A stretch of DNA of 64,000 nt from a phage. The number at the start of each line of letters is the position of its first letter. The stretch's first letter is position 1. Positions 1-64,000 of this stretch are shown here, one piece after another. The notes under the pieces were generated by a model, which was not told the origin of the DNA, did no database searches, and saw only the letters and a list, made by a program, of their open reading frames with translations. The stretch lies in assembly GCA_027263115.1 (NCBI GenBank), contig GCA_027263115.1_3656.1; one strand, 5' to 3'. The position numbers and the translations under genes are program-made.

Positions 1-10
1 AAAAAAAAAA

Positions 11-37
11 AGGGGGGCCGTTTGGCCCCTTTCTTTT
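11..37. terminator. bidirectional intrinsic terminator hairpin
   Basis: GC-rich inverted repeat aggggggccgtttggcccct with an A-run upstream and T-run downstream; lies just past the stop of the leftward gene ending at 43. Confidence 0.6.
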
Positions 38-42
38 TATAG

Positions 43-243
43 TTAGTAATACTCCCAACATGCCCCATCTTCAGACGGCTTGACGCGCTTACCTTTATGG
101 TCAACATAGGTATAGCCACAACCTTCACAAATAACAGGTGCTGCATAGCCTTCCTTCCACTGATCCTCAGTGATCAGACCTTCCAAATCTTTGCAGTCAA
201 AGCCAAACAACTCTTCAGAGCAATCTTTACAAAAATCAGCCAT
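43..243 (-). CDS. hypothetical Cys-rich zinc-ribbon-like protein
   Basis: 66-aa ORF with two CxxC pairs; shares a GYAAPxxCExC motif with the ORF at 18873-19355. Confidence 0.5.
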   Translation of the reverse strand: MADFCKDCSEELFGFDCKDLEGLITEDQWKEGYAAPVICEGCGYTYVDHKGKRVKPSEDGACWEYY

Positions 244-246
244 TTA

Positions 247-693
247 TCAGTCCTCGCATTTAACAAATTTTTCTACAGATCCACCAAGCACAGCTTGTTG
301 TTTGATGGCACTTTCTTCATCATAGTGGATAGACTTATGTTCCGTACCTCCAAACTTACCTGTGTGGAAGGTGTGCACCCAAATCTCTTTAGGAAGGGAT
401 TTATTCTCTTCTTCCACCAACTCCCACATTCCCCATAAGTGATCTGTGATATCTCTGATGAAATATCCCTCGCCGAGGTTTGTATTCACACTATAAGCTG
501 ATTCGTGATCTCCACAAATATAACGGAAGGCGGTGTACTCTTTCCCTGGCGTGAAGTGGGTATCCATTAGTATAGCTGTTAAAGAATTAGGGTCTCGAAA
601 TCCCAAAAACTTTAGTTTAACAATTTCGACGTTCACATTTGCAAGATTATCCATGACGATCTCCTCTGTTTGGTTGGTGAGATAATCATACAT
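247..693 (-). CDS. hypothetical protein (weak metallophosphoesterase-like motifs)
   Basis: 148-aa ORF; GDHE and VHTFH motifs loosely resemble calcineurin-like phosphoesterase motifs, order incomplete. Confidence 0.45.
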   Translation of the reverse strand: MYDYLTNQTEEIVMDNLANVNVEIVKLKFLGFRDPNSLTAILMDTHFTPGKEYTAFRYICGDHESAYSVNTNLGEGYFIRDITDHLWGMWELVEEENKSLPKEIWVHTFHTGKFGGTEHKSIHYDEESAIKQQAVLGGSVEKFVKCED

Positions 694-818
694 AGATCTG
701 ATGTTGGGGTCAAGCTTAATTTTAAACGATTTTGGGGAGGTATTTTGTTCAGGAGGGTAATCACATAAGGTAGGGCAATTTATGAAGGCACAGGCCTCGT
801 TTGAGGCCTTAAAACAGA

Positions 819-1199
819 TTATGACGCTTTGACGTAGCGCTCTGACAAAGCTGGGAAGCCAAAAGCAGCACCTACACTACCGTACGCTATCCACCATTGA
901 AGTTCATCGTGACACCATTTTCCGATCAGAAAGGTGCTTGGGTAGCGGGTCAGTATTTTGGCATAAGCTTTAGGGTCTGCATCTTCTGGGATAATGATGC
1001 TTGGAACATCTTTGTTGTGACCACAGCAGCAGTTTAGAGTTTTCAATCCTGCTGCCCATAGACTCATAATAGGCTTAACCATGCACTTATCAAGGCACAC
1101 ACGTTTTTTGCCGTCACGGAGCTTTTTAGGCACATCAACGATAACATTTGGATGCTTGGCACCTTTCACTTTCCAATTATAGGATTTACACTTGCACAT
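819..1199 (-). CDS. hypothetical Cys-rich protein
   Basis: 126-aa ORF with CKCK and NCCCGHN motifs; no confident family. Confidence 0.45.
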   Translation of the reverse strand: MCKCKSYNWKVKGAKHPNVIVDVPKKLRDGKKRVCLDKCMVKPIMSLWAAGLKTLNCCCGHNKDVPSIIIPEDADPKAYAKILTRYPSTFLIGKWCHDELQWWIAYGSVGAAFGFPALSERYVKAS

Positions 1200-1502
1200 T
1201 TAATCAGTCTCCGTCTAGAAAGCTATGTAACTAAAAATGACGCACAAAACTACCTAGCAATGCAATCTTATACCTGCGGTGAGTTAAGTGCGCTGCAGGG
1301 GCTCCTGTTGCGTTTTAAGTCATATCTTACTTAAAGTCTTTATCACCTGCCACGATTGCATGAATCCACTCATTGTGATGCTCAATAGCGGTGAGATGTA
1401 GCATGATGTAGTGATCGTCATTGCCAAACATGGTATGATAGGCTTTGGCAGCATTTTGATATAACTTCCACATCAGGTAATGATATCTTCGCCTCATGGC
1501 TC

Positions 1503-1973
1503 TTACTCCGGTTCAGGATCTGGGTAATCTTCAATAATAAAGGGCCATCCGTTCCGCTTAGCCTCAGACTTATACTCGATCTCCTTCATTGCAAACTCTA
1601 ACTGATTCTTAGCCGGAATACATGCCGGAGAATCATCAATCCAGATATCTGGGTAGATATCAAACTGCGCCAGATAGGCTGCCTTCTGAACACCACCAGT
1701 ATAAAACACACCAACATTGAGCTCCTTGCGCCAATACTCGATGTCTACATTGTCTTGAGTAATGAATCGGAAAGTCACAAGGTAGACTGTCCACCCCTCT
1801 TTCTTCAGATCCCTGATCAGGCGGGAGAAGATGAAAGGGCTCGCATTAAACGTTCCATCAAAGTCAATGGCGATGATGTGCGTGCCGTGGCGAGTCTCAT
1901 ATGGATTGCTTGTGGTAAGATTGCTGTAGTTAAAAGGGACCTCTTCCCCGCAGTAGCTGTAGTCCATATTCAC
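1503..1973 (-). CDS. HAD-superfamily hydrolase, possible nucleotidase
   Basis: IAIDFDGT near N-terminus matches HAD motif I (DxDGT); 156 aa. Confidence 0.55.
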   Translation of the reverse strand: MNMDYSYCGEEVPFNYSNLTTSNPYETRHGTHIIAIDFDGTFNASPFIFSRLIRDLKKEGWTVYLVTFRFITQDNVDIEYWRKELNVGVFYTGGVQKAAYLAQFDIYPDIWIDDSPACIPAKNQLEFAMKEIEYKSEAKRNGWPFIIEDYPDPEPE

Positions 1974-2245
1974 ACCTTCTCGTTGATAAATTTACGGGCG
2001 GTTTGGTGAGTTGTTTCTGCTGTCTTCAGAATGATATTAATTTTATCGTCAAGATCATTCATCTCAGCAGTTAATTCAGGAATCTCTCCGGCATGCATGG
2101 TGAAATCATACATAGACATGCCCAGGATCTCATTGATGCGGCGGTTGCATTCTGCAGCACGCTGGTTCATTTTCCAAGCTAACACCAAAGCCTCCTGCGT
2201 AGCCTCTAGTGCAAAATCTAATACGTCGGCCTCTTCTTTCGTCAT
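1970..2245 (-). CDS. hypothetical protein
   Basis: 91-aa ORF, stop/start overlap with neighbour. Confidence 0.45.
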   Translation of the reverse strand: MTKEEADVLDFALEATQEALVLAWKMNQRAAECNRRINEILGMSMYDFTMHAGEIPELTAEMNDLDDKINIILKTAETTHQTARKFINEKV

Positions 2246-2302
2246 CTTAGTCTCTCCTGTTGTATTGTTGGTAGGTGTATGAATACCTTATAACTCACCT
2301 TT

Positions 2303-2869
2303 TTATTCAAACTGCAATAGTAAGTCCACCACCGCGCTAGGTCTGTCAACAAATTCCCCAGGTCCACATGCCCACAGAGGGTATCCGTCTACATACCGCC
2401 AAATCCAACCTGCAGTGTGGAGTTCGAGCAGGGCAGTACCGTCCTTACTGTCAACCACTCTTTCCCACAGTGTCGGGCAGCGAAGCTTGAGGATCGGATC
2501 CCCTCCCTTATACCCATCCATGTAGATACCCATTGCAAAGTTCAGCATCATCTTTTTGTGCACTGATCTTTTACTGAGGGTACTCATCACTTCCTCTTTG
2601 TGAATGTTTGTAAGCTTCTCCTTGGCTACCCGCAGATCGTTGCAACCATTGTTCAGCAGATCTTCCAGACACTTGATCCGAAGGTCGTGAATGTCTTTGT
2701 CGTGTACCGTTGGCACAGGGTCGTAGCGGTATAGCACTGTTGATACAAGGTTGCTCGGGTGTGGGTCTGACAGCAACCCATAACCCCAATACTCTTCTGT
2801 ATCTGAAAGGACAAGACACCCAATGTCTCTGTCAAGCTTTCCTGTGTTGTAAGCCACATTGACCGCCAT
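2303..2869 (-). CDS. hypothetical protein
   Basis: 188-aa ORF in co-oriented gene block. Confidence 0.5.
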   Translation of the reverse strand: MAVNVAYNTGKLDRDIGCLVLSDTEEYWGYGLLSDPHPSNLVSTVLYRYDPVPTVHDKDIHDLRIKCLEDLLNNGCNDLRVAKEKLTNIHKEEVMSTLSKRSVHKKMMLNFAMGIYMDGYKGGDPILKLRCPTLWERVVDSKDGTALLELHTAGWIWRYVDGYPLWACGPGEFVDRPSAVVDLLLQFE

Positions 2870-2871
2870 GA

Positions 2872-3117
2872 CTATAGCTCCACTAGCAAAGTGCTTTCAA
2901 AGTGCCGTTCATGCAAACCGTTGTAAGGGACCACTTCTACAACGCCATCACGGACATATGGGGCCATCATGGTGGTATAATCTCCAAACGGGTTGGTATT
3001 GTCACTAACCACAACCACCTTCTGCCCTTCCTTGGCAGAGTGCCAAATAGATCTGCACTTCATCAGGTGTTCGAGAGCTCCAGGTAAAATTTTGTTACGT
3101 TCTTTACGGGTCTTCAT
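2872..3117 (-). CDS. hypothetical protein
   Basis: 81-aa ORF, tight spacing with neighbours. Confidence 0.45.
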   Translation of the reverse strand: MKTRKERNKILPGALEHLMKCRSIWHSAKEGQKVVVVSDNTNPFGDYTTMMAPYVRDGVVEVVPYNGLHERHFESTLLVEL

Positions 3118-3563
3118 AACAGATATAGCTCCTTATGAAAGTGGTCTTTTAATTTCTCACTGAGAAACTTCTTGATACCTTCCTCTAAAGTGTTTTCGAT
3201 GTAGTCCAGCTTAACTGCTTCGATGGACATATCATAGATCGCCAGCTCTAAGCTGTCAAGTCCCATCATAGCATGAACCATAAGATTTTCATCTTCAGAT
3301 ACATTCAGGGGGCTTCCTATAACATCTGGAGGCAGAATAGTTTCCCAATTATTCTGGGCGGTAGTTCTCCCTCCCTCTACTTTACGGCGCAGTTCGAATG
3401 TGTTCTTAGTGTAGAACACTTCATAAGAAACGATACGACTGTCGCTCTCATAATAAACGAAGTTCAGGTAGGAGCCTAGCCGCAGTCGGCAAACTTCCAC
3501 CCCAAACCATTGTTTCTTATAAGAATTCAGGCTAATGCTGTCGCATTCACGTTTGCTCAACAC
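3114..3563 (-). CDS. hypothetical protein
   Basis: 149-aa ORF, overlaps upstream stop. Confidence 0.5.
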   Translation of the reverse strand: MLSKRECDSISLNSYKKQWFGVEVCRLRLGSYLNFVYYESDSRIVSYEVFYTKNTFELRRKVEGGRTTAQNNWETILPPDVIGSPLNVSEDENLMVHAMMGLDSLELAIYDMSIEAVKLDYIENTLEEGIKKFLSEKLKDHFHKELYLL

Positions 3564-3578
3564 GGCTCTCTCCTTTTA

Positions 3579-3812
3579 TTAATCTTCGTAAATCAGGATT
3601 TCTGCTTTAGGTTTTCGTGCTTTCAGGTCCAGCTCTATCCAGTGCACCATAGCTGTTTCAAGAAAAACAGCTTGGATGCATCCGTCCTCAGCGTGCCCCA
3701 CCAACATAACGAGATCTTCACCTTCGTCATCTGCATCACGAACATAAAGAATCTCTCCAGATTCAAAGTCTTTCACAACCTGATTGCTAGATAATTTACG
3801 AATTTTTGCCAT
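3579..3812 (-). CDS. hypothetical protein
   Basis: 77-aa ORF. Confidence 0.45.
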   Translation of the reverse strand: MAKIRKLSSNQVVKDFESGEILYVRDADDEGEDLVMLVGHAEDGCIQAVFLETAMVHWIELDLKARKPKAEILIYED

Positions 3813-3813
3813 A

Positions 3814-4077
3814 TCAGAAACCCTCTAAAAAGCTCTTGTAGAAAACAATCTCAGTATCCACACCAGTCACAATCTTGTCGTTCCTGATTTCATCGGTAAG
3901 ATAGGTGTCAAAACGCAGAACCTGTGTGGTGTTGTCACACATCCACTCAGCTGTGACCATTGCGAAAATCTTAGCATCTTCATTATCTGGTGTGAATGTT
4001 ACCACCTCACCGCACTTAAACTTTTCGATAGGTTGAGTGTTAGCTTTCGGTTCTGCGATAGTGATTTTTGTGGTCAT
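3814..4077 (-). CDS. small protein, tandem paralog 3 of 3
   Basis: 87 aa; same length as the two upstream ORFs, shared N-terminal pattern, ATGA overlap. Confidence 0.55.
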   Translation of the reverse strand: MTTKITIAEPKANTQPIEKFKCGEVVTFTPDNEDAKIFAMVTAEWMCDNTTQVLRFDTYLTDEIRNDKIVTGVDTEIVFYKSFLEGF

Positions 4078-4340
4078 TATTCTCCTCCTTCTTTTGAATA
4101 GCTTGTCTCTCCAAGGATGGTAATTTTGGTGTCAAGCTCTGTAACTTTCATGTTTGGTGGCAGATCGTACAACTCATTATTTTCTAAATCGAACCCCCAC
4201 ACACAATGTTCTCCTGTTTTGACAATCATAACTATGTTTTGAATGCCGTCTCCGTCGCAACTTACCACGGTCCCACACGGAAAGCTGTCTGCACGCTTTT
4301 TGTTCTTCACCTTAGAATTGAATACAATGCTGGTAGCCAT
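4077..4340 (-). CDS. small protein, tandem paralog 2 of 3
   Basis: 87 aa; MATxxxFxSxxKxKK start shared with the 4340-4603 paralog. Confidence 0.55.
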   Translation of the reverse strand: MATSIVFNSKVKNKKRADSFPCGTVVSCDGDGIQNIVMIVKTGEHCVWGFDLENNELYDLPPNMKVTELDTKITILGETSYSKEGGE

Positions 4341-4603
4341 TATTGTTCCTCCACCATAACTTCGCCAAGAATTTCTATGCAGGCATCCATTTCTGTAACA
4401 ACCAAACTGTGAGGTAGTTCTACAAACACCTTTCTGAACAGGTCAAATACCCCAACATATATGTTTGCAGGATGTGATTTTACAACAAGTGCTGTATTCA
4501 CATCCCCAAGTTCATCAACAAACATCACCACAGTGCCTGGAGCTACTGAGGACAGATACTTCTTAGTTTTACGGTTTGATGCAAATTTTAACTCTGTTGC
4601 CAT
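4340..4603 (-). CDS. small protein, tandem paralog 1 of 3
   Basis: 87 aa; first of three head-to-tail paralogs. Confidence 0.55.
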   Translation of the reverse strand: MATELKFASNRKTKKYLSSVAPGTVVMFVDELGDVNTALVVKSHPANIYVGVFDLFRKVFVELPHSLVVTEMDACIEILGEVMVEEQ

Positions 4604-4635
4604 AAATAACCTCCTCTCTTACTTAGCGTACTCGA

Positions 4636-6099
4636 TTAATTCCACAGTTTTCCCAAAGCTCGGGATATAATTTTTATTATACCCCTCAGTGAGGACCCAT
4701 AGAGTATCGTACTTTTCCACTTGTTGTCAACAACCTTTTGTTCAAAGTTATGCTCAAAGTATAGGTCGGTCAGGACGATGACATCTTTTGCATTAGGTAT
4801 GTTGGCATCCAGATACTCGAACACGCAAGCAGCTGTTGTGCCCCATGTTGAGTGGACCTCATAGTTGATCATCTCGTCTATGTTGCCGCGAGTGTATACT
4901 TTAACCTCTCCAACCTCAGTTGACCAACAGAACATTGTAACCTTAAACTCTTTATACAGATTGCACAATCCGGTGATTTCATTGAACATTTTCTTTAAAG
5001 TTCTTTGAGAGATCGAGCCAGAAACGTCTAAAGCCACCACAATATCTATAGTGTTTTCCGGATTACGACCAGGAACAATAACGTGCTGGTTCTTGTTTAT
5101 AGCCCCAACTTTTCGCATTGTGCTGGTCAAAGACCCAGATCGGCGACCAGGTTTTCTGTAGGTCAGTTCGGCCTTTCTTTTAGACAACATGCGTTGCTTA
5201 ATGATGTCTATATAGTTGATTACAGGTTTACCTCTGTTCTTGACAAACTCACGCACCGCCTCAGGGCAACGGCCTCCGGACGCTTGCATTGCTGCCTCCA
5301 GCATATCACCAGAGTCCTGCATGGCCTGATCTTTATCAGATTGGCTGATTACAGGTTGTGGCTGATCATACCCCATAGCCTTTCCAAGATTATCGCTGGT
5401 GCCACCGTTCCCACTCATGTGATCATCGGTTTGTCGCTTATCACTTTGAGAGTTCTCACCTTTACCGTTCTTACTTTTACCGTTATTCTGATCTCTTTGC
5501 TTATCAAGAACTGCATAAACGTTCTCAGCAATCCATCCATGAAACTTCATGTCGCAGTAGCAGCTGGCTAAGAAGCCAAAAGGCTTACCTTTCACGAACG
5601 TAGTGCTTTTCCCCTTCGGGAAGAAAACACAAGGAGGTTTGCTAAAGTCAACCACAAGGCCTGTGTTGATAACGTGATCACAAGCAATATTGAACAGTTC
5701 CGGCTCAAAGCTTTTACCACGGACTAGGTGATCACAGATAATATGCCCCACCTCATGTGACAGAAGGAAGGCCACCTCTTTCACAGATTTTGGGGAATAG
5801 AAAACTTCAGCCATCTCAAACTGCTCGTCAGTTAGAGAAGCCTTAAGAATAGCCTTGCGTTCATCAGCCAATCCCATAATGAACTCAGGACTGTAATAGA
5901 TGCGTTTATGGTCGGTTGCCATGGTGGAGCACCATGTGTGGTTTTCTACGAACTGCAACCCTGACAGTAGTGTGCCATAGAACGGCAGCTTTTCAAGGAG
6001 ATACATACGTGCAGCCTGCAACATTCTCAGGGCATCATCTTTCTGCGAGGCAATGATTTCTGAACTTCTGCTATCCATTAAAACTCCAGAAGGGGCCAT
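4636..6099 (-). CDS. vWA domain protein with N-terminal HExxH putative metallopeptidase domain
   Basis: HEVGH zinc-peptidase motif plus VVALDVSGSIS MIDAS-type vWA motif; real start may be the internal Met near 6078 preceded by GGAG. Confidence 0.65.
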   Translation of the reverse strand: MAPSGVLMDSRSSEIIASQKDDALRMLQAARMYLLEKLPFYGTLLSGLQFVENHTWCSTMATDHKRIYYSPEFIMGLADERKAILKASLTDEQFEMAEVFYSPKSVKEVAFLLSHEVGHIICDHLVRGKSFEPELFNIACDHVINTGLVVDFSKPPCVFFPKGKSTTFVKGKPFGFLASCYCDMKFHGWIAENVYAVLDKQRDQNNGKSKNGKGENSQSDKRQTDDHMSGNGGTSDNLGKAMGYDQPQPVISQSDKDQAMQDSGDMLEAAMQASGGRCPEAVREFVKNRGKPVINYIDIIKQRMLSKRKAELTYRKPGRRSGSLTSTMRKVGAINKNQHVIVPGRNPENTIDIVVALDVSGSISQRTLKKMFNEITGLCNLYKEFKVTMFCWSTEVGEVKVYTRGNIDEMINYEVHSTWGTTAACVFEYLDANIPNAKDVIVLTDLYFEHNFEQKVVDNKWKSTILYGSSLRGIIKIISRALGKLWN

Positions 6100-6112
6100 T
6101 GGCCCCTGTTAT
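6087..6112 (-). terminator. intergenic hairpin, possible leftward terminator or attenuator
   Basis: inverted repeat aggggccattggcccct between the 6112-7155 stop and the next gene; weak U-tract. Confidence 0.35.
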
Positions 6113-7155
6113 TATTTAACGTGTTTGAAAATACCTGCCAACTCGGTCATTGTCATGCGGGTGGTCTTCATAAGATCTGTCATAGCTTTCTCCATAATTG
6201 GAGATACTACCATAAAGTTTCCTTTAGTGAAACCTTTATTCCAGTCGGTCACCAACAGAGGTTTAAGTCCAGCTCCAAGACGTTCACCAGTTAAAGCACA
6301 GCATTTGCGAATATACGAACTCTTAAATTGGCTGAACGACAGATCAACTTTCATACCTACATCGTAGAACGTTTGACAATAGAAAGTGTAAGCTTTGGCA
6401 ATCTCAACATCATCAGGTAGTGCAGGAACCTCTTCTGTAAGCTCCTCTTCGACCTCCTGAGTCTCTTTTTCCTCTTCATGCACCTGTTGCGTCATTTCTT
6501 CAATCTCTTCTGTGATAGGCTCGTTTACAATGTCGGAAATGTGCTTCTTGGGTGCACGATAAGTAACTTTAGACATCGGTAGCATATCTTCCTCCTCTTC
6601 TTCGTCAAAGAGTGCTAGTTTATCCTCTTCCGTTCCATATTGCAAGATGAAATCTTCAAAAGTATAATCACCTTTCAATTTCTCCATACGCTCTTCGCTC
6701 AGGTGGAGCATCATCTGCTGGACAATTTTTCGATCAGTTTCGTCTTTAATCAAGACTGCAGTCTTTTTATCTACCAGACAGTCCTTTAGAGAGTTGCATC
6801 TCAATCCCACCACACAACAGTTATCAACCGCATAAGGACCTTCATCATCTATCCGCTCCAGAGATGGGTAGAAAGGATTTCCCAGCCCGTTTTCATCTGT
6901 GTGCATGTCAAAAGGTATAAGGGTATAGTCGCATACTCCATCTCCTAAAAGTTTTTTACCAAATAGGAGGTATTCTTCCCATGACAGGTCGAACTCTATA
7001 TCTCGTTTCCGTGCGTTATTCTGTTTGCGTCTATATTTTTTGAGCAAGCGCTCTAACTCTTCTGGTGTATAATATTTTTCAAGATTCATGAGTCGTCTCT
7101 CGTGCTCTGTAAGTGAAGAAATCGTATCAATTGTCTCAACAGATGTCAACATCAA
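6112..7155 (-). CDS. HNH-like endonuclease domain protein with acidic C-terminal region
   Basis: N-terminal region carries an SLERID...PY..DN....CN..K pattern typical of a phage HNH variant; possible internal start at MSKVTYRA (see inverted repeat finding). Confidence 0.45.
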   Translation of the reverse strand: MMLTSVETIDTISSLTEHERRLMNLEKYYTPEELERLLKKYRRKQNNARKRDIEFDLSWEEYLLFGKKLLGDGVCDYTLIPFDMHTDENGLGNPFYPSLERIDDEGPYAVDNCCVVGLRCNSLKDCLVDKKTAVLIKDETDRKIVQQMMLHLSEERMEKLKGDYTFEDFILQYGTEEDKLALFDEEEEEDMLPMSKVTYRAPKKHISDIVNEPITEEIEEMTQQVHEEEKETQEVEEELTEEVPALPDDVEIAKAYTFYCQTFYDVGMKVDLSFSQFKSSYIRKCCALTGERLGAGLKPLLVTDWNKGFTKGNFMVVSPIMEKAMTDLMKTTRMTMTELAGIFKHVK

Positions 7156-7162
7156 AAACGTG

Positions 7163-7191
7163 TTGACTTTACTCTAACTCCACAATATAGT
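7163..7191 (+). promoter_or_regulatory. sigma70-type promoter
   Basis: TTGACT-17nt-TATAGT in the divergent intergenic region upstream of the 7232 gene. Confidence 0.6.
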
Positions 7192-7231
7192 GCACCCATT
7201 CGAAAGAAAACTAACATAGGAGCACTTACTT

Positions 7232-8131
7232 ATGGCAAATCTTAACAGTTTTAGTACGCGGTGGAAACAGGACATAACAACCAATCTTTCAGCTGGGGAC
7301 ATCCTTTCTGCAATTTACGAGGCTTTAGATGATAAAGCTACTTCAAAAGCGGTTTGTACCAACCCACTAATTCCTGTAGTGATGAAGGTTATTGAGCGTA
7401 GATTGGTATCTGGGTCTGATAAGTGGACATATTTAGATAATGAAGGACACACCTATTCCAATGGGTACGTCGATATAAAAGTAGAATACGCGGTATCATA
7501 CCGCCGGAGCGGTTCTGTAACTTTCAACTTCTCTGGAGGTTTTCGATCTCTGGCTACCTCACCTTTTGTTTCCTCAGAGGAGAAGTATGAGCTGCCATTT
7601 CTTTGGATGATGGCTAACGCGACAGGAAAAACCCCCGTTAGCATCCGAGTAAAATACAACTACAACGGATCTAGTAAGATCTATGCCGAAAGTGTCTCAG
7701 CAAGTTTTTATTTTGTGATGGGGGATGGAATCCTCAAACATATAAAGATGTGCGATATGCATGATGTTATAAATGAAGTGACTGATAAGAATGTTCTAGT
7801 GAAAGACCTCAACAATTTTTATACACCCGGAGACTATTACGTCAGCCGTCCACTGTGCATCTTTAATGCCGCACACCCTCTAGGTGAGTATTTGATCGCC
7901 AATAGTGATATTGCCAATAACCGCTTCGAGGTAGCAAGAGTTCAGAATGAGGTATTGACATCTTGCAAGAGCGGTGATAAGTTTACCGAAGAAGAGATGG
8001 GTGTTTTAGAAATGATGGGATATAAGTGTAGCCTTTGGGTAGATGAGGTGTTTAATGATTGCATCTATGGACAGGATATTTACCCATTAAAGAAGTATAC
8101 TGATACAAGTTTAATTTATGCGAGGGTTTGA
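7232..8131 (+). CDS. hypothetical protein
   Basis: 299-aa ORF with TAGGAG RBS; first gene of the rightward block. Confidence 0.6.
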   Translation: MANLNSFSTRWKQDITTNLSAGDILSAIYEALDDKATSKAVCTNPLIPVVMKVIERRLVSGSDKWTYLDNEGHTYSNGYVDIKVEYAVSYRRSGSVTFNFSGGFRSLATSPFVSSEEKYELPFLWMMANATGKTPVSIRVKYNYNGSSKIYAESVSASFYFVMGDGILKHIKMCDMHDVINEVTDKNVLVKDLNNFYTPGDYYVSRPLCIFNAAHPLGEYLIANSDIANNRFEVARVQNEVLTSCKSGDKFTEEEMGVLEMMGYKCSLWVDEVFNDCIYGQDIYPLKKYTDTSLIYARV

Positions 8132-8406
8132 CTATGATGAAGGCATGTGGTAATGTATATTACGTCGGTGAACATGTTCAGGCAGACAGTGTGTGGAAAT
8201 CTATTAAGTCCACCACTGACGATGCCTTTCTGAGTGGACTATGTTTCCCCAATCCGGGAGACATCCTCCCTCATCCTGGAGATTTTGTTGTCAACAAGAT
8301 GGACGGTTATACCGTGTGCCTGATGGTTGAAAAAATCTTTTTAGACACTAGACACAATCACCGTCTTGTGTTAAAATTTCAAGAATGTAAAATGACAATT
8401 GCCTAA
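8128..8406 (+). CDS. hypothetical protein
   Basis: 92-aa ORF, ATGA overlap. Confidence 0.5.
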   Translation: MTMMKACGNVYYVGEHVQADSVWKSIKSTTDDAFLSGLCFPNPGDILPHPGDFVVNKMDGYTVCLMVEKIFLDTRHNHRLVLKFQECKMTIA

Positions 8407-8419
8407 GGAGACCTTACCG

Positions 8420-8776
8420 ATGTCTAAAGTTACTTATCGTGCAGCTATTTACTGCAATGAACACCCAATCAATAATGATGGTCACTGCCTTTTTAAAGAA
8501 AATCAATTGGGCTGTATTGTCCTCCCTGATGAAGGGGAAGGTTATCTGATTGCATTGACAGGGTTTGAACCTGAGGCTCTGGAAGCCAATCTGGACTACC
8601 TGGTAGAAGAGGGTGCTGCAGACCTGGTTGCCAATGGCCTCTCCATAAGCCTTGACGAAGTAGAGCGCTTCATGGGCAATTACCGTGTAGTGCGTGAGTT
8701 TACTATCGAGGTGGAAACTCCCGAGTGGGGTAGCCATGAAACTAATGCCGAAGAAAAAGAAGAGGAGGTAGAATAA
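8420..8776 (+). CDS. hypothetical acidic protein
   Basis: ATG preceded by AAGGAGA; track start 8399 is a TTG and less likely. Confidence 0.5.
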   Translation: MSKVTYRAAIYCNEHPINNDGHCLFKENQLGCIVLPDEGEGYLIALTGFEPEALEANLDYLVEEGAADLVANGLSISLDEVERFMGNYRVVREFTIEVETPEWGSHETNAEEKEEEVE

Positions 8777-9033
8777 TGAAAGTGCAGATCTTGACTAATG
8801 CCGAGAAGATGTTTATTGAAGATACACCTTTTGAAGCTGGTGAGCTACAGTTCGTTTATTTTGTTGACTTAGATAAGGTGTTTCCTGCACTGAATCTAGG
8901 TTTGGATGAAGTTCCTCATAAGGTTTTGTGCCAAGTTGTTCGTGCCTTAGCGGCAGAGGGGGAGTTCCACACCCTTCAAGATGTCCAGACCTACGGGTAT
9001 CTTGAACTACAACGAGAAGAAGAGGTGGACTGA
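8776..9033 (+). CDS. hypothetical protein
   Basis: 85-aa ORF, overlapping stop/start. Confidence 0.5.
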   Translation: MKVQILTNAEKMFIEDTPFEAGELQFVYFVDLDKVFPALNLGLDEVPHKVLCQVVRALAAEGEFHTLQDVQTYGYLELQREEEVD

Positions 9034-9035
9034 TA

Positions 9036-9416
9036 ATGGCTCAGTGGAAGACAACAGTTGACCTTCATGATCAGTGGTTAGGACGCATCACTGAAGACGG
9101 GAAGCTAGTGGAGTGGGACAATAAGCATGTTAGCGAGTTGGCAAGTATTGTGGCTGGCAAGTTACGCTCCAAGTTCCCTGAACAACTGGATCCTGATAGT
9201 TCAAAGTTCGATCCTGAGTTGGAGGATGTTGTATACTACTTCGATACCGTGGATGACTACGATGCGTGGTTTGCAGCACGGGAGCTTTACCCACAAGGCT
9301 CTGCTATGCGCCAGATGGAAGAAGATTATCCTCCGTGTGAGCAATTCAATAGTGCAATGACTTGCCTCTATGATTGGGCAGATAAGAACCTTGTCTGGAT
9401 TCGGACTGCATTTTAG
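9036..9416 (+). CDS. hypothetical protein
   Basis: 126-aa ORF. Confidence 0.5.
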   Translation: MAQWKTTVDLHDQWLGRITEDGKLVEWDNKHVSELASIVAGKLRSKFPEQLDPDSSKFDPELEDVVYYFDTVDDYDAWFAARELYPQGSAMRQMEEDYPPCEQFNSAMTCLYDWADKNLVWIRTAF

Positions 9417-9460
9417 TGGGCAGGAATGGCGGCAAGGATGCTGCTTAAGGAGTAGTAGAG

Positions 9461-9730
9461 ATGTTATACCAGCAATATGAACTTCGTGCAGAAAAAGAGT
9501 TAAATTTTGACAAAGATATTCACAGATATTATTATGGGAAAGTTAGAGGGCAAGCAAGAAAGTGTACTCCAACACTCTTTTATGCCAGCAGACGACTAGC
9601 GCCAGAAGAGGCAACAGCAGAAAGGGTTGCATACAACTGGGAAGTTGTGTACGATATTGACAGATCCGATGTGATATCTGTTTTGGAAAACTTTGAAAAC
9701 ACTTACACACAAGTAGAGGACTTTTACTAA
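9461..9730 (+). CDS. hypothetical protein
   Basis: 89-aa ORF. Confidence 0.5.
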   Translation: MLYQQYELRAEKELNFDKDIHRYYYGKVRGQARKCTPTLFYASRRLAPEEATAERVAYNWEVVYDIDRSDVISVLENFENTYTQVEDFY

Positions 9731-10914
9731 TGTCAAGAAACGTATTTGAAAGTGGTCAAATCACTGTCCGTGAGTTGCCAGCTATCATTCAGTTTGCCCA
9801 GCGTCATAACCGATCTGTCCTGATTTTAGGACCAATGGGTGTGGGAAAGAGTCAGGTGATGAAGCAGATCGCTGATAATATGTTCGGTGAGCGAGATGAC
9901 AACCTGGTTGACGTGCGGCTGTCAGATAAAGATCCTGCCGACTTATCTGGGCTACCTATCCCTGTAGAAGCGGATGGGACTACACGTACAGTGTTTGCAA
10001 TCCCAGAATTTTGGCCTGCGGATCCTGACTGGAGCGGAATTGTCTTTCTGGATGAGCTCACTCATGCAGATAACTACCTGCAAAAGGTTGCAATGCAGAT
10101 TATGCTCGACCACAAGTGCGGCACCTATGCATTCCCTAAGGGCTCTGTTTTTGTAGCTGCAGGTAACCGTTCTACAGATGGTGCTGTTCTTTCGGCGCTC
10201 GAAGCCCCTCTGGCTAACCGCTTTATCATTGTAGAAGTTACAAGCAACGCAGAGGTGTTTATTGAGGACTACGCATTCCTTAATGGGGTGCACTCCTCTG
10301 TAATTGGATATCTGAAAAGAGTTCCATCAGCTATTGATAATTATGAGGCCATGGCTGAGATTAATTGTCCATCTTTTGCCACACCGCGATCTTGGGTTGC
10401 TGCATCTGATATCTTGCACGATTTTGACAGCGGTATTATTTCTGACGCTATGGCCCGTGTTCTTCTACAAGGTGCTATTGGTCACACTGCAGCGGTAGAG
10501 ATCTGGACTTACCACACCAAGAAACGCAACTTACCGGAAATCGGTCGGATTATGGCAGGAGGTTGCAAAGAATACGTAGGCCCTAAACAGCCAGACATCT
10601 TGTGGATTCTTGGATCTGAAGGTTGTATCGCTATTCGTAATATGATGGAAAATGCAAGTATCTCCGACGAAGATCTTGTTAGCTGTGTGGCAAACTTCCT
10701 CGATTTCCTTTGGGAAAACTTCAAGGACGAGAACCGAGATTTTGTATTCTCAGTCTTTATGGCGATGATGAAACCTAATGCCTTAGGAAATGCCTTGCTT
10801 ATCGGTAAAGGTCGTGACAAGATTGTTGCTCAGCTGATCAAAGCATACCCAAACCTGATGAAGATTGTAAAAGAGTTTGGTGAAGAGTTTAGCGCCATTT
10901 TGGCTAAAGCTTAA
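9730..10914 (+). CDS. MoxR-like AAA+ ATPase (AAA_5 type)
   Basis: Walker A LILGPMGVGKS, Walker B IVFLDEL, and sensor region VFVAAGN typical of MoxR/CbbQ ATPases. Confidence 0.8.
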   Translation: MSRNVFESGQITVRELPAIIQFAQRHNRSVLILGPMGVGKSQVMKQIADNMFGERDDNLVDVRLSDKDPADLSGLPIPVEADGTTRTVFAIPEFWPADPDWSGIVFLDELTHADNYLQKVAMQIMLDHKCGTYAFPKGSVFVAAGNRSTDGAVLSALEAPLANRFIIVEVTSNAEVFIEDYAFLNGVHSSVIGYLKRVPSAIDNYEAMAEINCPSFATPRSWVAASDILHDFDSGIISDAMARVLLQGAIGHTAAVEIWTYHTKKRNLPEIGRIMAGGCKEYVGPKQPDILWILGSEGCIAIRNMMENASISDEDLVSCVANFLDFLWENFKDENRDFVFSVFMAMMKPNALGNALLIGKGRDKIVAQLIKAYPNLMKIVKEFGEEFSAILAKA

Positions 10915-10923
10915 GGAGGTTGT

Positions 10924-11304
10924 ATGGCTAAAGTAGGTAAGCGGGGAAACTACCTGGTGGTATTGACCGAGGAGCCGGAGAAGGAGTACGAATGCAGCTC
11001 CACTTGCGTGATCGATATCCGAGAAAAAGATGTAGATGAAATCTGGTTTAAAATATTGGACGCTTGCGATAGCAGTGATTATTTCTTCATCTATGTCAAC
11101 GATAAGGCTGGGTTCTTCCATGACGACGGAGAGTTGCCGTATGAAATCTATGAACTTGTAGAGGCTTGCCATCGTGGAGATGCGGAGTTGTTTGGCTTAC
11201 GGCTGAAAAGCGGTAAATTCTTCTATCAAGATGAGTGCATGAATCTTCATAACTTTGTAGAGGGAACTTGCAACGATGGAGAGATTTTGGCACACTACGA
11301 TTAA
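10924..11304 (+). CDS. hypothetical protein
   Basis: 126-aa ORF with AAGGAGG RBS. Confidence 0.5.
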   Translation: MAKVGKRGNYLVVLTEEPEKEYECSSTCVIDIREKDVDEIWFKILDACDSSDYFFIYVNDKAGFFHDDGELPYEIYELVEACHRGDAELFGLRLKSGKFFYQDECMNLHNFVEGTCNDGEILAHYD

Positions 11305-11352
11305 TTTCTAATACCACCCCGCTTCGGCGGGGATTTTCTATTTGGAGTTATT

Positions 11353-11853
11353 GTGAAAATTAAGATCTTTGCTATTATTTTGAGCGCATTTTTATCGCTG
11401 CCTGTTGTTGCAGCACCAAAACAAAAAGTATATCATACTTGCAAGCCCTCAGATACTAAGGAAAACATTTTGGCATGTAATATCTACAGGGAAGCTAGAG
11501 GGGATGGCACGATGGGTATGCTGGCATCTGGGTTTGCCACATTAAACAGGAAATCTCACCCTAAATACCCAGACACTATAAGAAAGATTGTCTACCAACC
11601 TAACCAGTTTTCGTGGACAAACCACGGCAAAACTTTTAAGGTGACAGAAAAAGATTCATGGGATCACGCTAAAAGTCTTGCAAAGATGCTTCTAAAGGTC
11701 TATAATAACAACCATGTTGCATACATGGCTATGGATATAACAGGTGGAGCAACACACTACCATACAACCAAAGTACGACCGAAATGGGCAAAAAAGATGC
11801 AGAGGACAGCTCAATTCGGGAGCCATATCTACTACAAGGAGCGCAATAAATGA
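11353..11853 (+). CDS. secreted cell-wall hydrolase, SleB/CwlJ family
   Basis: N-terminal signal-like peptide MKIKIFAIILSAFLSLPVVA; YREARGDG...LNR...YPDTI...QPNQFSW and ATHYH motifs match the Hydrolase_2 fold. Confidence 0.7.
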   Translation: MKIKIFAIILSAFLSLPVVAAPKQKVYHTCKPSDTKENILACNIYREARGDGTMGMLASGFATLNRKSHPKYPDTIRKIVYQPNQFSWTNHGKTFKVTEKDSWDHAKSLAKMLLKVYNNNHVAYMAMDITGGATHYHTTKVRPKWAKKMQRTAQFGSHIYYKERNK

Positions 11854-13832
11854 TTGTAAACAGTAATGAAACTAAAGCAGTGCTAACCGGAAATATGGAG
11901 GTCACCAGGGGCTCAATTTCTCTGAACAAAGAGACTTTTGGGCTAATCATTAAAGGGATTTACGAAGATAAGGTGCTGGCAAGCTGCCGTGAACCAATCT
12001 TCAACGCTGTAGACTCCCATGTTGAGTCTGGACGGGGTGATGTACCGATCATCATTCACTCTCCTACAGACCTTGAACCATACTTCTTTGTGCAGGACGT
12101 TGGATTGGGCATGTCAGAAGAGATGGTCCGCAACACGTTCATGAACCTTGGAGAGTCAACCAAGCGCAACAGTAACGCTCTGGTAGGTAATAAAGGTGTT
12201 GGTTCAAAGGCTCCGTTCAGCATGGTGGACACTTTCGATGTTATCAGTGTGCACAATGGTGTTGAAAGCACATATCTATTGTTCTTGGATCAGGGTATCC
12301 CAAACGTTACCAAGATCCGCGAGCGGAAGACTGAAGAGCACAACGGGGTAAAAGTTCAGTTTCATGTTAAGAAAGAGCATGTCCTGAAATATCGCACTGC
12401 TATTGCATCGTGCTTACGCTATGCGAAGTTTCCGTTCACCGTCACCGATCCCATGACCAGTAAGATGTTAGAAGGTGACAAGGTTGAGGCACAGTATCAT
12501 TACGAGAAGGATGGCTGGAAAATGACCATCCTGAAAGGTTATACCAGTTCTGATGAGAGCCGTGTTGTGATGGGTCACCAACCTTACCGCTCTAAGTTCC
12601 TGGAGACATTGACCGATTACCCTGCAATCTGCGTGGAAATTCCTATCGGGGATTGCAATATTAACCCTGGGCGTGAATGGACCATTGAGGGCCATGACGA
12701 CGGTGGATTCCAGGATCGCCTGGAGGCCTTTGTTAAAGAAGGTATACGTCTTCGCGGGGCAGAAGTTGTTGCAGAACTGGAGACGGCAAAAACCTCAGCA
12801 GAAGCACGTGAAATGATGAAGAATAGTGGGGTGTTCGGACACATCTTCGGCAAAAACTTTATGTGGAACCGTTGGGAAGAAACAGGGCTTGGCGACTTAG
12901 GCGATTGTGAAATTTTCGCTGGCGGCTTAAATAAAGGCCGCATAGGCTATGCTCGTTACGGAAAGTCGGAGTTCTTACGAGGTGTATACCTTGTATTTAA
13001 CGACGGAGACGGCAAATATAACCGAAATAAGTGTAACTACTTAAGCGAGATCACCGGACGCAACGTTTTCTATTGCCGTAACACGGATCTGGTGGAAGAG
13101 TTTAAAGAAGCGGCACACCACCCGTTCTTTGCAGATACGGTCAAATTGTTATCAGAGCTCCCTCGCCGACCTGCGAAGAAAGGTGAAACAAAAACTCATT
13201 ACGAGCCAGGTTATTGGGTTAAAAAGCTTGAGAAGGATGGTTACTTCCGTCGTGAACGTATTACTAAGGCAGAGTTCAAGAAGATTAAGCACTGCATTCC
13301 TTATGAGGGTGATATCCAACGTGGAAGTTGTTGGCTGGGACAGCTGAGTAACATCTACCAGCAAAATTATGACCGTGTGCGTGCGGCACTCCAGATTCCT
13401 GAAGGGGAAGACCTGTACCTGGTATCAGAATCCCGTCTGCTTTGGACTAATCCTGATTGCCAGTATGTTACAGAGAAAAATGTGGAACATTTGTTGAAAG
13501 AGGACGCCTGGAAATTCTTACTGACTCGCGCAGCAAATGAAACTTCATATGACAGCCTGTATAGACAATTAGGGAAAATTATCCCCATGCAGGATTTTGG
13601 AAATTATCGGCCACATTTCCACAAGTGGGAAGGTAACACCGCGTGGAAGCACAGTGAGCTAAATCATCGTGCCAAAATCTTAATCGCCAACCGGGTTAAG
13701 TGCGGGAAGGCCTATATTGCAAGATTGGAAAAGAAATATCCACTTTTGAAGCATGTGGGCTTGAAATATTGGGACACTCCTGCTATGATTGAATACCGTG
13801 AACTGATCGATACAAAGAATAACATCAAATAA
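11850..13832 (+). CDS. rIIA: rIIA-like protein with GHKL-type ATPase domain
   Basis: VQDVGLGMSEEMV and GNKGVGSKAPFSMVDTFDVISVHNG align with the T4 rIIA N-terminal ATPase-like region as recalled; followed by rIIB. Confidence 0.8.
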   Translation: MIVNSNETKAVLTGNMEVTRGSISLNKETFGLIIKGIYEDKVLASCREPIFNAVDSHVESGRGDVPIIIHSPTDLEPYFFVQDVGLGMSEEMVRNTFMNLGESTKRNSNALVGNKGVGSKAPFSMVDTFDVISVHNGVESTYLLFLDQGIPNVTKIRERKTEEHNGVKVQFHVKKEHVLKYRTAIASCLRYAKFPFTVTDPMTSKMLEGDKVEAQYHYEKDGWKMTILKGYTSSDESRVVMGHQPYRSKFLETLTDYPAICVEIPIGDCNINPGREWTIEGHDDGGFQDRLEAFVKEGIRLRGAEVVAELETAKTSAEAREMMKNSGVFGHIFGKNFMWNRWEETGLGDLGDCEIFAGGLNKGRIGYARYGKSEFLRGVYLVFNDGDGKYNRNKCNYLSEITGRNVFYCRNTDLVEEFKEAAHHPFFADTVKLLSELPRRPAKKGETKTHYEPGYWVKKLEKDGYFRRERITKAEFKKIKHCIPYEGDIQRGSCWLGQLSNIYQQNYDRVRAALQIPEGEDLYLVSESRLLWTNPDCQYVTEKNVEHLLKEDAWKFLLTRAANETSYDSLYRQLGKIIPMQDFGNYRPHFHKWEGNTAWKHSELNHRAKILIANRVKCGKAYIARLEKKYPLLKHVGLKYWDTPAMIEYRELIDTKNNIK

Positions 13833-13842
13833 GGAGACCAAG

Positions 13843-15048
13843 ATGATTTTCATCTACGAACATTTCAAAACTCGTAAAGAAGCACGTGACCGCCGTGCAG
13901 AACTTGAGAAGAAGGGTTTCACATGTGCCATTGAGAAAGGCGACACAACCTGGACACTGGCAGTTGGTGCCCCAGAGTTGTTCGATCCTGACCGTGACAG
14001 CGTCTGCTACACCCGTGAGGATTTTGAAACCCGTGAAGAGGCCCGTTTATTTAGATATGGGCTGGAAGATAACGGTAAGTACGCCATGATCTTAGACTTA
14101 GGCGAAGGTTCCGTTAAACGTTGGGGCGTGGTATACCCACTGTGTGTTGTTCACGGTGTGGGGTTTACTGGGGTAGCAATCAAGTCAGAAGAACCTTTAG
14201 TAGAAGTCAAAGATCCGGTGCTGGAAGTGGTGAGCAGTGTGTCTCAGCAACAGACTCGAAGCATCGAGCCTTTGGTAGTTATTTGCGGGGAACTCCTCCA
14301 GATCACCTGCAACGAAGGAATTTTTGAAATTCGCCGCAGCGAAAGTGAGGAAGTTTACCAGAAAGTCTTCGACCATATCTCTGTTCAGGAATATGATGAG
14401 GCAATTGGTGAAATCCTTGTCTGGCTGGAACGCAAGAGTGAGTTCACCACACTTGCAGACAACCTGATCATGAAAGATGGTAAGCTCTACTACTACGGTG
14501 TAGAGATGCGATCCACCATTGCAAAGAAAATTGAGAAAGATTATGCAGACGGAACGCTGGATGACCGCTATGTGAAATTCCTCGTTCGCCTGCTACGCAA
14601 TCCTTCTGCAAAATCTGTAAACATGCTCTACGATTTTATGCAGGCCAATGATATTCAGATTGCAGAAGATGGTCGAATCATTTGCTACAAAGGGGTTCAG
14701 TTTAACGGCAGCAAGTGGGTGGATTGGCACAGTGGTAAAGTCCCACAATACCAAGGTGCTTTTGTATCCATGCCTCGTAACTTTGTAGAGGATGATCCTG
14801 AAGCTGCGTGCTCCTATGGCTTACACTGCGCCAGCAAAGAGTATGCAAAGAGCTACGGCACTGTAATGACTGTCATGGTTGACCCTGCAGATGTAGTTAG
14901 TGTGCCATATCAACACAATAGCGCTAAGTGCCGTGCATGCCGCTATGAGATTGTGGTAGCTCCGGAAGCACGCAAAGATGGAGACCCTATTGAATATGTA
15001 GTTGATCGTGACGGTAACACTATCGACATTCTTTACGAGGAGGCGTAA
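13843..15048 (+). CDS. rIIB: rIIB-like protein
   Basis: LYDFMQANDIQIAEDG, CSYGLHCASKEY and SMPRNFVEDD resemble conserved T4 rIIB blocks as recalled; sits directly after rIIA. Confidence 0.8.
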   Translation: MIFIYEHFKTRKEARDRRAELEKKGFTCAIEKGDTTWTLAVGAPELFDPDRDSVCYTREDFETREEARLFRYGLEDNGKYAMILDLGEGSVKRWGVVYPLCVVHGVGFTGVAIKSEEPLVEVKDPVLEVVSSVSQQQTRSIEPLVVICGELLQITCNEGIFEIRRSESEEVYQKVFDHISVQEYDEAIGEILVWLERKSEFTTLADNLIMKDGKLYYYGVEMRSTIAKKIEKDYADGTLDDRYVKFLVRLLRNPSAKSVNMLYDFMQANDIQIAEDGRIICYKGVQFNGSKWVDWHSGKVPQYQGAFVSMPRNFVEDDPEAACSYGLHCASKEYAKSYGTVMTVMVDPADVVSVPYQHNSAKCRACRYEIVVAPEARKDGDPIEYVVDRDGNTIDILYEEA

Positions 15049-16418
15049 TGGAAAAAGGGCAGTATGATGTAGGCACAGATGCTGCCCTCGTTGCAATCAT
15101 GAGCGGTGAGAATGTCTTCGTTTCAGGACCTGCAGGTTGTGGGAAGACGTATCTCATCAACATGATCCAGTCAATGTATGGAGACTCTTGCATAACGGTT
15201 GCCCCGACAGGGGTAGCCGCTTTAAACGTTAATGGAGCAACAGCACACCGAACCTTCGATCTTGCAGCAGGTGTGAGCATGGAGTCAGACTGGACCGCAA
15301 TAAGGGCAAAAACAGCAAAGCCTTTGAAAAGCAAGGCATTTACCATCCTAATTATCGATGAAATCTCTATGATCCGTGCTGATAAGTTTATAGAGATGGA
15401 TAGGAAACTTCGCTTCCTTCGAAAAAATGACAAACCTTTCGGAGGCATACAGGTCATATTGTTTGGCGACTTTTACCAGGCACCTCCTGTTGTCTCTTCT
15501 ATGGAGAAGGAAGCCTACTTCAACTTCTACCATACGGACCTGTGTTGCTATACCGAATCTTGGAAAGAGCTTGACCTCCACAACATAGCCCTAGTAGATC
15601 AGTTCCGACAGGAGTCTATTCGATTTGCCACAATGCTCAACTGTGTTCGTGAGGGTCGTCGCATAAAAGAGGTTGTAGCAGAACTTAATGCTCGCTGTTA
15701 CAAAGGTGGTGTACCAACAGATGCTCTCACAATTTGCGCCACCAACAAACAAGCAGAGGAAGTAAACAGAAGGTTCTATGATGCCATCAACGCCCCAGAG
15801 AAGGTATACACTGGTGAAATGAAGGGTAAGTTTCCCTCCACCCTGCCAGTTGAGCAGGAGATGAAGTTGAAAATTGGCATGAAAGTTATGATAACCGCCA
15901 ACGATGTTGACCCGACGCACAAAGTACCTTATTATGTTAACGGAACACGTGCCACAATTGTTAAATTTAAGAACAAGGCGGTGGTGGTAGAGCTTGAAGA
16001 TGGAACACAGGTTGACATAGAGCAGAGGTTGTGGGAGAATAACGAGTATAAGCCCTCTCAGAGATACAATATTGCAGAAAGGAAGATGGAGAAGTTTATA
16101 GAGAGGGTAGTGATTGGGTCATACAAGCAACTTCCTCTGAAATCTGGGTACGCCGTAACATCTCATAAAAGTCAAGGACTTACGCTAGATTGTTACAACC
16201 TAGACCTTGGAAAGAACGGAGCTTTCTCTCCGGGGATGACGTATGTTGCTTTGAGTCGAGTTAAGACAATACAAGGAATAAACTTGTTGCGTCCACTAAG
16301 AGAAGTTGACATTATTGTTGACCCGCGAGTCGTAGAGTTTTACAATACAACATTCCCTGACTTAGACAAAATTGTCAGGAAAGATTTTGAAACCAGAGCA
16401 GAAGAGGGGGACGTATGA
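15048..16418 (+). CDS. dda: Dda-like SF1B DNA helicase (RecD/Pif1 family)
   Basis: Walker A VSGPAGCGKTY, motif Ia APTGVAA, Walker B LIIDEISM, and C-terminal SHKSQG and ALSRV motifs. Confidence 0.8.
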   Translation: MEKGQYDVGTDAALVAIMSGENVFVSGPAGCGKTYLINMIQSMYGDSCITVAPTGVAALNVNGATAHRTFDLAAGVSMESDWTAIRAKTAKPLKSKAFTILIIDEISMIRADKFIEMDRKLRFLRKNDKPFGGIQVILFGDFYQAPPVVSSMEKEAYFNFYHTDLCCYTESWKELDLHNIALVDQFRQESIRFATMLNCVREGRRIKEVVAELNARCYKGGVPTDALTICATNKQAEEVNRRFYDAINAPEKVYTGEMKGKFPSTLPVEQEMKLKIGMKVMITANDVDPTHKVPYYVNGTRATIVKFKNKAVVVELEDGTQVDIEQRLWENNEYKPSQRYNIAERKMEKFIERVVIGSYKQLPLKSGYAVTSHKSQGLTLDCYNLDLGKNGAFSPGMTYVALSRVKTIQGINLLRPLREVDIIVDPRVVEFYNTTFPDLDKIVRKDFETRAEEGDV

Positions 16419-16756
16419 GTTTGTGGAGAAATATCGTTAACTACGTGTGTGGCAATCCAACTCCTGAAGAGAAGGATGTTGTGATTCACGATTTTACTAA
16501 AAGATCTCGTGAAAAAGATCTACTGCTAACAAAGGTGACTGATAAAGATCCTGCAGTAGGGGACTGGGCAGGTTTTGCGTTTACATCGGACAAATACACC
16601 TTTAACAAAGGTGACTATCTTGTTGTGGATTTTAACGAAGACATCGAGGGTGCTGAACCTTACTATCAGACCCTTATCGTTGCAGGGTGTGTTGATCTCT
16701 CTGCAGGTATGCACAGTTTGATTCTTTTTGAGCTTGACTCTGAAGACCTCCAGTAG
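16415..16756 (+). CDS. hypothetical protein
   Basis: 113-aa ORF, ATGA overlap. Confidence 0.5.
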   Translation: MSLWRNIVNYVCGNPTPEEKDVVIHDFTKRSREKDLLLTKVTDKDPAVGDWAGFAFTSDKYTFNKGDYLVVDFNEDIEGAEPYYQTLIVAGCVDLSAGMHSLILFELDSEDLQ

Positions 16757-16817
16757 TAAGATGTAAGTATAAAGGGGAGGCACTCCTCCCCACAAAAACT
16801 AAGGAGAGCACCAAACG

Positions 16818-18143
16818 ATGAGTAAAACCAAATTAGAACTTACCTGGATAGGTAAAAACGAGCGCAAAAAGTTAGAGCCGCACATTTTGTTAGAAGATTC
16901 TAGCAAGTCTTACCACAGCCAGAAAGTGACCGAAAACGATATTTTTGATAATAAACTGATTTTTGGAGATAACTTATTAGCATTGAAGGCGCTAGAGCAA
17001 GAGTACGCAGGCAAAGTGAAGTGTGTTTACATAGACCCACCATTCAATACCGGGAGGGCTTTTGAGCACTACGATGATAGCCTGGAGCATTCCATTTGGC
17101 TGGGCTTAATGAGGGATAGGTTAGAAATAATTCGTAATCTTCTAAGTGATGATGGGGTAATATTCGTTCACTTAGATGATTGCGAAATGGCGTATTTAAA
17201 AGTTTTGATGGACGAGATTTTTGGTCGTGCAAATCAGTTAAATACCATATCGATGACCACAAATTCCCCTTCGGGATTTAAGGCAACGGGAGCCACAGTT
17301 TTCTCCACAGCAAACTTTTTGCTTGTATATGCAAAAGATCGCACCCAGAAACCGCTTAACAAAATCTATATACCTAAAGGGTATGATACCGGATATAACA
17401 AATACCTATTAAACCCGGATGATCATTATAAAAATTGGACGTGGTGCGGTATTGCCGATGCGTTTGCAAAGGCCAATGGCTATAAAGATGCAAAAGAAGC
17501 CAAGAAAAAACTGCCTGACACATTCGATGATGAATTAGCACAATTTGCAATTGATAATGCAGAACGTGTATTTCAATCTGTTGCAATTGGTGGTGGTGCT
17601 AAAATAAAGAGAAAAGAAACTATAGAGAAGTCAAAGAAAGATAGGGATAAGGTTTATGTACATCCAAATGAGGATGTTGAAGGATTTTATATCGCAAATG
17701 GTAGGCAAATGGTCTTTTACTCCAACAGGCTTTTGGAAATTGACGGTGATATGCAACCTGCGGAACTAATAACTGATGTTTGGACAGACATTAGTTGGAA
17801 TGGAATAGCAAATGAAGGCGGCGTTAGTTTCAAAAATGGGAAAAAACCAGAAGCGCTTTTGAAGCGGATTTTCGAAATGTGTACGCGAGAAGGTGATTTG
17901 GTATTGGATTCATTCGGTGGTTCGGGAACTACTGCCGCTGTAGCTCACAAGATGAAAAGACGTTGGATCTCCATCGAGATTGGTGATCATTGCCATACCC
18001 ATATTATTCCGCGCTTGGAAAAAGTGATCGATGGGGAAGATCAAGGTGGTATTTCTAAGTCTGTAAACTGGCAAGGTGGTGGTGGCTTCCGTTATTACAA
18101 ACTTGCCCCGACCTTAATTGCGAAAGATAAGTCTGATCAATAA
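16818..18143 (+). CDS. DNA methyltransferase, beta class (N6-adenine or N4-cytosine)
   Basis: DPPF motif IV early in protein and FGGSGTT motif I near the C-terminus (beta-class order). Confidence 0.8.
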   Translation: MSKTKLELTWIGKNERKKLEPHILLEDSSKSYHSQKVTENDIFDNKLIFGDNLLALKALEQEYAGKVKCVYIDPPFNTGRAFEHYDDSLEHSIWLGLMRDRLEIIRNLLSDDGVIFVHLDDCEMAYLKVLMDEIFGRANQLNTISMTTNSPSGFKATGATVFSTANFLLVYAKDRTQKPLNKIYIPKGYDTGYNKYLLNPDDHYKNWTWCGIADAFAKANGYKDAKEAKKKLPDTFDDELAQFAIDNAERVFQSVAIGGGAKIKRKETIEKSKKDRDKVYVHPNEDVEGFYIANGRQMVFYSNRLLEIDGDMQPAELITDVWTDISWNGIANEGGVSFKNGKKPEALLKRIFEMCTREGDLVLDSFGGSGTTAAVAHKMKRRWISIEIGDHCHTHIIPRLEKVIDGEDQGGISKSVNWQGGGGFRYYKLAPTLIAKDKSDQ

Positions 18144-18156
18144 AGAGTACAATCAA

Positions 18157-18462
18157 ATGATGAAACGTTATAAACCATACACTTTTGAAATAGATTTCGA
18201 ACTTGACGATATGTTCACTGTAGAAGCTCAGGCAGTTGTCCAGTTGCCAGACCCGGAGTGCCGTGATTCTGATGTTGACTATTACGGATTTAGACAGATC
18301 ACTGATGTGCATGTTTACCACAACGGTGAAGAGGTGGACTTCCACCAACTGCCAAACGATATTCGCCACTCAATTTACAAACGTGCAGCCCGTGAACTAG
18401 AGTCCTATCTGGATGCAGCGACGACAGCAGCTGCATTTGCCGAAGAAGTGGGAGGTTTCTGA
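18157..18462 (+). CDS. hypothetical protein
   Basis: ATG with AAAGAG RBS; track start 18118 overlaps the methyltransferase. Confidence 0.45.
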   Translation: MMKRYKPYTFEIDFELDDMFTVEAQAVVQLPDPECRDSDVDYYGFRQITDVHVYHNGEEVDFHQLPNDIRHSIYKRAARELESYLDAATTAAAFAEEVGGF

Positions 18463-18860
18463 TGATTACAGGTGTGAAGATTCTCCAATACCACTTAACC
18501 AAATTGGAAGATGCTGAAAAAGAGCTTGCAGAAGTTCTGAATAGTGGATATACTTTGCTATCATGCGCCTGCTCAGACACCTACGTTGTGTGGACACTTA
18601 TCCGGAAGGAAGAGCCTGCAGGGATCTTGGTGCCAAACCCTAAGATTATTAGTGAGGTGGATGACTATTCCCAGGACGGCCTGCCAGAAGGCTGGGAAGT
18701 ATGGGAAGGTGGTGAAAACCCTGCACCAGGTAAGTGGGTAAAATATAAACTACGTAGTGGTGCACAGTACGCTGACTACTCTGATGACCTAGACTGGAGT
18801 CATTCTTCACCAGGATCGTCTGCAAGTTCATATGATATCGTTGCTTTTCAGGAAGAATAA
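18462..18860 (+). CDS. hypothetical protein
   Basis: 132-aa ORF. Confidence 0.5.
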   Translation: MITGVKILQYHLTKLEDAEKELAEVLNSGYTLLSCACSDTYVVWTLIRKEEPAGILVPNPKIISEVDDYSQDGLPEGWEVWEGGENPAPGKWVKYKLRSGAQYADYSDDLDWSHSSPGSSASSYDIVAFQEE

Positions 18861-18872
18861 GGAGATAGTGTT

Positions 18873-19355
18873 ATGTCAGATTTTATGTGGAAAGTAGGTT
18901 ACGCAGCTCCTGAAATGTGTGAGGCTTGCTTTGTGAAAATAGGCCGCGAGGATATCGACAAAGTGATCCTTAAGTTTCGTGATGTGGCTGTGATCGGCAA
19001 CCGAGTGCTTAAGCACTTAAAGAATCTGAAGCTCACCAAAAAGAAATTCTTCGGGCTTTTCGAAGAGAAAGTTGATGCTTGGACCCATTGCATTCAGGAA
19101 GCTAAATCTCACTACAGTGCTATCGTTACCCCAGAACGGGTAGCCAAGATGGAAGGACTCATCAACAGCACAGAGTTTGAGTGTCTGAAAGCTGCACTCG
19201 ATAGTTATCCGAAATGCCTCAAGCACTTGGACAAGTATGTAGAAAAGGATGGGGAAATGTATCTCACCCTGGACGCATATTATGAGATGCAAGAAATTTT
19301 AAATTTAGATTTGACATTGGTATCCACCGAGTATACAATAGGTATCCGGGTTTAA
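18873..19355 (+). CDS. hypothetical protein
   Basis: 160-aa ORF with AAGGAGA RBS. Confidence 0.55.
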   Translation: MSDFMWKVGYAAPEMCEACFVKIGREDIDKVILKFRDVAVIGNRVLKHLKNLKLTKKKFFGLFEEKVDAWTHCIQEAKSHYSAIVTPERVAKMEGLINSTEFECLKAALDSYPKCLKHLDKYVEKDGEMYLTLDAYYEMQEILNLDLTLVSTEYTIGIRV

Positions 19356-19362
19356 CACTAGG

Positions 19363-19389
19363 CCCTGCCCGAAAGGGTGGGGCTTTTTG
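19363..19389 (+). terminator. intrinsic terminator
   Basis: gccctgccc-gaaa-gggtggggc hairpin with GNRA-type loop followed by TTTTT; identical hairpin recurs at 31012. Confidence 0.7.
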
Positions 19390-19396
19390 CATTAGG

Positions 19397-20171
19397 AGAC
19401 AGCAAATTGAAATTTATCTACAAAGAACACTACCACAAAGGTGTTGTGTGGAGCCTATTTGACGGATCTGGTGGTGCAGTCATTGACTGGGCAAAAGCTG
19501 GATATCTGTGCCTGTGCTTTAACGCAGAAGGTGCTGACCACGGCAGTTATGCAGAGGTGATCACCGATCATCCAAATATTCACTATGTAGATTATTGGAT
19601 TGATCCATGGTTCCCTCAGGAAACTTTCTGCATGTACCCAGCTCCGGACTTTGTTCTTGCATTTCCTCCGTGCACCCACTTAGCGGTGTCAGGTGCTGCA
19701 CACTTTAAGAAGAAGCTGGCTAAGGACCCGTTGATCCAGATTAATGCTGTAAAGGATGCTCGGGTTGCAGAAGAGTTGGGAGAGATTTACGATTGCCCGT
19801 GGCATGTAGAGAATCCTGTGGGTGTTATGTCCACACTGTGGCGCAAACCTGATTACCGTTTTCACCCTTCTGACTATGGCGGGTATTTACCGGAGGATGA
19901 TGTAAACCCCTGGTTTCCTGAATTTATAGCTCCACGTGATGCCTATCCAAAAATAACTTGCGGCTGGATAGGTAAGGGATTTATAATCCCGGCCACAAAA
20001 CCTGTCCCGCAAATAGTTGACGCGGTTAGCGGGTATTCCATGCAACACGCCAAGCTGGGTGGAAAGAGTGCAAGAACGAAGATGATCCGAAGCCTCACAC
20101 CACGTGGCTGGGCAAAAGCCGTATTCTTAGCAAACGAGCCTGTAGTAAGGAGCAGAATTAATGGGAAGTAA
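19397..20171 (+). CDS. putative DNA cytosine-5 methyltransferase-like protein
   Basis: FDGSGG (motif I-like), PPC...SG (motif IV-like) and ENPVG (ENV motif VI); probable TTG start 7 nt after AGGAGA, track GTG start lies inside the terminator. Confidence 0.55.
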
Positions 20172-22239
20172 ATTTATGGCATCTGCATACAACCGTTTCG
20201 GTGAGCCAAACCCGAAAGCAACTAAGTATAAAAGTGGGGGAAGTGTGAAACGAGACTATCGTGATGAAAAAGAGGTTGAAACTGTAGAGACTGTTTTAGA
20301 AAATACTAAAATTGTCCCTGTTCCACAACAAAATATCGGTCTGATGGCTGCACAATATTTTGGTGTGCGATCAGCATTGTCTCAAGAAGACGGTGTGACA
20401 GTTACTGCAACATATTTCCCATATTACGACCGCTACGGAAATCTGTCAGGTTTCAAAAAGCGTGACTGGACGATTCCTAAAGAGCAAAGGGGCCATTTCT
20501 CAGTTGTTGGCATAGTAAAGGCTAACTCCCAGATGTTTGGTCAAAAGCTGTGTGCATCTTCCAACAACCGTAAGCAGATTAATGTTTGTGAGGGAGAAGG
20601 TGATGTTATTGCAGCATGGCAGGCTGCATATCAAATACAAGTAAAAGGGATTCTCACCAACGCTAAAGCCCCGGCAAAGGTGAAACAGTGGGCTAAAGAG
20701 GTCCAGGACGGGATCGATGCAGTTATCAACGGGGGTGATTTGGCAGGAAAACCCTGCCTGCCTTTTGTCGGAATTAACTGTGGATGTGCAAACGCAGTAG
20801 ATACTTTTGCAAACAATGAGAAATTTATCCGTAGCTACGGAACAGTGGTCCTTGCAATGGACAACGATGCGGCTAACGAGGTAGAGAAGCAAAAACACGT
20901 TATCAAAGGTGTTGAAGCCACACATAATATTGCAGCATTTTTGATGGCTGACAACGTTTACCACGTGGAATATCCTGGCGAGGTAAACGACCCTGATGGT
21001 GTAAAAGATATCCGTGACATGCTGAAGGCTAAAAAGCTGGAAGATATTGTAAACATGTTCCGGCATCCTGTTAAGTATGTGCCTGATGCTGTGTCGGATT
21101 TAGAAGACTTCTCTATCGAATCTTTGCGGAAAAAGACTTCCAACGGGGTAGATATCAGCGCAGAGTTTCCAAAACTGCAAAAAATGCTAAAAGGCTTGCA
21201 CAAAGGGACACTCGTAATGCTTACAGGTCCATCAGGAGGTGGTAAAACAACTGTAGCCAAAAAACTGGAACACTGTATTGCAAGATACCTAATGGACCCG
21301 ACATGTCCAAAGGCCGATGACTACGAAGAGGATGATCGTCTATGCATGATTCATCTTGAGGAGGACCCAGAGGAAGCAATTAACTCCTTGTATGCAAACC
21401 AGTTAGGGTTTGATGTTAAAGAGTTTGTTGAAGATCCTAGCCAGTTTTTAACTGATCAAGAACATGCAGAGATTCACCAATCATGGGCAAAAGCTGGAAA
21501 AATCAAAGTGTTCAAACATTTCGGGTCTATTCCAGTGGACGAGTTGATTACCAAGCTTAAGCAAATGGTCTGCCTGTACCATTGTCGCTATATTGTGCTG
21601 GATCACCTGTCTATGGTAATTTCAGGGCTTAATGTTAAAGATGAGCGAAAAGAACTGGACATGGCTATGACTCAGCTGGCTGCGTTTTGTAAGCAGTTTA
21701 ACGTGTTTATCTTGGTGATCGCTCACCTCAAACGTACAGAGATTGTGCCTCCTAAGGACAAGGATGGTAACCCATTACCTTTCTGGTATCCTGTGCGAAA
21801 AGAGAATTTGCGAGGATCGGCTGGGCTTGAACAGTTGAGTTGGGTAGTCATAGGTGTCGAGGCCGAAGAAATGGTGGATCGTTCTCGTGGGCGTGTCCGT
21901 CTGGTAGGTCTTAAAAACCGTCCAGCAAAAACTTTAGGTATTGCTGACACTTTAGTTATGGACCCACATACAGGTAAGTTCCATGATGCCAGTAATTGGT
22001 ACTGGGACAAAGAAATGCAGATGTTTACAGACGGAGAAGGTGGGGAGGTTGTTTGGAGACCTCAGGCCATGTTTGAGGACCAAGAGCATGCAGTTGTAGA
22101 AACACCTATGGGCAAGGTTGTAGCCGATAAGGTTGTAACTCCTACTATTAAGCCTGTTGACACGCAGGAAGACCTCCAGTACGATGATCCATCCTCTGAT
22201 CCGGTCCCCGGTTTTGAGGGTGATGAAACACCTTTTTAA
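20161..22239 (+). CDS. DNA primase-helicase (Toprim plus DnaB-like helicase)
   Basis: Toprim-like EGEGD and MDNDAANE in the N-terminal half; Walker A GPSGGGKTT and Walker B IVLDHLS in the C-terminal half; acidic tail. Confidence 0.75.
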   Translation: MGSKFMASAYNRFGEPNPKATKYKSGGSVKRDYRDEKEVETVETVLENTKIVPVPQQNIGLMAAQYFGVRSALSQEDGVTVTATYFPYYDRYGNLSGFKKRDWTIPKEQRGHFSVVGIVKANSQMFGQKLCASSNNRKQINVCEGEGDVIAAWQAAYQIQVKGILTNAKAPAKVKQWAKEVQDGIDAVINGGDLAGKPCLPFVGINCGCANAVDTFANNEKFIRSYGTVVLAMDNDAANEVEKQKHVIKGVEATHNIAAFLMADNVYHVEYPGEVNDPDGVKDIRDMLKAKKLEDIVNMFRHPVKYVPDAVSDLEDFSIESLRKKTSNGVDISAEFPKLQKMLKGLHKGTLVMLTGPSGGGKTTVAKKLEHCIARYLMDPTCPKADDYEEDDRLCMIHLEEDPEEAINSLYANQLGFDVKEFVEDPSQFLTDQEHAEIHQSWAKAGKIKVFKHFGSIPVDELITKLKQMVCLYHCRYIVLDHLSMVISGLNVKDERKELDMAMTQLAAFCKQFNVFILVIAHLKRTEIVPPKDKDGNPLPFWYPVRKENLRGSAGLEQLSWVVIGVEAEEMVDRSRGRVRLVGLKNRPAKTLGIADTLVMDPHTGKFHDASNWYWDKEMQMFTDGEGGEVVWRPQAMFEDQEHAVVETPMGKVVADKVVTPTIKPVDTQEDLQYDDPSSDPVPGFEGDETPF

Positions 22240-22297
22240 TGTTTAACAAAGAGTGGGAGGGGTAGTACAACCGCCTCCCCTTTAAGGAGAACTGTAT

Positions 22298-24721
22298 ATG
22301 AGCATGTGGTCGTTCGACTTTGAGTCATCCGGTTTGCTGGAAGACCCAGATCTTTATTATCACTGCGGCCTGTTTAAAGAGCTGAATAAGAACCGTTTTA
22401 TGCTGTTCCTTCCTCTAAATGACCGCACACACTACTCCGAGGAGGATATAGAAAAGGCTAAGAACTTCATTCTGGCAAAGAAAACTCTTTATAAAGATTT
22501 TGAAGTTCGCATAGCAGATTTTTCAGAGTTGGAAGGTTGGCTTACAGGAAATTCTGACTGGTCACCAACAGCTTTGAACTGCCATAACTGCTACAGTTAT
22601 GACTTTATGCTGATGGAAAGATTATCTGGTATTCATTTTGATATGTTCCGTGATCCTAAATGTATGGGGACTATCAACGATCACCAGGTTAACCTGTTTG
22701 ATACGTTGGCGATGAGCCGAATCTTGTGGCCTGATCGCCCTTTACCAAAAGGTTGTCCGGACTCTGTATTCAACCCGGTTACTAAGAAAATGCAGCCTGT
22801 TGGTCCTCACGGCCTTATGGCATGGGGCTACGCCCTTGGTAACCAGAAAGTTCAAATTGATGACTGGCGCGATCTTCCGTTATGGAAGTATGTGGATCGT
22901 GTATTTGAGGACGTTATCATCCAGGAGCTGCTCTGGAAAGAGCTGGTAGCGGAATCAAAAGGTGTATTCTACGGCAAATCTGACATGCAGAACTTTATGT
23001 ACGATCCTGCCAAAGAGAAGCCGAAAGGGTTCAAGAAGATCACCTGGAAGAACGCATTACGTCGAGGCATGTTGCAGCACTTCCTGATGGAGCTGCAGGC
23101 CCGTCAGGGTGTATACTTCGACATAGATGGAGCTATTGCTTTACGTGACCGTTGCGATGCGTGGATGAAAGAAATCGCTGATCGTGTTGAACCACAACTG
23201 CCTTTAAAAGAGCTGTCAATGTCTCAGCGGCCCAAGTTCCCTGAAAAGCCGTTTAACCAAGATGGGACAATCTCTAATAATGGTTGGAAATGGTTAAAAG
23301 ATAAGCTTGGCTATCCTGTGGACATGAGTGCTTTAGAGTTCAAAGCCCCACCTAAGCGAGCATTTACCTCTACAGGAGATGTCAGTAAGATGGGGATAAA
23401 ATGGTGTGAAGAGATGGGCTGCAAAGACCACGATAAGATGGCTGATTTCTTGAGAGGCTATATTAAGGGCACCTCCACACCACAACCTTTACCTAAAGAG
23501 CTAATGGATCAGGCAATAAGTGATCTACAGCAGAAGCGAATGCCGGACTGCAAGATACCTATGAAAATCAGCAATCAGGACGACATTAAGCGATACCTGA
23601 TCAGTGCTGGTTGGCTTCCGACAATGTGGAGAACTAAGGATGTAACTAAAGACAGCAAGAAGAAAGCTTTACCTGATGCAGATGTTGATGCACGAGTATA
23701 TGCATATATGGACGAGCTTTTGGAGTCAGAGTATTGTGACCTAATTATCAACTTCTGGAACAAAACTGATGCTAAGTTCCAGACAACCGTGCACAAGTTC
23801 CGAAGCTTTCCTAACTCCGAAAGGATTAAAAAGGAAGTATTCGGGAAAATACGTAGAAAAGCTAGGGCACTTATTACTTCTCCGCAACTGAAAGATACGT
23901 TTGGACACCTGTGTCCGAATCTTGAAAAATTGAACGGAGAGATGGCTAAAGATATCGTCTTATGGTTATCATTGCGAAACCGCAGATCGGTACTTGATCC
24001 AATCAAGGAGGATAAGGTTGACACTGGTCTTCTTAATCACCCACGTTTGAAGATTGACCATAAGCTTCCTGCTAAAAGCTCTGGATTAACAAACACTTCC
24101 AGACAGAAACACAGTATTTGTGCAAACATGCCTAAACCCTCTCCTAAAGTGGTTATGGGTAAAGAGATGCGTAGCTTGTGGGGTGTTCCTCCAGGATACT
24201 TTGAGATCGGTATCGACGGGTCCAACTTAGAGCAGCTTATCGGGGCTTGGGGTGCCTTTGAGTTCGACAACGGCCTGTATTACGATGTTGTAAGTAACGG
24301 AGACGCACACCAAAACAATGCTGAGGCATATACAAAAGTAGCAGGCAGAGAGGTGTCCCGTAACGACGGTAAACCTATCACGTATGGGGTTATGTACGGG
24401 GCACAAAAAGATAAAGTTGCAGATATGCTGGACATCTCTCCAGAGTTGGGACAAAGGGTAATCGATGCGCTTTGGGATGCCAACCCTGGTCTTAAGGGCC
24501 GTAAAGAGGATCTGGAGAAATTCTGGGAAGCAACGGGTAAGAAGTTTATCTACTCTTTTGATGGTCATGCCATCTGGACCCGATCTAAACACTCTTTACT
24601 TAATGCATACCAACAGAATGGTGGTGCATCGCTGTGTGACTTGGTTGGGATACTTATGCACCACCAAATGGTGAAGCGTGGGTGGTACGATGAAGGTGTT
24701 CGTCGTATTATTTATTACCAT
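22298..24721 (+). CDS. family A DNA polymerase, exon 1 (3-5 exonuclease and polymerase motifs A and B)
   Basis: T7-like exo motif DFESSGLL...HCG, HGLMAWGYALG, motif B RNDGKPITYGVMYG; exon end placed at 24721 after His codon. Confidence 0.8.
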
Positions 24722-25564
24722 AAATAACATTGTGGCTTCATAGAGTGATCTATGTCGAATAACCTCTTTAATTGACGGGAAAGCTAAGTTGACTTTTACA
24801 CCTGAGTATGGTAAAAGCTCAATATGCTAATCCGCAGCGAAGACTAAAGGGGTGTAGTTAAAATGGCTAGAACAGCTGATTATCACGGGTATACCGTGTT
24901 TGATGATGGAACAATACCTTTATCGAAACGTGATCATACAACAATGTTTTGTTTTGATAATGGTAGAGGTTACCTTTGCGTAACCATGCTAATCGAGGGG
25001 AAGCAGTGCACAAAAGGTGTCCACCACCTGGTTGCTGAATGCTTTGTATCAAACCCAGATCCTGAAAGGCTCACATGGGTGAACCATAAGGATGGGAATA
25101 AGTACAACAATGCATACTGGAACCTGGAATGGACCACCCCTGGTGGAAATATCAAGCACGCCTATGATAATGACCTCAGAGTAAGGCCAGTTGGTGAGTA
25201 TAATGCCAACGCTGTGCTGACAGAAGATGAGGTAATAGAGATTTGCGAACTGTTGCAGAGTGGTCTACGACAATGCGAGATTAGGGATCTTGGATATCCT
25301 TATGAGACCGTCAGGGCTATAAAGCAAAGAAGACAGTGGAAACATATCTCTAAAAACTACACCTGGTAGTAACGTTCAGAGACTATCGAAAGCATAGCTC
25401 CAACACAGGTTGGTGTGAAGAAGCGAGTAGAGTAGGCCAGCAAGTGCGGTCGAAATGGGAGGTGCCTTGTTACCAAGGCAGTGAGGTAGTCCGATCCATA
25501 CAGGAAACTGTATGGCTATGCACGTAATGGTGCGGGGTAGCTTAACGACCTACCTGAACAGATG
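24722..25564 (+). mobile_element. group I self-splicing intron with embedded homing endonuclease ORF
   Basis: P element aattgacgggaaag (24770-24783), Q aatccgcagc (24839-24848), R gttcagagacta (25374-25385), S tagtcc (25487-25492); 5-prime exon ends in U, intron ends in G; 843 nt, multiple of 3. Confidence 0.75.
24863..25369 (+). CDS. HNH homing endonuclease (intron-encoded)
   Basis: HHLVAECF and VNHKDGNKYNNAYWNLEW match the HNH_3 family; own RBS. Confidence 0.85.
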   Translation: MARTADYHGYTVFDDGTIPLSKRDHTTMFCFDNGRGYLCVTMLIEGKQCTKGVHHLVAECFVSNPDPERLTWVNHKDGNKYNNAYWNLEWTTPGGNIKHAYDNDLRVRPVGEYNANAVLTEDEVIEICELLQSGLRQCEIRDLGYPYETVRAIKQRRQWKHISKNYTW

Positions 25565-25918
25565 GATGAGTACCAACTTCAGGTCCCTGACACGCCTAAG
25601 TATAAGACTGTGTACACCTTCGACACAATTGAAGAACTGGAAGCATTTAAGGCAGAGCAGGAAGCCAAACTTCATGTGTTCGACGGTCATAAGTACAAAA
25701 AGGCACGCAAGGATGAGGACGGAAACGAAGTGGTTGACAGAGATGGAAACACGGTGTACGATCCTATCCTGAACGATGACGGAAAGCTTGAACTTATCTG
25801 GAGCCCTGTGGGTGAAATGGTGGTGCATTGCTTCTGGCAAGCTTCTAAAATGATGGGCGTCCCGTTCCAGATCACAGGTGAATACCTGTGTGGTCGTAAT
25901 TGGGGGGATTGTCACTAA
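25565..25918 (+). CDS. family A DNA polymerase, exon 2 (motif C Asp-Glu and C-terminus)
   Basis: begins DEYQLQV giving spliced ...YYHDEYQLQV (motif C); ends GRNWGDCH like T7 GPNWAICH and Pol I GENWDQAH as recalled. Confidence 0.7.
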   Translation, partial: DEYQLQVPDTPKYKTVYTFDTIEELEAFKAEQEAKLHVFDGHKYKKARKDEDGNEVVDRDGNTVYDPILNDDGKLELIWSPVGEMVVHCFWQASKMMGVPFQITGEYLCGRNWGDCH

Positions 25919-25967
25919 TGTAAACTATCAACACATGGAAGTGTTGTTGAGCAAAGAGGAGACTTTT

Positions 25968-26285
25968 ATGGTAGTAGAACCAACAAAAACATTTACATCC
26001 ATGACTATCCCTGTTATTATGCAGGTGGAGTGTGTTCAGGTATCTCAAGTGTGGCCAGGCACTAAAATCCCAACAGGGCCTGATTTCTTTCAGGTTGGGA
26101 AAGTGTACAATGTCTGGAAGGCACCAGATTGTCACCCTTTCATTAAAGAGAAGGCACCAAATTGCTACCCTTTCATCAAAGATGACCGTGGAATGCTGTG
26201 GTATCTTGGAAATGATTTGACACTGCACCTTGGGAATGCTATTATTGCAGTATTCAGACTTAACAAGAAGGAGACTGATCAATGA
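25968..26285 (+). CDS. hypothetical protein with internal tandem repeat
   Basis: AAAGAGGAG RBS; KAPDCHPFIKEKAPNCYPFIKDD internal duplication. Confidence 0.5.
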   Translation: MVVEPTKTFTSMTIPVIMQVECVQVSQVWPGTKIPTGPDFFQVGKVYNVWKAPDCHPFIKEKAPNCYPFIKDDRGMLWYLGNDLTLHLGNAIIAVFRLNKKETDQ

Positions 26286-26509
26286 CGACTTTGGTTAAAG
26301 CTACCTTTGTAGAAGAAAAGATGACAGACCTGTCATTCTTTAAAGAAGGAAAGACCTACGAGGTTTATTACGATAAAGCTCGTGCAAACAAGATGATTAA
26401 AGACGAGGAAGGGATTGCCTGGTTTATCTCCCATCTGGCAAACGGTGAGTATCATATCTACGGAACCACCCTGCTTGCCAAGTTTGTAGCTGTTGAAGAG
26501 GACCTATGA
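26282..26509 (+). CDS. hypothetical protein
   Basis: 75-aa ORF, ATGA overlap. Confidence 0.5.
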   Translation: MTTLVKATFVEEKMTDLSFFKEGKTYEVYYDKARANKMIKDEEGIAWFISHLANGEYHIYGTTLLAKFVAVEEDL

Positions 26510-26700
26510 AAGTAAAGTATCTGGCTGAGGGTATGAGTAGGTATTTCACCCTTGGTGAAGAATATTGGCCCTTTACAAGCAACGGCGATGTCTACGTGAA
26601 AGATAATTTCGGCACGCCGTGGTTTCTGCACCCTAATGGGCTGGGATACTCCATTTACTGCGGTGCAGTGAACAACACAACACTTGCAGAGTTTGTATAG
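26506..26700 (+). CDS. hypothetical protein
   Basis: 64-aa ORF, ATGA overlap. Confidence 0.5.
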   Translation: MKVKYLAEGMSRYFTLGEEYWPFTSNGDVYVKDNFGTPWFLHPNGLGYSIYCGAVNNTTLAEFV

Positions 26701-26710
26701 AGGAGGTAGA

Positions 26711-27082
26711 ATGTTAGTAAAAGGTACCCACACAGTCAAACAACGTATTGAAGTTGAGATTGATGACTGCGAGCTGAAGCATATTTTACGGTCATGCTCC
26801 AACGTTTTGCTCCTTAGCATTCTTCAGGAGCGAGCAGAGAACGAGTTCTTAAATGCACTGGCAGGCCGTCCTGGTGACTTCTGTGTGCGTAAGCGTGGTG
26901 ACAACAAGTCATGGCTGTGGGAAATCGATGCCGACTGGGATTACCACAAAAATGAGGGTATAGATGAGCCTATTCGTGAACTGACTGACAAAGAGATTCA
27001 GATGTACAATGAAGTTTGTCATTGGGCAACACGCCAACAAATTTACCTAGACCCTGTGTGGCTGATTGAAAATAGCCATTGA
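26711..27082 (+). CDS. hypothetical protein
   Basis: ATG after AGAGGAGG RBS; track start 26684 less likely. Confidence 0.5.
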   Translation: MLVKGTHTVKQRIEVEIDDCELKHILRSCSNVLLLSILQERAENEFLNALAGRPGDFCVRKRGDNKSWLWEIDADWDYHKNEGIDEPIRELTDKEIQMYNEVCHWATRQQIYLDPVWLIENSH

Positions 27083-27107
27083 CAAGAAGTAAGATTAGAT
27101 ATAAGAT
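27079..27107 (+). promoter_or_regulatory. sigma70-type promoter
   Basis: TTGACA-17nt-TAAGAT upstream of the 27159 gene. Confidence 0.5.
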
Positions 27108-27158
27108 GCTTCGCACAAACAGAGTGTTGATTTTTAAATAACTAAGGAGACTGCTAAG

Positions 27159-27413
27159 ATGAAAATTACTTTGAAGTCAGAATGCGTTGCAAATGACCGA
27201 GCTTTTAAAGATTGCACAGTCGGTGCAATTTATGAAGCAGAGTTTTGTGAGAACCCTCTGGTAAAAGCCCTCCTGGAAGAAGGGGCCCCTTTATCACAAG
27301 AAGAGATCGATGAGCTGGAAAACTCAGCACAGTGCCTTACCTTTAAAGATGATGAAGGAGACTCTGTCTGGTGCACTGTTAATGAAGTAGTTTTTGTAAA
27401 ACCTGAACATTAA
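27159..27413 (+). CDS. small protein, paralog of 27478-27737
   Basis: 84 aa; shares AFKDCT and DDEGDSVWCT-type motifs with the next gene. Confidence 0.55.
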   Translation: MKITLKSECVANDRAFKDCTVGAIYEAEFCENPLVKALLEEGAPLSQEEIDELENSAQCLTFKDDEGDSVWCTVNEVVFVKPEH

Positions 27414-27416
27414 TAC

Positions 27417-27445
27417 TTGACAACAGTGATGGAGCCTAATATAAT
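27417..27445 (+). promoter_or_regulatory. sigma70-type promoter
   Basis: TTGACA-17nt-TATAAT; lies inside the track ORF 27417-27737, indicating the real start is the downstream ATG. Confidence 0.65.
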
Positions 27446-27477
27446 GGCCCTATCAAAACGAAAGGGGACCACAGCAA

Positions 27478-27737
27478 TGACCAAACAATACCAACGAATT
27501 AAAGCCAAGGTTAAGCCAGACTATCTGGAGAAAGACTCTGCTTTTCGGGACTGCACAGCCGACAAAGTTTACACAGGGGCTGTCCTGTTGAACGATAAAC
27601 TTGAAGTAGATGTGCTGGGTAAAGAGGCCGTTATCGAGGATGACAACGGTGACTGTGTTTTCTGCACCACACGGGAGCTAGAAGTCTTAGAATACTTCGG
27701 TGAAATCTTCAACTCTTTAGACGACGAGGAAGCGTGA
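27478..27737 (+). CDS. small protein, paralog of 27159-27413
   Basis: ATG after AAAGGGGA RBS; AFRDCT and DDNGDCVFCT motifs. Confidence 0.55.
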
Positions 27738-28126
27738 TGAAAAATATTTGGGATATTGATATCTTTGAAGCCTCTAAGCTTGACGGTGCTGATGGAGTTA
27801 TTATGGTGTCTGATGGCAAGGCAACACTAACTTCCGGAGATATCATCTATGCCTTGGACGAGCTGGCGCTTCTGAAATCTACCGGTAACACTTTAGAGGA
27901 GCGTCTTCAAGGCTTCGCCTTCAAAGAAGGCACAAATACCGCCATGATGTGCACCACACGGACAGTTCAGGTTGGTAACGGTGTCTATATGATCATTGCG
28001 GTGTGTCCTAAATTCAGCAACGTCAATAAAGATGATGCTGACGCTGTCAACGATGTGGTTGTTCTCTTCGTAGGTGACGCTATGGCAGACCTGATGAATG
28101 CAGGAGAAGCGGCAAATGAAGACTGA
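27734..28126 (+). CDS. hypothetical protein
   Basis: 130-aa ORF, ATGA overlap. Confidence 0.5.
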   Translation: MMKNIWDIDIFEASKLDGADGVIMVSDGKATLTSGDIIYALDELALLKSTGNTLEERLQGFAFKEGTNTAMMCTTRTVQVGNGVYMIIAVCPKFSNVNKDDADAVNDVVVLFVGDAMADLMNAGEAANED

Positions 28127-28418
28127 AAACATTACCCCAGCAGGGTTCTTAAAAGTATACCGTGAACTGCTATATACTACAGAGGACAGTGTTCTAGAGT
28201 ATCCAGAATATCTTTTGCTGTATAAGTATCTGCAGGAGGCTGGTGAAAATCTGCCAGTTAGTGCAGAAGGTGGTCCGAACTGGATATACAGCGCATGGAG
28301 AAAGGTTGACATTCTCCCAGATCCAGGTAAAGATATGGTAGTTTGGCAGCTTATCAACAACATTGGGATTCCAATCTTTGATGAAGCTGTTAAAATCTAT
28401 TTTGAACTTGACGATTAA
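28116..28418 (+). CDS. hypothetical protein
   Basis: ORF; start uncertain between 28098 and 28116. Confidence 0.45.
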   Translation: MKTENITPAGFLKVYRELLYTTEDSVLEYPEYLLLYKYLQEAGENLPVSAEGGPNWIYSAWRKVDILPDPGKDMVVWQLINNIGIPIFDEAVKIYFELDD

Positions 28419-28435
28419 TATCAGGAGACCTTAAG

Positions 28436-28681
28436 ATGACTGAAGTAGTTGCTCGCGCAGGACAGAAAGTACGTTGTGTTGAAGTAGGTTTTGGTGGCAA
28501 AGGGTGTCAAAACTTGACTCAAGGTAAGGAATACGCTGTTATTTCTGGTGGTGGCGACGAAAGTATTGTGTTCGAGGGCCACATCCTGGATGCTGAAAAC
28601 TTTGAAATCTTTGACGACGATGGGGATCCGATCACCTGCCTGCTGGACGGGAATTGGGGAACTTTCGAAGTGATTGGCTAA
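28436..28681 (+). CDS. hypothetical protein
   Basis: 81-aa ORF with CAGGAGA RBS. Confidence 0.55.
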   Translation: MTEVVARAGQKVRCVEVGFGGKGCQNLTQGKEYAVISGGGDESIVFEGHILDAENFEIFDDDGDPITCLLDGNWGTFEVIG

Positions 28682-28764
28682 CAAATACCTATTGTAATTT
28701 GCAGAAGGGGATGCTAAAATAGTGTCTCCTTCTATGTTGTTCAAATAAAATCGGAGATTCCATA

Positions 28765-29130
28765 ATGGAACAAATGAACGATCAAGCGTCGGTTGCGATG
28801 AACGAGCAAGAACAACCTCAAGAATTTTTCTTAGGGTTAAGTAAAGATCAAGTGTCTCTTCTACTAGTGCTTTCTTCTTTCATGGGAAGACTTCAGGAGC
28901 TCACACAACAACCAGAGGCTGAACAATTATTTCAAGCTCTGCGTGAAGAAGAAAAATATCGTCGTTTGGACTATGCCTTAGGTTGGGTAGCTCAACAACG
29001 AGATATGCTGATGGCCCTCTCTGGGACCACAAGTTTTGCAATGGGGCTGTTGGCTCAAGTTCAGGACAAATTAATTCAAGCAGGGTTTGCACACACGGCA
29101 AACACTAACGAAGAACAAGGAGACAAATAA
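28765..29130 (+). CDS. hypothetical protein
   Basis: 121-aa ORF. Confidence 0.5.
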   Translation: MEQMNDQASVAMNEQEQPQEFFLGLSKDQVSLLLVLSSFMGRLQELTQQPEAEQLFQALREEEKYRRLDYALGWVAQQRDMLMALSGTTSFAMGLLAQVQDKLIQAGFAHTANTNEEQGDK

Positions 29131-30401
29131 TGAGCGTTATTCAACAATTCGCTAACCCGATGAATCCGCGTGAAACTGTTTTACTGGCTCACGGCATGAT
29201 TAAACGTGTCAGCATCAAGCCTATCAAAGGTGCTGATCCTACAACAGGTATTAAAACCACTGTGTGGCAAGGTAAGAAAATTGAATCCAGCCACACCATC
29301 TCTTTACTGATTTCTGAACTGGATTCCTCTGATAACCTGCTTCAAGGTGGTGAAGAAGTTTGGATCAGCATGGGTGATAAGCTGCTTAAACCGGGGCATC
29401 AAGACTCTGTCTCTGTTAAGATTGATGACAAGTGGGAAACCGTAACGCCAGGATGGATCGTAAATATTCCTTTGAAGGCAAACGAGCATAACGGTAAGAC
29501 CTATTACAAAGGCTCACTGGCTAAGATGGTTAAGCTGGGTGTAGGAGAGGCTCCAGCAGCGACTCAGCAGCAAAAACAGCAACAAGGTGCACAATCACAA
29601 GGCCAGAAGCAGAAACCTCAGCAGAATGCCAATCAGGACGTTTTACGCATCTATGGTGATGTGACTCAGATTGTTGGCAACGTGGTTACTGTTAATGACC
29701 ACAAGATTGGCGAAGGTGCTATGGTTGTAACTGATGAGCAGCTTAAAGACCTGGTGGTAGGTGGTCGTGTTGCAGCCATTGTTGACAAAGACACCGGAAA
29801 CATTATCAGTGGTTTCAAGGCCTATCCTCCTAAGGCAGAGAACGGCACTCAAGGCTCTGGTGGCAAGCGTAAATCCTCTTACGACCCTATCGGTGTGGAA
29901 ACGGGGCATAGCATCAATGCGTTGCAAATCATCCTGGATCGCGGGTTTAAGGTAGACGACCCACTAGGAGTGGCTAAAACACTACACGTAGTCACTATTG
30001 AGCTTAAGAAAGAGTATGCTCAAGCCACCAACCGAACTGAAGATGAAGTAGGTGCCAGTGTCGGTAATGCGGTGTTGAACGCTTGTCGCCGTATTGACAA
30101 GAAAACTAAAGTTGATGATTTTGCAGCGGCAATTACTGCAGAAGCAAAAGATGTCTTGACTAATCTGGCTGAGCCGTTGTACGATTGGATCAAGAACGGT
30201 GCTGGGTCAACTGACCATCAAGAACCTCAGGCTGCCAAACAGGAAGCAGCTCCACAGCAAAACACTGTAGACGCTCCTCCTGTAAATGATGAGGAAGATG
30301 ACCCAATGGATCAGAATCCAGCACAGTATGACTTCTGTGATGACATACCTTTCGCTCCAGTGGGTTTGCAATATGGCAAAAGTAGAATCCACGCATTGTA
30401 A
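29130..30401 (+). CDS. putative ssDNA-binding protein (SSB-like acidic tail)
   Basis: Gln-rich linker and near-C-terminal YDFCDDIPF resembling the E. coli SSB tip MDFDDDIPF, followed by 15 extra residues; OB-fold not confirmed. Confidence 0.4.
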
Positions 30402-30996
30402 GAGGTGCATCAAGTGCGGAGAGGTGAAAAACCTCTCCGAGTTCTACAAACACCCAAAGATGTCTGACGGTCATCTTAATAAGTGCAAAGAGTGTTGTAA
30501 GAAGGCCAGTAGGGAGGCTGACCAGTTTTCCCACGACTCTTCAGAAAAAGGTGTAATACGCGTGTTGTACAAGGCTCAAAAGTGCAACAGCAAGCAAAGA
30601 GGTCACCCTCCTCCGACTTACACCAAAAAAGAGTTTAAGGAGTGGCTATACCTGAACGGTTACAAAGAGTTGTATGACCAGTGGGTAGCCAGCGGATACG
30701 ACAAAAGGAAAAAGCCTTCTTGTGACAGGATAGATGATTTCAAAGGGTACTCTTTTGATAATATCCGTTTAACGACCTGGGGAGAAAATAAAGACAAGCA
30801 GACGGAGGATATTCTGTTGCATAGAAGCACCAGCGGTAGACGGTGTAAAAATGTAAGGAGGCTGGACATGAATGGAAACGTTCTTAAAGAATGGGTATCC
30901 CACAATTCTTGTAGAAGAGAAACCGGAATATGTGTTGATTACTACATTCATGAAAAAATTCCAGCCCCCGATGGATACCTCTACGAATACTTTTAG
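30372..30996 (+). CDS. HNH-like endonuclease with N-terminal zinc ribbon
   Basis: CKRCIKCG...CKEC ribbon and [19 protein letters not shown]...EN motif; start taken at internal ATG 30372. Confidence 0.5.
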
Positions 30997-31011
30997 CACC
31001 TAGTTAACATA

Positions 31012-31040
31012 GCCCTGCCCGAAAGGGTGGGGCATTTTTG
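31012..31040 (+). terminator. intrinsic terminator
   Basis: same gccctgcccgaaagggtggggc hairpin as at 19363, followed by ATTTTTG. Confidence 0.7.
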
Positions 31041-31058
31041 TATAAGGAGATCTAAAAA

Positions 31059-31475
31059 ATGACATTAGAAGATATCATTGTTAAACCTGAGAACTATGAC
31101 CAATACAACCTGTCAACTCAATCTGTAGACCTTGGATGCGCCACGGTCAGTGCGTGGCTGGTTAACGGAAAAGAGCTGGATAAATGCTTAGAAGCTCACA
31201 TGTCTATTAACAAGTTTCTGGATGAAAATACTCACTGGCTTGAGGGTGCAGGAGTATATGCTTCATGGTTGGAAAGTATGGGATTCGACTACCAATCTGA
31301 AGAAGGGTGGTGGAGCTATTTAGCTATCTGCCCAGAGACGCTGCAATGCTTCATGAAATATTCTGAAGATTTGGAGTACCGGGCGGTGGTTGATAGTGCT
31401 ATTGCCCGTTATAGCCGTAAACCTTTTTCCCACGACATTAAAACTGTGGAAGAGTTTGTTGAAGTTTTCTGTTGA
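31059..31475 (+). CDS. hypothetical protein
   Basis: 138-aa ORF with AAGGAGA RBS. Confidence 0.55.
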   Translation: MTLEDIIVKPENYDQYNLSTQSVDLGCATVSAWLVNGKELDKCLEAHMSINKFLDENTHWLEGAGVYASWLESMGFDYQSEEGWWSYLAICPETLQCFMKYSEDLEYRAVVDSAIARYSRKPFSHDIKTVEEFVEVFC

Positions 31476-31500
31476 CACAGGTGGAAAGGTGTGCAATTAT
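31472..31500 (+). promoter_or_regulatory. sigma70-type promoter
   Basis: TTGACA-17nt-AATTAT. Confidence 0.5.
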
Positions 31501-31571
31501 AACTTCATAGAACGGGAGGACGTGATGAACGAAGAAAACTGGGATGTATAACTAACAGGAGGCCACTGCCC

Positions 31572-31769
31572 ATGATTTATCGAATCCGTGTAAGAGAAGA
31601 TGCACCAGGCTGTTACTTTGACTGGCGTGGGTGGTGGTTTCTCCACCCAATGGATGGACTCACAGATAGAATGCTGGATGCTGCCCTTTATACAGATACC
31701 GACATAGAATATAATCTCTATCTGAAGGACGGTATAGATAACGGCCTGTTTGAAGCAATTCCTGTGTAA
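31572..31769 (+). CDS. hypothetical protein
   Basis: 65-aa ORF with AGGAGG RBS. Confidence 0.5.
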   Translation: MIYRIRVREDAPGCYFDWRGWWFLHPMDGLTDRMLDAALYTDTDIEYNLYLKDGIDNGLFEAIPV

Positions 31770-31837
31770 GAGACTGTGATAGCTATGTTTTATGATCTTC
31801 CTGTAGCACCACCACCTGTTGAACCCGGAGAACTAAG

Positions 31838-32263
31838 ATGATCTATGAAATGCCAAAACTGATTCGTGACGATGCCCAAAACGCCCACACCTTTATCATG
31901 GGCAAGCGCATGGATATTATTTGTCATAAAGATTTCTGGGAAGGTAGTTACTTCACAGAATATTTTGGTAAACTGGATAATGGTCTGCTGATCCAGTTCT
32001 ACACCGATGCGGAAAACAATATCTGCTGGGAGTTCGAAACTGAAGATATCCATAAACTTTTCACCTTCCTAGGTATTAAGGTTGAGGCCAAGTTTGAAGA
32101 AGGCGAGTGCGACGATTGTGGATTCTACGAGGTAACAGATTTCTATCTCCCAAGTGGTGAGAACCTTTACTATGAAAGCCACTTCGGCAACTCAAATATG
32201 CCACAAGGTTGGGATGAGTTTTTTGAAATTGCGGAAGAGGAGCTGACATACCGTGATTATTGA
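31838..32263 (+). CDS. hypothetical protein
   Basis: 141-aa ORF. Confidence 0.5.
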   Translation: MIYEMPKLIRDDAQNAHTFIMGKRMDIICHKDFWEGSYFTEYFGKLDNGLLIQFYTDAENNICWEFETEDIHKLFTFLGIKVEAKFEEGECDDCGFYEVTDFYLPSGENLYYESHFGNSNMPQGWDEFFEIAEEELTYRDY

Positions 32264-32711
32264 TACTGTAGCGGGAGATTTAATCTCCCTTTTTAAGAGC
32301 GGTGCTGGTCACCTGATCCACGGTTGTAACTGCTTTCATACAATGGGTGCAGGCATAGCGAAAGATATTGCCCGTGAGTTCCCTCAAGCACTGGCAGCCG
32401 ACAAAGAGACTGCCTATGGTAATCTGGACAAGCTGGGTATGTTTTCTTGTTGGGAGCATTTTGCCAAGAACAGGGTCGTATATGGAATCAACCTGTATAC
32501 CCAGTTCTACCCAGGGCCCAATGCTGAATACTTCTCAATAATGAAAGGTTTTGAGCGAGTCAACGAGGTATTCAAAGGTGTGTCATTGCCGTTCTACATT
32601 CCTAAAATTGGATGCGGTATTGGCGGTCTAAAGTGGGAACATGTAGAAGATGTAATTAATCTTGCAACCACAGATATTGATGTGGTTGTAGTAGAGTACA
32701 AAAAGTGTTGA
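32253..32711 (+). CDS. macro-domain protein (ADP-ribose binding or hydrolase fold)
   Basis: GDLISL...LIHGCNCFHTMGAGIAKDI..FP and later IPKIGCGIGGL resemble the macro-domain N-A-A-N / GGGV and ISTGIYG blocks. Confidence 0.6.
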   Translation: MIIDTVAGDLISLFKSGAGHLIHGCNCFHTMGAGIAKDIAREFPQALAADKETAYGNLDKLGMFSCWEHFAKNRVVYGINLYTQFYPGPNAEYFSIMKGFERVNEVFKGVSLPFYIPKIGCGIGGLKWEHVEDVINLATTDIDVVVVEYKKC

Positions 32712-32961
32712 CGACCATCTTCTGAGGTGATATAGTTTCCACAACAACTAAGAGAGGAGAGCACTGTGGAGACTAAAATCTTAATTCTTGCTGTGGTAGA
32801 TACAACCGAAGGAGCTATATTCGAATCTGCAGGGGGGTATTTCTACCTACCATACGGAAAAAGAACTTCCGAGCCAAGTAAAGATTCAATCCTCAAGGTG
32901 TTCCCGTGTGCTTTCTGGCTGGAGATTTTGGTATAAGATTGCAGAGGATTTGGGAGAGAAT

Positions 32962-33157
32962 TATGAGAAACAAGAAAGAGCTTTACTCTGGTGAGTGGAT
33001 CAACGATCAACAGGTGGGAGAGGTAACCTGCTTCAGATGTTTTACCAGGTACAATCTTAAAACTGCACCAAAAAGTGTTCCAAAGACTGATGGTTATTAC
33101 ATAAAAGAACCTCATTGCCCAAAATGTAAATGCCGATTGTACTGGAGCAATCTGTAA
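32962..33157 (+). CDS. small zinc-ribbon protein
   Basis: CFRC...CPKCKC; ATG start at 32962 within track ORF 32906-33157. Confidence 0.45.
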
Positions 33158-33161
33158 GAGG

Positions 33162-33189
33162 TTGACATCTGAAAACTGCAGTGTATAAT
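33162..33189 (+). promoter_or_regulatory. sigma70-type promoter
   Basis: TTGACA-16nt-TATAAT. Confidence 0.7.
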
Positions 33190-33220
33190 ATACGCATAAA
33201 CTAACAGAGAGCGATGTATT

Positions 33221-33412
33221 ATGGTAATTTTTAACCGGGATGGTATCATAGTTAGACAGCACCCGTTCCTTGAATACTATCAAATTGAGCAATGGTGCTA
33301 CGGGGATTGCAATCACTCCTATGGGCAAAGTTGGGGATATCGTACAGTTTTTGAATCAACAGATCTTGACAAAGTAAGACAGAGAGTTTTAGAACTTATT
33401 AACAACAAGTGA
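33221..33412 (+). CDS. hypothetical protein
   Basis: 63-aa ORF. Confidence 0.5.
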   Translation: MVIFNRDGIIVRQHPFLEYYQIEQWCYGDCNHSYGQSWGYRTVFESTDLDKVRQRVLELINNK

Positions 33413-33419
33413 GTATGAT

Positions 33420-33755
33420 ATGGTAACATTAGAAAGACGTAAAGCTATCGCCGCCACACTGGCAGACATCTTTTGGGAGTGCAATTTAAAAGATACCCGA
33501 TATTGTGGCGCATCTGTAGATGCATTATTCCCACGGCCCACTATTGTTGCAATGGGAAACCTGTCAAACGTGGTGTATGGAGCATGGGACAAAGAAGGTG
33601 GATTTTATATCTGGCAACCTGACTACGGGACCTGGAAAGAGGTAAGGGGTGCGGATGACTTTGGGCCTGCAGTTGCCAAAACGATGGATGGCTGGCAAAT
33701 TTATGTTGGAAATGACATGAAGCTGAAAGGCGAGATTGTTTACTGGTTACCTTAA
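33420..33755 (+). CDS. hypothetical protein
   Basis: 111-aa ORF. Confidence 0.5.
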   Translation: MVTLERRKAIAATLADIFWECNLKDTRYCGASVDALFPRPTIVAMGNLSNVVYGAWDKEGGFYIWQPDYGTWKEVRGADDFGPAVAKTMDGWQIYVGNDMKLKGEIVYWLP

Positions 33756-33775
33756 GAAAGTGCAGGAGATAAAGT

Positions 33776-34021
33776 ATGAACAAAGGGTGGACATTTGTAG
33801 ACGGCGTTGAAAACATGCCTCTAGGAAAGTATATTGTAGCCATGGCAGATGAGAATGGCAAGGTTGATTTCGGAGCTTGCGAGATTGTTCTTGCAGGATC
33901 TGGTGACCATGTGCACAAAACTGGGATAATTAACGGTCATTTCTACTTTGATTACAACCCTGTTGTGGCGTATATGGCTATGCCAGAGTTAGAGCTCCCA
34001 AAGGAGGGTGCAGATGTTTAA
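33776..34021 (+). CDS. hypothetical protein
   Basis: 81-aa ORF with GCAGGAG RBS. Confidence 0.5.
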   Translation: MNKGWTFVDGVENMPLGKYIVAMADENGKVDFGACEIVLAGSGDHVHKTGIINGHFYFDYNPVVAYMAMPELELPKEGADV

Positions 34022-34211
34022 GCTTAAATCTGCATGGAACATCGCTGTGGGGGACGAGATCCGCATCCCAGGTGGAAAGACCATTATGAAGATATCACGT
34101 ATCGAGTATGAAGGTGATCGTGTATTTCATATCTTTGCAGAAGATGGTCGAGAAATTTATATACAGGCAGGCTCTCACATCTATATCCATAAGAAAGGGG
34201 ACGACAAATGA
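34014..34211 (+). CDS. hypothetical protein
   Basis: ATG after AAGGAGGG RBS. Confidence 0.45.
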   Translation: MFKLKSAWNIAVGDEIRIPGGKTIMKISRIEYEGDRVFHIFAEDGREIYIQAGSHIYIHKKGDDK

Positions 34212-34540
34212 CAGAGATCATCGTTTCAACTGCAGGGTATGTATTCCTGACAATCATTGCGTTGGCTATTCTGGTGGCGGTGTATGGATTTGTTATCCTG
34301 CCTATTCTTGAGACATTTAGCTTGTGTCGGTGTTGGAGAAAAGCTTACGGACCACAACCGTGGAAAGACTGGTTTCATTTGGTGCGTATAGCGTTCTCTT
34401 ATGCCTATGATCACTCCAGCAGTGCATGCGTAACCGGGTACCATGCCTACAACTGGAACTGGGAAGGGCTGGGGAGATGGACTGTTACAAAAACTATACC
34501 CTTACGGTTGTATAAAGGAAAGAACACACTGGGAGCCTGA
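34208..34540 (+). CDS. hypothetical membrane protein
   Basis: N-terminal hydrophobic helix VFLTIIALAILVAVYGFVILPIL. Confidence 0.5.
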   Translation: MTEIIVSTAGYVFLTIIALAILVAVYGFVILPILETFSLCRCWRKAYGPQPWKDWFHLVRIAFSYAYDHSSSACVTGYHAYNWNWEGLGRWTVTKTIPLRLYKGKNTLGA

Positions 34541-34570
34541 TATTTTAAGTTATCAGGTTGCCAGAGATCA

Positions 34571-34605
34571 GGAGGATTTCTAAAATGGATTTCCTCCTTT
34601 TGATA
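34571..34605 (+). terminator. intrinsic terminator
   Basis: ggagga...tcctcc hairpin followed by TTTT. Confidence 0.5.
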
Positions 34606-34839
34606 TTTTACCTACCAGGATATTTTAAAATCCTTAGAAAATCAGAAAATGGATCGAAAACTAAAATGGATTTTTCAGAGCAGGCACGACGAGATGAACC
34701 ACTCATCCTATCGTCTGCACCATATTCCAGACCACCATTACAGATTTCCCGCACATGCTCACACCCTTCTACTAGAACTTCCCCCACTTACCCTTGACCT
34801 TTTATAGTAATAATCCAACCACTACCTTGAAGTTGTGGC

Positions 34840-35110
34840 GCAGCTTTCCAAGTACTCGATCTGTTTTTCGTTTCAAAGATTGAATTTTCTGAAAATTTTT
34901 CTCGATAAATTTCTCAGTACTCGATCTGTTTTTCGTTTTCTGAATCTGATTTTCTGGAAATCGTTCCGGCTCTCGACCTGAAATTTTTGGGGACGAAATC
35001 GATTTTTCGTTTTCAGAAATGGATTTTTAAAATTTCTATATGGGAATATTTTAGTGGATACTATTTTATAGGAAATTGTTACGGAGGGTAATTAGCGTGC
35101 TAATTAAATT
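34840..35110. repeat. non-coding direct-repeat region
   Basis: 23-bp direct repeat agtactcgatctgtttttcgttt at 34851 and 34916; tttttcgttttc motifs; palindrome taattagcgtgctaatta at 35089-35106. Confidence 0.6.
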
Positions 35111-35175
35111 TATTAAATGCGAGGAGTTCTCATTTAGAATTTTGAATGATAATCATTCTCGTTTGCAGAATAACG

Positions 35176-35198
35176 GGCAGGCCCGGTGATTGTCTCCC
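35176..35198 (+). repeat. copy A of palindromic ggcaggcccggtgattgtctccc element
   Basis: 23 bp identical to the reverse complement of part of 44620-44662. Confidence 0.6.
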
Positions 35199-35314
35199 GG
35201 CCCCTACTGCCCCGGCTTGTTATTATAGTAACACACAGGACAAAGAAAGCAAGAAGTTTTTGCATAAATTTTTAGACGATAATGATAATCGTTCTCATTT
35301 CATGCAGCGCCCAT

Positions 35315-35351
35315 CCCCGGTGGTTGTCTCCCCCGTCACCGGTGCCTGCCG
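35315..35351 (+). repeat. copy B of the same palindromic element (right half)
   Basis: ccccggtggttgtctcccccgtcaccggtgcctgccg, about 90 percent identical to the reverse complement of 44620-44662. Confidence 0.55.
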
Positions 35352-35554
35352 TCCTTTCGATAGGTATATTTTGCCACCTGGCGGGGCCGCTGTCAACACT
35401 TTTCAAAAAAATTTCTAACCTGATGCGCTGACCGCTGCAACCTGGCGGGGCCAGCCTGGCAGGGCCTAACTGACCAGGTAGGAGAGAATGAAGGCTTGCA
35501 AACCTGGTGGGCCTATGCTATAGGATAGGTAACAATTGAAGAGGAGGTACAAAA

Positions 35555-35731
35555 ATGGAAGGTAATATGATCCCCCTGGAAAATGTAGCTATTAATGACG
35601 CTGAGGCTATCGCCCTGGTTGAAAAGGCTATGGCGGGAGCGTTGGAACATAAAGAAGAGTACGAAAAAATGATGGTTAACCTGGCAGGGGCGGCGGCTGG
35701 AGAATTCTACCCAAAAAATAATTTTAACTAA
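35555..35731 (+). CDS. small hypothetical protein (58 aa)
   Basis: ATG 8 nt after GAGGAGG; below the ORF-track length cutoff. Confidence 0.45.
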   Translation: MEGNMIPLENVAINDAEAIALVEKAMAGALEHKEEYEKMMVNLAGAAAGEFYPKNNFN

Positions 35732-35734
35732 TGG

Positions 35735-35763
35735 TTGACAGCTCGGACAGTTCTTGTTATTCT
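35735..35763 (+). promoter_or_regulatory. sigma70-type promoter
   Basis: TTGACA-17nt-TATTCT. Confidence 0.5.
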
Positions 35764-35816
35764 TATCCTCGCAAGGTGAACAACACCACACTAATTAACA
35801 GAGAGGATAAAAAATC

Positions 35817-36014
35817 ATGAACGCCTACGGAATTAAAGTACGTCGCAACACTCGCCAGGTGGTCACCAATCAAGTGATTTGCCGGGTGGATGTAACCATC
35901 AACAACGGGCAAGGCCTTTATAAATTTCGTCGCGGTCATAGCTATACCCTGCAACAGCTTAACCGTTGCGCCCTGACAAAAGGTCAGATCAACCACTGGT
36001 TTAATAAAAAATAA
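35817..36014 (+). CDS. hypothetical protein
   Basis: 65-aa ORF with AGAGAGGA RBS. Confidence 0.55.
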   Translation: MNAYGIKVRRNTRQVVTNQVICRVDVTINNGQGLYKFRRGHSYTLQQLNRCALTKGQINHWFNKK

Positions 36015-36016
36015 TG

Positions 36017-36045
36017 TTGACATATGGTCTGACACAAAATACACT
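36017..36045 (+). promoter_or_regulatory. sigma70-type promoter
   Basis: TTGACA-17nt-TACACT. Confidence 0.55.
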
Positions 36046-36077
36046 GAAATCGCAAAAGACACTAAGAGGATAAAATC

Positions 36078-36476
36078 ATGAAAACCACTACCTTTAATTT
36101 TGATAATGCGGACTTTTCTTTTTCTGATGTCAAGAACTGCCGCCGTGATCGTGGATTTTACAAGGCTTATAATCTGGTGGGCCTGGACGATGACAATAAT
36201 TTGCACGAAGTAGCTGAGATCCGGTATTATGCCGCCGCCAGTGGTAACACTCACTACTGCGTGTTTTGGATTCACGACAACAAGAACAATAAGTACGGTT
36301 ATACTGGCGGCAAGGCGAGCGGTCACGGTTACGATAAAGCTAACGCAGCACTTGAGAGTGCATTAAATGCTATGGGGATCACTGCCGACGGCTGGATCTA
36401 CGAAGAAGAGTTTTTGTCGGCACTTGCTGACCACCTGGGCTATAAAAAGCACATTGTGACATGCGCCCACGAATAA
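36078..36476 (+). CDS. hypothetical protein
   Basis: 132-aa ORF with AAGAGGA RBS. Confidence 0.55.
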   Translation: MKTTTFNFDNADFSFSDVKNCRRDRGFYKAYNLVGLDDDNNLHEVAEIRYYAAASGNTHYCVFWIHDNKNNKYGYTGGKASGHGYDKANAALESALNAMGITADGWIYEEEFLSALADHLGYKKHIVTCAHE

Positions 36477-36483
36477 AAATCAT

Positions 36484-36511
36484 TGACACGCTGCAAAATT
36501 TAAGTAAACTA
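36484..36511 (+). promoter_or_regulatory. sigma70-type promoter
   Basis: TTGACA-16nt-TAAACT. Confidence 0.55.
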
Positions 36512-36558
36512 GACACAAAAGGCGGGGATGTTTCCCGCCAGCACAAAGGAAAAAGATC

Positions 36559-36954
36559 ATGAATAAGAACGTACGCCGCATCATGAACGAACTGGCAAAC
36601 GATGAAAAAATTATTGACATGCATTTATTCAACATTTGCCGCCGTTGTGTAACATATAACAACCGCGCCGCAAAAGCGCGTGAGATGAATGCGAAAGGCA
36701 CCTTAAAGCCCTTTCAGGTGGTTGTAAAATCTATAACCAGTGCAGCAGGCCAGGCGCATGACCACAACAACGAGAGCGCTAATATTGATCCGTCTTACGT
36801 AATGAAACGGATCCGGACTTGCAAGAATAAAGAGCAGGTGTATAACGTCATAGATTGGCTGGACTCCCTGGGTGATGTGGTTTACAATAGGTTTTCTGCA
36901 GCTATCGAGATCCAGCTTGACAGATTGGACGGGAAAGTACTGAAAACTTACTGA
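36559..36954 (+). CDS. hypothetical protein
   Basis: 131-aa ORF with AAAGGAAA RBS. Confidence 0.55.
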   Translation: MNKNVRRIMNELANDEKIIDMHLFNICRRCVTYNNRAAKAREMNAKGTLKPFQVVVKSITSAAGQAHDHNNESANIDPSYVMKRIRTCKNKEQVYNVIDWLDSLGDVVYNRFSAAIEIQLDRLDGKVLKTY

Positions 36955-37002
36955 GTTTATTTTTAGATGGCCTTGACTCCAGGGCCATCAATAAAGTAAA
37001 CT
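36955..37002 (+). promoter_or_regulatory. repeated palindromic promoter-like element, copy 1
   Basis: tttatttttagatggccttgactccagggccatcaataaagtaaac; 7-bp stem gatggcc/ggccatc with TTGACT in the loop and TAAACT about 18 nt downstream. Confidence 0.5.
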
Positions 37003-37033
37003 AACCACAGTTGAGCGGAAAGGGGGCTTAAAG

Positions 37034-37153
37034 ATGAGTACTACACGCCAGCACACAAAGGTAACTATTATCGTTTGCATCATTGGTTACATCCTGGCGC
37101 AAATGTTGATGGGTAGCGCCAACGGTATCGCAAAATTTTTCTTAAACTTTTAA
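37034..37153 (+). CDS. small hydrophobic peptide (39 aa)
   Basis: AAAGGGGG RBS; predicted single TM helix; C-terminal SANGI motif shared with the 43512 peptide. Confidence 0.4.
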   Translation: MSTTRQHTKVTIIVCIIGYILAQMLMGSANGIAKFFLNF

Positions 37154-37181
37154 TTGACAAGCTAACTTAGATCAGTATACT
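37154..37181 (+). promoter_or_regulatory. sigma70-type promoter
   Basis: TTGACA-16nt-TATACT. Confidence 0.65.
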
Positions 37182-37231
37182 AAACACATAAACGGGAAAA
37201 CTTCCCAGAACACACAAAAGGAGAAAACACC

Positions 37232-37573
37232 ATGACTACTATGACCGCCGCAGAAAAAGCTATGCAGATCGCCGCGCTGAAAAAACAGATCGCAGACCTT
37301 GAGAATAAGATCGATAACTTTGAAATCGACGAGGACAAGTACGACGAAAACTATGATGAATGGTTAGACGAGATCTACGGCGAAATTATGATCGGAAACA
37401 TTTCTTTTCTTCCGTCGCGTATCCTCAAGGAGCTAGATCCTATCGCTTACCGCTGCGGATTTAGCGACTACATCGACAGCTTGGATATTGAGGACGATGA
37501 AGAATACCAGGAATTGCATACAGAGCTTGAAGAAGTGAAAGAAGAGCTTGCAGAACTGGAAGAAAACGAGTAA
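37232..37573 (+). CDS. hypothetical acidic coiled-coil protein
   Basis: 113-aa ORF with AAGGAGA RBS. Confidence 0.55.
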   Translation: MTTMTAAEKAMQIAALKKQIADLENKIDNFEIDEDKYDENYDEWLDEIYGEIMIGNISFLPSRILKELDPIAYRCGFSDYIDSLDIEDDEEYQELHTELEEVKEELAELEENE

Positions 37574-37620
37574 ATTTATTTTTAGATGGCCTTGACTCCA
37601 GGGCCATCAATAAAGTAAAC
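37574..37620 (+). promoter_or_regulatory. repeated palindromic promoter-like element, copy 2
   Basis: identical to the 36955 element; immediately follows a stop codon. Confidence 0.5.
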
Positions 37621-37662
37621 TTTATACTGTTAACACTGAACTAATGCATAGGAGTTAAAACC

Positions 37663-37908
37663 ATGGCAGCACTAATCACCAAATATTATGCCCCTACCAA
37701 CACCAAAAGCGCCCGTATCATGGTAAAAGGCTTCGGACGTAAAAAGGTTTACACCTGGGATTATGCCTTAGACACGGAAGACAACTACACCAACGCGATG
37801 ACCGATTTTATTAATGACCTGAACACGCGGATCTTGACAAATTATCAAATTACCGATATTGCCTATATAGGGGAAGGCGGGATCTGTTTTGTCGGTATCG
37901 TCAAATAA
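37663..37908 (+). CDS. hypothetical protein
   Basis: 81-aa ORF with TAGGAG RBS. Confidence 0.55.
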   Translation: MAALITKYYAPTNTKSARIMVKGFGRKKVYTWDYALDTEDNYTNAMTDFINDLNTRILTNYQITDIAYIGEGGICFVGIVK

Positions 37909-37983
37909 GCTGGTTTTTCGGTGGTCCTGGTAGCAGGGCCATCTATAAAGATAGTTTATCAACACAATGAAAGGAGAAAGTAC

Positions 37984-38331
37984 ATGATCAGCGGGGCTAG
38001 TTTTATTATTGGCGCTATTGCTACGGCTTTAATTGTAAACAAGATCCAGGATAAAAAGGAAAGTACCGCCCTTGCAGAATATCCATTTTGGACATTCAAC
38101 GATAATGAAGATTATATTATAAAGTATAAAAATAAAGAAGGTGACCAAGTAACACCGCGACCGATCCCGGCTTACAAAATGCAGGAAACACTGTACCGCC
38201 TGGAAGCGGGGGGCGCAAAAATTGTAGACTTTTGGGGATACGATCACACAGATCAGGAAGTTATAAAGCGCCGTATCCGGGCTATTCAGGCCAATATTGA
38301 AGTTAGCAAGGGGGGAATATATGAAGATTAA
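37984..38331 (+). CDS. hypothetical membrane-anchored protein
   Basis: ATG after AAAGGAGA; N-terminal hydrophobic helix; track start 37921 less likely. Confidence 0.5.
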   Translation: MISGASFIIGAIATALIVNKIQDKKESTALAEYPFWTFNDNEDYIIKYKNKEGDQVTPRPIPAYKMQETLYRLEAGGAKIVDFWGYDHTDQEVIKRRIRAIQANIEVSKGGIYED

Positions 38332-38518
38332 TTTTGAGAAGATTGTAAAGCGATCTCATGATTCCGAAGATCTGCCGGAACGACGCCAGCGTAACAATAA
38401 ACTGAATAAGCCAAAAAGATTTGGGAAGATCTGGCGAAATCATTATGATCGTAAACTGCCGGGCCTGCTTTTGGAACGTGAACGACAGGCGGAACGATAC
38501 CGCCACAAAGACAAATAG
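38321..38518 (+). CDS. small basic protein
   Basis: ATG after AAGGGGGG; Arg/Lys-rich. Confidence 0.45.
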   Translation: MKINFEKIVKRSHDSEDLPERRQRNNKLNKPKRFGKIWRNHYDRKLPGLLLERERQAERYRHKDK

Positions 38519-38526
38519 CAACCAAC

Positions 38527-38551
38527 GCCCCGCCATTGTGCGGGGCTTTTT
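38527..38551 (+). terminator. intrinsic terminator
   Basis: gccccgc-cattgt-gcggggc hairpin followed by TTTTT. Confidence 0.7.
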
Positions 38552-38698
38552 ATTTCTATCCCGCCGATAGCGCCCCTGGTTGGCCCTACAAGCGCCATAA
38601 AGGCCCCTACCTATGCAATCCCCTTTATTAACCTGAAAACATCGCCCAGGGCCGTTTTATGGTGTTAAAATATTATTGATAGTTATTTTATTTAAAGC

Positions 38699-38727
38699 TT
38701 GACACCTTGGAATAGTCCGGATATACT
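38699..38727 (+). promoter_or_regulatory. sigma70-type promoter
   Basis: TTGACA-17nt-TATACT. Confidence 0.65.
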
Positions 38728-38762
38728 AACCACATCAAAGCAAGAAGGAAGGAGTAAACGCC

Positions 38763-39032
38763 ATGCGTAAATTAAAAAATTTTGATAAAGTTGATATTGT
38801 CCTGAATAATTTTTACTACTGCAATAACAAGGCCGTTTGGTGGCGTGATAGTTCCACCGATAAAGTCAAGGCGCGCTTTCTCCAGGGGCACTGGCAAGGC
38901 CGCCCAGTGATTAAAATCATGGGGCAATTGGTAGCGTTTAAAAATTGCCGCCGTGTTGATGACGTTGAAGAGATTTTAAACATTTTGCGCCACAATAATT
39001 TAAAAATAGTGTTGACAAGTAAATCTCAATAA
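38763..39032 (+). CDS. hypothetical protein
   Basis: 89-aa ORF with AAGGAAGGAG RBS. Confidence 0.55.
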   Translation: MRKLKNFDKVDIVLNNFYYCNNKAVWWRDSSTDKVKARFLQGHWQGRPVIKIMGQLVAFKNCRRVDDVEEILNILRHNNLKIVLTSKSQ

Positions 39033-39039
39033 GTATAAT
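39012..39039 (+). promoter_or_regulatory. sigma70-type promoter
   Basis: TTGACA-16nt-TATAAT, overlapping the 3-prime end of the preceding gene. Confidence 0.65.
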
Positions 39040-39096
39040 TAAAAACACAGGCGGGAAAACTTACCGCCACTAACAAAGAAAACAGGAGAAAATATC

Positions 39097-39720
39097 ATGA
39101 CCACCGTTAACATTACCACAGGTTGCAATTTATCTTTCGACGTGCTGACCGACGAACAAAAAGAAAAAGCTATTGAAATGGTCCGCGAAAGAGAAGAACA
39201 CAGCGGAGAGGATTTTTTCGCAGAAAGTGTAATTGAATATTATAAAGAACAAGTTTTTCCAGAGTACGGCCTTGAAGATACCGATGTACATTGGTCCGGC
39301 TTTTGGTGCCAGGGTGACGGCGCGTCAATCAGTGCTGAAAACGTGGATTTAGAAAAATTCTTGCGTAAAGTAAAGGCCCTGACCAAGTTCCGATCAATTC
39401 GTCACTTGTTTGGCACAATGCACGATGGCGAGTTATCAGCCAGTATTGAACGCGACAAGTACAGCCATTACAGCCATGAAAACACTGTAAGCGGATACAT
39501 TGATACCACCTGGCTAGATCTGACCGCCAAACAAGAAAACAAAGTGGAAGACCTGGAAGAGCTGATCACCGAGACGGTACGGGAGCTATCCCGCAAGGTT
39601 TACGTAGACCTGGAGGAGGCCTATCTAGAACAGTTCACTACCGAAAACCTGATCGGCCTTATTGAGGCCAATGATTGGCGGTTTGATGTGGATGAATATG
39701 GAGAGATGAGTTTTTCATAA
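39097..39720 (+). CDS. hypothetical acidic protein
   Basis: 207-aa ORF with CAGGAGA RBS. Confidence 0.55.
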   Translation: MTTVNITTGCNLSFDVLTDEQKEKAIEMVREREEHSGEDFFAESVIEYYKEQVFPEYGLEDTDVHWSGFWCQGDGASISAENVDLEKFLRKVKALTKFRSIRHLFGTMHDGELSASIERDKYSHYSHENTVSGYIDTTWLDLTAKQENKVEDLEELITETVRELSRKVYVDLEEAYLEQFTTENLIGLIEANDWRFDVDEYGEMSFS

Positions 39721-39809
39721 ATAAAGTGTTGCAATAATCTAAAAACCTGCTATATTAAAACTCAAGGGGGCAAGACGTTTGCCCCACACAAAACAAAGAG
39801 GAAAACATT

Positions 39810-40190
39810 ATGAAAAACACTACTAAAGCTATTGACACCGTTATGTTTAACCTGGTTACCTTTCGCGAGGATATGAAAGATCTTCCACGTGAAACAGTGT
39901 GCGATCACATTGAAAACTATCGCAAACTAATCAAAGAGTTGCCTTTAAAACGTGACCAGTATGCGGCTAACGCTATGCTCAACGCCATGATCAAAAAGAT
40001 GATTCAGTGTGATTTAACCCTGGCCTATGATTATGCAGGTGGTCGTTTTGCAGTATACAATCAGCCCGTGCCTGGTATGGGCACCACCGAAGAATTGCAC
40101 GCGCTCAATCTAAAACAAGACGTGTGGGATAGTATGCCCCGCGTGGTGGTGTGGGCAGAAAGCGGAAAGATTTACGGCGATAATTTTTAA
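39810..40190 (+). CDS. hypothetical protein
   Basis: 126-aa ORF with AAGAGGA RBS. Confidence 0.55.
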   Translation: MKNTTKAIDTVMFNLVTFREDMKDLPRETVCDHIENYRKLIKELPLKRDQYAANAMLNAMIKKMIQCDLTLAYDYAGGRFAVYNQPVPGMGTTEELHALNLKQDVWDSMPRVVVWAESGKIYGDNF

Positions 40191-40197
40191 TCAGGTA

Positions 40198-40228
40198 ACA
40201 GGCGGCATATTTGCCGCCTTATTGTTAA
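40198..40228 (+). terminator. intrinsic terminator
   Basis: ggcggcatatttgccgcc hairpin followed by TTATTGTT. Confidence 0.6.
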
Positions 40229-40254
40229 ACAGAACTGCAAAAGAGGTACATAGA

Positions 40255-40626
40255 ATGGAATTTATTATTTTGGCCGTATTAGTTGCCTTGTTTAACGCCT
40301 GGATCGCTGGCAAGATGGGTAGATCCGCCTTTTTATGGTTTATTATATCTATTTTCCTGGGGGTGGTTTCAACTATTGTACTTGTTATCCTTGCAATTGT
40401 TGACAAAGGTGATAATAGAAAGGGTAAAGTATTTTCCGACCTGTATGACGCGCAAACATTTGTCAACGCCTATTATAGTGATCTTCCAGTCTCCCTACGC
40501 TGCAGCCTTGCACAACAGGTTTTCGATGAAGCTAAAACCAGAGATCACGCCCATGAGATTTGTTTAACTGAGGCGGATCGCCTATTTGAGAGGAATAGAA
40601 AATATGTGGGCCAGCCGTTTAAATAA
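40255..40626 (+). CDS. hypothetical membrane protein
   Basis: start at internal Met of track ORF 40222-40626 after AAAGAGG; two predicted TM helices. Confidence 0.5.
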   Translation: MEFIILAVLVALFNAWIAGKMGRSAFLWFIISIFLGVVSTIVLVILAIVDKGDNRKGKVFSDLYDAQTFVNAYYSDLPVSLRCSLAQQVFDEAKTRDHAHEICLTEADRLFERNRKYVGQPFK

Positions 40627-40849
40627 TACCACGTTAATTAATCCCTTTGATGAAGATTTGAAGCCAGCCGCCTGGCGTGATGGATTCAATAACGAACGCT
40701 TTATTTTCAGGCCTGATCTTAAGGAATTTTATAACAATGGATCGAACAACGACAGAGATAATTTTTCTTGTGATGTGCGTGGTGATGGTACTCCTGGGGG
40801 CCATTGTAAACCACGTCACTACTACCAGGATGAAAGGGGGAGACGATGA
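40604..40849 (+). CDS. hypothetical protein
   Basis: ORF; start uncertain between 40586 and 40604. Confidence 0.45.
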   Translation: MWASRLNNTTLINPFDEDLKPAAWRDGFNNERFIFRPDLKEFYNNGSNNDRDNFSCDVRGDGTPGGHCKPRHYYQDERGRR

Positions 40850-40965
40850 CAACCAAGGATAAGCCCCGCACCGATAAGGTGCGCCGGGTTATGGTATGGC
40901 TTGAGATCATCGCCCTTGAAATATTGTTAGGCGTAGGGATGTATTTTATCGCTGTAAGTAACTGA
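40846..40965 (+). CDS. small hydrophobic peptide (39 aa)
   Basis: ATGA overlap with upstream stop; predicted TM helix. Confidence 0.4.
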   Translation: MTTKDKPRTDKVRRVMVWLEIIALEILLGVGMYFIAVSN

Positions 40966-40968
40966 TAA

Positions 40969-41010
40969 CGGCCCCCGATCCCTGGGGGCCTAACTTTTTA
41001 AAATTTTTTT
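40969..41010 (+). terminator. intrinsic terminator
   Basis: ggcccccgatccctgggggcc hairpin followed by a T-rich tract. Confidence 0.65.
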
Positions 41011-41106
41011 TCTCCCTGAGTGTTGCAATCCGATCCAGAATATGGATAATAATAATCAACGGGGAGCTAATCCCCACCAACACAAAAACCAGAAAGGAGA
41101 AACAAA

Positions 41107-41307
41107 ATGAGCAACAATATCCGCGTTATTAACTTCAAAAAAGAAGAAAAAATTGCCGTGCTGATTGACGGTCAAGAAATCTTCAAGGGCTATTATGAAG
41201 ATCATCAAACGGCGATTAGTATCACTCGCGTGATTGGTTACCATAATTTTTACCCCCAAGGCGCTGAGGCGGCGGTTAAACGAATCAAAGAGATTGTAGG
41301 CCTGTAA
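41107..41307 (+). CDS. hypothetical protein
   Basis: 66-aa ORF with AAAGGAGA RBS. Confidence 0.55.
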   Translation: MSNNIRVINFKKEEKIAVLIDGQEIFKGYYEDHQTAISITRVIGYHNFYPQGAEAAVKRIKEIVGL

Positions 41308-41355
41308 AATTTATTTTTAGATGGCCTTGACTTCAGGGCCATCAATAAAGTAAAT
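41308..41355 (+). promoter_or_regulatory. repeated palindromic promoter-like element, copy 3
   Basis: variant of the 36955 element (ttgacttcagggcc); immediately follows a stop codon. Confidence 0.5.
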
Positions 41356-41400
41356 TTAAACCCTGTTAAAAGACCACGCAGTTAACAAGGAGTGATAGAC

Positions 41401-41700
41401 ATGTTTATCCAGGCTAATAATCTTTATTTCTTTGATGGTCAGATCGTAGATGGTGTGGAAGTGGAGATCACCGGGTGCCCTGGCGGTCAGGCTATGACTT
41501 TTCGGAATAATGCCTTTGATGATTCTCATATCGTTATGAGAATGGAAGTTACGAAGCTGGACGACAAGAAAACACTTATTGACTATTCTGTGAAAGATCA
41601 TCCAGACTACCACATGATCTATGGTGATTTGTGCGTTGTTGACCGTGACAAGGTGGGCGGCATTGTGATCGCTATTGTGAACGATGTTTTCTCAAACTAA
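41401..41700 (+). CDS. hypothetical protein
   Basis: ATG after AAGGAGTG; track start 41392. Confidence 0.55.
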   Translation: MFIQANNLYFFDGQIVDGVEVEITGCPGGQAMTFRNNAFDDSHIVMRMEVTKLDDKKTLIDYSVKDHPDYHMIYGDLCVVDRDKVGGIVIAIVNDVFSN

Positions 41701-41717
41701 TTTCAGCAGGTGATTTT

Positions 41718-42068
41718 ATGAAAATAAAACTATATTACCTTAATGAGCTTAACCCCCTTGCCCAGGTCCGCGCCATAGCTAATACCTTGATTTGTGAGAA
41801 ATCTGTATATTGTGTTGAGCTTAACGCCATGCGTGAACGTCTCAAAGGTGGTTACTTTGACATCCATACTGCAATCAACGGCCTGAATATGGAATTTATA
41901 CGCTTACGTAACAGCCGCTGGAATCTGGCAAGAATGGAACAAGATCCGGCCTACCTTCGTAAGCTGGTTATTGAAAATCATCTGATGTTTAATGCCGAGG
42001 GTGATTATTACCATTTTCACCGCAGACGCTGGTACCGTGGCGGCAATACAGGCAAGAATGCAAAATAA
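41718..42068 (+). CDS. hypothetical protein
   Basis: 116-aa ORF. Confidence 0.55.
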   Translation: MKIKLYYLNELNPLAQVRAIANTLICEKSVYCVELNAMRERLKGGYFDIHTAINGLNMEFIRLRNSRWNLARMEQDPAYLRKLVIENHLMFNAEGDYYHFHRRRWYRGGNTGKNAK

Positions 42069-42103
42069 GGCCCCTAGCAGGGCCTGCAGCAATATAATCA
42101 CAT

Positions 42104-42136
42104 AAAGGCCATGCAACCGCATGGCCTTTATTATTT
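42104..42136 (+). terminator. intrinsic terminator
   Basis: aaaggccatgcaaccgcatggccttt hairpin followed by ATTATTTT. Confidence 0.65.
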
Positions 42137-42270
42137 TGGCGTTACAACGGCATACGGGGCGCTTAAAAAATTTTTAAAGAAGTACTTGCATCATTCCCGA
42201 CAATATGGATAATAAGAGTTGTCGAGGGGGAGGCCCCCAATCGTTGACCAGATAGATAGGAGTTAAAATC

Positions 42271-42555
42271 ATGGCTATTGTTACCGCTGGCGATGTAGTA
42301 GAAATGGAAGCAAAATACTTAAAAGCGGGTATGCACATCCTACGGAATGATCAAGAGTTATTATTAACGATGGTTGACTATAATCCCGGCCAGGATTATC
42401 CAAGCATCGACTACTTTTTTGAGTATGTTGATGAAGAGTTGAAAGAGGATGAGGCATATTGCGGTGAGTTCTGCAACTTCTTTTGTCCTGATGAGGTTGT
42501 AAAGGTTATTTATCAACCTGGCGTACCTTTCCCACTGCACGCTATCAATAAATAA
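42271..42555 (+). CDS. hypothetical protein
   Basis: 94-aa ORF with TAGGAG RBS. Confidence 0.55.
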   Translation: MAIVTAGDVVEMEAKYLKAGMHILRNDQELLLTMVDYNPGQDYPSIDYFFEYVDEELKEDEAYCGEFCNFFCPDEVVKVIYQPGVPFPLHAINK

Positions 42556-42609
42556 ACCTGGCGGGGCCGAAAAGGCCCCAATTATGAAAATAAAGAGAGG
42601 TAAATCATC

Positions 42610-42843
42610 ATGATGGAACAAATTAAACGCGCTGAGGCTATTAATGGCAATGTGATCTATTTTGTCAGCAAAAACGAAAAAGGCGTACCATATGCGGCGG
42701 TAATAGTACAACCTGACGGCGATTATTGGTTTACTGTGTACGGCGCTTATTCTTTTGGGCGTCCAGTGCATGATAAAATTTTGAAAGTAGCGAACCCTAC
42801 CGGGAAGAATATCACAGCAGAAAAATTTTTTGAAAATAGTTGA
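42610..42843 (+). CDS. hypothetical protein
   Basis: 77-aa ORF with AGAGAGG RBS. Confidence 0.55.
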   Translation: MMEQIKRAEAINGNVIYFVSKNEKGVPYAAVIVQPDGDYWFTVYGAYSFGRPVHDKILKVANPTGKNITAEKFFENS

Positions 42844-42868
42844 CATGACCATATAAGACTGTAATATA
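42840..42868 (+). promoter_or_regulatory. sigma70-type promoter
   Basis: TTGACA-17nt-AATATA. Confidence 0.5.
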
Positions 42869-42918
42869 TAAATCAAAGGGGGCAACAAGCCCCACCAACC
42901 ACAAAGAGGATAAAAATC

Positions 42919-43098
42919 ATGGCTATTATTGCAAAGACTGAGATCGTAGGCTTAGATTCTATTCTACTCGCATATGAGGAAGCTATAGAAATGTATGTGG
43001 TTTCCTACGGTGAATATATCCGTGAATATAAATCTATTGATCTAGCTTTTGAATGTTATATTCGCCAGGTCAATAAAGCATATGATGATTATCGTTAA
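42919..43098 (+). CDS. small hypothetical protein (59 aa)
   Basis: ATG after AAGAGGA; below ORF-track cutoff. Confidence 0.45.
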   Translation: MAIIAKTEIVGLDSILLAYEEAIEMYVVSYGEYIREYKSIDLAFECYIRQVNKAYDDYR

Positions 43099-43189
43099 AA
43101 TAGTTTGACAACAAACAACCATCTAACAAAGCATAATACATAAGGTGGTAGAATGATCCGCCACCTGGAACAAAGAAGAGGTAAACACC

Positions 43190-43435
43190 ATGAAAAGCAA
43201 TAAAGGTTATAACGGTTACAAAAACAAAACTCATTGGAATGTAAGCCTTTGGATTAATAACGATGAGTCATTGTACCGGTTGGCCCAAGGCTTTATTAAC
43301 GCCAATGCTAATCGTAATGATGCGGCGCGGGATATGATGCTTTTTCTGGAGCTAACCGGACAAGATAAGACCCCGGACGGCTTCAAGTACAGCACTACGG
43401 CGATCCGTGCCGCGATGGTTGGAATGAAACACTAA
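43190..43435 (+). CDS. hypothetical protein
   Basis: 81-aa ORF with AAGAGG RBS. Confidence 0.55.
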   Translation: MKSNKGYNGYKNKTHWNVSLWINNDESLYRLAQGFINANANRNDAARDMMLFLELTGQDKTPDGFKYSTTAIRAAMVGMKH

Positions 43436-43511
43436 AAGCATATAGCCGCCTTACCCTGGGGCCGCTGCTACGGCCCCATGAATAAGGTTACTAACAGAAG
43501 AGAATAAACAC

Positions 43512-43616
43512 CATGAAACAAAAATTAATTGATGCTGTGATCCTGGTTATTGCCTTAGGTATTGGCCTGATTGCAACCATGGCTAATGTGATCTTGTCTT
43601 CCAACGGTATCGGGTG
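43512..43616 (+). CDS. small hydrophobic peptide (34 aa)
   Basis: predicted TM helix; C-terminal SSNGIG similar to the 37034 peptide. Confidence 0.4.
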
Positions 43617-43626
43617 AGGTTGACAA

Positions 43627-43842
43627 ATGATCACTAACAAAACAGGAAAAACAGAATTTTTACGCAACTTACAGATCGGCAAGCCTGAGATCTGGCATTG
43701 CACTAAAACACCACGTGACGAAATGAAAGACTTCACCGCCACGCTGCAACGGGTAAAGATATCCATCACGCAGAAAAAGGCCTTGCTAGTGGTGGAAGGT
43801 GAGATCCCCCAAACCGTTGTTATAGTTGAGCGTACAGCATAG
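43627..43842 (+). CDS. hypothetical protein
   Basis: 71-aa ORF. Confidence 0.5.
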   Translation: MITNKTGKTEFLRNLQIGKPEIWHCTKTPRDEMKDFTATLQRVKISITQKKALLVVEGEIPQTVVIVERTA

Positions 43843-43933
43843 TTTAATTTATAGAGATACCTGAAAATTAACCAATAAAGCATAAACAGGCGGTTACCGC
43901 CGCCTTAAACGTAGCAGAAAGAGGATAGACACA

Positions 43934-44218
43934 ATGAAAAAGATGATCGCAGTGGTTGCCCTAGTTGTTGGACTTAATGCGCCTGTAATGGCTAAAGAGC
44001 TGGCAAAAGAGGTTAATCTAACGGATATTCATGCCGTCAATCAAATCGGGGTTACTTATCGCTTATGCCTTGCCGCTAAAACTTTTAATGACGGCACAAC
44101 AGAGTACTACGGATTCGAGGGTATCCGGTGCGGTGAGCTTGCTCGCGACCTTAAGGAAGATCCAGATCTGGAAGATCTACCCATCACCGTAAACGGTAAA
44201 GCTTACGTAAACCGTTAA
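43934..44218 (+). CDS. hypothetical secreted protein
   Basis: signal-peptide-like N-terminus MKKMIAVVALVVGLNAPVMA; AGAGGA RBS. Confidence 0.55.
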   Translation: MKKMIAVVALVVGLNAPVMAKELAKEVNLTDIHAVNQIGVTYRLCLAAKTFNDGTTEYYGFEGIRCGELARDLKEDPDLEDLPITVNGKAYVNR

Positions 44219-44220
44219 CC

Positions 44221-44355
44221 ATGAGAAAGATAATCATCACCTTGGGGATTGTGGTAGCAATACTGGCGCTCTTTCCCCTTATGGTTAGGTATGTGCTGAT
44301 CAGTGTTGTCCTGATAGTCAGCGATCTATTGGAAACGGTTGGCACCTTGTTTTAA
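44221..44355 (+). CDS. small hydrophobic peptide (44 aa)
   Basis: two hydrophobic segments; begins 2 nt after upstream stop. Confidence 0.4.
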   Translation: MRKIIITLGIVVAILALFPLMVRYVLISVVLIVSDLLETVGTLF

Positions 44356-44368
44356 AGAGCGATAAAAA

Positions 44369-44560
44369 ATGAATATCGAACAAGTTAGAAAGGTATTAGC
44401 GGTACTGCGTTATCATAATCATAGAAAGGTCATAGACGATCCTGATTATGTTGATTCAAGTCTAGAAGAGGATACACTACAAGCCATAAGTAACATGCAA
44501 GAATTGCTAAAGCGCATGACAGAGAAAAACAGACCGGACTACATAGGCGAAAAAATATAA
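44369..44560 (+). CDS. hypothetical protein
   Basis: 63-aa ORF. Confidence 0.5.
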   Translation: MNIEQVRKVLAVLRYHNHRKVIDDPDYVDSSLEEDTLQAISNMQELLKRMTEKNRPDYIGEKI

Positions 44561-44578
44561 TATTTATAAACTACAAAA

Positions 44579-44606
44579 CAGGGCTTGCAATGGCCCTGTT
44601 TTTGTT
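44579..44606 (+). terminator. intrinsic terminator
   Basis: cagggc-ttgcaatg-gccctg hairpin followed by TTTTTG. Confidence 0.7.
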
Positions 44607-44619
44607 ATACTTATTCTAC

Positions 44620-44662
44620 GGCAGGCACCTGGCGACGGGGGGAGACAATCACCGGGCCTGCC
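44620..44662 (-). repeat. copy C (inverted, complete) of the palindromic ggcaggc...gcctgcc element
   Basis: reverse complement begins ggcaggcccggtgattgtctccc (identical to 35176-35198) and continues like 35315-35351. Confidence 0.6.
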
Positions 44663-44687
44663 TGTCATACAAGAACTATAAAAACCG

Positions 44688-44716
44688 TTGACATCTGCCA
44701 TGGGGTGGGGTAACAT
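44688..44716 (+). promoter_or_regulatory. sigma70-type promoter
   Basis: TTGACA-17nt-TAACAT. Confidence 0.6.
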
Positions 44717-44770
44717 TTATCTTGAAGGGGCAAAAGTGCCCACACAACAACCAGGAGAGAGGAAAACATT

Positions 44771-45043
44771 ATGTCAAGCTGGATTAATCAAGAAGTCGAA
44801 TCACGTTTTAATGCTATATGGGATCTCATCGAAAAAGAGGACGGAACATCAAGCCCCTACCTCAACAATTTGGAATTCCATTTTGTGGAAGCGATGAACG
44901 CAGAACATGATCACGAAGGTGGCGCGGATGAGTTCGCTAAAGGTTATGGCTTTAACAATGCCAACGAAATGATCGAGGCGGTTGTACTCCAGGCTGAGGA
45001 AGATTATCAATTAAAAACGCTTGAATTCTGCCGCCGTAAGTAA
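44771..45043 (+). CDS. hypothetical acidic protein
   Basis: 90-aa ORF with AGGAGAGAGG RBS. Confidence 0.55.
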   Translation: MSSWINQEVESRFNAIWDLIEKEDGTSSPYLNNLEFHFVEAMNAEHDHEGGADEFAKGYGFNNANEMIEAVVLQAEEDYQLKTLEFCRRK

Positions 45044-45103
45044 TAAGATAATGACACGGGCCAAAAGGCCCACTAATCAGAACCACACAAAGGGAGAAAG
45101 AAA

Positions 45104-45322
45104 ATGACAACCCGTAAAATTAAAGTTGTTTGCATTGAATCGACTGGGGGCGCTTTTGTAGTTGGTCAGGAATATAATGCGGTTTTAATGGGTACGGATT
45201 GGAAGGTTAAAGGCCTTAATGGTTACGAGTACGGCACTACTTGCGGCTTGCGTGGTCGAATCGGATACGTGAGTTTAGACAATAAAGAAAAATTTGTTTT
45301 CGACACCCTTGTGAGTAAATAG
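45104..45322 (+). CDS. hypothetical protein
   Basis: 72-aa ORF with AAGGGAGA RBS. Confidence 0.55.
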   Translation: MTTRKIKVVCIESTGGAFVVGQEYNAVLMGTDWKVKGLNGYEYGTTCGLRGRIGYVSLDNKEKFVFDTLVSK

Positions 45323-45400
45323 CATGAATTGCTAAAGACTGATCTGCGAACTGCTGTATTATCAACTAATCAAAACGAACCACATAAAGAGGTAAACATC

Positions 45401-45664
45401 ATGAAACGTCTTGATCAGCTCAAACTAGTTCAGTACATGGCCTACAGAATTCTTGAAGTCCAAAAAGGTAGCAAAAAAGAGGTTTGCGAGAAAGCTTATA
45501 AGATCTTTACCCGCAAAAAAGATGACTGGATGCTACGCCAGACCAAAAAGGCTGACATCTTGGGGTACCTGGAAGAAGAGATCCGCCTTGAAGAGCAAGA
45601 AGAGATCCGCCGCAGTGAAGCAGATTATCAGGCAGCTTGGGAAAACTGGATGAATAACAAATAA
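45401..45664 (+). CDS. hypothetical protein
   Basis: ATG after AAAGAGG; track start 45329 less likely. Confidence 0.5.
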   Translation: MKRLDQLKLVQYMAYRILEVQKGSKKEVCEKAYKIFTRKKDDWMLRQTKKADILGYLEEEIRLEEQEEIRRSEADYQAAWENWMNNK

Positions 45665-45728
45665 TACAACAAGTTACGGTCAGGGGGCAATAAAGCCCCT
45701 TGATCACATAAAAATTATGCTATCCTTA

Positions 45729-45757
45729 TTGACAAGGATCGGCAGTTTTGCTATATT
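45729..45757 (+). promoter_or_regulatory. sigma70-type promoter
   Basis: TTGACA-17nt-TATATT. Confidence 0.65.
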
Positions 45758-45806
45758 CTTTTTTAAAGGGAAGTTGTAAGAAAATTAACTAAGAGGTAAA
45801 AACACC

Positions 45807-46226
45807 ATGAACATTAAATCTAATAATCCGGCATATAGCTTTGATAACGCTTTTTGTCACGGTCCGGCGGCGAAAGGATTCGAAATCGATGGTAAACTAA
45901 TTATTGTCAATGTTGACGGGGAAGAGGTTGCAGTATATCCGGTGGCAGACGTAAAAAGCCGTTTACAATGCCGCATTGATGTTACCGCCTATCAGCTTGA
46001 TCCGGTCCGCATAGTTGCCCTGGTCCTGGAAGAAGAAATTAAAGCCATGCACCATAGCAACAGGTTTATTGGTGACGCTCAGGATAATATGAAGGTGTGC
46101 CGCCATAAAGTTAATGAAGTGCTTAAAGAGTACGGCTATAAAGATCTTATGATCAAACGTGATGAAAAATTCCGGTACCGTAACGACCTGGCAAATCGAA
46201 TCTATGAAATATACGAATCATTATAA
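45807..46226 (+). CDS. hypothetical protein
   Basis: 139-aa ORF with AAGAGG RBS; last gene of the rightward block. Confidence 0.55.
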   Translation: MNIKSNNPAYSFDNAFCHGPAAKGFEIDGKLIIVNVDGEEVAVYPVADVKSRLQCRIDVTAYQLDPVRIVALVLEEEIKAMHHSNRFIGDAQDNMKVCRHKVNEVLKEYGYKDLMIKRDEKFRYRNDLANRIYEIYESL

Positions 46227-46244
46227 TTTTTTAACTGAATTATC

Positions 46245-46269
46245 AAGGGGCTTAGGCCCCTTTCTTTTT
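46245..46269 (+). terminator. intrinsic terminator
   Basis: aaggggc-ttag-gcccctt hairpin followed by TCTTTTTG. Confidence 0.7.
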
Positions 46270-46880
46270 GTCTGATCTTCCCCCTACCATAAACGGCCCT
46301 ACCTGGCAAGTGGAATAATTGACGAGCCATCAACCCCACACACTGTACAAATATACATGTAAAATAACTATTGCATAACTTTTCATTGTGTGGTAGCAGG
46401 GCTATTTTTACCCGTTTTTCCTTCCAAAATTGCACGTAATGCAGCTATTGCACAAAATTTAACCTGATGCATATCTTCAGTGTCTTGTCAACAACTAAAA
46501 ATCTTTATAAGTCATGCACTTACATAACCACAAAAGCGTGCTCTACGTGAAAAATCGAGTATAACTATAGCCGCCAGATCTCAGAATTTACGTACGCTCA
46601 CCATTCTATAGTCTGCTAAGTATTTATTCCAACCATAGAATAACGGAATAGTCAATACCTGCATAAAATAATTATTCGTGTAAACTGCATAACATAAATC
46701 AGCTTAGGTGTCAACATTTTTCGTAAACAGTCTGAAATTATCACGATGAGTTATCATAAACAGAGAAATCTTTAGTCGTCTAATGTTTACTGTACGTTAC
46801 TATACTAACTGAAATCATTAGATGACTAATAGAAAGATAAGAAATAATTAACAATACAATTATTTTATCTGTAACAATAA

Positions 46881-47166
46881 GGCAACTATGCAAACGAATG
46901 GCATGGCGCGACGGAGTCGCGACATAATATAAAAGCAGTAACCATCACCCCCGTGATAGTTTGTCTGCAATCTATTAATCAGATCATAGTTGCCTTGTAT
47001 TTAGTTAATCATGACATAACAAGCAAGGCAACTATAGATCTGCTAATAGTTGCCCTGCTTTTATATTATGTCATAGGAACGCCCGAAGGGGTGACCTAGT
47101 CACCTGGCATAGCCAGCGAAAGATTATTAACTTGGTAATAGTTATCATGCAAACGAATGGCATGGC
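46881..47166. repeat. nested inverted-repeat structure flanked by 20-bp direct repeats
   Basis: direct repeat atgcaaacgaatggcatggc at 46888 and 47147; 18-bp inverted repeat gacataatataaaagcag (46921) vs ctgcttttatattatgtc (47055); 12-bp inverted repeat atagttgccttg (46986) vs caaggcaactat (47024). Confidence 0.6.
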
Positions 47167-47177
47167 TTATCATCTCT

Positions 47178-47300
47178 GTGTAAACAGTCAATCATGTAAA
47201 CTATTAGATATGTAAACAGTAAAGGGCGTGAACAGTAAGCGAGGGAATAGTAATAGCGTGAATAGTGACAGCGTAAACAGTGACAGCGTAAACAGTCAGG
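47178..47300. repeat. iteron-like GTAAACAGT repeats
   Basis: at least six copies of GT(A/G)AA(C/T)AGT, including two tandem 15-bp units gacagcgtaaacagt at 47267-47296. Confidence 0.6.
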
Positions 47301-47400
47301 CATGTCAATTATGTCATATTGTGTCACCATTATGTCACTATTGTGTCACCAGTATGCCCAGTATGTCAATTGAGTCTAAAGTGTCAAAGGTGTCAGACAA
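47301..47400. repeat. 10-bp-periodic TGTCA tandem array
   Basis: about ten units (catgtcaatt, atgtcatatt, gtgtcaccat ...) each containing TGTCA or a near variant at helical-turn spacing. Confidence 0.6.
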
Positions 47401-47859
47401 GTTTTTCTCCTCTTTGTCAAGTGCTGCATGAAAAATTTACAAGCTTGTATGGTAGCATTTTTGCGGCCCGTTTACATTCAGTGATGTATGTATAACCCTT
47501 GTTGTGTGGGAGTTTAGACGTCTAGACGGTTGGAAGTCTGCAGGTCAATATCTAATCTATCGGCTGCTAACTATATCCCACACAAATAGTAAGAAATATA
47601 ATTGTTATATGTGTAAACAGTAACTCATGTTATCAATCCCTGTATGGATCGCCAGTGGTGCGCATAATGGGTATTATGTTAAATTGCCCGTAATGATAAC
47701 AGTTCTCACAATGATAGGTATTCTCATTCATCCACACAAAATAGGTTGCAAATGTTGTGCCACTGTGTGAACGGCCTGGCCTATTAATTTCTCTCACTGC
47801 CTCGATATTTGAGGATTGTTATAAGAATGAGAAGTATTCCCATTCCGTCCGCCTGGCAG

Positions 47860-48180
47860 CGCTCCTGTAGGTCCTGCAAGGACTCTAGCTGAAAGCTAGA
47901 CCCTTCGGGCCTCCCTGTAGGTCAGGTCAAAATCGTGGCAGAACTGAGCCTGTTCAGATATTTCTGGCTGACTCTTCAGGTCTGTGTGGGAAAAGCCAAC
48001 CTCTCCGGCGGGGCAGGGGAGGGAGGTAAATTAAAAAATTTACGTGGTGTATGAAGCGCTCTTCAGGTAAGGCAGGTATTATGTGATGAAACCCTCTTCA
48101 GGCAATGATATTTGTGGGTGTGATATTTGCTGGAAAGCCAGATATGACGGGACTCCCGGCGGGGCAGGGGTAGTACAGAC
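47860..48180. repeat. G-rich direct repeats
   Basis: CCGGCGGGGCAGGGG at 48004 and 48155; CCTGTAGGTC at 47864 and 47914; CTCTTCAGG at 47972, 48059, 48094 (also 48508 and 49156). Confidence 0.5.
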
Positions 48181-48866
48181 GGGGGAAATATGGGGATGTA
48201 GTTGGGGAAATTGATCAGGCAGGTAGAGTATGGAATATGTTACAAGTATGTTAAATATGGAGGTTGAATATCTGTAGGATTTGTGTGTAAAATCAAAGAC
48301 TTAAGTGGTGTTGTGGTATTTTCTATAAATAATTCAAGTTTAATAGGTAATATTTGCCTCTATCCACTTTGTGTGGTAAACAGATTCAGATGAGATTAGT
48401 TTACAAGTGTATACATAATATACAAATTAAAGATACAAGAAACCCCCCTCCCCCCTTCGGCTACCATTCACCTTTTCCTCTGACTGGTACTTAAACACTT
48501 ATTCAGACTCTTCAGGTTATCACCCATATATCATATGGCAGTGACTGGTGTCCTCCGGCCCCTCTTTCGTCACCCGTCCGCTTCGCCATGCTAATGCCAT
48601 AGCTAATGGTTCGGTTGTTCACCCTGTTCACTCAGGTGTATCTCTATACCCCTTCAAACCGAAGAGAACAGAAAACCCGAATTACTCGGTAAAAGAAAAG
48701 AGAAGAACTTAATTTTATCAGGATAGGCAAGAATGTCAAGGCATGACTGCTCACTAAACAAGCAAACAGTCATGTGTGGGAGGTAAGTGATTGTGGTGGT
48801 AGGAAATTTAGTTGAAAGATGTGTTATAGGTGCTTCCAGCACTTTAGCCGGGCAGCTAATTGTGTG

Positions 48867-49082
48867 TCAGTCCAGCGGTTCATCCTCTACTTCACTGAAA
48901 TCAATGTTCATGGTCTCTTCCCAACCATCGATCTCAGCACAAGAGTGGAGTTCTTTAGGGTTTACTCCCAAAGCCTCAGCAACAGAGTCTATATTTAACA
49001 CCTCTGGCAGGTATGATTCATCGAATTCAAGGTAAATCAGGCCACGAGTGTTGTCAGCTCCACCAAATATCTCTATCTTCAT
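48867..49082 (-). CDS. small acidic protein
   Basis: 71-aa ORF, last gene of the leftward block. Confidence 0.55.
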   Translation of the reverse strand: MKIEIFGGADNTRGLIYLEFDESYLPEVLNIDSVAEALGVNPKELHSCAEIDGWEETMNIDFSEVEDEPLD

Positions 49083-49203
49083 AAAATCTCCTCTGGGAAT
49101 GAAAGTGTGAACAGGGTTTTATACGTTCTAATGCACAGGAATTATACACGTTTGCCTCTTCAGGCCATGCTTTAGCATGAGGAACCTGTGTGGGCTCGGT
49201 GCT

Positions 49204-49416
49204 TCATAGTCTACCACCTCTGAACTCTTCGTGCTCAGGCATAATAGAGAACCAGATATCTACGATGTCCTCCCACGTCAGGTCATCAGCCTCAGGATCT
49301 GTCTGGGACGAAGATGAAGAGTCCTCAGAATCTAAGTTTTCCTCTTTAACTGGCTCATCCAAGGGACATATGGTCACTCCTTCGGATGTCTCTTCAGATG
49401 CATGTGTGTTGATCAT
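49204..49416 (-). CDS. small acidic Ser-rich protein
   Basis: 70-aa ORF. Confidence 0.5.
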   Translation of the reverse strand: MINTHASEETSEGVTICPLDEPVKEENLDSEDSSSSSQTDPEADDLTWEDIVDIWFSIMPEHEEFRGGRL

Positions 49417-49776
49417 GTTCCACCCGTGAGTATTCCGGCAACAGCCGCTATGGAAGTAATGATCATCAGGATCACCACTAAAACTTCAGACAATGTTCTC
49501 ATTGTGTATTCCATATTCTCCAAACTGTGTGTGGATACTATCACGGGAGCGGTAATGTGTCAACAGCAACGCCGCGAGGGTTTGGTTAAAATCCGAGCGT
49601 ATGGTGATTTGGGTCAAAACGGACGTGCGTTCTCGCTACGCTCGAAAGAGAGACTTGTTTGTAGAAAGCTCTTAAACGCTCTGTAACGAGATTATCTGTC
49701 CAAGGTATGCAATCGTGCACCAGATAAAGAAAAGGACGCCACAGAGCGTCCTAGGTGTCTTAAATTTGATATTTTG

Positions 49777-50088
49777 CTATACCCATGATGGCTTATCAAG
49801 GTTGGAGTAGCTGAAAGGTGTCAAAAGGTGACTGTCAAAATCTCTCAAACTATCCAGATCTTTTTCCTCGTCCTGACACCATCTGTGCCTGCATTTATTG
49901 TTGTAGTGCATAGAATGCATGGCGTTCTGCAACTTAACAGGCACAAGTGATTCCGGAGTAGATAGTATTGTTGGGTATGCCAGAACCACCTCAAACAGTG
50001 GAAACACATCGAAACTAAAATCTACCTCTGCAGAGGTTGATGGCATGTAGGAGTATTTAGCCGTCTTTGTAGACATAATCCACCTCAC
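49777..50088 (-). CDS. hypothetical protein
   Basis: 103-aa ORF. Confidence 0.5.
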   Translation of the reverse strand: MRWIMSTKTAKYSYMPSTSAEVDFSFDVFPLFEVVLAYPTILSTPESLVPVKLQNAMHSMHYNNKCRHRWCQDEEKDLDSLRDFDSHLLTPFSYSNLDKPSWV

Positions 50089-50411
50089 ACAGGTTTGATA
50101 ATACCTTTACCGAATAATTCTTCGTATCTAATCTTATCCGGATCCCACTCTTGGATAATTTCGAAGACAATATCCAACCCAGGGATAATCACTTCTCCAG
50201 TGTCAAGTTTGGCAAGAACAAAACCAGAAGGCTGAATGGTTTCCCAGTTGCGCCGATTGGAATAGAAGACCTCGAAAATATCGCCGACCTTTATCTGTTG
50301 ATCAAGATGTTCAAGATTCTCTTTCATATAGACGCAGCGGATTTTTCGTGCAGGCCATAGACCACCTGCATCACGTTCATTTAGCTCTTTTACAGTAATC
50401 GGTATACCCAT
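50085..50411 (-). CDS. hypothetical protein
   Basis: 108-aa ORF, ATGA overlap. Confidence 0.55.
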   Translation of the reverse strand: MGIPITVKELNERDAGGLWPARKIRCVYMKENLEHLDQQIKVGDIFEVFYSNRRNWETIQPSGFVLAKLDTGEVIIPGLDIVFEIIQEWDPDKIRYEELFGKGIIKPV

Positions 50412-50434
50412 CTCAAATCTCCTTCATAGATAGT

Positions 50435-50462
50435 AAAAAGAGGGGCCCAAGCCCCCCCTCTT
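50435..50462 (-). terminator. intrinsic terminator (leftward)
   Basis: on the minus strand, hairpin agagggggggcttgggcccctct followed by TTTTT, just past the stop of the 50468 gene. Confidence 0.6.
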
Positions 50463-50467
50463 TGTCA

Positions 50468-50773
50468 TTATTCTACAGAGCGTTTGAACAGAATGTCTGC
50501 CTCAGACATGTGCTCAACCTCTTCTTCGATTTTAGCGCGACGTTTTTCAGCCTCATAGCGAATATCGAACTCGGTAGCCACCAGAGATTTGATGAATTTA
50601 GGAGAATACAGGTGATCCTGCTTCTCAACGAGAATGATATCCTTAATGGCATCTTTCAGATCTTTAATCTGAAGTTGGAGTTCTACCAGTTCTTCGATTG
50701 TTTTGCGAAGGCGATCACGCTCTGCAGTGTCAGAAGGAAGAGAGGTGAACAGTTCAACTTTAGATTTAGCCAT
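50468..50773 (-). CDS. hypothetical coiled-coil protein
   Basis: 101-aa ORF with AAGGAGAC RBS. Confidence 0.55.
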   Translation of the reverse strand: MAKSKVELFTSLPSDTAERDRLRKTIEELVELQLQIKDLKDAIKDIILVEKQDHLYSPKFIKSLVATEFDIRYEAEKRRAKIEEEVEHMSEADILFKRSVE

Positions 50774-50801
50774 AGTAAGAGTCTCCTTATGTTGTTTTAA
50801 A

Positions 50802-51053
50802 TTAACGTTCTACAAAAATACCGTTCAGTTCAATAACCAGGAATTTCTGGTCTTCACTATCGTCTCGTGCCAGCACCTCACAGACGTATCGGTCATCCCC
50901 ATCATCATCGCAGTCAAATACAAGACTGAGGACTTTATCATGGTAAACCTTCGCCACTACCGCCTCGTAAGTATTGCCGATTGTGAATCCAAGATAATCT
51001 CCGATGCATTTGACAACAACATGGTCTCCAGCATTTAAGTCAATCTTCGTCAT
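50802..51053 (-). CDS. hypothetical acidic protein
   Basis: ATG after AAGGAG; track ORF 50802-51119 extends upstream. Confidence 0.5.
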   Translation of the reverse strand: MTKIDLNAGDHVVVKCIGDYLGFTIGNTYEAVVAKVYHDKVLSLVFDCDDDGDDRYVCEVLARDDSEDQKFLVIELNGIFVER

Positions 51054-51208
51054 TACTGCGCTCCTTGGGTAATAATACTGTATGTAAAACTTTAACCAGA
51101 GATGTGAATAACGCCCCAAAACACACCGATAGCGCTAAAACAGACAAGGCCATCATTAAAGCTTCAGTAAAATCAGTCATTCCTCACCTCTTGTTAGTCA
51201 CTATACTA

Positions 51209-51472
51209 TCATTTATCCTTGTCGTCAAGAACTTTTTTAAATCTTTCAGGGATATCTCCCGTTCTTAGATAGTTCATGACCTCGCAAGGTTCCCACTTGA
51301 ATTTCTTACAGAGCAGGGCGGCTGAGATTGTTTCATTGCGAAAAGAAAGGATATTAATATCCCACTCTGAGAACCCCAACTTCCGAAGGGTAGCTACAGA
51401 AATCCTCACCGCAACCCAGCAGCAAAAACATGCAACAAACGCCACTGCTACAACCCACATCAGGATGTTCAT
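51209..51472 (-). CDS. hypothetical membrane protein
   Basis: N-terminal hydrophobic segment ILMWVVAVAFVACFCCWVAV. Confidence 0.5.
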   Translation of the reverse strand: MNILMWVVAVAFVACFCCWVAVRISVATLRKLGFSEWDINILSFRNETISAALLCKKFKWEPCEVMNYLRTGDIPERFKKVLDDKDK

Positions 51473-51561
51473 ATAAGCACCTTACTGAAATACAAGACAC
51501 AGTGTTAAGGTTACTGACCAGCAAATAATTAACAGTGCCGTTGCAACCTTGGCAAGATTTA

Positions 51562-51849
51562 TCATAGTGCCTCTAAGATTTCATATCCTTCGGGTCGGAA
51601 TACAAGCCACTCCGTGGCTCCGTTTGGTCGATACGCTTTATACAGAACAACCTGGTCTCGGCACATGCACATGGCTACATAGTTTTCATCCACACCTGCA
51701 GCCTGCATTGCATCTTCTTCTCCGGCAACTGCTTTGCTTACAACTTCCTTGGTAGGCAGGTGTGCGATCAGCTCGTCACCATCATTAATTCCAAAATGGC
51801 TGAGTTCGCCGTTGGTATCTTTAATCTTAATCTTAACCAGATCTTTCAT
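51562..51849 (-). CDS. small acidic protein (possible distant member of the MKVK family)
   Basis: 95-aa ORF, ATGA overlap. Confidence 0.5.
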   Translation of the reverse strand: MKDLVKIKIKDTNGELSHFGINDGDELIAHLPTKEVVSKAVAGEEDAMQAAGVDENYVAMCMCRDQVVLYKAYRPNGATEWLVFRPEGYEILEAL

Positions 51850-52178
51850 TAGTCTTCCCCCAGGTTCAAAGGTCCTAAGATTTCATATGCCAGATTAGAA
51901 GTTACAAGAGGGTCTTCTGCGTCTTTAGTATTATACCACCCGTGAATAACCAGAGTCCCACTTTGTTTCATGTCCAACTGGAACTCTTCTGCCGTTTCCT
52001 CATCCAGCTCCAAGATTTCCATAAGGTATTTGATGTTAGGGAGGTATGCAGCTGTTACAGTCCCCTCTACCAGACCTTCAGGCCAACCTACATCTGGATG
52101 ACAAGTAGGAACCAGGTTGGTCAGCTTAATGGTGTACGCTTTTTCTGCACGAGCCTTCAGTAACGGGTCAATCTTCAT
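51849..52178 (-). CDS. small acidic protein
   Basis: 109-aa ORF, ATGA overlap. Confidence 0.5.
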   Translation of the reverse strand: MKIDPLLKARAEKAYTIKLTNLVPTCHPDVGWPEGLVEGTVTAAYLPNIKYLMEILELDEETAEEFQLDMKQSGTLVIHGWYNTKDAEDPLVTSNLAYEILGPLNLGED

Positions 52179-52528
52179 TATTCGTCCTCCTCTTCGGTAC
52201 CTGCTTCCAGTAATAAGTTAAGAATATCTTCTGCACAAGGTTCATAGAACTCTTGGCCTTCATTATCGATGATTTTGTAGTCATCTCCACGAATAATCAG
52301 GGGATCACTCTCAAAATTATCGAGACCTTTAACAACGACAACACGATCGATTGCCATCATTGTAAGAACTTTATCGACATCTTCCTCTGCTACACCATAC
52401 TGCAGCAGAATGTCTTTGGTAGGAGGAACAGCATCCACCACAACGCCGTTACCAAAACCTTCTGGAAGTTTAGCTAAAATATCTTCCGGAACCACATTCA
52501 CATCAAAACCGGTAATTTCTACTTTCAT
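52178..52528 (-). CDS. small acidic protein (MKVE start, family-like)
   Basis: 116-aa ORF, acidic C-terminus. Confidence 0.5.
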   Translation of the reverse strand: MKVEITGFDVNVVPEDILAKLPEGFGNGVVVDAVPPTKDILLQYGVAEEDVDKVLTMMAIDRVVVVKGLDNFESDPLIIRGDDYKIIDNEGQEFYEPCAEDILNLLLEAGTEEEDE

Positions 52529-52789
52529 TTACAGCACCTCTTCGTCAACTACTTCATAAAAATGGCCTGGGATTGCAATAGCGTTCTCACCTTCACCTAC
52601 AAACACAGTTCCGTCAAGAATCAACATCATAAGAATTTCTGTAATATCCTCTTCCGGAACGTTGCCAAAACCTTTAATCAGCTCGTAGGTTGGAATATTT
52701 ACCTCTAAGATGTCACCATCTTTAGAACGGAAATCAACACCGTCCTGAATCTCTGCCGTTTCAAGGTTTTTCAATTTAATCTTCATCAA
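52529..52789 (-). CDS. small acidic protein (MKIK start, family-like)
   Basis: 86-aa ORF ending ...VVDEEVL. Confidence 0.5.
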   Translation of the reverse strand: MMKIKLKNLETAEIQDGVDFRSKDGDILEVNIPTYELIKGFGNVPEEDITEILMMLILDGTVFVGEGENAIAIPGHFYEVVDEEVL

Positions 52790-52865
52790 TCGGTCCCCTG
52801 TCTTGTTAAGATGAAGGTATTATTTCACACAGGGTTGGCGTTGTCAACACCTGTGTGCAAGAAAA

Positions 52866-53261
52866 TTACTGAAACAGTGCGGATAAATTACCTTCTGGTG
52901 GGAACTTATCTGCCAAAAACGGTGTTAGCACAGTAGCCTTCTGAAGATCTGGGGTCCACTCGTTGTTCAGAACATCCCAGTAGTACGCAATGTTGCTGTG
53001 TGGGTGCCGCATTACGAACTTTTTCCCTTCGTAGTCATCTGAAACCTCTACAGAAGAAATAACAACAGAATCTTCAAGGGTTTCTTCATAGAAAGATCCA
53101 CCTTCAAATTTCCAACGAGATGCAAGAGCCCCTGCCTTGAACGCTGCAGATAACGGACTGTCGGCAAGAACATACATTTCTTGCACTCTGTCGCTGCGAT
53201 CTTTGCTTCTTACGTTGTATACAGTATCTGAGCTATACTCAACACGGTATAGGCTTACCAT
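52866..53261 (-). CDS. hypothetical protein, paralog of 55068-55466
   Basis: RHPHSNIAYYWDVLNNEWTP vs HPDSRVKHYWNARTKTWTP in the paralog. Confidence 0.55.
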   Translation of the reverse strand: MVSLYRVEYSSDTVYNVRSKDRSDRVQEMYVLADSPLSAAFKAGALASRWKFEGGSFYEETLEDSVVISSVEVSDDYEGKKFVMRHPHSNIAYYWDVLNNEWTPDLQKATVLTPFLADKFPPEGNLSALFQ

Positions 53262-53620
53262 TACCGCACCTCCTCAATAACTTCCACATCTGAACCTACC
53301 ACAAATGCAAAAGGACAGGTTTCATGAAAGATATCCGGATCGCCGCCAAGCTTGCTAACAATTTCTCCACCACTAATAAACACAAGCTCACCGATATTCA
53401 TCAGATTGCTGAAATAGTACCCATAATGATTAAAGAATGCAGCAGGGTCAGGTAGACTAGTAGCCTCAAGCACTACATCGGTTGAGGTTACTTTCTTATC
53501 ATAACCTCTCGCCTTTTGAGATGCAAGATCTGCAGAATCCTCAGGCGACCGGAGATGCATAGGAATTGTTTCACCAATAAAGCGTACTTTCATATTATCA
53601 CCCAACAACCATAGCTTCAA
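53261..53620 (-). CDS. small acidic protein, MKVK family
   Basis: likely starts at internal MKVRFIGE; ends ...DVEVIEEVR. Confidence 0.5.
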   Translation of the reverse strand: MKLWLLGDNMKVRFIGETIPMHLRSPEDSADLASQKARGYDKKVTSTDVVLEATSLPDPAAFFNHYGYYFSNLMNIGELVFISGGEIVSKLGGDPDIFHETCPFAFVVGSDVEVIEEVR

Positions 53621-53861
53621 AAGGAGTCATGAACGAATAAACGGCATCATCATCTGCTTCAGGGAATGCTCCCAAAGACTTCATATCTGAGCCCTTGACA
53701 AATACAAGGTTTTGATCAAAGGCTTCTTGGGGGTCAATCCGATACATATTTCGTAAAATATCGCTTACCTCCTCATCAAGAGGTGAGTATGCTGTGCACG
53801 TTTTTCCGATCAAGCTTTGAGAATCAGGGTATCCACCTGAAGTTTTAAAATAAACAATCAT
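53598..53861 (-). CDS. small acidic protein, MKVK family
   Basis: GYPDSQSLIGK...VFVKGSDMKSLGA resembles the 59276 and 55479 members. Confidence 0.5.
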   Translation of the reverse strand: MIVYFKTSGGYPDSQSLIGKTCTAYSPLDEEVSDILRNMYRIDPQEAFDQNLVFVKGSDMKSLGAFPEADDDAVYSFMTPFEAMVVG

Positions 53862-53952
53862 ATAGTATCACCTCTGGTAAGAGATTGGGACTCCTTTCCC
53901 ACAAATAATTACAAATCTTCCTTAGCGAGGAAGTATGCTAATCCAAGCAGGA

Positions 53953-54222
53953 TTATTCCTCTACAATCTCATACACATCAGGAGTTACAATCAACTCTTC
54001 TCCGTTACCCGGTGCAACAAACACCACCAAACCTTCAGGTGTGTGCTTTTTAGCCATCTCGATAACATCTTCTCGCAGAGCTGGCTCCATCAGATCAAAA
54101 CCTTCACCTAGGGCATCACGAACCACCTTCATATAGTCCACTGGTTGTGCTTCAACAATCATGCCTTCAACCAGTCCACAATTTTTGTCTGCCAGCTCAG
54201 TTTGGAATAATTTAATTTTCAT
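53953..54222 (-). CDS. small acidic protein (MKIK start, family-like)
   Basis: 89-aa ORF ending ...YEIVEE. Confidence 0.55.
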   Translation of the reverse strand: MKIKLFQTELADKNCGLVEGMIVEAQPVDYMKVVRDALGEGFDLMEPALREDVIEMAKKHTPEGLVVFVAPGNGEELIVTPDVYEIVEE

Positions 54223-54248
54223 TTAGAGGTCTCCTCAATTATTTGATA

Positions 54249-54350
54249 TTAATAGCCGTAACCTAACACATTAACTACAACTGCGATTGCAAACATAATT
54301 TCAAAGCATGCAATCTCTACACTTGGGACTAATTTCTTAATCACGCCCAT
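54249..54350 (-). CDS. small hydrophobic peptide (33 aa)
   Basis: ATG after GAGGTG; hydrophobic core. Confidence 0.35.
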   Translation of the reverse strand: MGVIKKLVPSVEIACFEIMFAIAVVVNVLGYGY

Positions 54351-54359
54351 TGTAGCACC

Positions 54360-54677
54360 TCATTCTCCAAAGTCAATCTTTACTTTTCCTTTCCCTTTAC
54401 CTTTCTTTCCACCGCATTTAGCCAGCTGACGTGCTGCAACATCTACCATACGGTCAGTTGCCTCGTAAGCATCACTGCCTTTAGCTTTGGCAATAACTTC
54501 TTTTCCAGAAGTGTCAAAAATGAACGCCATAACTTCCTGGTGATCATTTTCAACTTTTACACTTACACGTGCATGATTTACAGAAGGATGTAGACGCTCC
54601 AGTTTTGACATTTTGTGGGAAATGAAAGACACCATACCTTCGGTGATTTCTACGTTGCCAGTAATCTCAATTTGCAT
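54360..54677 (-). CDS. ribosome hibernation factor, RaiA/HPF (YfiA) family
   Basis: MQIEITGNVEITEGM...KLERL...V.VKVE...A.GSDAYEA.D...D...RQLAK aligns with E. coli HPF/RaiA as recalled; Lys/Gly-rich tail. Confidence 0.8.
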   Translation of the reverse strand: MQIEITGNVEITEGMVSFISHKMSKLERLHPSVNHARVSVKVENDHQEVMAFIFDTSGKEVIAKAKGSDAYEATDRMVDVAARQLAKCGGKKGKGKGKVKIDFGE

Positions 54678-54759
54678 AACGTGTTCCTTTTAAAGAAGAG
54701 AGAATAACTCTCTCTTTGAAAACAATAATACTATAACTGAAGCGTTGTGTCAACAGTTT

Positions 54760-55050
54760 TTACAGATTGTTGTCGATAGTATTTAAAATATCTACAGCAA
54801 GATCTGCCATTTTTCGAACATACTCTGCAAACTCAACAGGATCCTTGATCAAAGAATTCACAGGGTCGTACCCTAGAGCGTTTAAAATGGCTGCAGCATC
54901 TACAACCTTCTCATCATTTGCGAAGATCTCTCCGTCAAACTTGTAGGTCCATTTTGAGTCAACCTTAGCAGAGCAGGGTTTGTCCATGCTTGTTACACCA
55001 TCGTCTTTAAACTCTCCTGCGTTATCAATATTTAGAATTAAATCCATCAT
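54760..55050 (-). CDS. hypothetical protein
   Basis: 96-aa ORF. Confidence 0.55.
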   Translation of the reverse strand: MMDLILNIDNAGEFKDDGVTSMDKPCSAKVDSKWTYKFDGEIFANDEKVVDAAAILNALGYDPVNSLIKDPVEFAEYVRKMADLAVDILNTIDNNL

Positions 55051-55067
55051 GGTGACACCTCACTGTT

Positions 55068-55466
55068 TCAGTTTAGCTTTTCTTCAACAACCCCATAACT
55101 TGGGGCAGAGTCAAGAGCTTTCTGGTTTAAAAGTGGCGTAGCAGAATCTGCAAACGGTGTCCAAGTTTTTGTTCTGGCATTCCAGTAATGCTTCACTCTG
55201 GAATCTGGATGCACTATAACAAAAACTTTTTCACTTGTCAACACATTAATTTCTTCTACACCCTTGCTGATAATTTCTCCGTCATAGCCCCCAGTCTGGT
55301 ATCCTTCGTACCAGGTTCTTGCATAGGCATAGCCAGCCTGCCAGCATGCAGCCTCCTCCGAGGTGGAGACTACGTAGAAGTCTTTCTCAAATTCTGGAAT
55401 ACGCCCTTGCTTTACGCTCCAAGCCCCGCGAATTTTCATTGTAACTTTAAACAGTTTATTTTTCAC
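55068..55466 (-). CDS. hypothetical protein, paralog of 52866-53261
   Basis: 132-aa ORF; see paralog. Confidence 0.55.
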   Translation of the reverse strand: MKNKLFKVTMKIRGAWSVKQGRIPEFEKDFYVVSTSEEAACWQAGYAYARTWYEGYQTGGYDGEIISKGVEEINVLTSEKVFVIVHPDSRVKHYWNARTKTWTPFADSATPLLNQKALDSAPSYGVVEEKLN

Positions 55467-55478
55467 AACGGTTACCCA

Positions 55479-55733
55479 TCACAGCTCTACAATATCTGCA
55501 TCTGACCCTACCCCAAAGGCATAGTAGGACTCTTCCCCGAAATAATATTCAGGTGCACCAGCGGTGATCAGGTCTGATCCCAAGATAAACACCACGTTGT
55601 GGCCTACATAACTGTGATGTTGCCGCACAGGATCATCCCACGGCAACCCTTCAAAGTATACCGCAGGAACGACCTTTCCATTCAGGAAGGATTGTCCCAA
55701 GTAGACGTTAGAATCAAGAATTTTAACCTTCAT
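55479..55733 (-). CDS. small acidic protein, MKVK family
   Basis: MKVKILDSNVYLGQ...LITAGAPEYYFGEE. Confidence 0.55.
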   Translation of the reverse strand: MKVKILDSNVYLGQSFLNGKVVPAVYFEGLPWDDPVRQHHSYVGHNVVFILGSDLITAGAPEYYFGEESYYAFGVGSDADIVEL

Positions 55734-55950
55734 GATCGTCCTCCACTACCTCTACATCCTCACCTAGGGCAAAGTTATAGGTCCACTGACTGTCAAAGCA
55801 TTCCTGAGATGCACCAGCGGCAATAAGATCTGCTCCTTTTATTTTTAAAAGGTCAGGGTAATCTTCGTTAGGGACAGCAGTAAACACTTTTCCTACTAAA
55901 GGCTCCTGACCAATATAGAAGCTTGAATCTAAAACTTTAACTTTCATCAA
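55723..55950 (-). CDS. small acidic protein, MKVK family
   Basis: MKVKVLDSSFYIGQ...LIAAGASQECFD. Confidence 0.5.
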   Translation of the reverse strand: MMKVKVLDSSFYIGQEPLVGKVFTAVPNEDYPDLLKIKGADLIAAGASQECFDSQWTYNFALGEDVEVVEDDHEG

Positions 55951-56234
55951 CGGTCTCCATCAGGTGGTTGTGGGACGTAAACACTGTTACGAATATCGTC
56001 AGCAGTGTAGTAATAAGTGGTTCCAACCCTGTCTCGGGCTGCAATGTACTCTGCTATACCAATAAGTGCCATTGATTTGGTGGCGTATCTTCCCAACTCG
56101 TTAGCTCCCCAGTAGAATTTAGACCAGTAGGGAATAAGACCGAACAAATATACCTTTTGACGAACTTCCCAGTAAGTGCCTTTTCCGACAAGTTTAAACT
56201 CTACTTCACTACTGTTAATCTTTTTCATTATCAA
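55947..56234 (-). CDS. hypothetical protein
   Basis: 95-aa ORF, ATGA overlap. Confidence 0.5.
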   Translation of the reverse strand: MIMKKINSSEVEFKLVGKGTYWEVRQKVYLFGLIPYWSKFYWGANELGRYATKSMALIGIAEYIAARDRVGTTYYYTADDIRNSVYVPQPPDGDR

Positions 56235-56527
56235 TCTCCCTCTACCGTGGTCGGATTGTCAGTAAGAAATTGAGCATTGGCTGGAGGCACGCCTGACATT
56301 TTCCACACAACCATAAGTTTGTAACCAGGCACTCTATTAAGTGCAGATCGAGTAGAGTTTGTGCACGTATACTTTCGCTTTCCAAACCCGTTCTCCATCA
56401 TAATCCAGTACCCAGTATCTTTGTCACCAGGTATCGGTAGACCACCTTCATCAACCCACTGAATGGACCACGGCACGATGGCTACAGCTTTATATTTAAA
56501 CTTTTTAAACCACTCAAAAAGTTTCAT
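56231..56527 (-). CDS. hypothetical protein
   Basis: 98-aa ORF, ATGA overlap. Confidence 0.5.
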   Translation of the reverse strand: MKLFEWFKKFKYKAVAIVPWSIQWVDEGGLPIPGDKDTGYWIMMENGFGKRKYTCTNSTRSALNRVPGYKLMVVWKMSGVPPANAQFLTDNPTTVEGD

Positions 56528-56712
56528 AATTCAGCCTCGCTTGGCAACTCTTCTACCTTAACATGCCGAAAAGTGTTACCGTAATGGTTGATCCATGACA
56601 TCAGCTCGCTTTCTTGCTCTTCCTCTGGGATGAACTCTCGAATGCTGACAAGTTTTAAGAAAACCCAATCACAATCTGCACCCATTCTACCAGACAGGCA
56701 ATAGTGCTTCAT
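56524..56712 (-). CDS. hypothetical protein
   Basis: 62-aa ORF. Confidence 0.45.
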   Translation of the reverse strand: MKHYCLSGRMGADCDWVFLKLVSIREFIPEEEQESELMSWINHYGNTFRHVKVEELPSEAEL

Positions 56713-56730
56713 AAAACCCTCCTGCCTGGT

Positions 56731-56925
56731 TTAGAATATTGCTTCTTCCATTGCGCCTGAGAGCAACAAAGAGGTGATCTGGCTAACATTCATCTCAGAC
56801 TCTACTTCCTCCCCTTTGAAAGGTTCGCGGCAGAATAGGACTGTTTCAGGACTTTTACTTCGAACAATATAATACAAATCATTCAATGTGTTGTAGTAAT
56901 AAGTGTTAAAACGTAAGTTTTTCAT
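56731..56925 (-). CDS. hypothetical protein
   Basis: 64-aa ORF. Confidence 0.45.
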   Translation of the reverse strand: MKNLRFNTYYYNTLNDLYYIVRSKSPETVLFCREPFKGEEVESEMNVSQITSLLLSGAMEEAIF

Positions 56926-57209
56926 TTTCTAGTCCTCTTCTTAGATTTTTGGGGAGAAACGCTTTCTGCAATACGAGACAGACGTTCTTCTGAAGCCTTA
57001 CCTACTCCAGGTTTTTTGAGTGGATTATCTTTATGACCACAATCCAACTGGATATTGGATACCTCTCCAACTTTGTAAGTCAATTCTAGCAAAAGGTTGT
57101 CGTCCTTGTCAAATGTTTTTACGATAAATTTTTTATCGTTCTCCTGAACTTCATATCTGGTACCTGCAGTATACAGCATGGTGCCATCAGCATAGGATAT
57201 CCAGATCAT
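56922..57209 (-). CDS. hypothetical protein
   Basis: 95-aa ORF, basic C-terminus. Confidence 0.5.
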   Translation of the reverse strand: MIWISYADGTMLYTAGTRYEVQENDKKFIVKTFDKDDNLLLELTYKVGEVSNIQLDCGHKDNPLKKPGVGKASEERLSRIAESVSPQKSKKRTRK

Positions 57210-57553
57210 TGAGCCTCCTTTTGCTGCAACAGCATTAACTCTTTGTTAGAGATCTTTACTGCTGTTTTTATTGTTCCATCTTCACGAAACCACGACCAGA
57301 ACTCTACAGTGTCACCACTATCAAGTAAAGCATGCCCATGGTAAAAATCTTTGTCCTTAGACAGTTTCTCATCTATATCTGCATCAACACATTCGTGATC
57401 CATAGCATTTTGCCTGAACGCATCGGTTATGCCAATGCACGCCTTGCTCTCAAGACTGGTATATCCGATATCTTTTAATTCAGTTTCCCAAGTCCAGTAC
57501 CCTATAAAAGCTAAAACAGCTACCCACAGTAATAACGTTTTAATCTTTGGCAT
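57206..57553 (-). CDS. hypothetical protein with N-terminal signal or TM segment
   Basis: MPKIKTLLLWVAVLAFIGYWTW hydrophobic N-terminus. Confidence 0.5.
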   Translation of the reverse strand: MPKIKTLLLWVAVLAFIGYWTWETELKDIGYTSLESKACIGITDAFRQNAMDHECVDADIDEKLSKDKDFYHGHALLDSGDTVEFWSWFREDGTIKTAVKISNKELMLLQQKEAQ

Positions 57554-57615
57554 TCTCTCTACCTCTTTCTTAGTTTATTTCACTATGGCACATCCTTTGT
57601 GCCATATCTCAACTA

Positions 57616-58086
57616 CTACTTAAATAGTAGTTCAAAATAGTGCAAAATTAACAGAAGTTGAACTACACCTAGTGCAACGGCGAGTATGTTAATCTTAGAA
57701 TCGAAAAACTTCTTAACTTTTACTCTAAAAGGTTCCTTAATGTCCTTTACGATCCTATCTATAGATGACCTCATATCTCTGATTACCATCCTGAACATTA
57801 AAGACGGATGCTCCCCCATCTCTGTAACGGAATCGAAAACATACTCTCTTCGGTCATAAGGGCCGCCAGCTCTGCGTATTAACCTCTCCACAGAGACCTC
57901 GAACGTCACACCTGTAACGTAATCATCTATAACAAGTCGTGACGGGTCTTTACCTTTACTATCAAGAGGTATCAAAGTTATCTTTCCAGATTTTGTTAAA
58001 ATTTCCCCTTTTTCAAGCAAGGTGTACCAATGCTCTCTGCCAAGACTGTTGAGGCACGTTTTTACATATTTAACAAACATCGTCAC
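57616..58086 (-). CDS. hypothetical protein with C-terminal TM segment
   Basis: 156-aa ORF; C-terminal LAVALGVVQLLLILHYF. Confidence 0.5.
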   Translation of the reverse strand: MTMFVKYVKTCLNSLGREHWYTLLEKGEILTKSGKITLIPLDSKGKDPSRLVIDDYVTGVTFEVSVERLIRRAGGPYDRREYVFDSVTEMGEHPSLMFRMVIRDMRSSIDRIVKDIKEPFRVKVKKFFDSKINILAVALGVVQLLLILHYFELLFK

Positions 58087-58286
58087 CCCTCATCGCACGT
58101 CTGATATAACCACTCTATAAAATCTTGATACCATTCGCCCTCTGAGCGCTCCGTAGGCCAATAATCTTCACCCTCTCGTGCATTAAAATCTGAGTATTCA
58201 ACTTTCCACTCCTTTACCAGCTCGTGGAGAAGGTTTTCAGCCTGCTCTAAAGATTTATTTTTTACCATTGCTGTCTCCTTTTTCAA
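58083..58286 (-). CDS. hypothetical protein
   Basis: 67-aa ORF, ATGA overlap. Confidence 0.45.
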   Translation of the reverse strand: MKKETAMVKNKSLEQAENLLHELVKEWKVEYSDFNAREGEDYWPTERSEGEWYQDFIEWLYQTCDEG

Positions 58287-58487
58287 GATAGTTATACATC
58301 AGAACTGCACCACCTAAGATGGCTACCAGTAACAATATCCCAGATAGCATCTCAATAAACATGGCTTGAAACACTGGAAGGTCTCCCTAAATTAACGCAC
58401 CATTTTAAATACATGCTCTTTTCCCATAAAGGTGCCTGGCTAAGATCTGCGTAGAACGCAATCTCTTTAAGAACAGTATAGATAGTT

Positions 58488-58715
58488 TTAGGTGCGGTCT
58501 CCATCCCTACTCTCCTTCCTGATATTCTTGTAGTAATCAACTAGGCACATTATTACGATGAAGATAACAACAGGCCAAAAAGGTGCAGCAGTGATGATGG
58601 TGATAAAATCATCAAACTTCACCCTTCGTCTGGACACGATGCATACACCTGTCAAGAATACCGCTGTTATAACGGACATTACCAGGTAACCTATTAGCAC
58701 AACATTTATACTCAT
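58488..58715 (-). CDS. hypothetical membrane protein
   Basis: two hydrophobic helices. Confidence 0.5.
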   Translation of the reverse strand: MSINVVLIGYLVMSVITAVFLTGVCIVSRRRVKFDDFITIITAAPFWPVVIFIVIMCLVDYYKNIRKESRDGDRT

Positions 58716-58745
58716 TGGTCCTCCCTTTGTAGGTTAAATTGTATA

Positions 58746-59279
58746 CTACAAATGGTCGCTGAGGGTGTCAAGAAAATTATCCCGTTCTTTCTCAGAGTTT
58801 TCATGTGTGTAGCTGAAAAACATATCGAGAATAACCTTATTGATATATTCCAGCTCCTCTGTGTTCAGATGCTTAGCAGGATCTACAATGACATCCCAAA
58901 TATCATACAGACCACACTCATGATACCCATAACGCCACTCAATTGTCAAGCTGAGCGGCAAATCTTTACCTTCACAAACAACCTTCCATCTACATATGTT
59001 GGTATCTGGTCGTACCTGTGCACGGTACACCTGCACAAAATCCAATTTGAATTTGAGGTACTCGTCATACAATTTAAGCACAAAGCTCTCGATTTGTGGA
59101 GACACTTTTGCAGCAAACTGTGCGTATTTGTACTTGCACTGGATGATCTTTCTGCGTTTTGCAGTTAAATTTTTTGCCGCCAGTTGTTCTTCAGTGTATC
59201 TCCACCTACGATCAACAAACGCAACAGGGTCTTTGTCCCCATAGAGGTCTTCCCAGTTAATCAGAAGCATACCTGTCAC
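58746..59279 (-). CDS. hypothetical protein
   Basis: 177-aa ORF. Confidence 0.55.
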   Translation of the reverse strand: MTGMLLINWEDLYGDKDPVAFVDRRWRYTEEQLAAKNLTAKRRKIIQCKYKYAQFAAKVSPQIESFVLKLYDEYLKFKLDFVQVYRAQVRPDTNICRWKVVCEGKDLPLSLTIEWRYGYHECGLYDIWDVIVDPAKHLNTEELEYINKVILDMFFSYTHENSEKERDNFLDTLSDHL

Positions 59280-59509
59280 TCCTCCACAACTTCAAGGCCT
59301 TTACCGCCTCGCTCTGGCAGATTACTTAAAGATAGGTAATACATATAATCAGGAGAGATCCTGCCAGACTCTGCACCTGCAGCTAGTAAATCCTTCCCTT
59401 TAACCAGGACAACATTCTCGTTTGCAGATAGCCGTTTTGCTTCCACAATTTTACCAACACAGTCAACCAAGGAAGGGTACCCTAAATCTGTAAGAAATTT
59501 AACTTTCAT
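59276..59509 (-). CDS. small acidic protein, MKVK family
   Basis: MKVKFLTDLGYPSLVDCVGK...LLAAGAESG...EVVEE. Confidence 0.55.
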   Translation of the reverse strand: MKVKFLTDLGYPSLVDCVGKIVEAKRLSANENVVLVKGKDLLAAGAESGRISPDYMYYLSLSNLPERGGKGLEVVEE

Positions 59510-59546
59510 GCTACCTCCTACCTACCGTCCCTGGTAAGATAAATTA

Positions 59547-59945
59547 TTACTGAACAGAGCGCGGTGCTGGGAAGGATAACTCTTCTAAAGAGAAGATTTC
59601 ATTTCCTACCACCCAAGTTGCTGGGTCATCTGGATCAACAGGTTGGATAATCATTACCTCATCCGCCTCGCACACACGTTTCCCACCCATAGTAGCGTCA
59701 GCCACTAACATACGCGGCTCTTCAGAAATGCACAGGTAGCCACCTCGGCCCACTGTTCCTTCCACGGGATCCTGCCCTTTGACCACAATGAATACCTTCT
59801 CTCCTGTGGAGATATTACTTTTCACACTAACAGTTTGACCAACTTTAGATGTACCGATCTTGGTGGCTTCAAACATTAAATCCCGAATTACTGTTGCATA
59901 GTTGCCGGACACTTTCTTACCTTCTTTAGTAATCTCAATCTTCAT
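59547..59945 (-). CDS. hypothetical protein
   Basis: 132-aa ORF. Confidence 0.5.
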   Translation of the reverse strand: MKIEITKEGKKVSGNYATVIRDLMFEATKIGTSKVGQTVSVKSNISTGEKVFIVVKGQDPVEGTVGRGGYLCISEEPRMLVADATMGGKRVCEADEVMIIQPVDPDDPATWVVGNEIFSLEELSFPAPRSVQ

Positions 59946-60217
59946 AATCTAGGCTCCTTAAATGAATCTATGTAATCAATTAAATCCCAAGCATCGCGAT
60001 GGGCTGTCAGAGGGTATACTTCTCCGAGAGGGATCATAGCAATAAGTCTATCAAAAACCCAGTCTGGACGCAACATTTTATGGTGATATTCCCACTCACC
60101 TTCCACAGATTTTTTCTGAGTGATCAGGATCTCTGTGTAGTGTTTCGCCTGTCTTGAGTAGATTGAAAATGACTTGTACATAAATGACCCCCTCTTGTTG
60201 AAAACAACAATACACAA
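59942..60217 (-). CDS. hypothetical protein
   Basis: 91-aa ORF, ATGA overlap. Confidence 0.5.
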   Translation of the reverse strand: MCIVVFNKRGSFMYKSFSIYSRQAKHYTEILITQKKSVEGEWEYHHKMLRPDWVFDRLIAMIPLGEVYPLTAHRDAWDLIDYIDSFKEPRL

Positions 60218-60532
60218 CTACCAGGTTACTGTCAAGTAGGCAACCGTATTATTTTTCTCTGGGGAGATGCCAACAACATCTACCTGCAGACCTCCTGCCC
60301 TTAAATCTCCAACAATGTGCGGGAAGTAATCTGAGAGATGCGAGGGTAGATTTATCGAAAATCCGCACCCCAGAAAGCCTGCTAACGCTTTATTTTGTAT
60401 CTCCCCTACAATCGCATCATAAATGGAGTTAAGCTCGTCAGGGAGCGTTACAGGGCGTTTTAGCGCTAGCTGGTGTAATTTGTCCTTAGCACTCATTTTC
60501 ATTTCAGGTCTACCTCTGGGGGTGCCAACCAC
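60218..60532 (-). CDS. hypothetical protein
   Basis: 104-aa ORF. Confidence 0.5.
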   Translation of the reverse strand: MVGTPRGRPEMKMSAKDKLHQLALKRPVTLPDELNSIYDAIVGEIQNKALAGFLGCGFSINLPSHLSDYFPHIVGDLRAGGLQVDVVGISPEKNNTVAYLTVTW

Positions 60533-61032
60533 ATAAACGGCGGCAAGTCTAAACGGTTTTTCTTATCCCACACAAAATATGCATATGCTTGCCCGTCAGT
60601 TCTGCCGTTTGATTGAAATGATGGACGCTTAGATATTGTGATCACAGTAGTAGGTGCATTATCAAGCCACCATTCAAATCTGGCTTTGCTTTCCAGAAAA
60701 TTAAGACGCAAAAGCATAATAACTACGTCAGCATCTTTCAACGCCTTGTCTACAAACTCACGAGCCAGGCTGTATGGTGGGTTGGTGATAATACAGTCAA
60801 CATGGTTGTATTCTGTATTCAGATAGTCAACACCTTCTTGTATTTCTCCCCATGCAGATCCTAACGGCATACGGGAGTAGAACACACCTGAGGCACTATT
60901 CCTGCAAGGCTCTAAGTAGGTCCAGTCTTCTGGGAACGGAATAAGGTCATACAGCCCTTCTGCACACCACTCCGGTGTCACATACTCATCGTAGGCGTTA
61001 CGTTGTTCATCAGGTTTTCTAGCACAAGTCAT
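60499..61032 (-). CDS. small Dam-like DNA N6-adenine methyltransferase
   Basis: IITNPPY motif IV (NPPY); 177 aa, typical of compact phage Dam-family enzymes. Confidence 0.65.
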   Translation of the reverse strand: MTCARKPDEQRNAYDEYVTPEWCAEGLYDLIPFPEDWTYLEPCRNSASGVFYSRMPLGSAWGEIQEGVDYLNTEYNHVDCIITNPPYSLAREFVDKALKDADVVIMLLRLNFLESKARFEWWLDNAPTTVITISKRPSFQSNGRTDGQAYAYFVWDKKNRLDLPPFMWLAPPEVDLK

Positions 61033-61083
61033 GCAAATCTCCAGATCATAAAAGCCCTCCGAAGAGGGCTTTAGAATTAATGT

Positions 61084-62133
61084 TTAAGCTTCTTCGACAA
61101 TTCCTGCACCCAGGATTTTTTCATTGAGCTCTTTTGCTGTTTTAATAATATTGTCCACCAGACGCTTGCGAGTCTTATCTTTCACCTTAACCTCTTCACC
61201 GCCGTTCAGAGTAGTCTTCAATTGAGACAGAATATCCTGAAGTTCAACGACAGAGAATCTCTGCAGATCTTCTGAAGTAATCTCACTCAGGGCAATTCTG
61301 ACGGTCTCGCCACTTTCCATCTGCAGATTCAGGAACACAGTGTGAACATCACCTTTCGAACCACCCGCTTTTGCAGATTCAACAGCATGAACTAACTCAT
61401 CTAAAGATGTGCACTGGTGAATCTCCGGAAGACCTGCTTCACCTAACACGCCTTCTTCATCACCTTTTGCCAGAAGCTTTTTCGGTTTTTGTCCGTTCTG
61501 GATGCGTTGTATGTTGCCTTCATCCAGAATAATAGCTCCAGTGCGTGCTGCCAGCTCTTCTCCGTCCAACCACACTTCGCCACCAGCTGTGATGGATGCG
61601 ATCTCATCTTCTGTCAGCACCCCACCGTAGTATTTTTCGATCAGGCGTTCAAAACGTTTTTTCCAGTAGCTGACCTGAGTATTCATGTTCACACCGTTAC
61701 CATAAGTGCCACCTTGATAGTAGTGGAACATAAACTCTGTGTCCGGAGCCACAGTACGTTCTTTACAACCAAGCCATAAGATTGTTCCAGCAGAGCAGCA
61801 CATCCCTTCAGCATGTGCAACAACGCTTGCCTGAGACTCTCGGAATGCCTGCAGATAAGCCATTGCAATGTGCACGCAACCCCCAGGGCTATTGATGATC
61901 ACCCGAATGCTTTCTTCCGGCTGAGCCATACGGATCGTCTGCAGACGAGACATATGATCTTGTAAGTCTTCCAAATCGTCGATATAAAGAACGTGGTCAA
62001 CAACAGGTGTTGGGTAGCTGTATGTTTCCATGATACCGCCCGGCATACCAAACATTTTATTACTCATAGGTTCGAAACCGTTCTGTTTTTCTTTCATGCC
62101 GTGTACCATGGTGCTGCGAGGTGTTAAATTCAT
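61084..62133 (-). CDS. ClpP-like serine protease (S14/S49 fold)
   Basis: INSPGG, catalytic Ser context GMCCSAG, His in FMFHYYQGG; long C-terminal extension. Confidence 0.7.
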   Translation of the reverse strand: MNLTPRSTMVHGMKEKQNGFEPMSNKMFGMPGGIMETYSYPTPVVDHVLYIDDLEDLQDHMSRLQTIRMAQPEESIRVIINSPGGCVHIAMAYLQAFRESQASVVAHAEGMCCSAGTILWLGCKERTVAPDTEFMFHYYQGGTYGNGVNMNTQVSYWKKRFERLIEKYYGGVLTEDEIASITAGGEVWLDGEELAARTGAIILDEGNIQRIQNGQKPKKLLAKGDEEGVLGEAGLPEIHQCTSLDELVHAVESAKAGGSKGDVHTVFLNLQMESGETVRIALSEITSEDLQRFSVVELQDILSQLKTTLNGGEEVKVKDKTRKRLVDNIIKTAKELNEKILGAGIVEEA

Positions 62134-62193
62134 GAGAAATCCTTAATATTGGAAGTTGAAAGCTATTTATTTAAACCTGATTCACATTTACCT

Positions 62194-62505
62194 TTATTTA
62201 GCAATCACTATGGAATACTTACGATTGTCAGAAGCATCACAGCTCAATGATTGCCAGTCTACCACATACCACGTATCATTGTCAACAATTACTTTATCGC
62301 CTGTTCTGTAGCAGGTGCTGCTTTCAATAATCCGAGACTCGATAAAGAATCTGTGTCGGCGCTCACGTAGCAACGCTAAGTTGATTATATTACCACCACT
62401 GTCCTTGATCCACACATTCTTGGATCCTTTATTTGCCAAAATTGTCTCGCCGTTATAGACAAACAGGCAGTATATTTTATTCAGTCTCTCTTGTATTGTA
62501 GCCAT
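62194..62505 (-). CDS. hypothetical protein
   Basis: 103-aa ORF. Confidence 0.5.
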   Translation of the reverse strand: MATIQERLNKIYCLFVYNGETILANKGSKNVWIKDSGGNIINLALLRERRHRFFIESRIIESSTCYRTGDKVIVDNDTWYVVDWQSLSCDASDNRKYSIVIAK

Positions 62506-62535
62506 ACTATCTCCTTCTCCTTGTCTTGTCCGATA

Positions 62536-62564
62536 ATAATATCTAAAGCTTACCTGTTTGTCAA
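62536..62564 (-). promoter_or_regulatory. sigma70-type promoter (leftward)
   Basis: minus-strand TTGACA-17nt-TATTAT between phoH and the downstream gene. Confidence 0.55.
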
Positions 62565-62608
62565 CAACTGTTTTAGATATTTAAGGGTGGAATAACCACC
62601 CTTCTGTA

Positions 62609-63397
62609 TTACTCGGAAACAGGGGTCCAAATATGATTTGCACGATCCTCAATAAGATTGAGTGCAATCTGACGACCCAACCCGGAACGAACAACATCGT
62701 CTGGACTATCAAAGCTGATCATTCCAACCTCAGGGTCTGGATGACGAGTAAAGAAATCCGTCACCCATGCAAGGCCAGATTTACCAGGGATGTCACGTTG
62801 GCTATTATCGCCCATAATTACAAGGGTGGCCTGATCAGAGATCCTTGTGATAATTGACAACATTTCTTCAGGGTTAGTTTGCTGTGCCTCGTCAATCAGG
62901 ACAAAGCATCGCTCATCGAAACTACGACCACGAATGCTTTCAACCTCACAAATCTCGATACGGCTGTTCTGACCGTCTCCCAGCATTGCGGCAAAAGCAC
63001 CTTTGCCAACACGACGACAAATCGTGTCCATCATGCTTCGAAGATAGGGCCACAGTTTCTGCATTGCATTTCCAGGTTTAAATCCTGAAGTCTTTCCTGT
63101 CTGAACGTAAGGACGTGCAACAATGATCTTATCAATCTCGTTCTTACGCAGAAGATCACCTGCATATGCAGATGCCATGAATGTCTTACCGGATCCAAAC
63201 ACACCGTTTACAATGATAATCTTACGTGACCCTAGATAATCAAGATACTTTTGCTGCTTCTTATTCATTGGTCGGAGAGCTGGAGCGGTGTGCTCTCTTT
63301 CGTCAGCAAATTTCTCAGCAGCCTTGCGCAGGCGATCAGATTTGCGAGCCTCTCTAGCTTCATCACGCATGCGTTTTGTTTCTTTAGCTCGACCCAT
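62609..63397 (-). CDS. phoH: PhoH-like ATPase
   Basis: Walker A GVFGSGKTF, Walker B CFVLIDEAQ, IMGDNSQRD block; matches the PhoH family pattern. Confidence 0.85.
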   Translation of the reverse strand: MGRAKETKRMRDEAREARKSDRLRKAAEKFADEREHTAPALRPMNKKQQKYLDYLGSRKIIIVNGVFGSGKTFMASAYAGDLLRKNEIDKIIVARPYVQTGKTSGFKPGNAMQKLWPYLRSMMDTICRRVGKGAFAAMLGDGQNSRIEICEVESIRGRSFDERCFVLIDEAQQTNPEEMLSIITRISDQATLVIMGDNSQRDIPGKSGLAWVTDFFTRHPDPEVGMISFDSPDDVVRSGLGRQIALNLIEDRANHIWTPVSE

Positions 63398-63435
63398 GTT
63401 GGGACTCCTTTCAGATTGAGATGTGCCAAGTACTT

Positions 63436-63786
63436 TTACTGCAACAGTTTTTCAATAGCCGCTTCCATGCTGCTTGCAACAGCCTGAACTCGGATATTCA
63501 TCTCTTCTTGGTGGATCAGCTCCTTAAGCTCTTTAATGGTAAATTCTTTAGAGAAACCTTCCACCATAATCTTGTGTAAGGCTTCTTGCGTATCTACTTG
63601 CAAGAACTTTTCCAGTTTGTTGGCAGAGGCTTCTAAATCAGCCCGAATGCGAGGGTCATCTGTGCGATTCAGCATTAGGCGTAAGCCATCAAGATTAGTA
63701 GAAATAGCGTCTGCATGTTGAGTAACTAACCGTGGCAAAATGAGATCTACAAACTTATTAGCCAAATCGATACGTTCTTGTGTCAC
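63436..63786 (-). CDS. hypothetical protein
   Basis: 116-aa ORF, GTG start overlapping upstream stop (GTGA). Confidence 0.5.
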   Translation of the reverse strand: MTQERIDLANKFVDLILPRLVTQHADAISTNLDGLRLMLNRTDDPRIRADLEASANKLEKFLQVDTQEALHKIMVEGFSKEFTIKELKELIHQEEMNIRVQAVASSMEAAIEKLLQ

Positions 63787-63896
63787 TGTTGCACCCCCTC
63801 TTCATCCTCATGATGTTTCTTTTCACGCTTGTGTTTTTTCTTGAGCTCAAGCGCAATTTCTTTTTTGTACGCCTTCTTCAAGGCTTTTTTAGCCAT
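63783..63896 (-). CDS. small basic protein (37 aa)
   Basis: ATG after GGAGGTG; Lys-rich; below ORF-track cutoff. Confidence 0.35.
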   Translation of the reverse strand: MAKKALKKAYKKEIALELKKKHKREKKHHEDEEGVQQ

Positions 63897-63927
63897 TTGG
63901 CACCTCCTCTGCTTTCATTTTACGATA

Positions 63928-63957
63928 ATTATACCTATCTAAACAAAGCTTTGTCAA
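63928..63957 (-). promoter_or_regulatory. sigma70-type promoter (leftward)
   Basis: minus-strand TTGACA-18nt-TATAAT upstream of the small basic ORF. Confidence 0.6.
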
Positions 63958-64000
63958 CAGCTAGTCTACCTGAACCCAACCGCCTGATACTTTTTTAAAC

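What the first reader, a model, noticed from the sequence alone, without database searches (positions are those of the whole stretch)
32253..32711. Macro-domain protein as a candidate ADP-ribosylation-reversal or anti-defence factor
The sequence pattern fits a macro domain (ADP-ribose binding or hydrolase). A phage macro domain could counter host ADP-ribosyltransferase toxins or defence systems, or process ADP-ribose-derived signals. It lies in a run of small genes of unknown function preceded by strong promoters.
Basis: partly seen in the sequence, partly recalled or inferred. Interest (0 to 1): 0.6.

Follow-up and report, generated by a model that had tools for sequence, protein, structure and literature searches.

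The report
Phage macrodomain, T4 AdfM-type anti-DarT homologue
This gene of an rV5-like coliphage encodes a small macrodomain enzyme related to phage T4's AdfM, so it most likely strips ADP-ribose off phage DNA to defeat the bacterial DarTG2 defence; this makes it a new member of a recently described family, not a new kind of system.

Summary
Window 32253-32711 (+) is a 152-aa GTG-start ORF that passes Pfam Macro. AlphaFold2 predicts a macro fold at pLDDT 95.3. The ORF is under purifying selection (dN/dS about 0.10).

The window is a Vequintavirus (rV5-like coliphage). The protein is the reciprocal best hit of T4 Tk.4 (39% identity over the full length). A 2025 preprint renamed Tk.4 AdfM, because deleting it sensitises T4 to DarTG2.

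The closest solved structures are DarG, TARG1, SCO6735, BT1257 and Poa1p. The ADP-ribose-binding motifs are invariant. The catalytic lysine of DarG, TARG1 and PhiKZ AdfM is replaced by an almost invariant glutamine (Q84), as in SCO6735, which still removes thymidine-linked ADP-ribose and rescues cells from DarT.

Some relatives are fused to NADAR, the guanine-ADP-ribose eraser. That independently ties the family to reversal of DNA ADP-ribosylation.

The most likely function is a stand-alone "orphan antitoxin" that reverses DarT2 modification of phage DNA. This is inferred, not tested, for this phage.

The main rivals are Poa1p-like processing of ADP-ribose metabolites and supply of ADP-ribose to NARP1. 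The NARP1 idea is weakened because the phage has no NARP1 genes.

The parts
32253..32711 (+). Macrodomain gene (152 aa, GTG start, TGA stop). Homologue of T4 Tk.4/AdfM.
   Evidence: ORF. Pfam Macro 25.9 bits against a cut-off of 22. phrog_335 at 1.4e-59. AF2 pLDDT 95.3. PDB fold hits Poa1p, TARG1, DarG, BT1257 and SCO6735. 39% identity to T4 Tk.4, E 8e-43. dN/dS about 0.10.
32237..32242 (+). Shine-Dalgarno-like GAGGAG, 10 nt upstream of the GTG start. It lies inside the 3' end of the preceding ORF, which suggests translational coupling.
   Evidence: Read from the sequence. Conserved in Vequintavirus orthologues.
32328..32330 (+). Codon of Asn26. It is the equivalent of DarG N22 and PhiKZ AdfM N23, a distal-ribose contact.
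   Evidence: Invariant in the 93-sequence alignment A1, in 88 of 88 loci and in 257 of 258 relatives. Aligned to PhiKZ N23 in A2. Residue roles are taken from PMC13309987.
32343..32360 (+). First phosphate-binding loop, M31-G-A-G-I-A36.
   Evidence: M31, G34 and A36 are invariant; G32, A33 and I35 are at least 90% conserved. Aligned to MGKGIA of DarG and MGAGIA of TARG1.
32502..32504 (+). Codon of Gln84, at the position of the catalytic lysine of DarG (K80), TARG1 (K84) and PhiKZ AdfM (K78). It corresponds to SCO6735 Gln85.
   Evidence: Profile-to-PDB alignments and alignment A2. Invariant in A1. Q in 87 of 88 loci and 250 of 258 relatives. Role of SCO6735 Q85 from PMC9411070.
32601..32627 (+). 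Second phosphate-binding loop, P117-K-I-G-C-G-I-G-G125.
   Evidence: P117, G120 and G122 are invariant; I119 and G125 are at least 90% conserved. Aligned to the PxxGxGxxG loops of DarG, SCO6735 and TARG1.
31838..32263 (+). Upstream ORF (141 aa, phrog_8157, unknown function). It overlaps the macro gene by 11 nt and is probably co-translated with it.
   Evidence: No Pfam family.
31572..31769 (+). Small ORF (65 aa, phrog_9903, unknown function) in the same probable transcription unit.
31472..31500 (+). Nearest upstream sigma-70-like promoter match after the terminator (TTGACA, 17 nt spacer, AATTAT, with TG). It is a candidate promoter for the three-gene unit that ends with the macro gene.
   Evidence: Consensus scan, 10 of 12. 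A pattern match only.
31012..31033 (+). Intrinsic-terminator-like hairpin (9 bp, 7 G-C pairs, T-run) that closes the upstream unit.
   Evidence: sequence.
32708..32736 (+). Promoter-like site (TTGACG, 17 nt spacer, TATAGT, with TG) overlapping the macro stop codon. It would start the next small-gene unit.

Best explanation
The gene encodes a stand-alone, 152-residue macrodomain ADP-ribosyl-glycohydrolase of the ALC1-like class (TARG1, DarG, SCO6735, Poa1p). It is the Vequintavirus counterpart of phage T4 Tk.4/AdfM.

Proposed mechanism:
1. The protein is made from the early/middle small-gene region, downstream of the DNA polymerase gene.
2. It binds the ADP-ribose that a host DarT2-type toxin has attached to thymidines in single-stranded phage DNA.
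3. It hydrolyses the ribose-base bond, releasing free ADP-ribose and restoring a template that can be replicated and packaged.

In effect it is an orphan antitoxin carried by the phage.

Catalysis would not use the DarG/TARG1 lysine. That position is an invariant glutamine, as in Streptomyces SCO6735, where Gln85 positions the distal ribose and a backbone-held water is proposed to start the reaction.

Shown here: the fold, the class, the conserved ADP-ribose-binding residues, homology to T4 AdfM, the Gln substitution, purifying selection and the NADAR fusions. Inferred: the substrate (dT-ADPr DNA), the catalytic activity and the anti-DarTG2 role in this phage.
For: - Macro fold: Pfam above threshold; AF2 pLDDT 95.3; Foldseek top hits are Poa1p, TARG1, DarG (Thermus aquaticus and M. 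tuberculosis), BT1257, SCO6735 and the Thermosipho DarTG complex, TM 0.70-0.76; profile against PDB gives 4e-14 to 4e-12 for the same set.
- Homology to T4 Tk.4: 39% identity over 152 aa, E 8e-43, shared motifs HGCNCFHTMG, NLYTQF.PGPN and P(K/R)IG.GIG. It is the only significant hit of Tk.4 in a whole Vequintavirus genome.
- Literature: tk.4 was the single significant hit of a T4 transposon screen on DarTG2, and a clean knockout sensitised T4 to DarTG2 (10.1101/2025.11.20.689424). A macrodomain AdfM of chimalliviruses removes DarT2-made ADP-ribose from DNA (PMC13309987). SCO6735, which has Gln at the lysine position, removes dT-ADPr, rescues E. coli from DarT, and is inactivated by Q85A (PMC9411070).
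- Active site: N26, the two glycine loops and Q84 are invariant across the family.
- Domain fusion: five relatives carrying the same H23/N26/D50/Q84 signature are fused to NADAR (PF08719), the guanine-ADPr DNA eraser of DarG1 and AdfN. One of them also matches Phage_30_3, the T4 AdfN family.
- A functional gene: dN/dS about 0.10; present in about 117 Vequintavirus records at 80% or more amino-acid identity.
Against: - No experiment exists for this protein or for any Vequintavirus on DarTG2. The preprint's Bas54 (Vequintavirus) screens did not include DarTG2.
- The T4 evidence is genetic only. De-ADP-ribosylation by T4 AdfM is the authors' inference.
- Identity to T4 AdfM is 39%, so the substrate could differ.
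- The SCO6735 lysines that position DNA are not conserved. K34 corresponds to A33 in this allele; the other Vequintavirus allele has K33. K89 has no counterpart.
- In some phages the family sits inside NARP1 operons, which suggests another or an additional role.
- Bacterial members are orphan and not next to DarT.
Confidence: 0.65

Rival explanations
1. Metabolite-processing macrodomain of the Poa1p type ('phosphatase'). It would hydrolyse 1''-substituted ADP-ribose derivatives (ADP-ribose-1''-phosphate, O-acetyl-ADP-ribose) to free ADP-ribose. Possible purposes are to clear the product of the phage's own SIR2-family enzyme or of RNA repair, or to feed ADP-ribose into NAD+ reconstitution (NARP1).
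For: - Poa1p is the top Foldseek hit (E 3e-9).
- The residues mutated in the Poa1p structures have counterparts: H23 aligns to H23 (at least 90% conserved) and S30 to T30.
- A 2025 paper made the same argument for the Pakpunavirus homologue, which lies next to NARP1 (PMC12846349).
- In Vibrio phage Ceto the homologue (still with Q) sits between a PRPP-synthetase-like gene and a NAPRT-like gene, overlapping the upstream gene's end by 4 nt. Three of 80 IMG/VR loci have a Namat-like gene within 6 kb.
- The Vequintavirus genome encodes a SIR2-family protein and polynucleotide kinase/phosphatase genes elsewhere.
Against: - tblastn finds no Adps-like or Namat-like gene in the window or in the whole rV5_ev168 genome.
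- The SIR2 gene is about 50 kb away and outside the window.
- NARP1 linkage is a minority pattern (3 of 80 loci).
- ADP-ribose-1''-phosphatase activity is, to my knowledge, a common side activity of macrodomains.
- The only phenotype on record for a family member is DarTG2 sensitivity.
- The NADAR fusions point to nucleic-acid ADP-ribosylation.
Confidence: 0.12
2. Eraser of protein or RNA ADP-ribosylation. It would reverse marks placed by other host toxins or defences (for example mRNA ADP-ribosylation by CmdT-type toxins, or protein-targeting ARTs) or by competing phages, rather than DarT2 marks on DNA.
For: - TARG1 and SCO6735, from the same class, also hydrolyse protein-linked ADP-ribose; SCO6735 works on both substrates (PMC9411070).
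- The first loop of this allele (MGAGIA) is identical to that of TARG1.
- The family is very widespread: 2,831 phage records and 1,273 cluster representatives at E <= 1e-30. That would fit a broad-spectrum eraser.
Against: - There is no genetic or biochemical evidence for such targets in any family member.
- The TARG1 Lys/Asp dyad used on protein glutamate esters is absent (Q84).
- No ART gene appears in the annotated Vequintavirus genome.
Confidence: 0.15
3. Non-catalytic binder. It would act as a sponge for ADP-ribose-derived immune signals (gcADPR or His-ADPR of Thoeris), or as a stoichiometric inhibitor that binds DarT itself.
For: - Macro domains bind His-ADPR in Thoeris ThsA (10.64898/2026.06.04.730250).
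- One fusion relative weakly matches the ThsA_Macro model (26.5 bits).
- Catalytically dead SCO6735 still inhibits DarT by interaction (PMC9411070).
Against: - The residues needed for hydrolysis in SCO6735 and DarG (Asn, and Gln at the lysine site) are almost invariant. A pure sponge would not need that.
- The protein lacks the C-terminal DarT-binding domain of DarG: it matches only positions 4-144 of the 338-position NCBIfam model.
- There is no evidence of Thoeris evasion.
Confidence: 0.05

Closest known systems
Phage T4 Tk.4 = AdfM (anti-DarT factor Macrodomain), preprint 10.1101/2025.11.20.689424
   Same: Same size (152 against 154 aa) and a single macro domain. 39% identity end to end, reciprocal best hits. 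Same motifs, including N26 and the Gln at the DarG-lysine position. Both lie among small early or middle genes of a large lytic myovirus of E. coli.
   Different: A different virus family (Vequintavirinae, not Straboviridae) and different neighbours: T4 has tk.3 and vs, here there are two unknown ORFs. No DarTG2 phenotype has been measured for the Vequintavirus gene.
Chimallivirus AdfM (PhiKZ gp104), PMC13309987
   Same: A phage-borne stand-alone macrodomain of the DarG-like class. The Asn is conserved (PhiKZ N23 = N26 here). It has been shown to remove DarT2-made ADP-ribose from DNA.
   Different: Only 22% identity. PhiKZ keeps the DarG catalytic lysine (FPTK, K78) where this protein has LYTQ (Q84). 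PhiKZ AdfM is imported into the phage nucleus, and Vequintaviruses have none. The two 'AdfM' proteins therefore belong to separate subfamilies.
DarG2 antitoxin macrodomain (Thermus aquaticus and M. tuberculosis DarG; PDB 5M31, 5M3E, 5M3I)
   Same: Same fold and class (TM 0.72-0.76). Profile E 4.7e-14. Best NCBIfam and PADLOC models. Asn and glycine loops conserved.
   Different: No catalytic Lys80 (Gln instead). No C-terminal DarT-binding domain: 47 bits against the cut-off of 250, and only model positions 4-144 of 338 matched. No adjacent darT. Encoded by a virus.
Streptomyces coelicolor SCO6735 (PDB 5E3B) and Bacteroides BT1257 (2FG1/2AFC)
   Same: Orphan ALC1-like macrodomains with Gln at the DarG/TARG1 lysine position; the Gln aligns to Q84. 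SCO6735 hydrolyses dT-ADPr on DNA and rescues cells from DarT, and its Q85A mutant is dead (PMC9411070).
   Different: About 20-24% identity. The SCO6735 DNA-positioning lysines K34 and K89 and its longer mobile loop are not conserved; A33 stands here, though the other Vequintavirus allele has K33. The phage family has its own invariant residues (C27, D50, N80, Y82).
Human TARG1/OARD1 and yeast Poa1p
   Same: Top structural matches. The first loop MGAGIA is identical to that of TARG1. The His23, Asn26 and Ser/Thr30 positions are shared with Poa1p.
   Different: The TARG1 Lys84/Asp125 dyad is absent. Both are eukaryotic enzymes acting on protein-ADPr, O-acyl-ADPr or ADP-ribose-1''-phosphate. 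Poa1p is longer (166-180 residues) with insertions (rmsd above 4 A).

Membership tests
Macro domain superfamily (Pfam PF01661) | Sequence match above the curated gathering score | tested here: met
   25.9 bits against a cut-off of 22, E 1e-5. 55 of the first 120 homologues also carry a precomputed PF01661 hit or better.
Macro domain superfamily (Pfam PF01661) | Three-layer alpha/beta/alpha macro fold | tested here: met
   AF2 pLDDT 95.3, pTM 0.90. 188 PDB matches at E <= 1e-3, headed by macrodomains.
Macro domain superfamily (Pfam PF01661) | Binds ADP-ribose | not testable with these tools
   Only inferred, from the invariant Asn26 and the two Gly-rich phosphate loops. No docking or binding assay was possible.
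ALC1-like macrodomain class (TARG1, DarG, SCO6735, Poa1p) | Closest sequence and structure relatives belong to this class rather than to the MacroD, PARG or viral nsP3 classes | tested here: met
   Profile against PDB: BT1257, DarG, SCO6735, TARG1 and Poa1p at 4e-14 to 4e-12, against nsP3 macrodomains at 2e-3. Foldseek gives the same ordering.
T4-type AdfM (Tk.4 family) | Full-length homology and reciprocal best hit with T4 Tk.4 | tested here: met
   39% identity, E 8e-43, residues 2-150 against 1-151. Tk.4 finds only this ORF in the window and in the whole rV5_ev168 genome.
T4-type AdfM (Tk.4 family) | Family signature residues H23, N26, D50, N80, Y82, Q84 and the two glycine loops | tested here: met
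   All are present and shared with T4 Tk.4. Q84 occurs in 250 of 258 relatives.
T4-type AdfM (Tk.4 family) | Needed for phage growth on a DarTG2 host | not testable with these tools
   Shown for T4 only. The Vequintavirus Bas54 libraries were not challenged with DarTG2.
T4-type AdfM (Tk.4 family) | Removes thymidine-linked ADP-ribose from ssDNA | not testable with these tools
   Not yet shown even for T4 AdfM; the preprint calls it 'seems likely'. Shown for SCO6735 and PhiKZ AdfM.
DarG antitoxin (NCBIfam NF048014) | Score above the equivalog cut-off; two-domain architecture with a C-terminal DarT-binding domain | tested here: not met
   47.3 bits against a cut-off of 250. Only model positions 4-144 of 338 are matched, and the protein ends at residue 152.
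DarG antitoxin (NCBIfam NF048014) | Catalytic lysine (K80 of Thermus aquaticus DarG) | tested here: not met
   Q84 aligns to the FPTK lysine of M. tuberculosis DarG, Paracoccus DarG and PhiKZ gp104.
DarG antitoxin (NCBIfam NF048014) | Encoded next to a darT (DUF4433) toxin gene | tested here: not met
   The neighbours are small phage ORFs of unknown function. No DarT-like gene lies in 58 bacterial loci of the family. The Lys-type Paracoccus homologue, by contrast, does sit next to a DUF4433 gene.
SCO6735-like Gln-type DNA ADP-ribosyl hydrolases | Gln at the position of the DarG/TARG1 catalytic lysine | tested here: met
   Q84 aligns to the Gln of NMIGQHG in SCO6735 and BT1257. SCO6735 Q85 is essential.
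SCO6735-like Gln-type DNA ADP-ribosyl hydrolases | DNA-positioning lysines (K34, K89) and an extended mobile loop | tested here: not met
   A33 stands at the K34 position in this allele, and K33 in the rV5_ev168 allele. There is no Lys four residues after Q84 (QFYPGPN).
Poa1p-like ADP-ribose-1''-phosphate phosphatase | Counterparts of Poa1p His23, Asn26, Ser30 and Gly33 | tested here: inconclusive
   H23, N26, T30 and the Gly loop align. The same residues are also found in DNA-acting class members (the His is present in SCO6735, BT1257 and TARG1), so they do not discriminate.
NARP1-associated macrodomain | Co-located with Adps and Namat genes | tested here: not met
   No Adps-like or Namat-like gene in the window or in the whole rV5_ev168 genome. 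The association is seen in Vibrio phage Ceto and in 3 of 80 IMG/VR loci.

The most novel reading that the evidence does not exclude
The T4/Vequintavirus-type AdfM family is a separate, lysine-independent (Gln-type) clade of phage ADP-ribose erasers. It is distinct from the Lys-type AdfM of chimalliviruses and from DarG, and it may have a wider substrate range than dT-ADPr DNA.

Three observations feed this reading:
- The family recurs as fusions with NADAR.
- It is embedded in NARP1 operons in some phages.
- Two deeply diverged alleles (A33 or K33 at a DNA-positioning site) are swapped between otherwise near-identical Vequintavirus genomes.

Together these would mean the enzyme is a tunable module. 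It would both erase ADP-ribose marks and, where NARP1 is present, return the released ADP-ribose to NAD+.
Probability: 0.2. Interest if true: 0.5.

Novelty: new member of a known kind. Interest (0 to 1): 0.3.

Why it matters
DarTG systems block phages by ADP-ribosylating their DNA, and phage-borne erasers decide whether a phage can grow on such hosts. Recognising this gene as a T4-type AdfM gives a testable prediction: rV5-like phages, which are used in therapy cocktails and in the BASEL collection, should resist DarTG2 because of it.

The invariant glutamine shows that the two proteins already named AdfM use different active sites. That matters for inhibitor design and for predicting specificity. 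The NADAR fusions and the NARP1 linkage are leads on how phages combine ADP-ribose counter-measures.

The general idea has already been published for T4 and PhiKZ, so the gain is incremental.

Tried and rejected
1. DarG membership is rejected. The protein has no C-terminal domain, no catalytic Lys and no darT neighbour.

2. A NARP1 partnership in this phage is rejected. tblastn with Ceto gp175 and gp177 found nothing in the window or in the whole rV5_ev168 genome, although the linkage is real in Ceto and a few IMG/VR contigs.

3. DarT adjacency of bacterial family members was looked for. None was found in 58 loci, which are mostly chromosomal in Rhodobacterales.

4. A terminator-like hairpin with a T-run lies inside the 5' end of the ORF (32273-32289). 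It looked conserved, with an apparently compensatory change in phage JK32. The fold energy is no better than shuffles (z = -0.16), so I treat it as a by-product of the GDLISLF codons.

5. A NADAR gene in the window was searched for with an HMM built from the fusion proteins, and none was found.

6. The Osterman 2024 NARP paper and the LeRoux 2022 DarTG paper are not held in the library. Statements about them rest on citing papers only.

7. ADP-ribose docking and distance measurements in the model were not possible, because the model coordinates are not exposed.
Full report
**Observation**

An ORF occupies exactly 32253..32711 on the + strand. It has a GTG start, encodes 152 aa and ends with TGA. 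A GAGGAG Shine-Dalgarno-like motif lies 10 nt upstream. The start overlaps the end of the preceding ORF (31838..32263) by 11 nt, so the two are probably translationally coupled. The N-terminus MIIDTVAGDL aligns from residue 1 with T4 Tk.4 (MIVKYIKGDI), which supports this start.

The protein passes the Pfam Macro gathering score (25.9 against 22 bits). It matches phrog_335 ('phosphatase') at 1.4e-59. It also matches the N-terminal macro part of the DarG models of NCBIfam (47 bits, cut-off 250, model positions 4-144 of 338) and of PADLOC (1.4e-13).

**Where the window comes from**

The 3.5 kb around the gene is 98% identical to Escherichia phage naam and 95-97% identical to more than 100 other Vequintavirus (rV5-like) genomes. 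Several GenBank records already label the gene 'macro domain protein', 'Poa1p-like family protein' or 'phosphatase'.

The gene lies about 7 kb downstream of the DNA polymerase gene, in a long run of small + strand ORFs. The ten neighbours I scanned fall in PHROG families of unknown function, apart from one endonuclease VII-like gene, and have no Pfam family.

A strong terminator-like hairpin (31012-31033) precedes the local unit. A 10-of-12 promoter-like site with an extended -10 lies at 31472-31500. Another promoter-like site overlaps the macro stop codon (32708-32736). The 27-37 kb region has twice the shuffled expectation of sigma-70-like sites (36 against 18.3 +/- 4.4).

**Fold and class**

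With a 93-sequence alignment (A1), AlphaFold2 gives mean pLDDT 95.3 and pTM 0.90. The Foldseek hits in the PDB are, in order, Poa1p, TARG1, DarG of Thermus aquaticus and M. tuberculosis, BT1257, SCO6735 and the Thermosipho DarTG complex. Their TM-scores are 0.70-0.76.

A profile of A1 finds the same proteins at 4e-14 to 4e-12. Coronavirus nsP3 macrodomains score only 2e-3. The protein is therefore a macrodomain of the ALC1-like class, roughly equidistant from its characterised members.

**Active site**

The invariant columns of A1 are G24, N26, C27, M31, G34, A36, D50, N80, Y82, Q84, P117, G120 and G122.

- N26 aligns to DarG N22 and to PhiKZ AdfM N23.
- The two glycine loops (MGAGIA and PKIGCGIGG) align to the phosphate-binding loops.
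- Q84 aligns to the lysine of FPTK in M. tuberculosis DarG, a Paracoccus DarT-linked DarG and PhiKZ gp104. By my count of the PhiKZ sequence that lysine is K78, the residue the Cell Reports paper names as catalytic. Q84 also aligns to K84 of TARG1.
- Q84 aligns to the glutamine of NMIGQHG in SCO6735 and BT1257.

The glutamine is present in 87 of 88 loci; the exception is the true DarG. It is present in 250 of 258 relatives, and T4 Tk.4 has it too.

PMC9411070 reports the following for SCO6735, which lacks the DarG/TARG1 catalytic residues. It removes thymidine-linked ADP-ribose from DNA more efficiently than DarG or TARG1. It rescues E. coli from DarT. Q85A kills it. The authors propose that Gln positions the distal ribose and that a backbone-held water starts the reaction.

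The phage family fits this Gln type but differs in two respects. It lacks the SCO6735 DNA-positioning lysines (A33 here). It also has its own invariant D50, whose role I could not examine.

**Link to a known function**

The protein is 39% identical to T4 Tk.4 over the full length (E 8e-43). Tk.4 finds only this ORF in the window and in a whole Vequintavirus genome.

The HIDEN-SEQ preprint (10.1101/2025.11.20.689424) reports that tk.4 was the single significant hit when a T4 transposon library was grown on DarTG2. A clean knockout sensitised T4 to DarTG2. The authors named the gene adfM and state that enzymatic removal of ADP-ribose from DNA 'seems likely'. This agrees with an earlier finding that T4 lacking adfA and adfN stays resistant to DarTG2 (PMC11825919).

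A separate study gave the same name, AdfM, to a macrodomain of chimalliviruses and showed that it removes DarT2-made ADP-ribose from DNA (PMC13309987). That protein is only 22% identical to the window protein and keeps the lysine. The two 'AdfM' proteins are therefore different subfamilies, and the window protein belongs to the T4 type.

**Independent support**

- *Family size and fusions.* A profile search of 1.84 billion cluster representatives finds 1,273 relatives at E <= 1e-30, most of them stand-alone proteins of about 150 aa. I scanned ten longer relatives. Five are fusions of this macro type (H23, N26, D50 and Q84 all present) with a NADAR domain, and one of these also matches the T4 gp30.3 (AdfN) family. 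NADAR is the guanine-ADP-ribose DNA eraser of DarG1 and AdfN (PMC11825919). A single polypeptide joining both erasers is what one would expect if this macro family also acts on ADP-ribosylated DNA.
- *Distribution.* The family is overwhelmingly viral. tblastn finds it in 2,831 of 50,697 phage records. Its signature motif finds only 58 loci in one genome each of 185,579 prokaryotic species, mostly Rhodobacterales, and none is next to a DarT gene.
- *Selection.* dN/dS against Vequintavirus orthologues is about 0.10.

**An allele swap**

Against rV5_ev168 the flanks are 99-100% identical, but identity falls to 75-83% exactly across the macro gene (32300-32749) and returns to 99% at its stop codon. 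For the gene, dS is about 1.0 and dN/dS is 0.10.

Two old alleles therefore circulate in near-identical genomes. About 44 phage records carry the window type and about 73 the rV5 type, judging from the identity bands. The 23 amino-acid differences cluster in the hairpin at residues 66-75. They include A33K in the first phosphate loop, the position of SCO6735 K34. This is compatible with adaptation to different toxin variants, but that was not tested.

**Rivals**

- *Poa1p-like metabolite processing.* The 'phosphatase' label comes from Poa1p. H23, N26 and T30 do align with Poa1p H23, N26 and S30. A 2025 paper on a Pakpunavirus proposed that its homologue feeds ADP-ribose to the adjacent NARP1 (PMC12846349). 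I found the homologue inside a NARP1-like operon in Vibrio phage Ceto, as gp175-gp176-gp177, and near Namat-like genes in 3 of 80 IMG/VR loci. However, the window and a complete Vequintavirus genome contain no Adps-like or Namat-like gene. The SIR2-family gene of these phages is about 50 kb away.
- *Protein or RNA de-ADP-ribosylation, and signal sponging.* Neither can be excluded, and neither has direct support.

**Verdict**

The gene is a new, untested member of the recently named T4-type AdfM family. The mechanism (hydrolysis of thymidine-linked ADP-ribose on phage DNA by a Gln-type macrodomain) is inferred from homology, conserved residues, the T4 knockout and the NADAR fusions.

I put 0.65 on the anti-DarT2 role and about 0.95 on 'ADP-ribose-binding macrodomain hydrolase'. 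Interest is modest (0.3), because the concept is already published. The glutamine signature, the NADAR and NARP1 associations and the allele swap are the parts a specialist might find new.

Noticed in passing
window 24722-25564 (inside the DNA polymerase gene, 22298..25918): The DNA polymerase gene is interrupted by an 843-bp insertion that is absent from rV5_ev168. The polymerase reading frame stops at 24727 and resumes at 25565 with 100% identity. The insert gives a full-length but sub-threshold match to the group I intron model (RF00028, 28 bits against 50, E 8e-5). It holds a 168-aa ORF (24863..25369) with a weak HNH_3 hit. It is probably a mobile group I intron with a homing endonuclease.
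   Followed up: partly
window 30286-30996: An endonuclease VII/HNH-like ORF (phrog_1035, 2e-41) overlaps the end of the preceding 423-aa gene. It is present in rV5_ev168 but cleanly absent from phage A51.2 (alignment gap at about 30350-30990). It looks like a free-standing homing endonuclease, present in some genomes and absent from others.
   Followed up: partly
window 32300-32749, compared with L002 (rV5_ev168): Nucleotide identity drops to 75-83% exactly over the macro gene, while the flanks are 99-100% identical. dS is about 1.0 and dN/dS is 0.10. Two old alleles are being exchanged by recombination among Vequintaviruses. They differ at A33/K33 and in the hairpin at residues 66-75.
   Followed up: partly
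L009 (Vibrio phage Ceto) 3135-6149; also L072, L062 and L079: A homologue of the macro protein (Gln retained) sits between a PRPP-synthetase-like gene and a NAPRT-like gene, overlapping the upstream gene's end by 4 nt. In other words it lies inside a NARP1-like NAD+ reconstitution operon. I found no mention of a macrodomain in the NARP3 paper that reviews NARP1.
   Followed up: partly
proteins P0137, P0177, P0219, P0247, P0252: These are natural fusions of this macro family with NADAR (PF08719). P0137 also carries DUF4326, and P0247 also matches the T4 gp30.3 family. A single protein would then combine thymine-type and guanine-type ADP-ribose erasers. I could not look up which contigs encode them.
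   Followed up: partly
window about 46440-48000: This stretch of about 1.5 kb has no convincing ORF and lies between the rightward small-gene block and the leftward genes. It is rich in GTAAACAGT-type iterated motifs (46668-47640), has an 11-nt tandem triplet (47317-47356) and several inverted repeats. The HIDEN-SEQ preprint reports that a roughly 2 kb intergenic region of Bas54 tolerates no transposon insertions. It may be an origin or a control region.
   Followed up: partly
window 32273-32289: A terminator-like hairpin (7 bp) with a T-run lies inside codons 7-15 of the macro gene. The stem is kept, with an apparently compensatory change, in Krischvirus JK32. The folding energy is not better than shuffles (z = -0.16), so it is probably a coding by-product.
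   Followed up: yes
L007 (Shigella phage JK32, Krischvirus) 4001-4456: This T4-like phage carries, at the tk.4 position next to vs, a macro gene 69% identical to the Vequintavirus protein. That is much closer than T4 Tk.4 (39%) and suggests transfer between Straboviridae and Vequintavirinae.
   Followed up: no
public records matched: Sixteen records named 'Campylobacter phage' (for example MG065654) are about 96% identical to this coliphage region. A 137.6-kb E. coli 'plasmid' in PLSDB (CP057073.1) encodes a 94%-identical macro protein. Both look like Vequintavirus genomes filed under other labels.
   Followed up: no
rV5_ev168 record 67742-68503 (outside the window; L006 17743-18504): Vequintaviruses encode a SIR2-family 'NAD-dependent deacetylase'. 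Its product, O-acetyl-ADP-ribose, would be a substrate for many macrodomains. The gene is not linked to the macro gene.
   Followed up: no

What the first reader, a model, noticed from the sequence alone, without database searches (positions are those of the whole stretch)
34840..35500. Non-coding repeat block between the replication module and the small-gene array
Contains a 23-bp direct repeat (34851 and 34916), several tttttcgttttc motifs, AAATGGATTT repeated four times around 34580-35010, an 18-bp palindrome taattagcgtgctaatta (35089-35106), and two imperfect 50-bp direct repeats (35144-35200 and 35283-35340). The apparent 90-aa ORF here is a repeat artefact. The region likely holds operator or enhancer-like sites controlling early transcription.
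Basis: seen in the sequence. Interest (0 to 1): 0.45.

Follow-up and report, generated by a model that had tools for sequence, protein, structure and literature searches.

The report
Conserved essential non-coding phage control module
A ~600-bp stretch of an rV5-like E. coli phage that databases annotate as three small genes is a conserved non-coding module (an AT-rich repeat array plus two promoter/leader/Fur-box units); published transposon data show the phage barely tolerates disrupting it, and it most likely acts as a transcription-activated replication origin.

Summary
The repeats are real, at the stated coordinates and above chance. The window is an rV5-like Vequintavirus. The block (about 34850-35460) is non-coding. 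Its three annotated ORFs have no coding signature, and outside the genus the reading frames end after 6-26 codons while the DNA stays conserved. Anatomy: (i) three iteron-like AT-rich units (34849-35054), conserved in five genera; (ii) an AT-rich core (35028-35089); (iii) two tandem units on the minus strand, each a sigma70-type promoter, a ~55-nt G-rich leader and then a Fur-box palindrome (17/19 and 15/19 to the E. coli consensus). A third promoter-leader unit lies at 44585-44667 on the plus strand. Published transposon sequencing of Bas54 found 0 of 11 TA sites hit in the core ('essential'), 5 of 15 in the Fur/leader units and 1 of 3 in iteron units 1-2, while the flanking genes are freely hit. 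Best explanation (confidence 0.4): a transcription-activated replication origin resembling the T7 primary origin, with Fur-type sites as an added layer. Rivals: small or leader RNAs, an early-transcription operator or insulator, and a DNA-entry checkpoint. RNA structure is not statistically supported, and Fur binding is inferred only.

The parts
34570..34610 (+). Intrinsic terminator of the upstream gene: AGGAGGA...TCCTCCT hairpin followed by a T-run. It marks the left border of the non-coding region.
   Evidence: Fold -15.1 kcal/mol, z = -2.5; conserved in 9 Vequintavirus genomes.
34600..34680 (.). Conserved block carrying AAATGGATTT-type short repeats (34583, 34648, 34664).
   Evidence: 0.91-0.99 mean pairwise identity in 34580-34659 within the genus, next to variable sequence. 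Related GAAATGGTTTT repeats occur in Seuna- and Mydovirus.
34680..34848 (.). Variable spacer with 1-2 nt indels (not constrained).
   Evidence: 0.68-0.81 mean pairwise identity (40-nt bins 34660-34859) and frame-breaking indels.
34849..34913 (.). Iteron-like unit 1 (GTACTCGATC head, T-rich tract, short palindrome).
   Evidence: three-unit arrays with 65-76 nt spacing in Vequinta-, Seuna-, Mydo-, Henuna- and Certrevirus.
34914..34987 (.). Iteron-like unit 2.
   Evidence: Corresponds to bas54_0100 together with unit 1: 1 of 3 TA sites hit, mean count 5 against about 200 in neighbours.
34988..35054 (.). Iteron-like unit 3 (degenerate head; CGAAATCGATTTTTCG palindrome).
35028..35089 (.). AT-rich core that tolerates no transposon insertion.
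   Evidence: All 11 TA sites of bas54_0101 (= window 34987-35091) lie here, with 0 of 11 hit, called 'Essential'. It lies inside the third least stable 200-nt duplex window of the 64 kb.
35075..35103 (-). Possible leftward promoter P0: TTAGCA-17-AACAAT. The -35 lies in the right arm of the palindrome.
   Evidence: Read from sequence. Hexamers are kept and the spacer varies within the genus. A stronger equivalent (TTGACA-18-GAAAAT) exists in Seunavirus but none in CB7, so this is tentative.
35089..35106 (.). 18-bp palindrome TAATTAGCGTGCTAATTA.
35142..35160 (.). Fur-box-like palindrome 1: TTGAATGATAATCATTCTC (15/19 to GATAATGATAATCATTATC).
   Evidence: Invariant core in 12 aligned sequences from 7 genera.
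35163..35218 (-). G-rich leader 1 (sense strand reads ...GGGAGACAATCACCGGGCCTGCCCGTTATTC).
   Evidence: Hairpin potential -21.6 kcal/mol but z only -0.6.
35225..35252 (-). Promoter P1: TTGCTT-16-(TGT)TACTAT.
   Evidence: Positionally conserved sigma70-type hexamers with diverging spacers in all genera. Weak in Vequintavirus (score 8).
35278..35296 (.). Fur-box-like palindrome 2: GATAATGATAATCGTTCTC (17/19; best match in the window).
35298..35361 (-). G-rich leader 2 (ACGGCAGGCACCGGTGACGGGGGAGACAACCACCGGGG...).
   Evidence: z = -1.8.
35368..35396 (-). Promoter P2: TTGACA-17-CAAAAT with TGn.
   Evidence: Conserved in every genus examined, for example ESCO13 TTGACA-17-TATACT. Score 11, within the top 5% of null windows.
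35400..35525 (.). Variable spacer with ACCTGGCGGGGCC repeats and large indels. It contains a likely rightward promoter for the first early gene (TTGCAA at 35496).
44585..44667 (+). Third promoter-leader unit on the opposite strand: TTGCAA-15-(TGT)TATACT inside a terminator, then ACGGCAGGCACCTGGCGACGGGGGGAGACAATCACCGGGCCTGCC.
   Evidence: Conserved in other genera, where Fur-like boxes follow it. z = -3.0.

Best explanation
The block is a conserved, non-coding, cis-acting module, not a set of genes. Host sigma70 RNA polymerase starts at two tandem promoters, P2 and P1 (and possibly a third, P0), on the minus strand. It transcribes a ~55-nt G-rich leader, crosses a Fur-type palindrome, and runs leftward into an easily melted AT-rich core and a three-unit iteron-like array. 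I think this is a transcription-activated origin of replication, built like the phage T7 primary origin (tandem promoters firing into an AT-rich segment at the inner edge of the early region) or like T4 oriF/oriG. The transcript would open or prime the AT-rich core. The iterons and palindromes would bind accessory proteins, with host Fur the best candidate for the palindromes. Shown: non-coding status, conservation, the Fur-consensus match, promoter hexamers and their direction, low duplex stability, and intolerance to transposon insertion. Inferred: actual transcription, Fur binding, and any role in replication.
For: The module is non-coding yet near-invariant within the genus (0.88-0.99 identity against 0.68-0.81 in the flank). 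The core is conserved at 72-88% DNA identity in other genera of Vequintavirinae and in Phapecoctavirus, always unannotated. It is absent from E. coli and from about 186,000 bacterial species genomes except one 4-kb MAG contig. Sigma70-type hexamers sit at a fixed distance upstream of the leader in 49 copies; mean score is 9.4 against 7.9 on the opposite side and 6.6 for null windows. The third copy on the other strand fixes the sense strand. Three-unit iteron arrays with 65-76 nt phasing, a GGTWCTCGATC head, A6T5 tracts and excess GATC occur in five genera. 34973-35172 is the third least stable 200-nt window of the 64 kb (z about +3), and the strand composition is inverted relative to the flanks. 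HIDEN-SEQ on Bas54 found 0/11 TA sites hit in the AT-rich core, 5/15 in the duplicated promoter/leader/Fur part (consistent with redundancy) and 1/3 in iteron units 1-2, against 18/21 and 12/14 in the flanking genes. The module follows the replication genes, and rV5 encodes T7-type primase-helicase and DNA polymerase (PMC3606486).
Against: There is no direct replication evidence. GC skew follows transcription and gives no origin signal. No DnaA or IHF sites are present. No initiator-like gene is adjacent. A second insertion-free non-coding region (window ~46.4-48.6 kb) is even more AT-rich and could be the origin instead. The third promoter-leader unit sits in an ordinary intergenic gap without iterons, so the unit itself may serve gene expression. 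Fur boxes are not a known origin component. P1 is a weak promoter in Vequintavirus. The transposon result could partly reflect polar effects on early genes.
Confidence: 0.4

Rival explanations
1. Small or leader RNA genes. Each promoter-leader unit makes a short structured RNA. This could be a trans-acting sRNA, a 5' stabiliser, or a put-like or boxA-like antitermination leader. The Fur site would either block elongation or belong to a Fur-repressed antisense promoter, giving tandem iron-responsive RNAs reminiscent of Pseudomonas PrrF1/PrrF2.
For: Promoters lie at a fixed distance from a conserved ~55-nt segment in three paralogous copies and in all genera. Copy 3 folds significantly (z = -3.0) and has a U.G pair valid only on the sense strand. 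In relatives a plus-strand terminator with G.U pairs and one compensatory change follows a conserved anti-SD-like block.
Against: No Rfam family matches. No terminator follows the leaders. Hairpin z-scores average only -1.0 on the sense strand and -0.6 on the antisense strand, and RNAalifold finds no consensus structure. Plus-strand promoters overlapping the Fur boxes are not conserved: the -10 lacks A2 in Mydovirus and CB7, and is GATAAC in 4 of 9 Vequintavirus genomes. The transposon-intolerant core is the AT-rich stretch, not the leaders.
Confidence: 0.2
2. An operator or insulator region for early transcription. Palindromes and repeats bind host Fur or a phage regulator. Weak tandem terminators and opposing promoters would separate the replication module from the early array and tune the first early genes.
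For: The block lies at the boundary of the two modules. Fur-type palindromes are the most conserved element. Each iteron unit contains an AU-rich hairpin plus a T-run. The first early gene downstream shows intermediate fitness effects.
Against: The conserved promoters point away from the early genes, and each early gene has its own promoter. Insertions in the block are more harmful than insertions in the downstream genes. The conserved GGTWCTCGATC heads are not explained by terminators.
Confidence: 0.15
3. A DNA-entry checkpoint. The ~11-kb early array (about 8% of the genome) lies between the genome terminus and this block. The block could act like the phage T5 injection stop signal, and its leftward promoters could pull in the rest of the genome as in T7.
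For: In Mydovirus KPP-1 a 514-bp terminal repeat lies in the other non-coding gap, about 10.5 kb from the module, and the module's promoters point away from it. Both gaps resist transposon insertion. Vequintaviruses share with T5-like phages a high sensitivity to DNA intercalators (PMC13250531).
Against: The terminus type in Vequintavirus is unsettled: one PhageTerm report infers headful packaging with partial permutation (PMC13211470). GenBank records break at different points. A transposon should not stop RNA polymerase from pulling DNA, yet insertions are lethal.
Confidence: 0.1
4. The annotated ORFs (bas54_0100-0102; rV5 ORF198) are real small proteins, one of them essential.
For: The ORFs are open in most Vequintavirus genomes, and HIDEN-SEQ scores bas54_0101 as an essential gene.
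Against: Synonymous:non-synonymous counts are 8:36, 5:20 and 4:11, no better than the off-frames. For two ORFs the annotated frame does not have the best codon-usage score, and for the third it scores about 0. Two start with GTG or TTG, and none has a Shine-Dalgarno sequence. The ORFs are truncated in HMD-6, FV3 and EdH4 and are not conserved outside the genus although the DNA is.
Confidence: 0.05

Closest known systems
Phage T7 primary origin of replication (tandem promoters phi1.1A/phi1.1B followed by an AT-rich segment)
   Same: Tandem promoters fire into an AT-rich segment at the inner edge of the early region. No gene is needed downstream. The phage encodes T7-type primase-helicase and DNA polymerase (rV5 paper).
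   Different: The promoters here are of host sigma70 type. An iteron-like array and Fur-type palindromes are added. The T7 origin is dispensable because secondary origins exist, whereas this block is nearly essential. No replication data exist here. The T7 details are from my own knowledge.
Phage T4 oriF/oriG and ColE1-type R-loop origins
   Same: A promoter followed within ~50-100 bp by an easily unwound segment, with a G-rich RNA that could form a persistent hybrid.
   Different: No sequence similarity. T4 origins are redundant. R-loop formation was not tested.
Iteron-type origins (phage lambda ori, plasmid origins)
   Same: Phased direct repeats next to an AT-rich region, with excess GATC sites.
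   Different: Units are 65-76 bp apart rather than ~22 bp. There are only three units. No initiator gene is adjacent and no DnaA boxes are present.
Enterobacterial Fur boxes (e.g. aerobactin iucA, ryhB) and the tandem Fur-repressed sRNAs PrrF1/PrrF2
   Same: 17/19 and 15/19 matches to the 19-bp consensus. The 7-1-7 palindrome uses TGATAAT or TGAGAAT half-sites. Two units lie in tandem.
   Different: The boxes lie +58 to +83 downstream of the conserved promoters rather than over a -35 or -10. There is no sequence similarity to RyhB or PrrF. The setting is a virulent phage. Binding was not tested.
Phage T5 injection stop signal
   Same: A non-coding, repeat- and palindrome-rich region bounding a terminal ~8% block of early genes.
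   Different: T5 has long terminal repeats and proven two-step transfer. Neither has been shown for Vequintavirus.

Membership tests
Fur box (Fur operator) | Match to the 19-bp consensus GATAATGATAATCATTATC / the 7-1-7 palindrome TGATAAT-N-ATTATCA | tested here: met
   17/19 at 35278 and 15/19 at 35142, the best two matches in 64 kb (about 0.45 sites with >=15/19 expected in shuffles). Phage 4MG carries the perfect TGATAATCATTATCA.
Fur box (Fur operator) | Overlaps the -35/-10 of the promoter it represses | tested here: inconclusive
   The boxes lie +58 to +83 from the P1 and P2 starts. Candidate plus-strand promoters over the boxes are not conserved across genera.
Fur box (Fur operator) | Bound by Fe2+-Fur, with iron-dependent regulation | not testable with these tools
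   Needs EMSA or footprinting, a Fur titration assay, or infection of a fur mutant.
Replication origin (transcription-activated or iteron type) | AT-rich, easily unwound segment | tested here: met
   34973-35172 is the third least stable 200-nt window (z about +3); 33% GC in 34840-35130.
Replication origin (transcription-activated or iteron type) | Phased direct repeats (iterons) conserved among relatives | tested here: met
   Three units with 65-76 nt spacing in five genera.
Replication origin (transcription-activated or iteron type) | Promoter(s) directed into the unwound segment | tested here: met
   P2, P1 and possibly P0 on the minus strand. These are consensus matches only; transcription was not measured.
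Replication origin (transcription-activated or iteron type) | Required in cis for propagation | tested here: met
   From published data: 0/11 TA sites hit in the core, 5/15 and 1/3 in the flanking parts of the module. This does not prove a replication role.
Replication origin (transcription-activated or iteron type) | Mapped initiation of DNA synthesis, or autonomous replication | not testable with these tools
   No data available.
Replication origin (transcription-activated or iteron type) | Host DnaA/IHF sites or an adjacent initiator gene | tested here: not met
   No DnaA or IHF consensus in 34540-35560. Neighbouring proteins have unknown function. Not obligatory for phage origins.
Structured small RNA | Membership of a described RNA family | tested here: not met
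   No Rfam hit at gathering score or at E<=1 in the window or in relatives.
Structured small RNA | Secondary structure beyond composition, or covariation | tested here: inconclusive
   Mean z is -1.0 (sense) and -0.6 (antisense). Only copy 3 and some Certrevirus copies are significant, and there is no alifold consensus.
Structured small RNA | Own promoter and terminator | tested here: inconclusive
   A promoter is present. No terminator follows the leaders.
Protein-coding gene (rV5 ORF198 / bas54_0100-0102) | Purifying selection on the protein, codon usage, and conservation of the frame | tested here: not met

The most novel reading that the evidence does not exclude
Virulent rV5-like phages (Vequintavirinae and Phapecoctavirus) carry an essential non-coding element in which host-Fur operators are wired to leftward, gene-less promoters and an iteron/AT-rich core. 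Through it the phage would couple the start of genome replication, or completion of genome entry, to the host's iron status. The same palindromes mark the terminal-repeat region, which suggests one protein organises both essential non-coding loci.
Probability: 0.15. Interest if true: 0.8.

Novelty: new variant of a known kind. Interest (0 to 1): 0.62.

Why it matters
rV5-like phages are among the most commonly isolated, broad-host-range E. coli phages and are candidates for therapy, yet their origin of replication and early control circuits are unknown. This analysis reassigns an 'essential hypothetical gene' from a genome-wide transposon screen to a non-coding cis element. It defines the parts of that element to the nucleotide and shows that it is shared across several genera. 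It also gives direct experiments. If host Fur binds the palindromes, this would be a rare case of a virulent phage reading host iron status through an essential element. The result also cautions against engineering insertions at this site, and suggests the three annotated ORFs should be removed from annotations.

Tried and rejected
- **Rfam:** nothing in the window or in relatives. There are no tRNAs in the window.
- **Captured host locus:** nothing similar in E. coli genomes, and only one MAG contig among bacterial genomes.
- **Plus-strand Fur-repressed sRNAs:** I favoured this first, but dropped it to a rival. The -10 is not conserved, the third copy fixes the opposite sense strand, and there is no terminator.
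- **Conserved RNA hairpin:** pairing looks good by eye, but z-scores and RNAalifold do not support it.
- **Bidirectional terminator:** rejected because the loop and 3' arm, not the stem, are the conserved parts, and the U-tracts are poor.
- **Adjacent initiator gene:** the ~275-aa protein upstream in relatives has no known domain and no homologue in the window.
- **Minus-strand small ORFs of relatives:** absent from the window.
- **This block as the genome terminus:** rejected. The KPP-1 terminal repeat maps to the other gap.
- **Parsing error corrected:** I first mis-assigned the HIDEN-SEQ IDs by one row. TA-site counts in the window (3, 11, 15, 14) fixed the mapping.
- **Per-site transposon counts:** not held for these coordinates.
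- **Literature:** no Fur-box, origin or transcriptome report was found for this phage group.

Full report
**Context**

The window is an rV5-like E. coli myovirus of the genus Vequintavirus, 99.6% identical to phages bov10K2 and JeffSchatz/Bas55 over the region. The finding lies in a ~1-kb gap between a 110-aa gene ending at 34540 and a 58-aa gene starting at 35555. To the left are replication-module genes. To the right is an array of small early genes, each with sigma70-type promoters and terminators.

**Observation**

- The 23-nt repeat is exact at 34851 and 34916.
- TTTTTCGTTTTC is exact twice, with one degenerate copy.
- AAATGGATTT is exact three times, not four.
- The 18-bp palindrome is at 35089-35106.
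- The two imperfect repeats are at 35145-35198 and 35281-35332.

All are above chance expectation.

**The block is non-coding**

Databases annotate three ORFs here: 34835-34981, 34987-35091 and 35146-35418 (the last is rV5 ORF198).
- In nine Vequintavirus genomes, synonymous:non-synonymous changes are 8:36, 5:20 and 4:11, no better than the off-frames.
- Codon-usage scores are about 0 or lower in the annotated frame, against 0.22-0.46 bits per codon for real small neighbours.
- The 90-aa frame is cut to 40 aa in EdH4 and has variable ends. The 34-aa frame is truncated in HMD-6 and FV3.
- Outside the genus the frame starting in the Fur box ends after 6-7 codons (Phapecoctavirus, Mydovirus) or 26 codons (Seunavirus), while the DNA beyond the stop stays conserved.

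**Conservation**

Within the genus, 34680-34850 is variable (0.68-0.81 identity, with indels). 34860-35460 is near-invariant (0.88-0.99). 35460-35525 carries large indels. Across genera, blastn detects only the segment around 35109-35253, at 72-88% identity. It appears in Seuna-, Mydo-, Certre-, Henuna- and Phapecoctavirus, always in an unannotated gap. The element is absent from E. coli genomes, and among about 186,000 bacterial species genomes it occurs in only one 4-kb MAG contig. Rfam has nothing.

**Fur-type palindromes**

The heads of the two '50-bp repeats' are GATAATGATAATCGTTCTC (17/19 to the E. coli Fur consensus) and TTGAATGATAATCATTCTC (15/19). These are the two best matches in the 64 kb; shuffles give about 0.45 sites at 15/19 or better. 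Relatives have one to four such sites in tandem. Variation swaps TGATAAT and TGAGAAT half-sites. Phage 4MG has the perfect 7-1-7 consensus, and most copies are imperfect palindromes. This behaviour fits a protein-binding site and not an RNA stem. In about 280 kb of held phage DNA, 35 of 38 sites with at least 15/19 lie 38-45 nt from the leader motif. That Fur is the binding protein rests only on the consensus match and on the shared Fur consensus of the enterobacterial hosts.

**Promoter-leader units and their strand**

Next to each palindrome is a conserved GC-rich segment, GGTGWTTGTCTC on the plus strand. A third copy lies at 44618-44667 in the opposite orientation. It sits directly downstream of an extended -10 promoter embedded in a terminator. 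That copy is also conserved in other genera, where Fur-like boxes follow it.

Read on the strand carrying GAGACAAYCACC, every copy has sigma70-type hexamers at a fixed distance upstream, with diverging spacers. Mean promoter score is 9.4, against 7.9 on the opposite side and 6.6 for null windows. So the two units in the finding are minus-sense:
- P2 at 35396-35368 (TTGACA-17-CAAAAT).
- P1 at 35252-35225 (TTGCTT-16-TACTAT, weaker).
- Possibly P0 at 35103-35075.

The Fur boxes lie +58 to +83 from the predicted starts. Candidate plus-strand promoters overlapping the boxes are not conserved.

Hairpins can be drawn in every lineage, but they are not statistically supported. Mean z is -1.0 on the sense strand and -0.6 on the antisense strand.

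**Iteron-like array**

The 23-nt repeat is the head of a three-unit array (34849, 34914, 34988). Seuna-, Mydo-, Henuna- and Certrevirus have the same arrangement left of their Fur boxes. They show three units 65-76 nt apart, with consensus GGTWCTCGATC-N3-TTTTC...AWCGTATTTTTTCT...AAAAAATTTTT, and GATC at 2-6 per ~220 nt against ~0.7 expected. The plus strand of 34840-35130 is the most T-rich stretch in the plus-coded part of the window. 34973-35172 is the third least stable 200-nt duplex window. There are no DnaA or IHF sites, and neighbouring proteins are of unknown function.

**Experimental evidence from the literature**

The HIDEN-SEQ preprint (10.1101/2025.11.20.689424) mapped mariner insertions in the Vequintavirus Bas54. 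I first mis-read the ID column. I corrected the mapping with TA-site counts: the four consecutive ORFs in the window have 3, 11, 15 and 14 TA sites, matching bas54_0100 to bas54_0103.

| Bas54 ID | Window coordinates | Content | TA sites hit | Call |
|---|---|---|---|---|
| bas54_0099 | 34208-34540 | upstream gene | 18/21 | non-essential |
| bas54_0100 | 34835-34981 | iteron units 1-2 | 1/3 (about 40-fold fewer reads) | NA |
| bas54_0101 | 34987-35091 | unit 3 and AT-rich core (all TA sites at 35028-35089) | 0/11 | Essential |
| bas54_0102 | 35146-35424 | both Fur/leader/promoter units | 5/15 | strong fitness defect |
| bas54_0103 | 35555-35731 | first early gene | 12/14 | intermediate |

The next genes to the right are non-essential. 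The conserved non-coding block is therefore fitness-critical, with an absolutely intolerant AT-rich core.

**Genome geometry**

A second insertion-free non-coding region (bas54_0134/0135; window ~46.4-48.6 kb) is the most AT-rich part of the window and carries four further Fur-like palindromes. In Mydovirus KPP-1 a 514-bp direct terminal repeat, supported by coverage and PhageTerm, lies in the equivalent gap. It is about 10.5 kb from the module and is surrounded by Fur-like palindromes. So the ~11-kb early array lies between the terminus region and this module, and the module's promoters point away from the terminus. For Vequintavirus itself the terminus is not settled.

**Interpretation**

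One model explains most features together. The features are gene-less tandem promoters, a G-rich leader, an AT-rich intolerant core, phased iterons, a position next to T7-type replication genes at the inner edge of the early region, and partial tolerance of insertions in the duplicated promoter part. That model is a transcription-activated replication origin of the T7 primary-origin or T4 oriF/G type (confidence 0.4). The Fur-type sites are an unexplained extra layer. Fur binding is likely from the sequence, but its role is open: a gate, an architectural factor, or a site for a phage protein.

Rivals:
- Small or leader RNAs (0.2).
- An early-transcription operator or insulator (0.15).
- A DNA-entry checkpoint (0.1).
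- Real coding genes (0.05).

None of the literature searches found a description of this element.

Noticed in passing
window 46400-48600: A second large non-coding gap at the strand switch. It holds the two least stable 200-nt windows of the 64 kb (46668-46867, 48235-48434), four Fur-like palindromes (47133, 47694, 47712, 47828) and several leftward promoter-like sites. It corresponds to the ~2-kb Bas54 gap with no transposon insertions and to the region that holds the 514-bp terminal repeat in Mydovirus KPP-1. GenBank records bov10K2, EdH4 and slur16 are linearised inside it.
   Followed up: partly
window 44585-44667: A third promoter-leader unit on the plus strand. Its -35 sits in the loop of a bidirectional terminator (44575-44602). 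It is conserved in Phapecoctavirus, Seunavirus and Certrevirus, and Fur-like boxes follow it in the last two.
   Followed up: yes
L005:1660-1775 and equivalents in L006-L012 (not in the window): Relatives carry a very conserved 'block 2' (CTACCGGCGATCCACCTTCC...). It ends in a plus-strand terminator whose G.U pairs work only on that strand, with one compensatory change, and it contains an anti-Shine-Dalgarno-like GATCCACCTTCC. This is a candidate sRNA. In Vequintavirus the second Fur/leader unit takes its place.
   Followed up: partly
L005:1817-2008, L012:1820-2086 and equivalents: Two families of small minus-strand proteins (MENxKVxxSETMVTL..., and ...LGWQGGTVHQVA...) flank the module in other genera. 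The window has no homologue of either.
   Followed up: yes
window 35180-35181: An AGG/ACC dimorphism (GGCAGGCCCGG versus GGCACCCCCGG) recurs within Vequintavirus and in several other genera without any compensating change.
   Followed up: no
window 35376-35691 and 42556: ACCTGGCGGGGCC occurs five times in the window (0.47 expected). The copy at 42556 is half of a GGGGCC-GAAAA-GGCCCC hairpin. The copies at 35376-35466 lie in an indel-prone spacer.
   Followed up: partly
window 44222: A 15/19 Fur-consensus match (GAGAAAGATAATCATCACC) lies inside an ORF 411 nt upstream of the third unit. It is conserved in EdH4 (16/19).
   Followed up: no
phage database records: About 17-22 records named 'Campylobacter phage' are 95-99% identical to E. 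coli rV5-like phages over this region. They are probably mislabelled or come from contaminating coliphages.
   Followed up: no
L038 (JAEZZU010000352.1): A 4-kb contig binned as 'Proteobacteria bacterium' MAG carries the phage core element. It is probably phage DNA in a MAG.
   Followed up: no
relatives L035-L037 and L005-L012: The motif TCTTTACAA(A/T) recurs on the gene-sense strand just upstream of several rightward promoters or terminators in relatives, and in tandem between P1 and block 2. In the window it occurs only at 224 and 61760.
   Followed up: no

Follow-up and report, generated by a model that had tools for sequence, protein, structure and literature searches.

Results

The window, a 64,000-nucleotide stretch of DNA analyzed over its whole length, belongs to an rV5-like coliphage (Vequintavirus) and carries an array of small early genes. 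We identified three copies of a conserved element in and beside this array. Copy E is located at 44620-44662 on the + strand, within a full conserved leader at 44612-44675 and with an invariant core, GGAGACAATCACCGG, at 44641-44655. Copies c1 (leader 35162-35225, core 35182-35198) and c2 (leader 35301-35353, core GGAGACAACCACCGG at 35317-35331) are on the - strand. The core sequence GGGAGACAATCACCGGG of E (44640-44656, +) recurred with no mismatch at 35182-35198 (-) and with one mismatch at 35316-35332 (-); 0.11 matches were expected from dinucleotide shuffles, none of which reached three. A repeat search returned two inverted pairs, 35170-35198/44640-44668 (29 nt, 93%) and 35316-35334/44638-44656 (19 nt, 95%). 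When a sequence-only model built from 30 homologues was run on the 64-kb window, E, c1 and c2 scored 60.6, 51.2 and 33.0 bits, respectively, and the next matches reached at most 6.2 bits. These are exactly the three places described in the first-pass annotation, and its estimate of about 90 percent identity for c2 was fair (a hand alignment with E, 39 columns long and containing 2 gaps, gave about 87%). The array, on the other hand, does not end at E as had been thought, but continues through four further small genes to 46226.

Occurrence of the element was limited to these three places in 64 kb and to 1-4 places per relative genome, so that it is not scattered at random. Relatives with the same array keep it, as do more distant subfamilies: the module was detected in Vequintavirinae, Stephanstirmvirinae and two unrelated viral contigs. 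This restriction and conservation bear out the earlier suggestion of a regulatory, non-random element. In nine genomes of two subfamilies (rV5, isim, HdK5, JES2013, FV3, Murica, CarlMeissner, nepoznato and Mt1B1_P17), the region of c1 and c2 (c-region) and E were separated by 7.8-10.5 kb and differed in neither order nor relative orientation, and no inversion was seen among them. Searches of Rfam gave no match to the element, and searches of Pfam with 28 ORFs of the array and neighboring early genes detected neither a recombinase or invertase nor a DNA-binding domain. The feature appears to be undescribed so far, and we found no transcript data for these phages in the literature searched.

All three copies were directly 3′ of a sigma-70-type promoter, in the same relative orientation. 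We examined 30 instances from Vequintavirus, Certrevirus, Seunavirus, Mydovirus, Phapecoctavirus, Justusliebigvirus and two unrelated IMG/VR contigs, and in 29 of them the -10 hexamer ended 22-30 nt upstream of the core. The best sense promoter matches had a mean of 8.5/12, whereas antisense candidates scored lower (7.1) and were spread over 0-47 nt. The copies seem inverted only because the sense strand is + for E and - for c1 and c2.

The E promoter (44575-44611, +) is embedded in the terminator of the gene upstream of E, whose hairpin was placed by a terminator scan at 44575-44602 (+). Its -35 element, TTGCAA (44585-44590), is in the hairpin loop, and its -10 element, TATACT preceded by TGT (44606-44611), ends 8 nt before the E hairpin; these positions were identical in all E-type homologues. 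Four terminator-promoter cassettes of the same early array (family D1; 36953, 37572, 37907 and 41307) likewise place the -35 in the loop of the terminator before it, with the 3′ arm of the hairpin serving as a GC-rich spacer. Unlike E, they lack the leader core, which is present on three promoters only. A second, gene-proximal promoter (44688-44716, +; TTGACA-17-TAACAT; P168 in the rV5 annotation) serves the gene starting at 44771, so that two promoters stand in tandem and E is the leader of the upstream one; its transcript is predicted to run on into mRNA.

The c1 promoter (35222-35252, -) consists of TATAAT (35227-35222) and TTGCTT (35252-35247) with a 19-nt spacer, and its -10 ends 24 nt upstream of the core; TTGACA is found at the site of this -35 in homologues L014 and L097. 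The c2 promoter (35368-35396, -) is TTGACA-17-CAAAAT with TG upstream. Both point leftward, away from the array, with no leftward gene ahead. The terminator scan of the window showed numerous intrinsic terminators in the early array, nearly every one followed by its own promoter, but none behind any of the three copies and none on the - strand past c1 and c2. A different layout was observed on contig L078, where one copy is followed along from promoter through core and AU-rich stretch to an intrinsic terminator, implying that the element there is transcribed as the 5′ end of an RNA.

What is invariant in the element is an asymmetric core, GAGACAAnCACC(G)G, with UGCCCGYUAUUC at a constant distance 3′ of it (...GGAGACAAnCACCGG...UGCCCGYUAUUC in the RNA sense). 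Among the 30 instances, AA.CACC was invariant, GAGA and GG were at least 90% conserved, and the distance from CACC to UAUUC differed in a single sequence, by 1 nt; GGAG of the core becomes GCGAG or GAAG in some homologues. The palindromic arms, in contrast, varied among at least three sequence classes: c2 has arms of the E type, and those of c1 (GGGCAG/CUGCCC) are unlike them. Thus, of the "palindromic element" reported earlier, the copies are real, but conservation resides in the core and not in the arms. Purine-rich and similar to a Shine-Dalgarno sequence, the core is not followed by a start codon; it resembles the ribosome-binding sites of this phage, e.g., AGGAGAAAACACCATG at 37232.

Predicted minimum-energy folds paired the 5′ with the 3′ flank of the core in the 26 instances from Vequintavirinae, Stephanstirmvirinae and contig L013. 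The mean z-score was -1.09 for the sense strand versus -0.62 for the antisense strand, and E gave -23.8 kcal/mol (z = -2.4). In several homologues the stem was held only by sense-strand G-U pairs, as in KpS11 (-17.5 versus -8.6 kcal/mol). The GC-rich arms of Vequintavirus are predicted to be able to close a stem-loop beginning a few bases from the predicted transcription start, and this stem sequesters part of the core. Per-sequence z-scores were modest, the four L078/L054 copies folded poorly (z = +1.1 to -0.6), and RNAalifold found no consensus structure for all 30 sequences; structure alone, therefore, cannot be the selected feature.

Predicted Fur boxes follow both c-type copies. The box after c1 (GAATGATAATCATTCTC, 35144-35160) begins about 20 nt past the c1 leader in the sense of the - strand and agrees with the 19-bp E. 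coli consensus at 15/19 positions (35142-35160); an identical palindrome occupies the same place in phiTE, KpS11, 4MG and others. The box after c2 (GATAATGATAATCGTTCTC, 35278-35296) matches 17/19 of the consensus GATAATGATAATCATTATC, a score found 0 times in 100 shuffles. One to four candidate Fur boxes followed the c-type leader in every genus examined, and candidates also followed the E-type leader in CR3, DU_PP_IV and GEC_vB_MG. The 7-1-7 dyad TGATAATnATTcTCA and tandem groups of 1-4 are as in strong Fur sites of the aerobactin iucA type. Unlike known Fur operators, these boxes are in the genome of a virulent phage, and they lie downstream, at about +55 to +95, whereas classical Fur repression covers the -35/-10 region. 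The boxes also hold -10-like hexamers, so an alternative for c2 is a Fur-repressed promoter on the + strand (predicted TTGCAT-18-GATAAT, 35260-35289) reading into the array.

Recurrence of the motif ACCTGG(C/T)GGGCC was real (8 observed versus 2.2 expected with up to 2 mismatches), but the positions first given for it (35377, 35439, 35492 and 42548) were off by 1-10 nt. Exact 13-mers are at 35376, 35440 and 42556, and a copy with one mismatch is at 35502. The three copies at 35376-35514 (+) are each preceded by a TTGCAA-like hexamer (TTGCCA, CTGCAA and TTGCAA, respectively). The first, ACCTGGCGGGGCC at 35376-35388, is the reverse complement of the c2 promoter spacer, and the third is the GC-rich spacer of a promoter-like TTGCAA-17-TATAGG before the gene at 35555, the first of the array. 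In sequence the motif is similar to the left arm of E (CACCTGGCGACGGGG), and analogous GC-rich spacers were present in homologous promoters of other genera (TTGCAA-CCTGGGGCC). A CpxR-like box, GTAAA-N5-GTAAA, was also found in other genera, just upstream of the -35. The fourth copy (42556-42568, +) follows the stop codon of a gene that ends at 42555 and provides the 5′ arm of the hairpin GGGGCC-GAAAA-GGCCCC. Leftward-downstream of c1 and its Fur box are three iteron-like direct repeats of AGTACTCGATCTGTTTTTCGTTT (34842-35027; families D2 and D7); phiTE and contig L142 have 5-8 GGGTCTCGATC repeats at the equivalent place.

Discussion

The three "palindromes" are best read as the first 50 or so transcribed bases behind host-type promoters, that is, as parts of a conserved module of promoter and leader, in places with a putative Fur operator, that works in cis, and not as recombination sites bracketing a cassette. 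Candidate mechanisms are a 5′ stem-loop leader, a pause or antitermination-type signal, a small RNA and a DNA operator.

Unlikely, but the foremost of the alternatives, is a double-stranded DNA operator formed by the core (about +15 to +45), by which a phage early protein or a host protein would shut off or co-regulate the three promoters; this corresponds to the regulator-binding sites suggested in the first-pass annotation. Its invariant sequence and nearly indel-free spacing to a second conserved block (TGCCCGYTATTC) would suit an operator, its position would suit roadblock or promoter-escape repressors, and sites for other host factors adjoin it (the predicted Fur boxes, and the CpxR-like box of other genera). 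However, a core with no dyad symmetry between variable symmetric arms is the opposite of a dimeric repressor site, an operator need not keep a strict orientation to its promoter, and the 28 early ORFs lacked a Pfam DNA-binding domain.

Rather improbable is a signal that would modify the elongating RNA polymerase, as nascent RNA or non-template DNA, and provide a site of pausing and loading for an elongation or antitermination factor from host or phage. Promoter-proximal leader signals that modify polymerase include lambda nut (boxA/boxB), HK022 put and RfaH ops/JUMPStart. These are short, orientation-dependent, conserved elements that follow early or operon promoters and recur several times in a genome, and the core here is likewise orientation-dependent, an asymmetric invariant 12-16-mer that occurs once in each transcription unit at a fixed distance past the promoter. 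Elemental pauses have the consensus G(-10)...Y(-1)G(+1), which a near-invariant G, the last C of CACC and the next G would fit. The early array is rich in intrinsic terminators, but read-through is not obviously needed since nearly all of them have their own following promoter, and the - strand past c1 and c2 has none in the scan. A likeness to boxA is loose (a hairpin, then the conserved single-stranded block CGCUAUUC, 6/8); no boxA, boxB or ops match was seen by inspection, Rfam gave none, no candidate factor was identified, and the element shows no evident dependence on terminators further along.

A small trans-acting RNA, with the core as seed and a conserved target in the host (Enterobacterales) or phage, is quite doubtful. 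The L078 layout is the usual one of enterobacterial small RNAs, the element is present in multiple copies per genome, its core is conserved across phages of different hosts, and the predicted Fur boxes suggest iron-linked expression. However, no window copy is followed by a terminator, E continues into mRNA, the Vequintavirus stem hides part of the proposed seed, and complementary targets of at least 10 nt in the window were limited to the element's own antisense and one 10-mer (8354-8363, non-coding strand).

It is very improbable that the c-region, about 9% from the physical left end, is a boundary or origin element, i.e., a T5-like stop/restart point of DNA entry, or a source of transcripts that prime or activate an origin (compare T4 oriF/oriG and the T7 primary origin). 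Short direct terminal repeats have been reported in related phages (PMC6563267; PMC9862379), and the 459-bp repeat of HdK5 maps to window positions 47391-47853, which places the early array 1.6-12.3 kb and the c-region 12.3-13 kb from that end. The c-region combines inward-firing promoters and leaders, predicted Fur boxes, an AT-rich stretch and iterons; c1 and c2, which the iterons follow, have the only promoters identified in that stretch that point into the rest of the genome. Like the T5 first-step-transfer repeats and injection stop signal (bioRxiv 10.1101/866236, Davison), it is untranslated and highly conserved, contains inverted repeats, palindromes, direct repeats and boxes for host proteins, and borders a group of small early genes that occupies about 8-9% of the genome beside a terminal repeat. 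At least 8 tandem Fur-box-like repeats are present in the T5-like DT571/2, in a terminal-repeat region thought to hold the stop signal. However, there is no sequence homology to the T5 region, the terminal repeat here is 0.46 kb versus 8-10 kb in T5, and two-step entry, a T5 feature, is conjectural for rV5-like phages. DnaA boxes are not enriched, GC skew is featureless at 35 kb, iterons are absent from the corresponding site in Mydovirus, one report describes rV5-like genomes as circularly permuted (PMC8407724), and E and E-type copies before ordinary genes would be left unexplained.

Recombination sites for inversion or excision of the 9-kb block are hardly credible: the inverted copies are 9.4 kb apart and nearly identical, but over 23-29 bp only, their orientation follows their own promoters, c1 and c2 face away from the array and E is inside it, order and orientation are constant in all nine genomes, and no Pfam recombinase is in or next to the block.

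Stabilizers of mRNA offer another comparison for the cis module. The ompA 5′ UTR of E. coli is a 5′-terminal stem-loop stabilizer, and cryIIIA STAB-SD of B. subtilis is a Shine-Dalgarno-like one. The element resembles these in having a hairpin a few nucleotides from the predicted start and a Shine-Dalgarno-like core with no start codon. However, such stabilizers need structure or a Shine-Dalgarno sequence, and a plain stabilizing hairpin does not explain the invariant 12-16-nt core and fixed-length 3′ segment. In addition, c1 and c2, unlike these stabilizers, precede no gene, so that stabilizing an mRNA has no obvious beneficiary there.

For the cis module, we tentatively favor a leader combining stem-loop, core and Fur-gated read-through, a mechanism to which we give somewhat less than an even chance. 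Each copy would make up about +1 to +60 of the transcript from a host sigma-70 promoter that probably fires, and would act, as RNA rather than DNA, in cis on its own transcription unit. The stem-loop would present the purine-rich, Shine-Dalgarno-like core, and together the 5′-terminal stem-loop and invariant core may mark, stabilize and possibly pause the early transcript. The iron status of the host would then control read-through at c1, c2 and most homologues, by way of Fur bound at the boxes that lie 8-30 nt farther along.

Occurrence of the element and identity of the region

A search with the 12 kb around the element matched 297 phage records, and identity to rV5-like coliphages (Vequintavirus: FFH2, rV5, isim, HdK5 and others) was 93-96%. 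In the rV5 annotation, successive small hypothetical genes (ORF 209 to 164) occupy this region, together with a few sigma-70 promoters and terminators, and the sole annotation over the element is a 'hypothetical protein', ORF 198, covering 35.15-35.42 kb. A 17-nt core, GGGAGACAATCACCGGG, was found at 44640-44656 on the + strand (copy E, 44620-44662) and on the - strand at 35182-35198 (copy c1) and, with one mismatch, at 35316-35332 (copy c2); shuffled sequences gave 0.11 matches. Both inverted pairs were also recovered by a repeat finder, and a sequence-only model of 30 homologues scored the copies at 60.6, 51.2 and 33.0 bits, with the rest of the 64 kb at or below 6.2 bits. The three-copy element of the first-pass annotation is therefore real and non-random. 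The motif search detected it in three places only in the 64 kb, and these are syntenic in relatives, so that it is neither randomly scattered nor absent there. Literature searches turned up no Fur boxes or leader motifs for these phages, and the rV5 genome paper is silent on both; as far as could be searched, the element is undescribed. From sequence comparison, the best description is a conserved promoter-leader module in three copies, with coupling to predicted Fur operators.

A dispersed mobile palindrome (REP/BIME or MITE-like) was rejected, since that class needs many non-syntenic copies and presence in the host, and the three copies here are syntenic and have no E. coli homologue. No homologue of the c1 unit was detected in 5,426 E. 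coli genomes, and a host origin was rejected. The 90-aa ORF at 35146-35418 (+), which runs across both c copies and which rV5 (as ORF 198) and many relatives list as a hypothetical protein, is almost certainly no gene. Its indel lengths are not divisible by three, the core is read in different frames among homologues, and no Shine-Dalgarno sequence precedes the ATG at 35146. Database annotation is corrected accordingly: ORF 198-type 'hypothetical proteins' overlie the element.

The copies had been proposed to be inverted sites that bracket a 9-kb cassette of small genes and might serve in recombination. Copy E lies inside this array rather than at its end, as genes at 44771, 45104, 45401 and 45807 come after it. 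The predicted promoters direct transcription of E to the right, along with the array, and that of c1 and c2 to the left, away from it; c1 and c2 are inverted relative to E only because these promoter directions differ. The surroundings of c1 and c2 (the c-region) and E keep their order and relative orientation, 7.8-10.5 kb apart, in nine genomes (rV5, isim, HdK5, JES2013, FV3, Murica, CarlMeissner, nepoznato and Mt1B1_P17), all collinear with the window, which argues against recombination. Pfam searches of the 28 array ORFs and their flanks detected no recombinase, integrase or invertase; the only two confident matches in the array were Phage_1_1 (T7 gene 1.1-like) at 38321-38518 (+; E = 9e-12) and DUF7249 at 43190-43435. 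The idea of an invertible cassette for the early array is thus disposed of.

Promoters upstream of the copies

The feature common to all copies is a predicted promoter of the sigma-70 type, with -35 and -10 hexamers separated by 16-19 nt and the element placed to be transcribed. For E (+ strand), a -35 TTGCAA/CTTGCA is followed by TGT-TATACT, leaving 8 nt between the end of the -10 and the palindrome. The upstream gene's terminator hairpin (44575-44602) precedes E and has the TTGCAA in its loop. On the - strand, TTGCTT-19-TATAAT (TATAAT at 35227-35222) is predicted for c1 and TTGACA-17-CAAAAT (35396-35368) for c2. A second promoter between E and the next gene (44688-44716) is P168 of the rV5 annotation. 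We compiled 30 non-identical instances of the module from rV5, isim, CR3, phiTE, KpS11, Mydo, 4MG, SSE121, KaOmega, ChuuTotoro, DU_PP_IV, GEC_vB_MG, Mt1B1_P17, KKP_3264, PsgM04F and IMG/VR contigs. On the strand reading GGAGACAAnCACC, the distance from the end of the -10 to the core was 22-30 nt in 29 of these 30 homologues; promoter-like matches on the opposite strand were weaker and scattered.

Two further promoter arrangements were observed. Compact terminator-promoter cassettes (GATGGCC-TTGACT-CCAGGGCCATC...TAAACT) occur in four copies, at 36953-37003, 37572-37622, 37907-37957 and 41307-41357, with the -35 hexamer in a hairpin loop, the same design as in the E promoter. In Certre-, Mydo-, Seuna- and Phapecoctavirus, GTAAAGAnnnGTAAAGA lies directly upstream of the -35 of c-type copies, i.e., the homologues of c1 and c2 (relatives L004, 1600-1640; L005, 1640-1680; L099; L102; L104). 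This block matches the CpxR consensus GTAAA-N5-GTAAA and is missing from the window.

A recurrent ACCTGG motif had also been noted near the element. The 13-mer ACCTGGCGGGGCC was indeed present exactly at 35376, 35440 and 42556 and with one mismatch at 35502, and up to two mismatches gave 8 matches versus 2.2 expected. Each + strand copy at 35.37-35.51 kb comes after a TTGCAA-like hexamer, and the last of them forms the spacer of a promoter-like site ahead of the first array gene. The copy at 35376, read on its opposite strand, forms the c2 promoter spacer; this GC-rich spacer recurs in homologous promoters of other genera (TTGCAA-CCTGGGGCC), and the motif resembles the left arm of E. We read these copies as putative promoter-spacer or partial-leader modules linked by duplication, not as a separate family of binding sites. 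A sigma-54 promoter was rejected by inspection because of wrong GG-to-GC spacing, and CCWGG and GATC were clustered no more than the motif itself produces.

Predicted Fur boxes downstream of the leader

Directly past c2 in the transcribed direction, a predicted Fur box (35278-35296, GATAATGATAATCGTTCTC) matches the E. coli consensus at 17 of 19 positions, a score reached by no shuffle, and a second box (35142-35160, GAATGATAATCATTCTC; 15/19) lies past c1. Both were scored against the 19-bp consensus GATAATGATAATCATTATC and show its 7-1-7 dyad symmetry. Each genus examined has this palindrome, often unchanged, past its c-type leader, where one to four copies are grouped (four in phiTE and Mt1B1_P17, three in CR3 and KaOmega), and a box is also present past the leader of E homologues in CR3, DU_PP_IV and GEC_vB_MG. 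In both subfamilies, Vequintavirinae and Stephanstirmvirinae, the order is the same, and the conserved unit consists of a predicted promoter, the leader and one or more predicted Fur boxes, in that sequence.

Relative to the conserved minus-strand promoters, the predicted boxes occupy about +55 to +95, not the classical site over the -35/-10. The most plausible reading, which we hold tentatively and with a little less than even confidence, is a cis-acting leader, in which a 5' stem-loop with the invariant core would act in cis on its own transcription unit and Fur at the boxes would gate read-through. Because Fur boxes hold -10-like hexamers, an alternative for c2 is a Fur-controlled + strand promoter: the box overlaps the -10 of the candidate TTGCAT-18-GATAAT (35260-35289), a position that is not conserved in other genera.

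Fur-like sequences were also seen elsewhere. Weaker 7-1-7 palindromes (AATGATAACAGTTCTCA, AATGATAGGTATTCTCATT and AATGAGAAGTATTCCCATT) occur in the terminal repeat of the genome, at 47692-47730 and 47826-47845 of the window (positions 12, 30, 128 and 146 of the HdK5 record), less than about 160 bp from the physical end. In an IMG/VR scan, the exact 16-mer half-palindrome GAGAATGATTATCATT was detected in at least 120 viral contigs, several with a pair of copies at a distance of 40-120 nt; regulatory regions of phages and prophages may commonly contain Fur boxes.

Conserved core and folding of the leader

In the 30-sequence alignment, AA.CACC was invariant, and GAGA before it and GG after it showed conservation of at least 90%. 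The distance from there to a second, downstream block, UGCCCG(C/U)UAUUC, is fixed, with an indel (1 nt) between the blocks in a single sequence of the 30. For the flanking palindromic arms, three or more sequence classes could be told apart (GGCAGGC/GCCUGCC, GGGCAG/CUGCCC and AUAGCGGG/CCCGCUAU). The conserved part in this alignment is the asymmetric core, not the palindrome. A regulator-binding site, as suggested earlier, is possible. An operator recognized as duplex DNA would be expected to keep its dyad symmetry, but the conserved part lacks it and the symmetric part is variable, and we consider this reading unlikely. The 28 array ORFs had no DNA-binding domain in Pfam.

Several observations concern the RNA. 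The E fold had a free energy of -23.8 kcal/mol (z = -2.4), and for most instances from Vequintavirinae and Stephanstirmvirinae, single-sequence folds placed a stem around the core, with pairing registers that shift among homologues. RNAalifold gave no consensus structure on the 30-sequence alignment, mean z was modest (-1.09 sense versus -0.62 antisense), and the four copies carried by a 46.8-kb contig that is unrelated (L078/L054) scarcely fold. In some homologues, the outer stem is held via sense-strand G-U pairs only (KpS11, -17.5 versus -8.6 kcal/mol), which mildly favours an RNA on the sense strand in these predicted folds. The core resembles a Shine-Dalgarno sequence, like the phage's own ribosome-binding sites (AGGAGAAAACACC-ATG), yet no start codon follows, and its GGAG becomes GCGAG or GAAG in some homologues. 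RNA polymerase pause sites follow the pattern G(-10)...Y(-1)G(+1), with which the core is compatible. A polymerase signal of the ops, put or nut kind was assigned a low probability, below that of an operator.

A small RNA that would pair through the core stretch GGAGACAAnCACCGG is more doubtful again. Of the features of an Hfq-type small RNA, a predicted promoter is present, but no terminator was found past any of the three window copies: an intrinsic terminator scan called none of them on either strand, and the hairpins are followed by UGUCAUAC and GUUAUUCU (sense) and GGCUUGUUAUUAU (antisense of c1), not by the immediate U tract that, after a GC-rich hairpin, defines a terminator. Only one copy, L078a of the unrelated contig, has both its own promoter and its own intrinsic terminator, and no intragenomic antisense target of the core was found. 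Near-identical terminator-type hairpins (GCCCTGCCCGAAAGGGTGGGGC-TTTT) were observed elsewhere, 11.6 kb apart in a + strand gene block (19362-19388 and 31012-31038).

Known RNA classes gave no identity. Rfam 15 yielded no window match at gathering thresholds (best sub-threshold 15-19 bits versus thresholds of 36-94) and nothing at E-value thresholds, and ARAGORN detected no tRNA or tmRNA. ToxI or pseudo-ToxI, checked since phiTE is a relative, had no match within 9 substitutions. By inspection, a Chi site in the reverse-complement core reached at most 6-7 of 8 positions, and conservation extends past it; the closing pairs of a lambda/P22 boxB GACAA pentaloop are not conserved; and likeness to the rrn leader (AGACAAUC) was treated as chance because the order of elements misfits. 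Neighbouring proteins gave no clue to function, whether the array ORFs, DUF7170 or a conserved 271-278-aa protein encoded upstream in other genera. In relatives, another non-coding block, ACGCCACCCCACGGCGAAAAGGCGGGGCUAAC, is strongly conserved; the small DUF7170 gene, directed leftward, is on one side of it and the c-type promoter on the other (L004, 1690-1730; L005, 1725-1765; L099; L104). This block has its own promoter and pseudoknot-like complementarity, is missing from the window, and may be a second non-coding RNA.

Position relative to the genome end

Short direct terminal repeats are reported for phages of this group, with a length of 458 bp for HdK5 and EdH4 and of 514 bp for KPP-1 (PMC6563267, PMC9862379), and one paper gives circular permutation for rV5-like genomes (PMC8407724). 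In the HdK5 record, the first 459 nt equal the last 459 nt and map to 47391-47853 of the window. The physical genome end is therefore probably close to 47853, within the non-coding region at 46.25-47.9 kb, and the window is probably a collapsed or re-opened form of the genome. From this end, E is 3.2 kb away, the early array 1.6-12.3 kb and the c-region 12.3-13 kb (about 9% of the genome). In that stretch, c1 and c2 have the sole identified promoters directed into the remaining genome; downstream of them lie iteron-like repeats (34842-35027) and an AT-rich stretch, but no gene.

A T5-like two-step entry was retained as a rival because the ~459-bp terminal repeat is shown by two papers and the HdK5 record. 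In the T5-like Escherichia phage DT571/2, at least eight tandem Fur-box-like repeats (AAATGAGAATCATT / AATGATAATCATTCTCATT; 6780-7000 of L141, about 7380-7600 of the record) sit in the untranslated repeat region of the long terminal repeat. Such a T5 region has been discussed as an injection stop signal, with Fur unmentioned (bioRxiv 10.1101/866236). The parallel is suggestive, but an entry boundary leaves copy E unexplained. DnaA boxes were not enriched, and an origin or entry-boundary role seems very improbable.

Two other repeat-containing regions were observed at strand-switches. The large non-coding, low-GC region 46250-47640 contains iterons GTAAACAGT(C/G)A..., ATGTCA/GTGTCAC units at 47300-47400 and GGCAACTAT units, and could be an origin or a packaging region. 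Near 7 kb, at the divergent strand-switch, 1.8 kb is flanked by a perfect 29-nt inverted repeat (6553-6581 / 8415-8443).

Implications for rV5-like phages

Among the commonest coliphage isolates are the rV5-like phages (Vequintavirinae and the related Stephanstirmvirinae). They are therapy candidates, and their early programme is essentially uncharacterised, as almost every one of the about 28 early-array ORFs lacks an assigned function. A non-coding module more conserved across genera than the neighbouring genes points to a control point of this programme. Beyond the cis-acting leader that we tentatively favour, the module might represent an undescribed class of leader signal, with its invariant core read in nascent RNA or non-template DNA, common to virulent enterobacterial phages of two subfamilies and tied to Fur operators; we regard this broader proposal as rather speculative. 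With a leader so tied, host iron status would gate the transcription that leaves the boundary of the initial ~9% of the genome, beside the terminal repeat. In the extreme form of that proposal, the c-region would play the part that the injection-stop and takeover boundary plays in T5. The module is firmly linked to predicted host-type promoters and high-scoring predicted Fur boxes, and if Fur binds, a strictly virulent phage would be sensing the iron status of its host.
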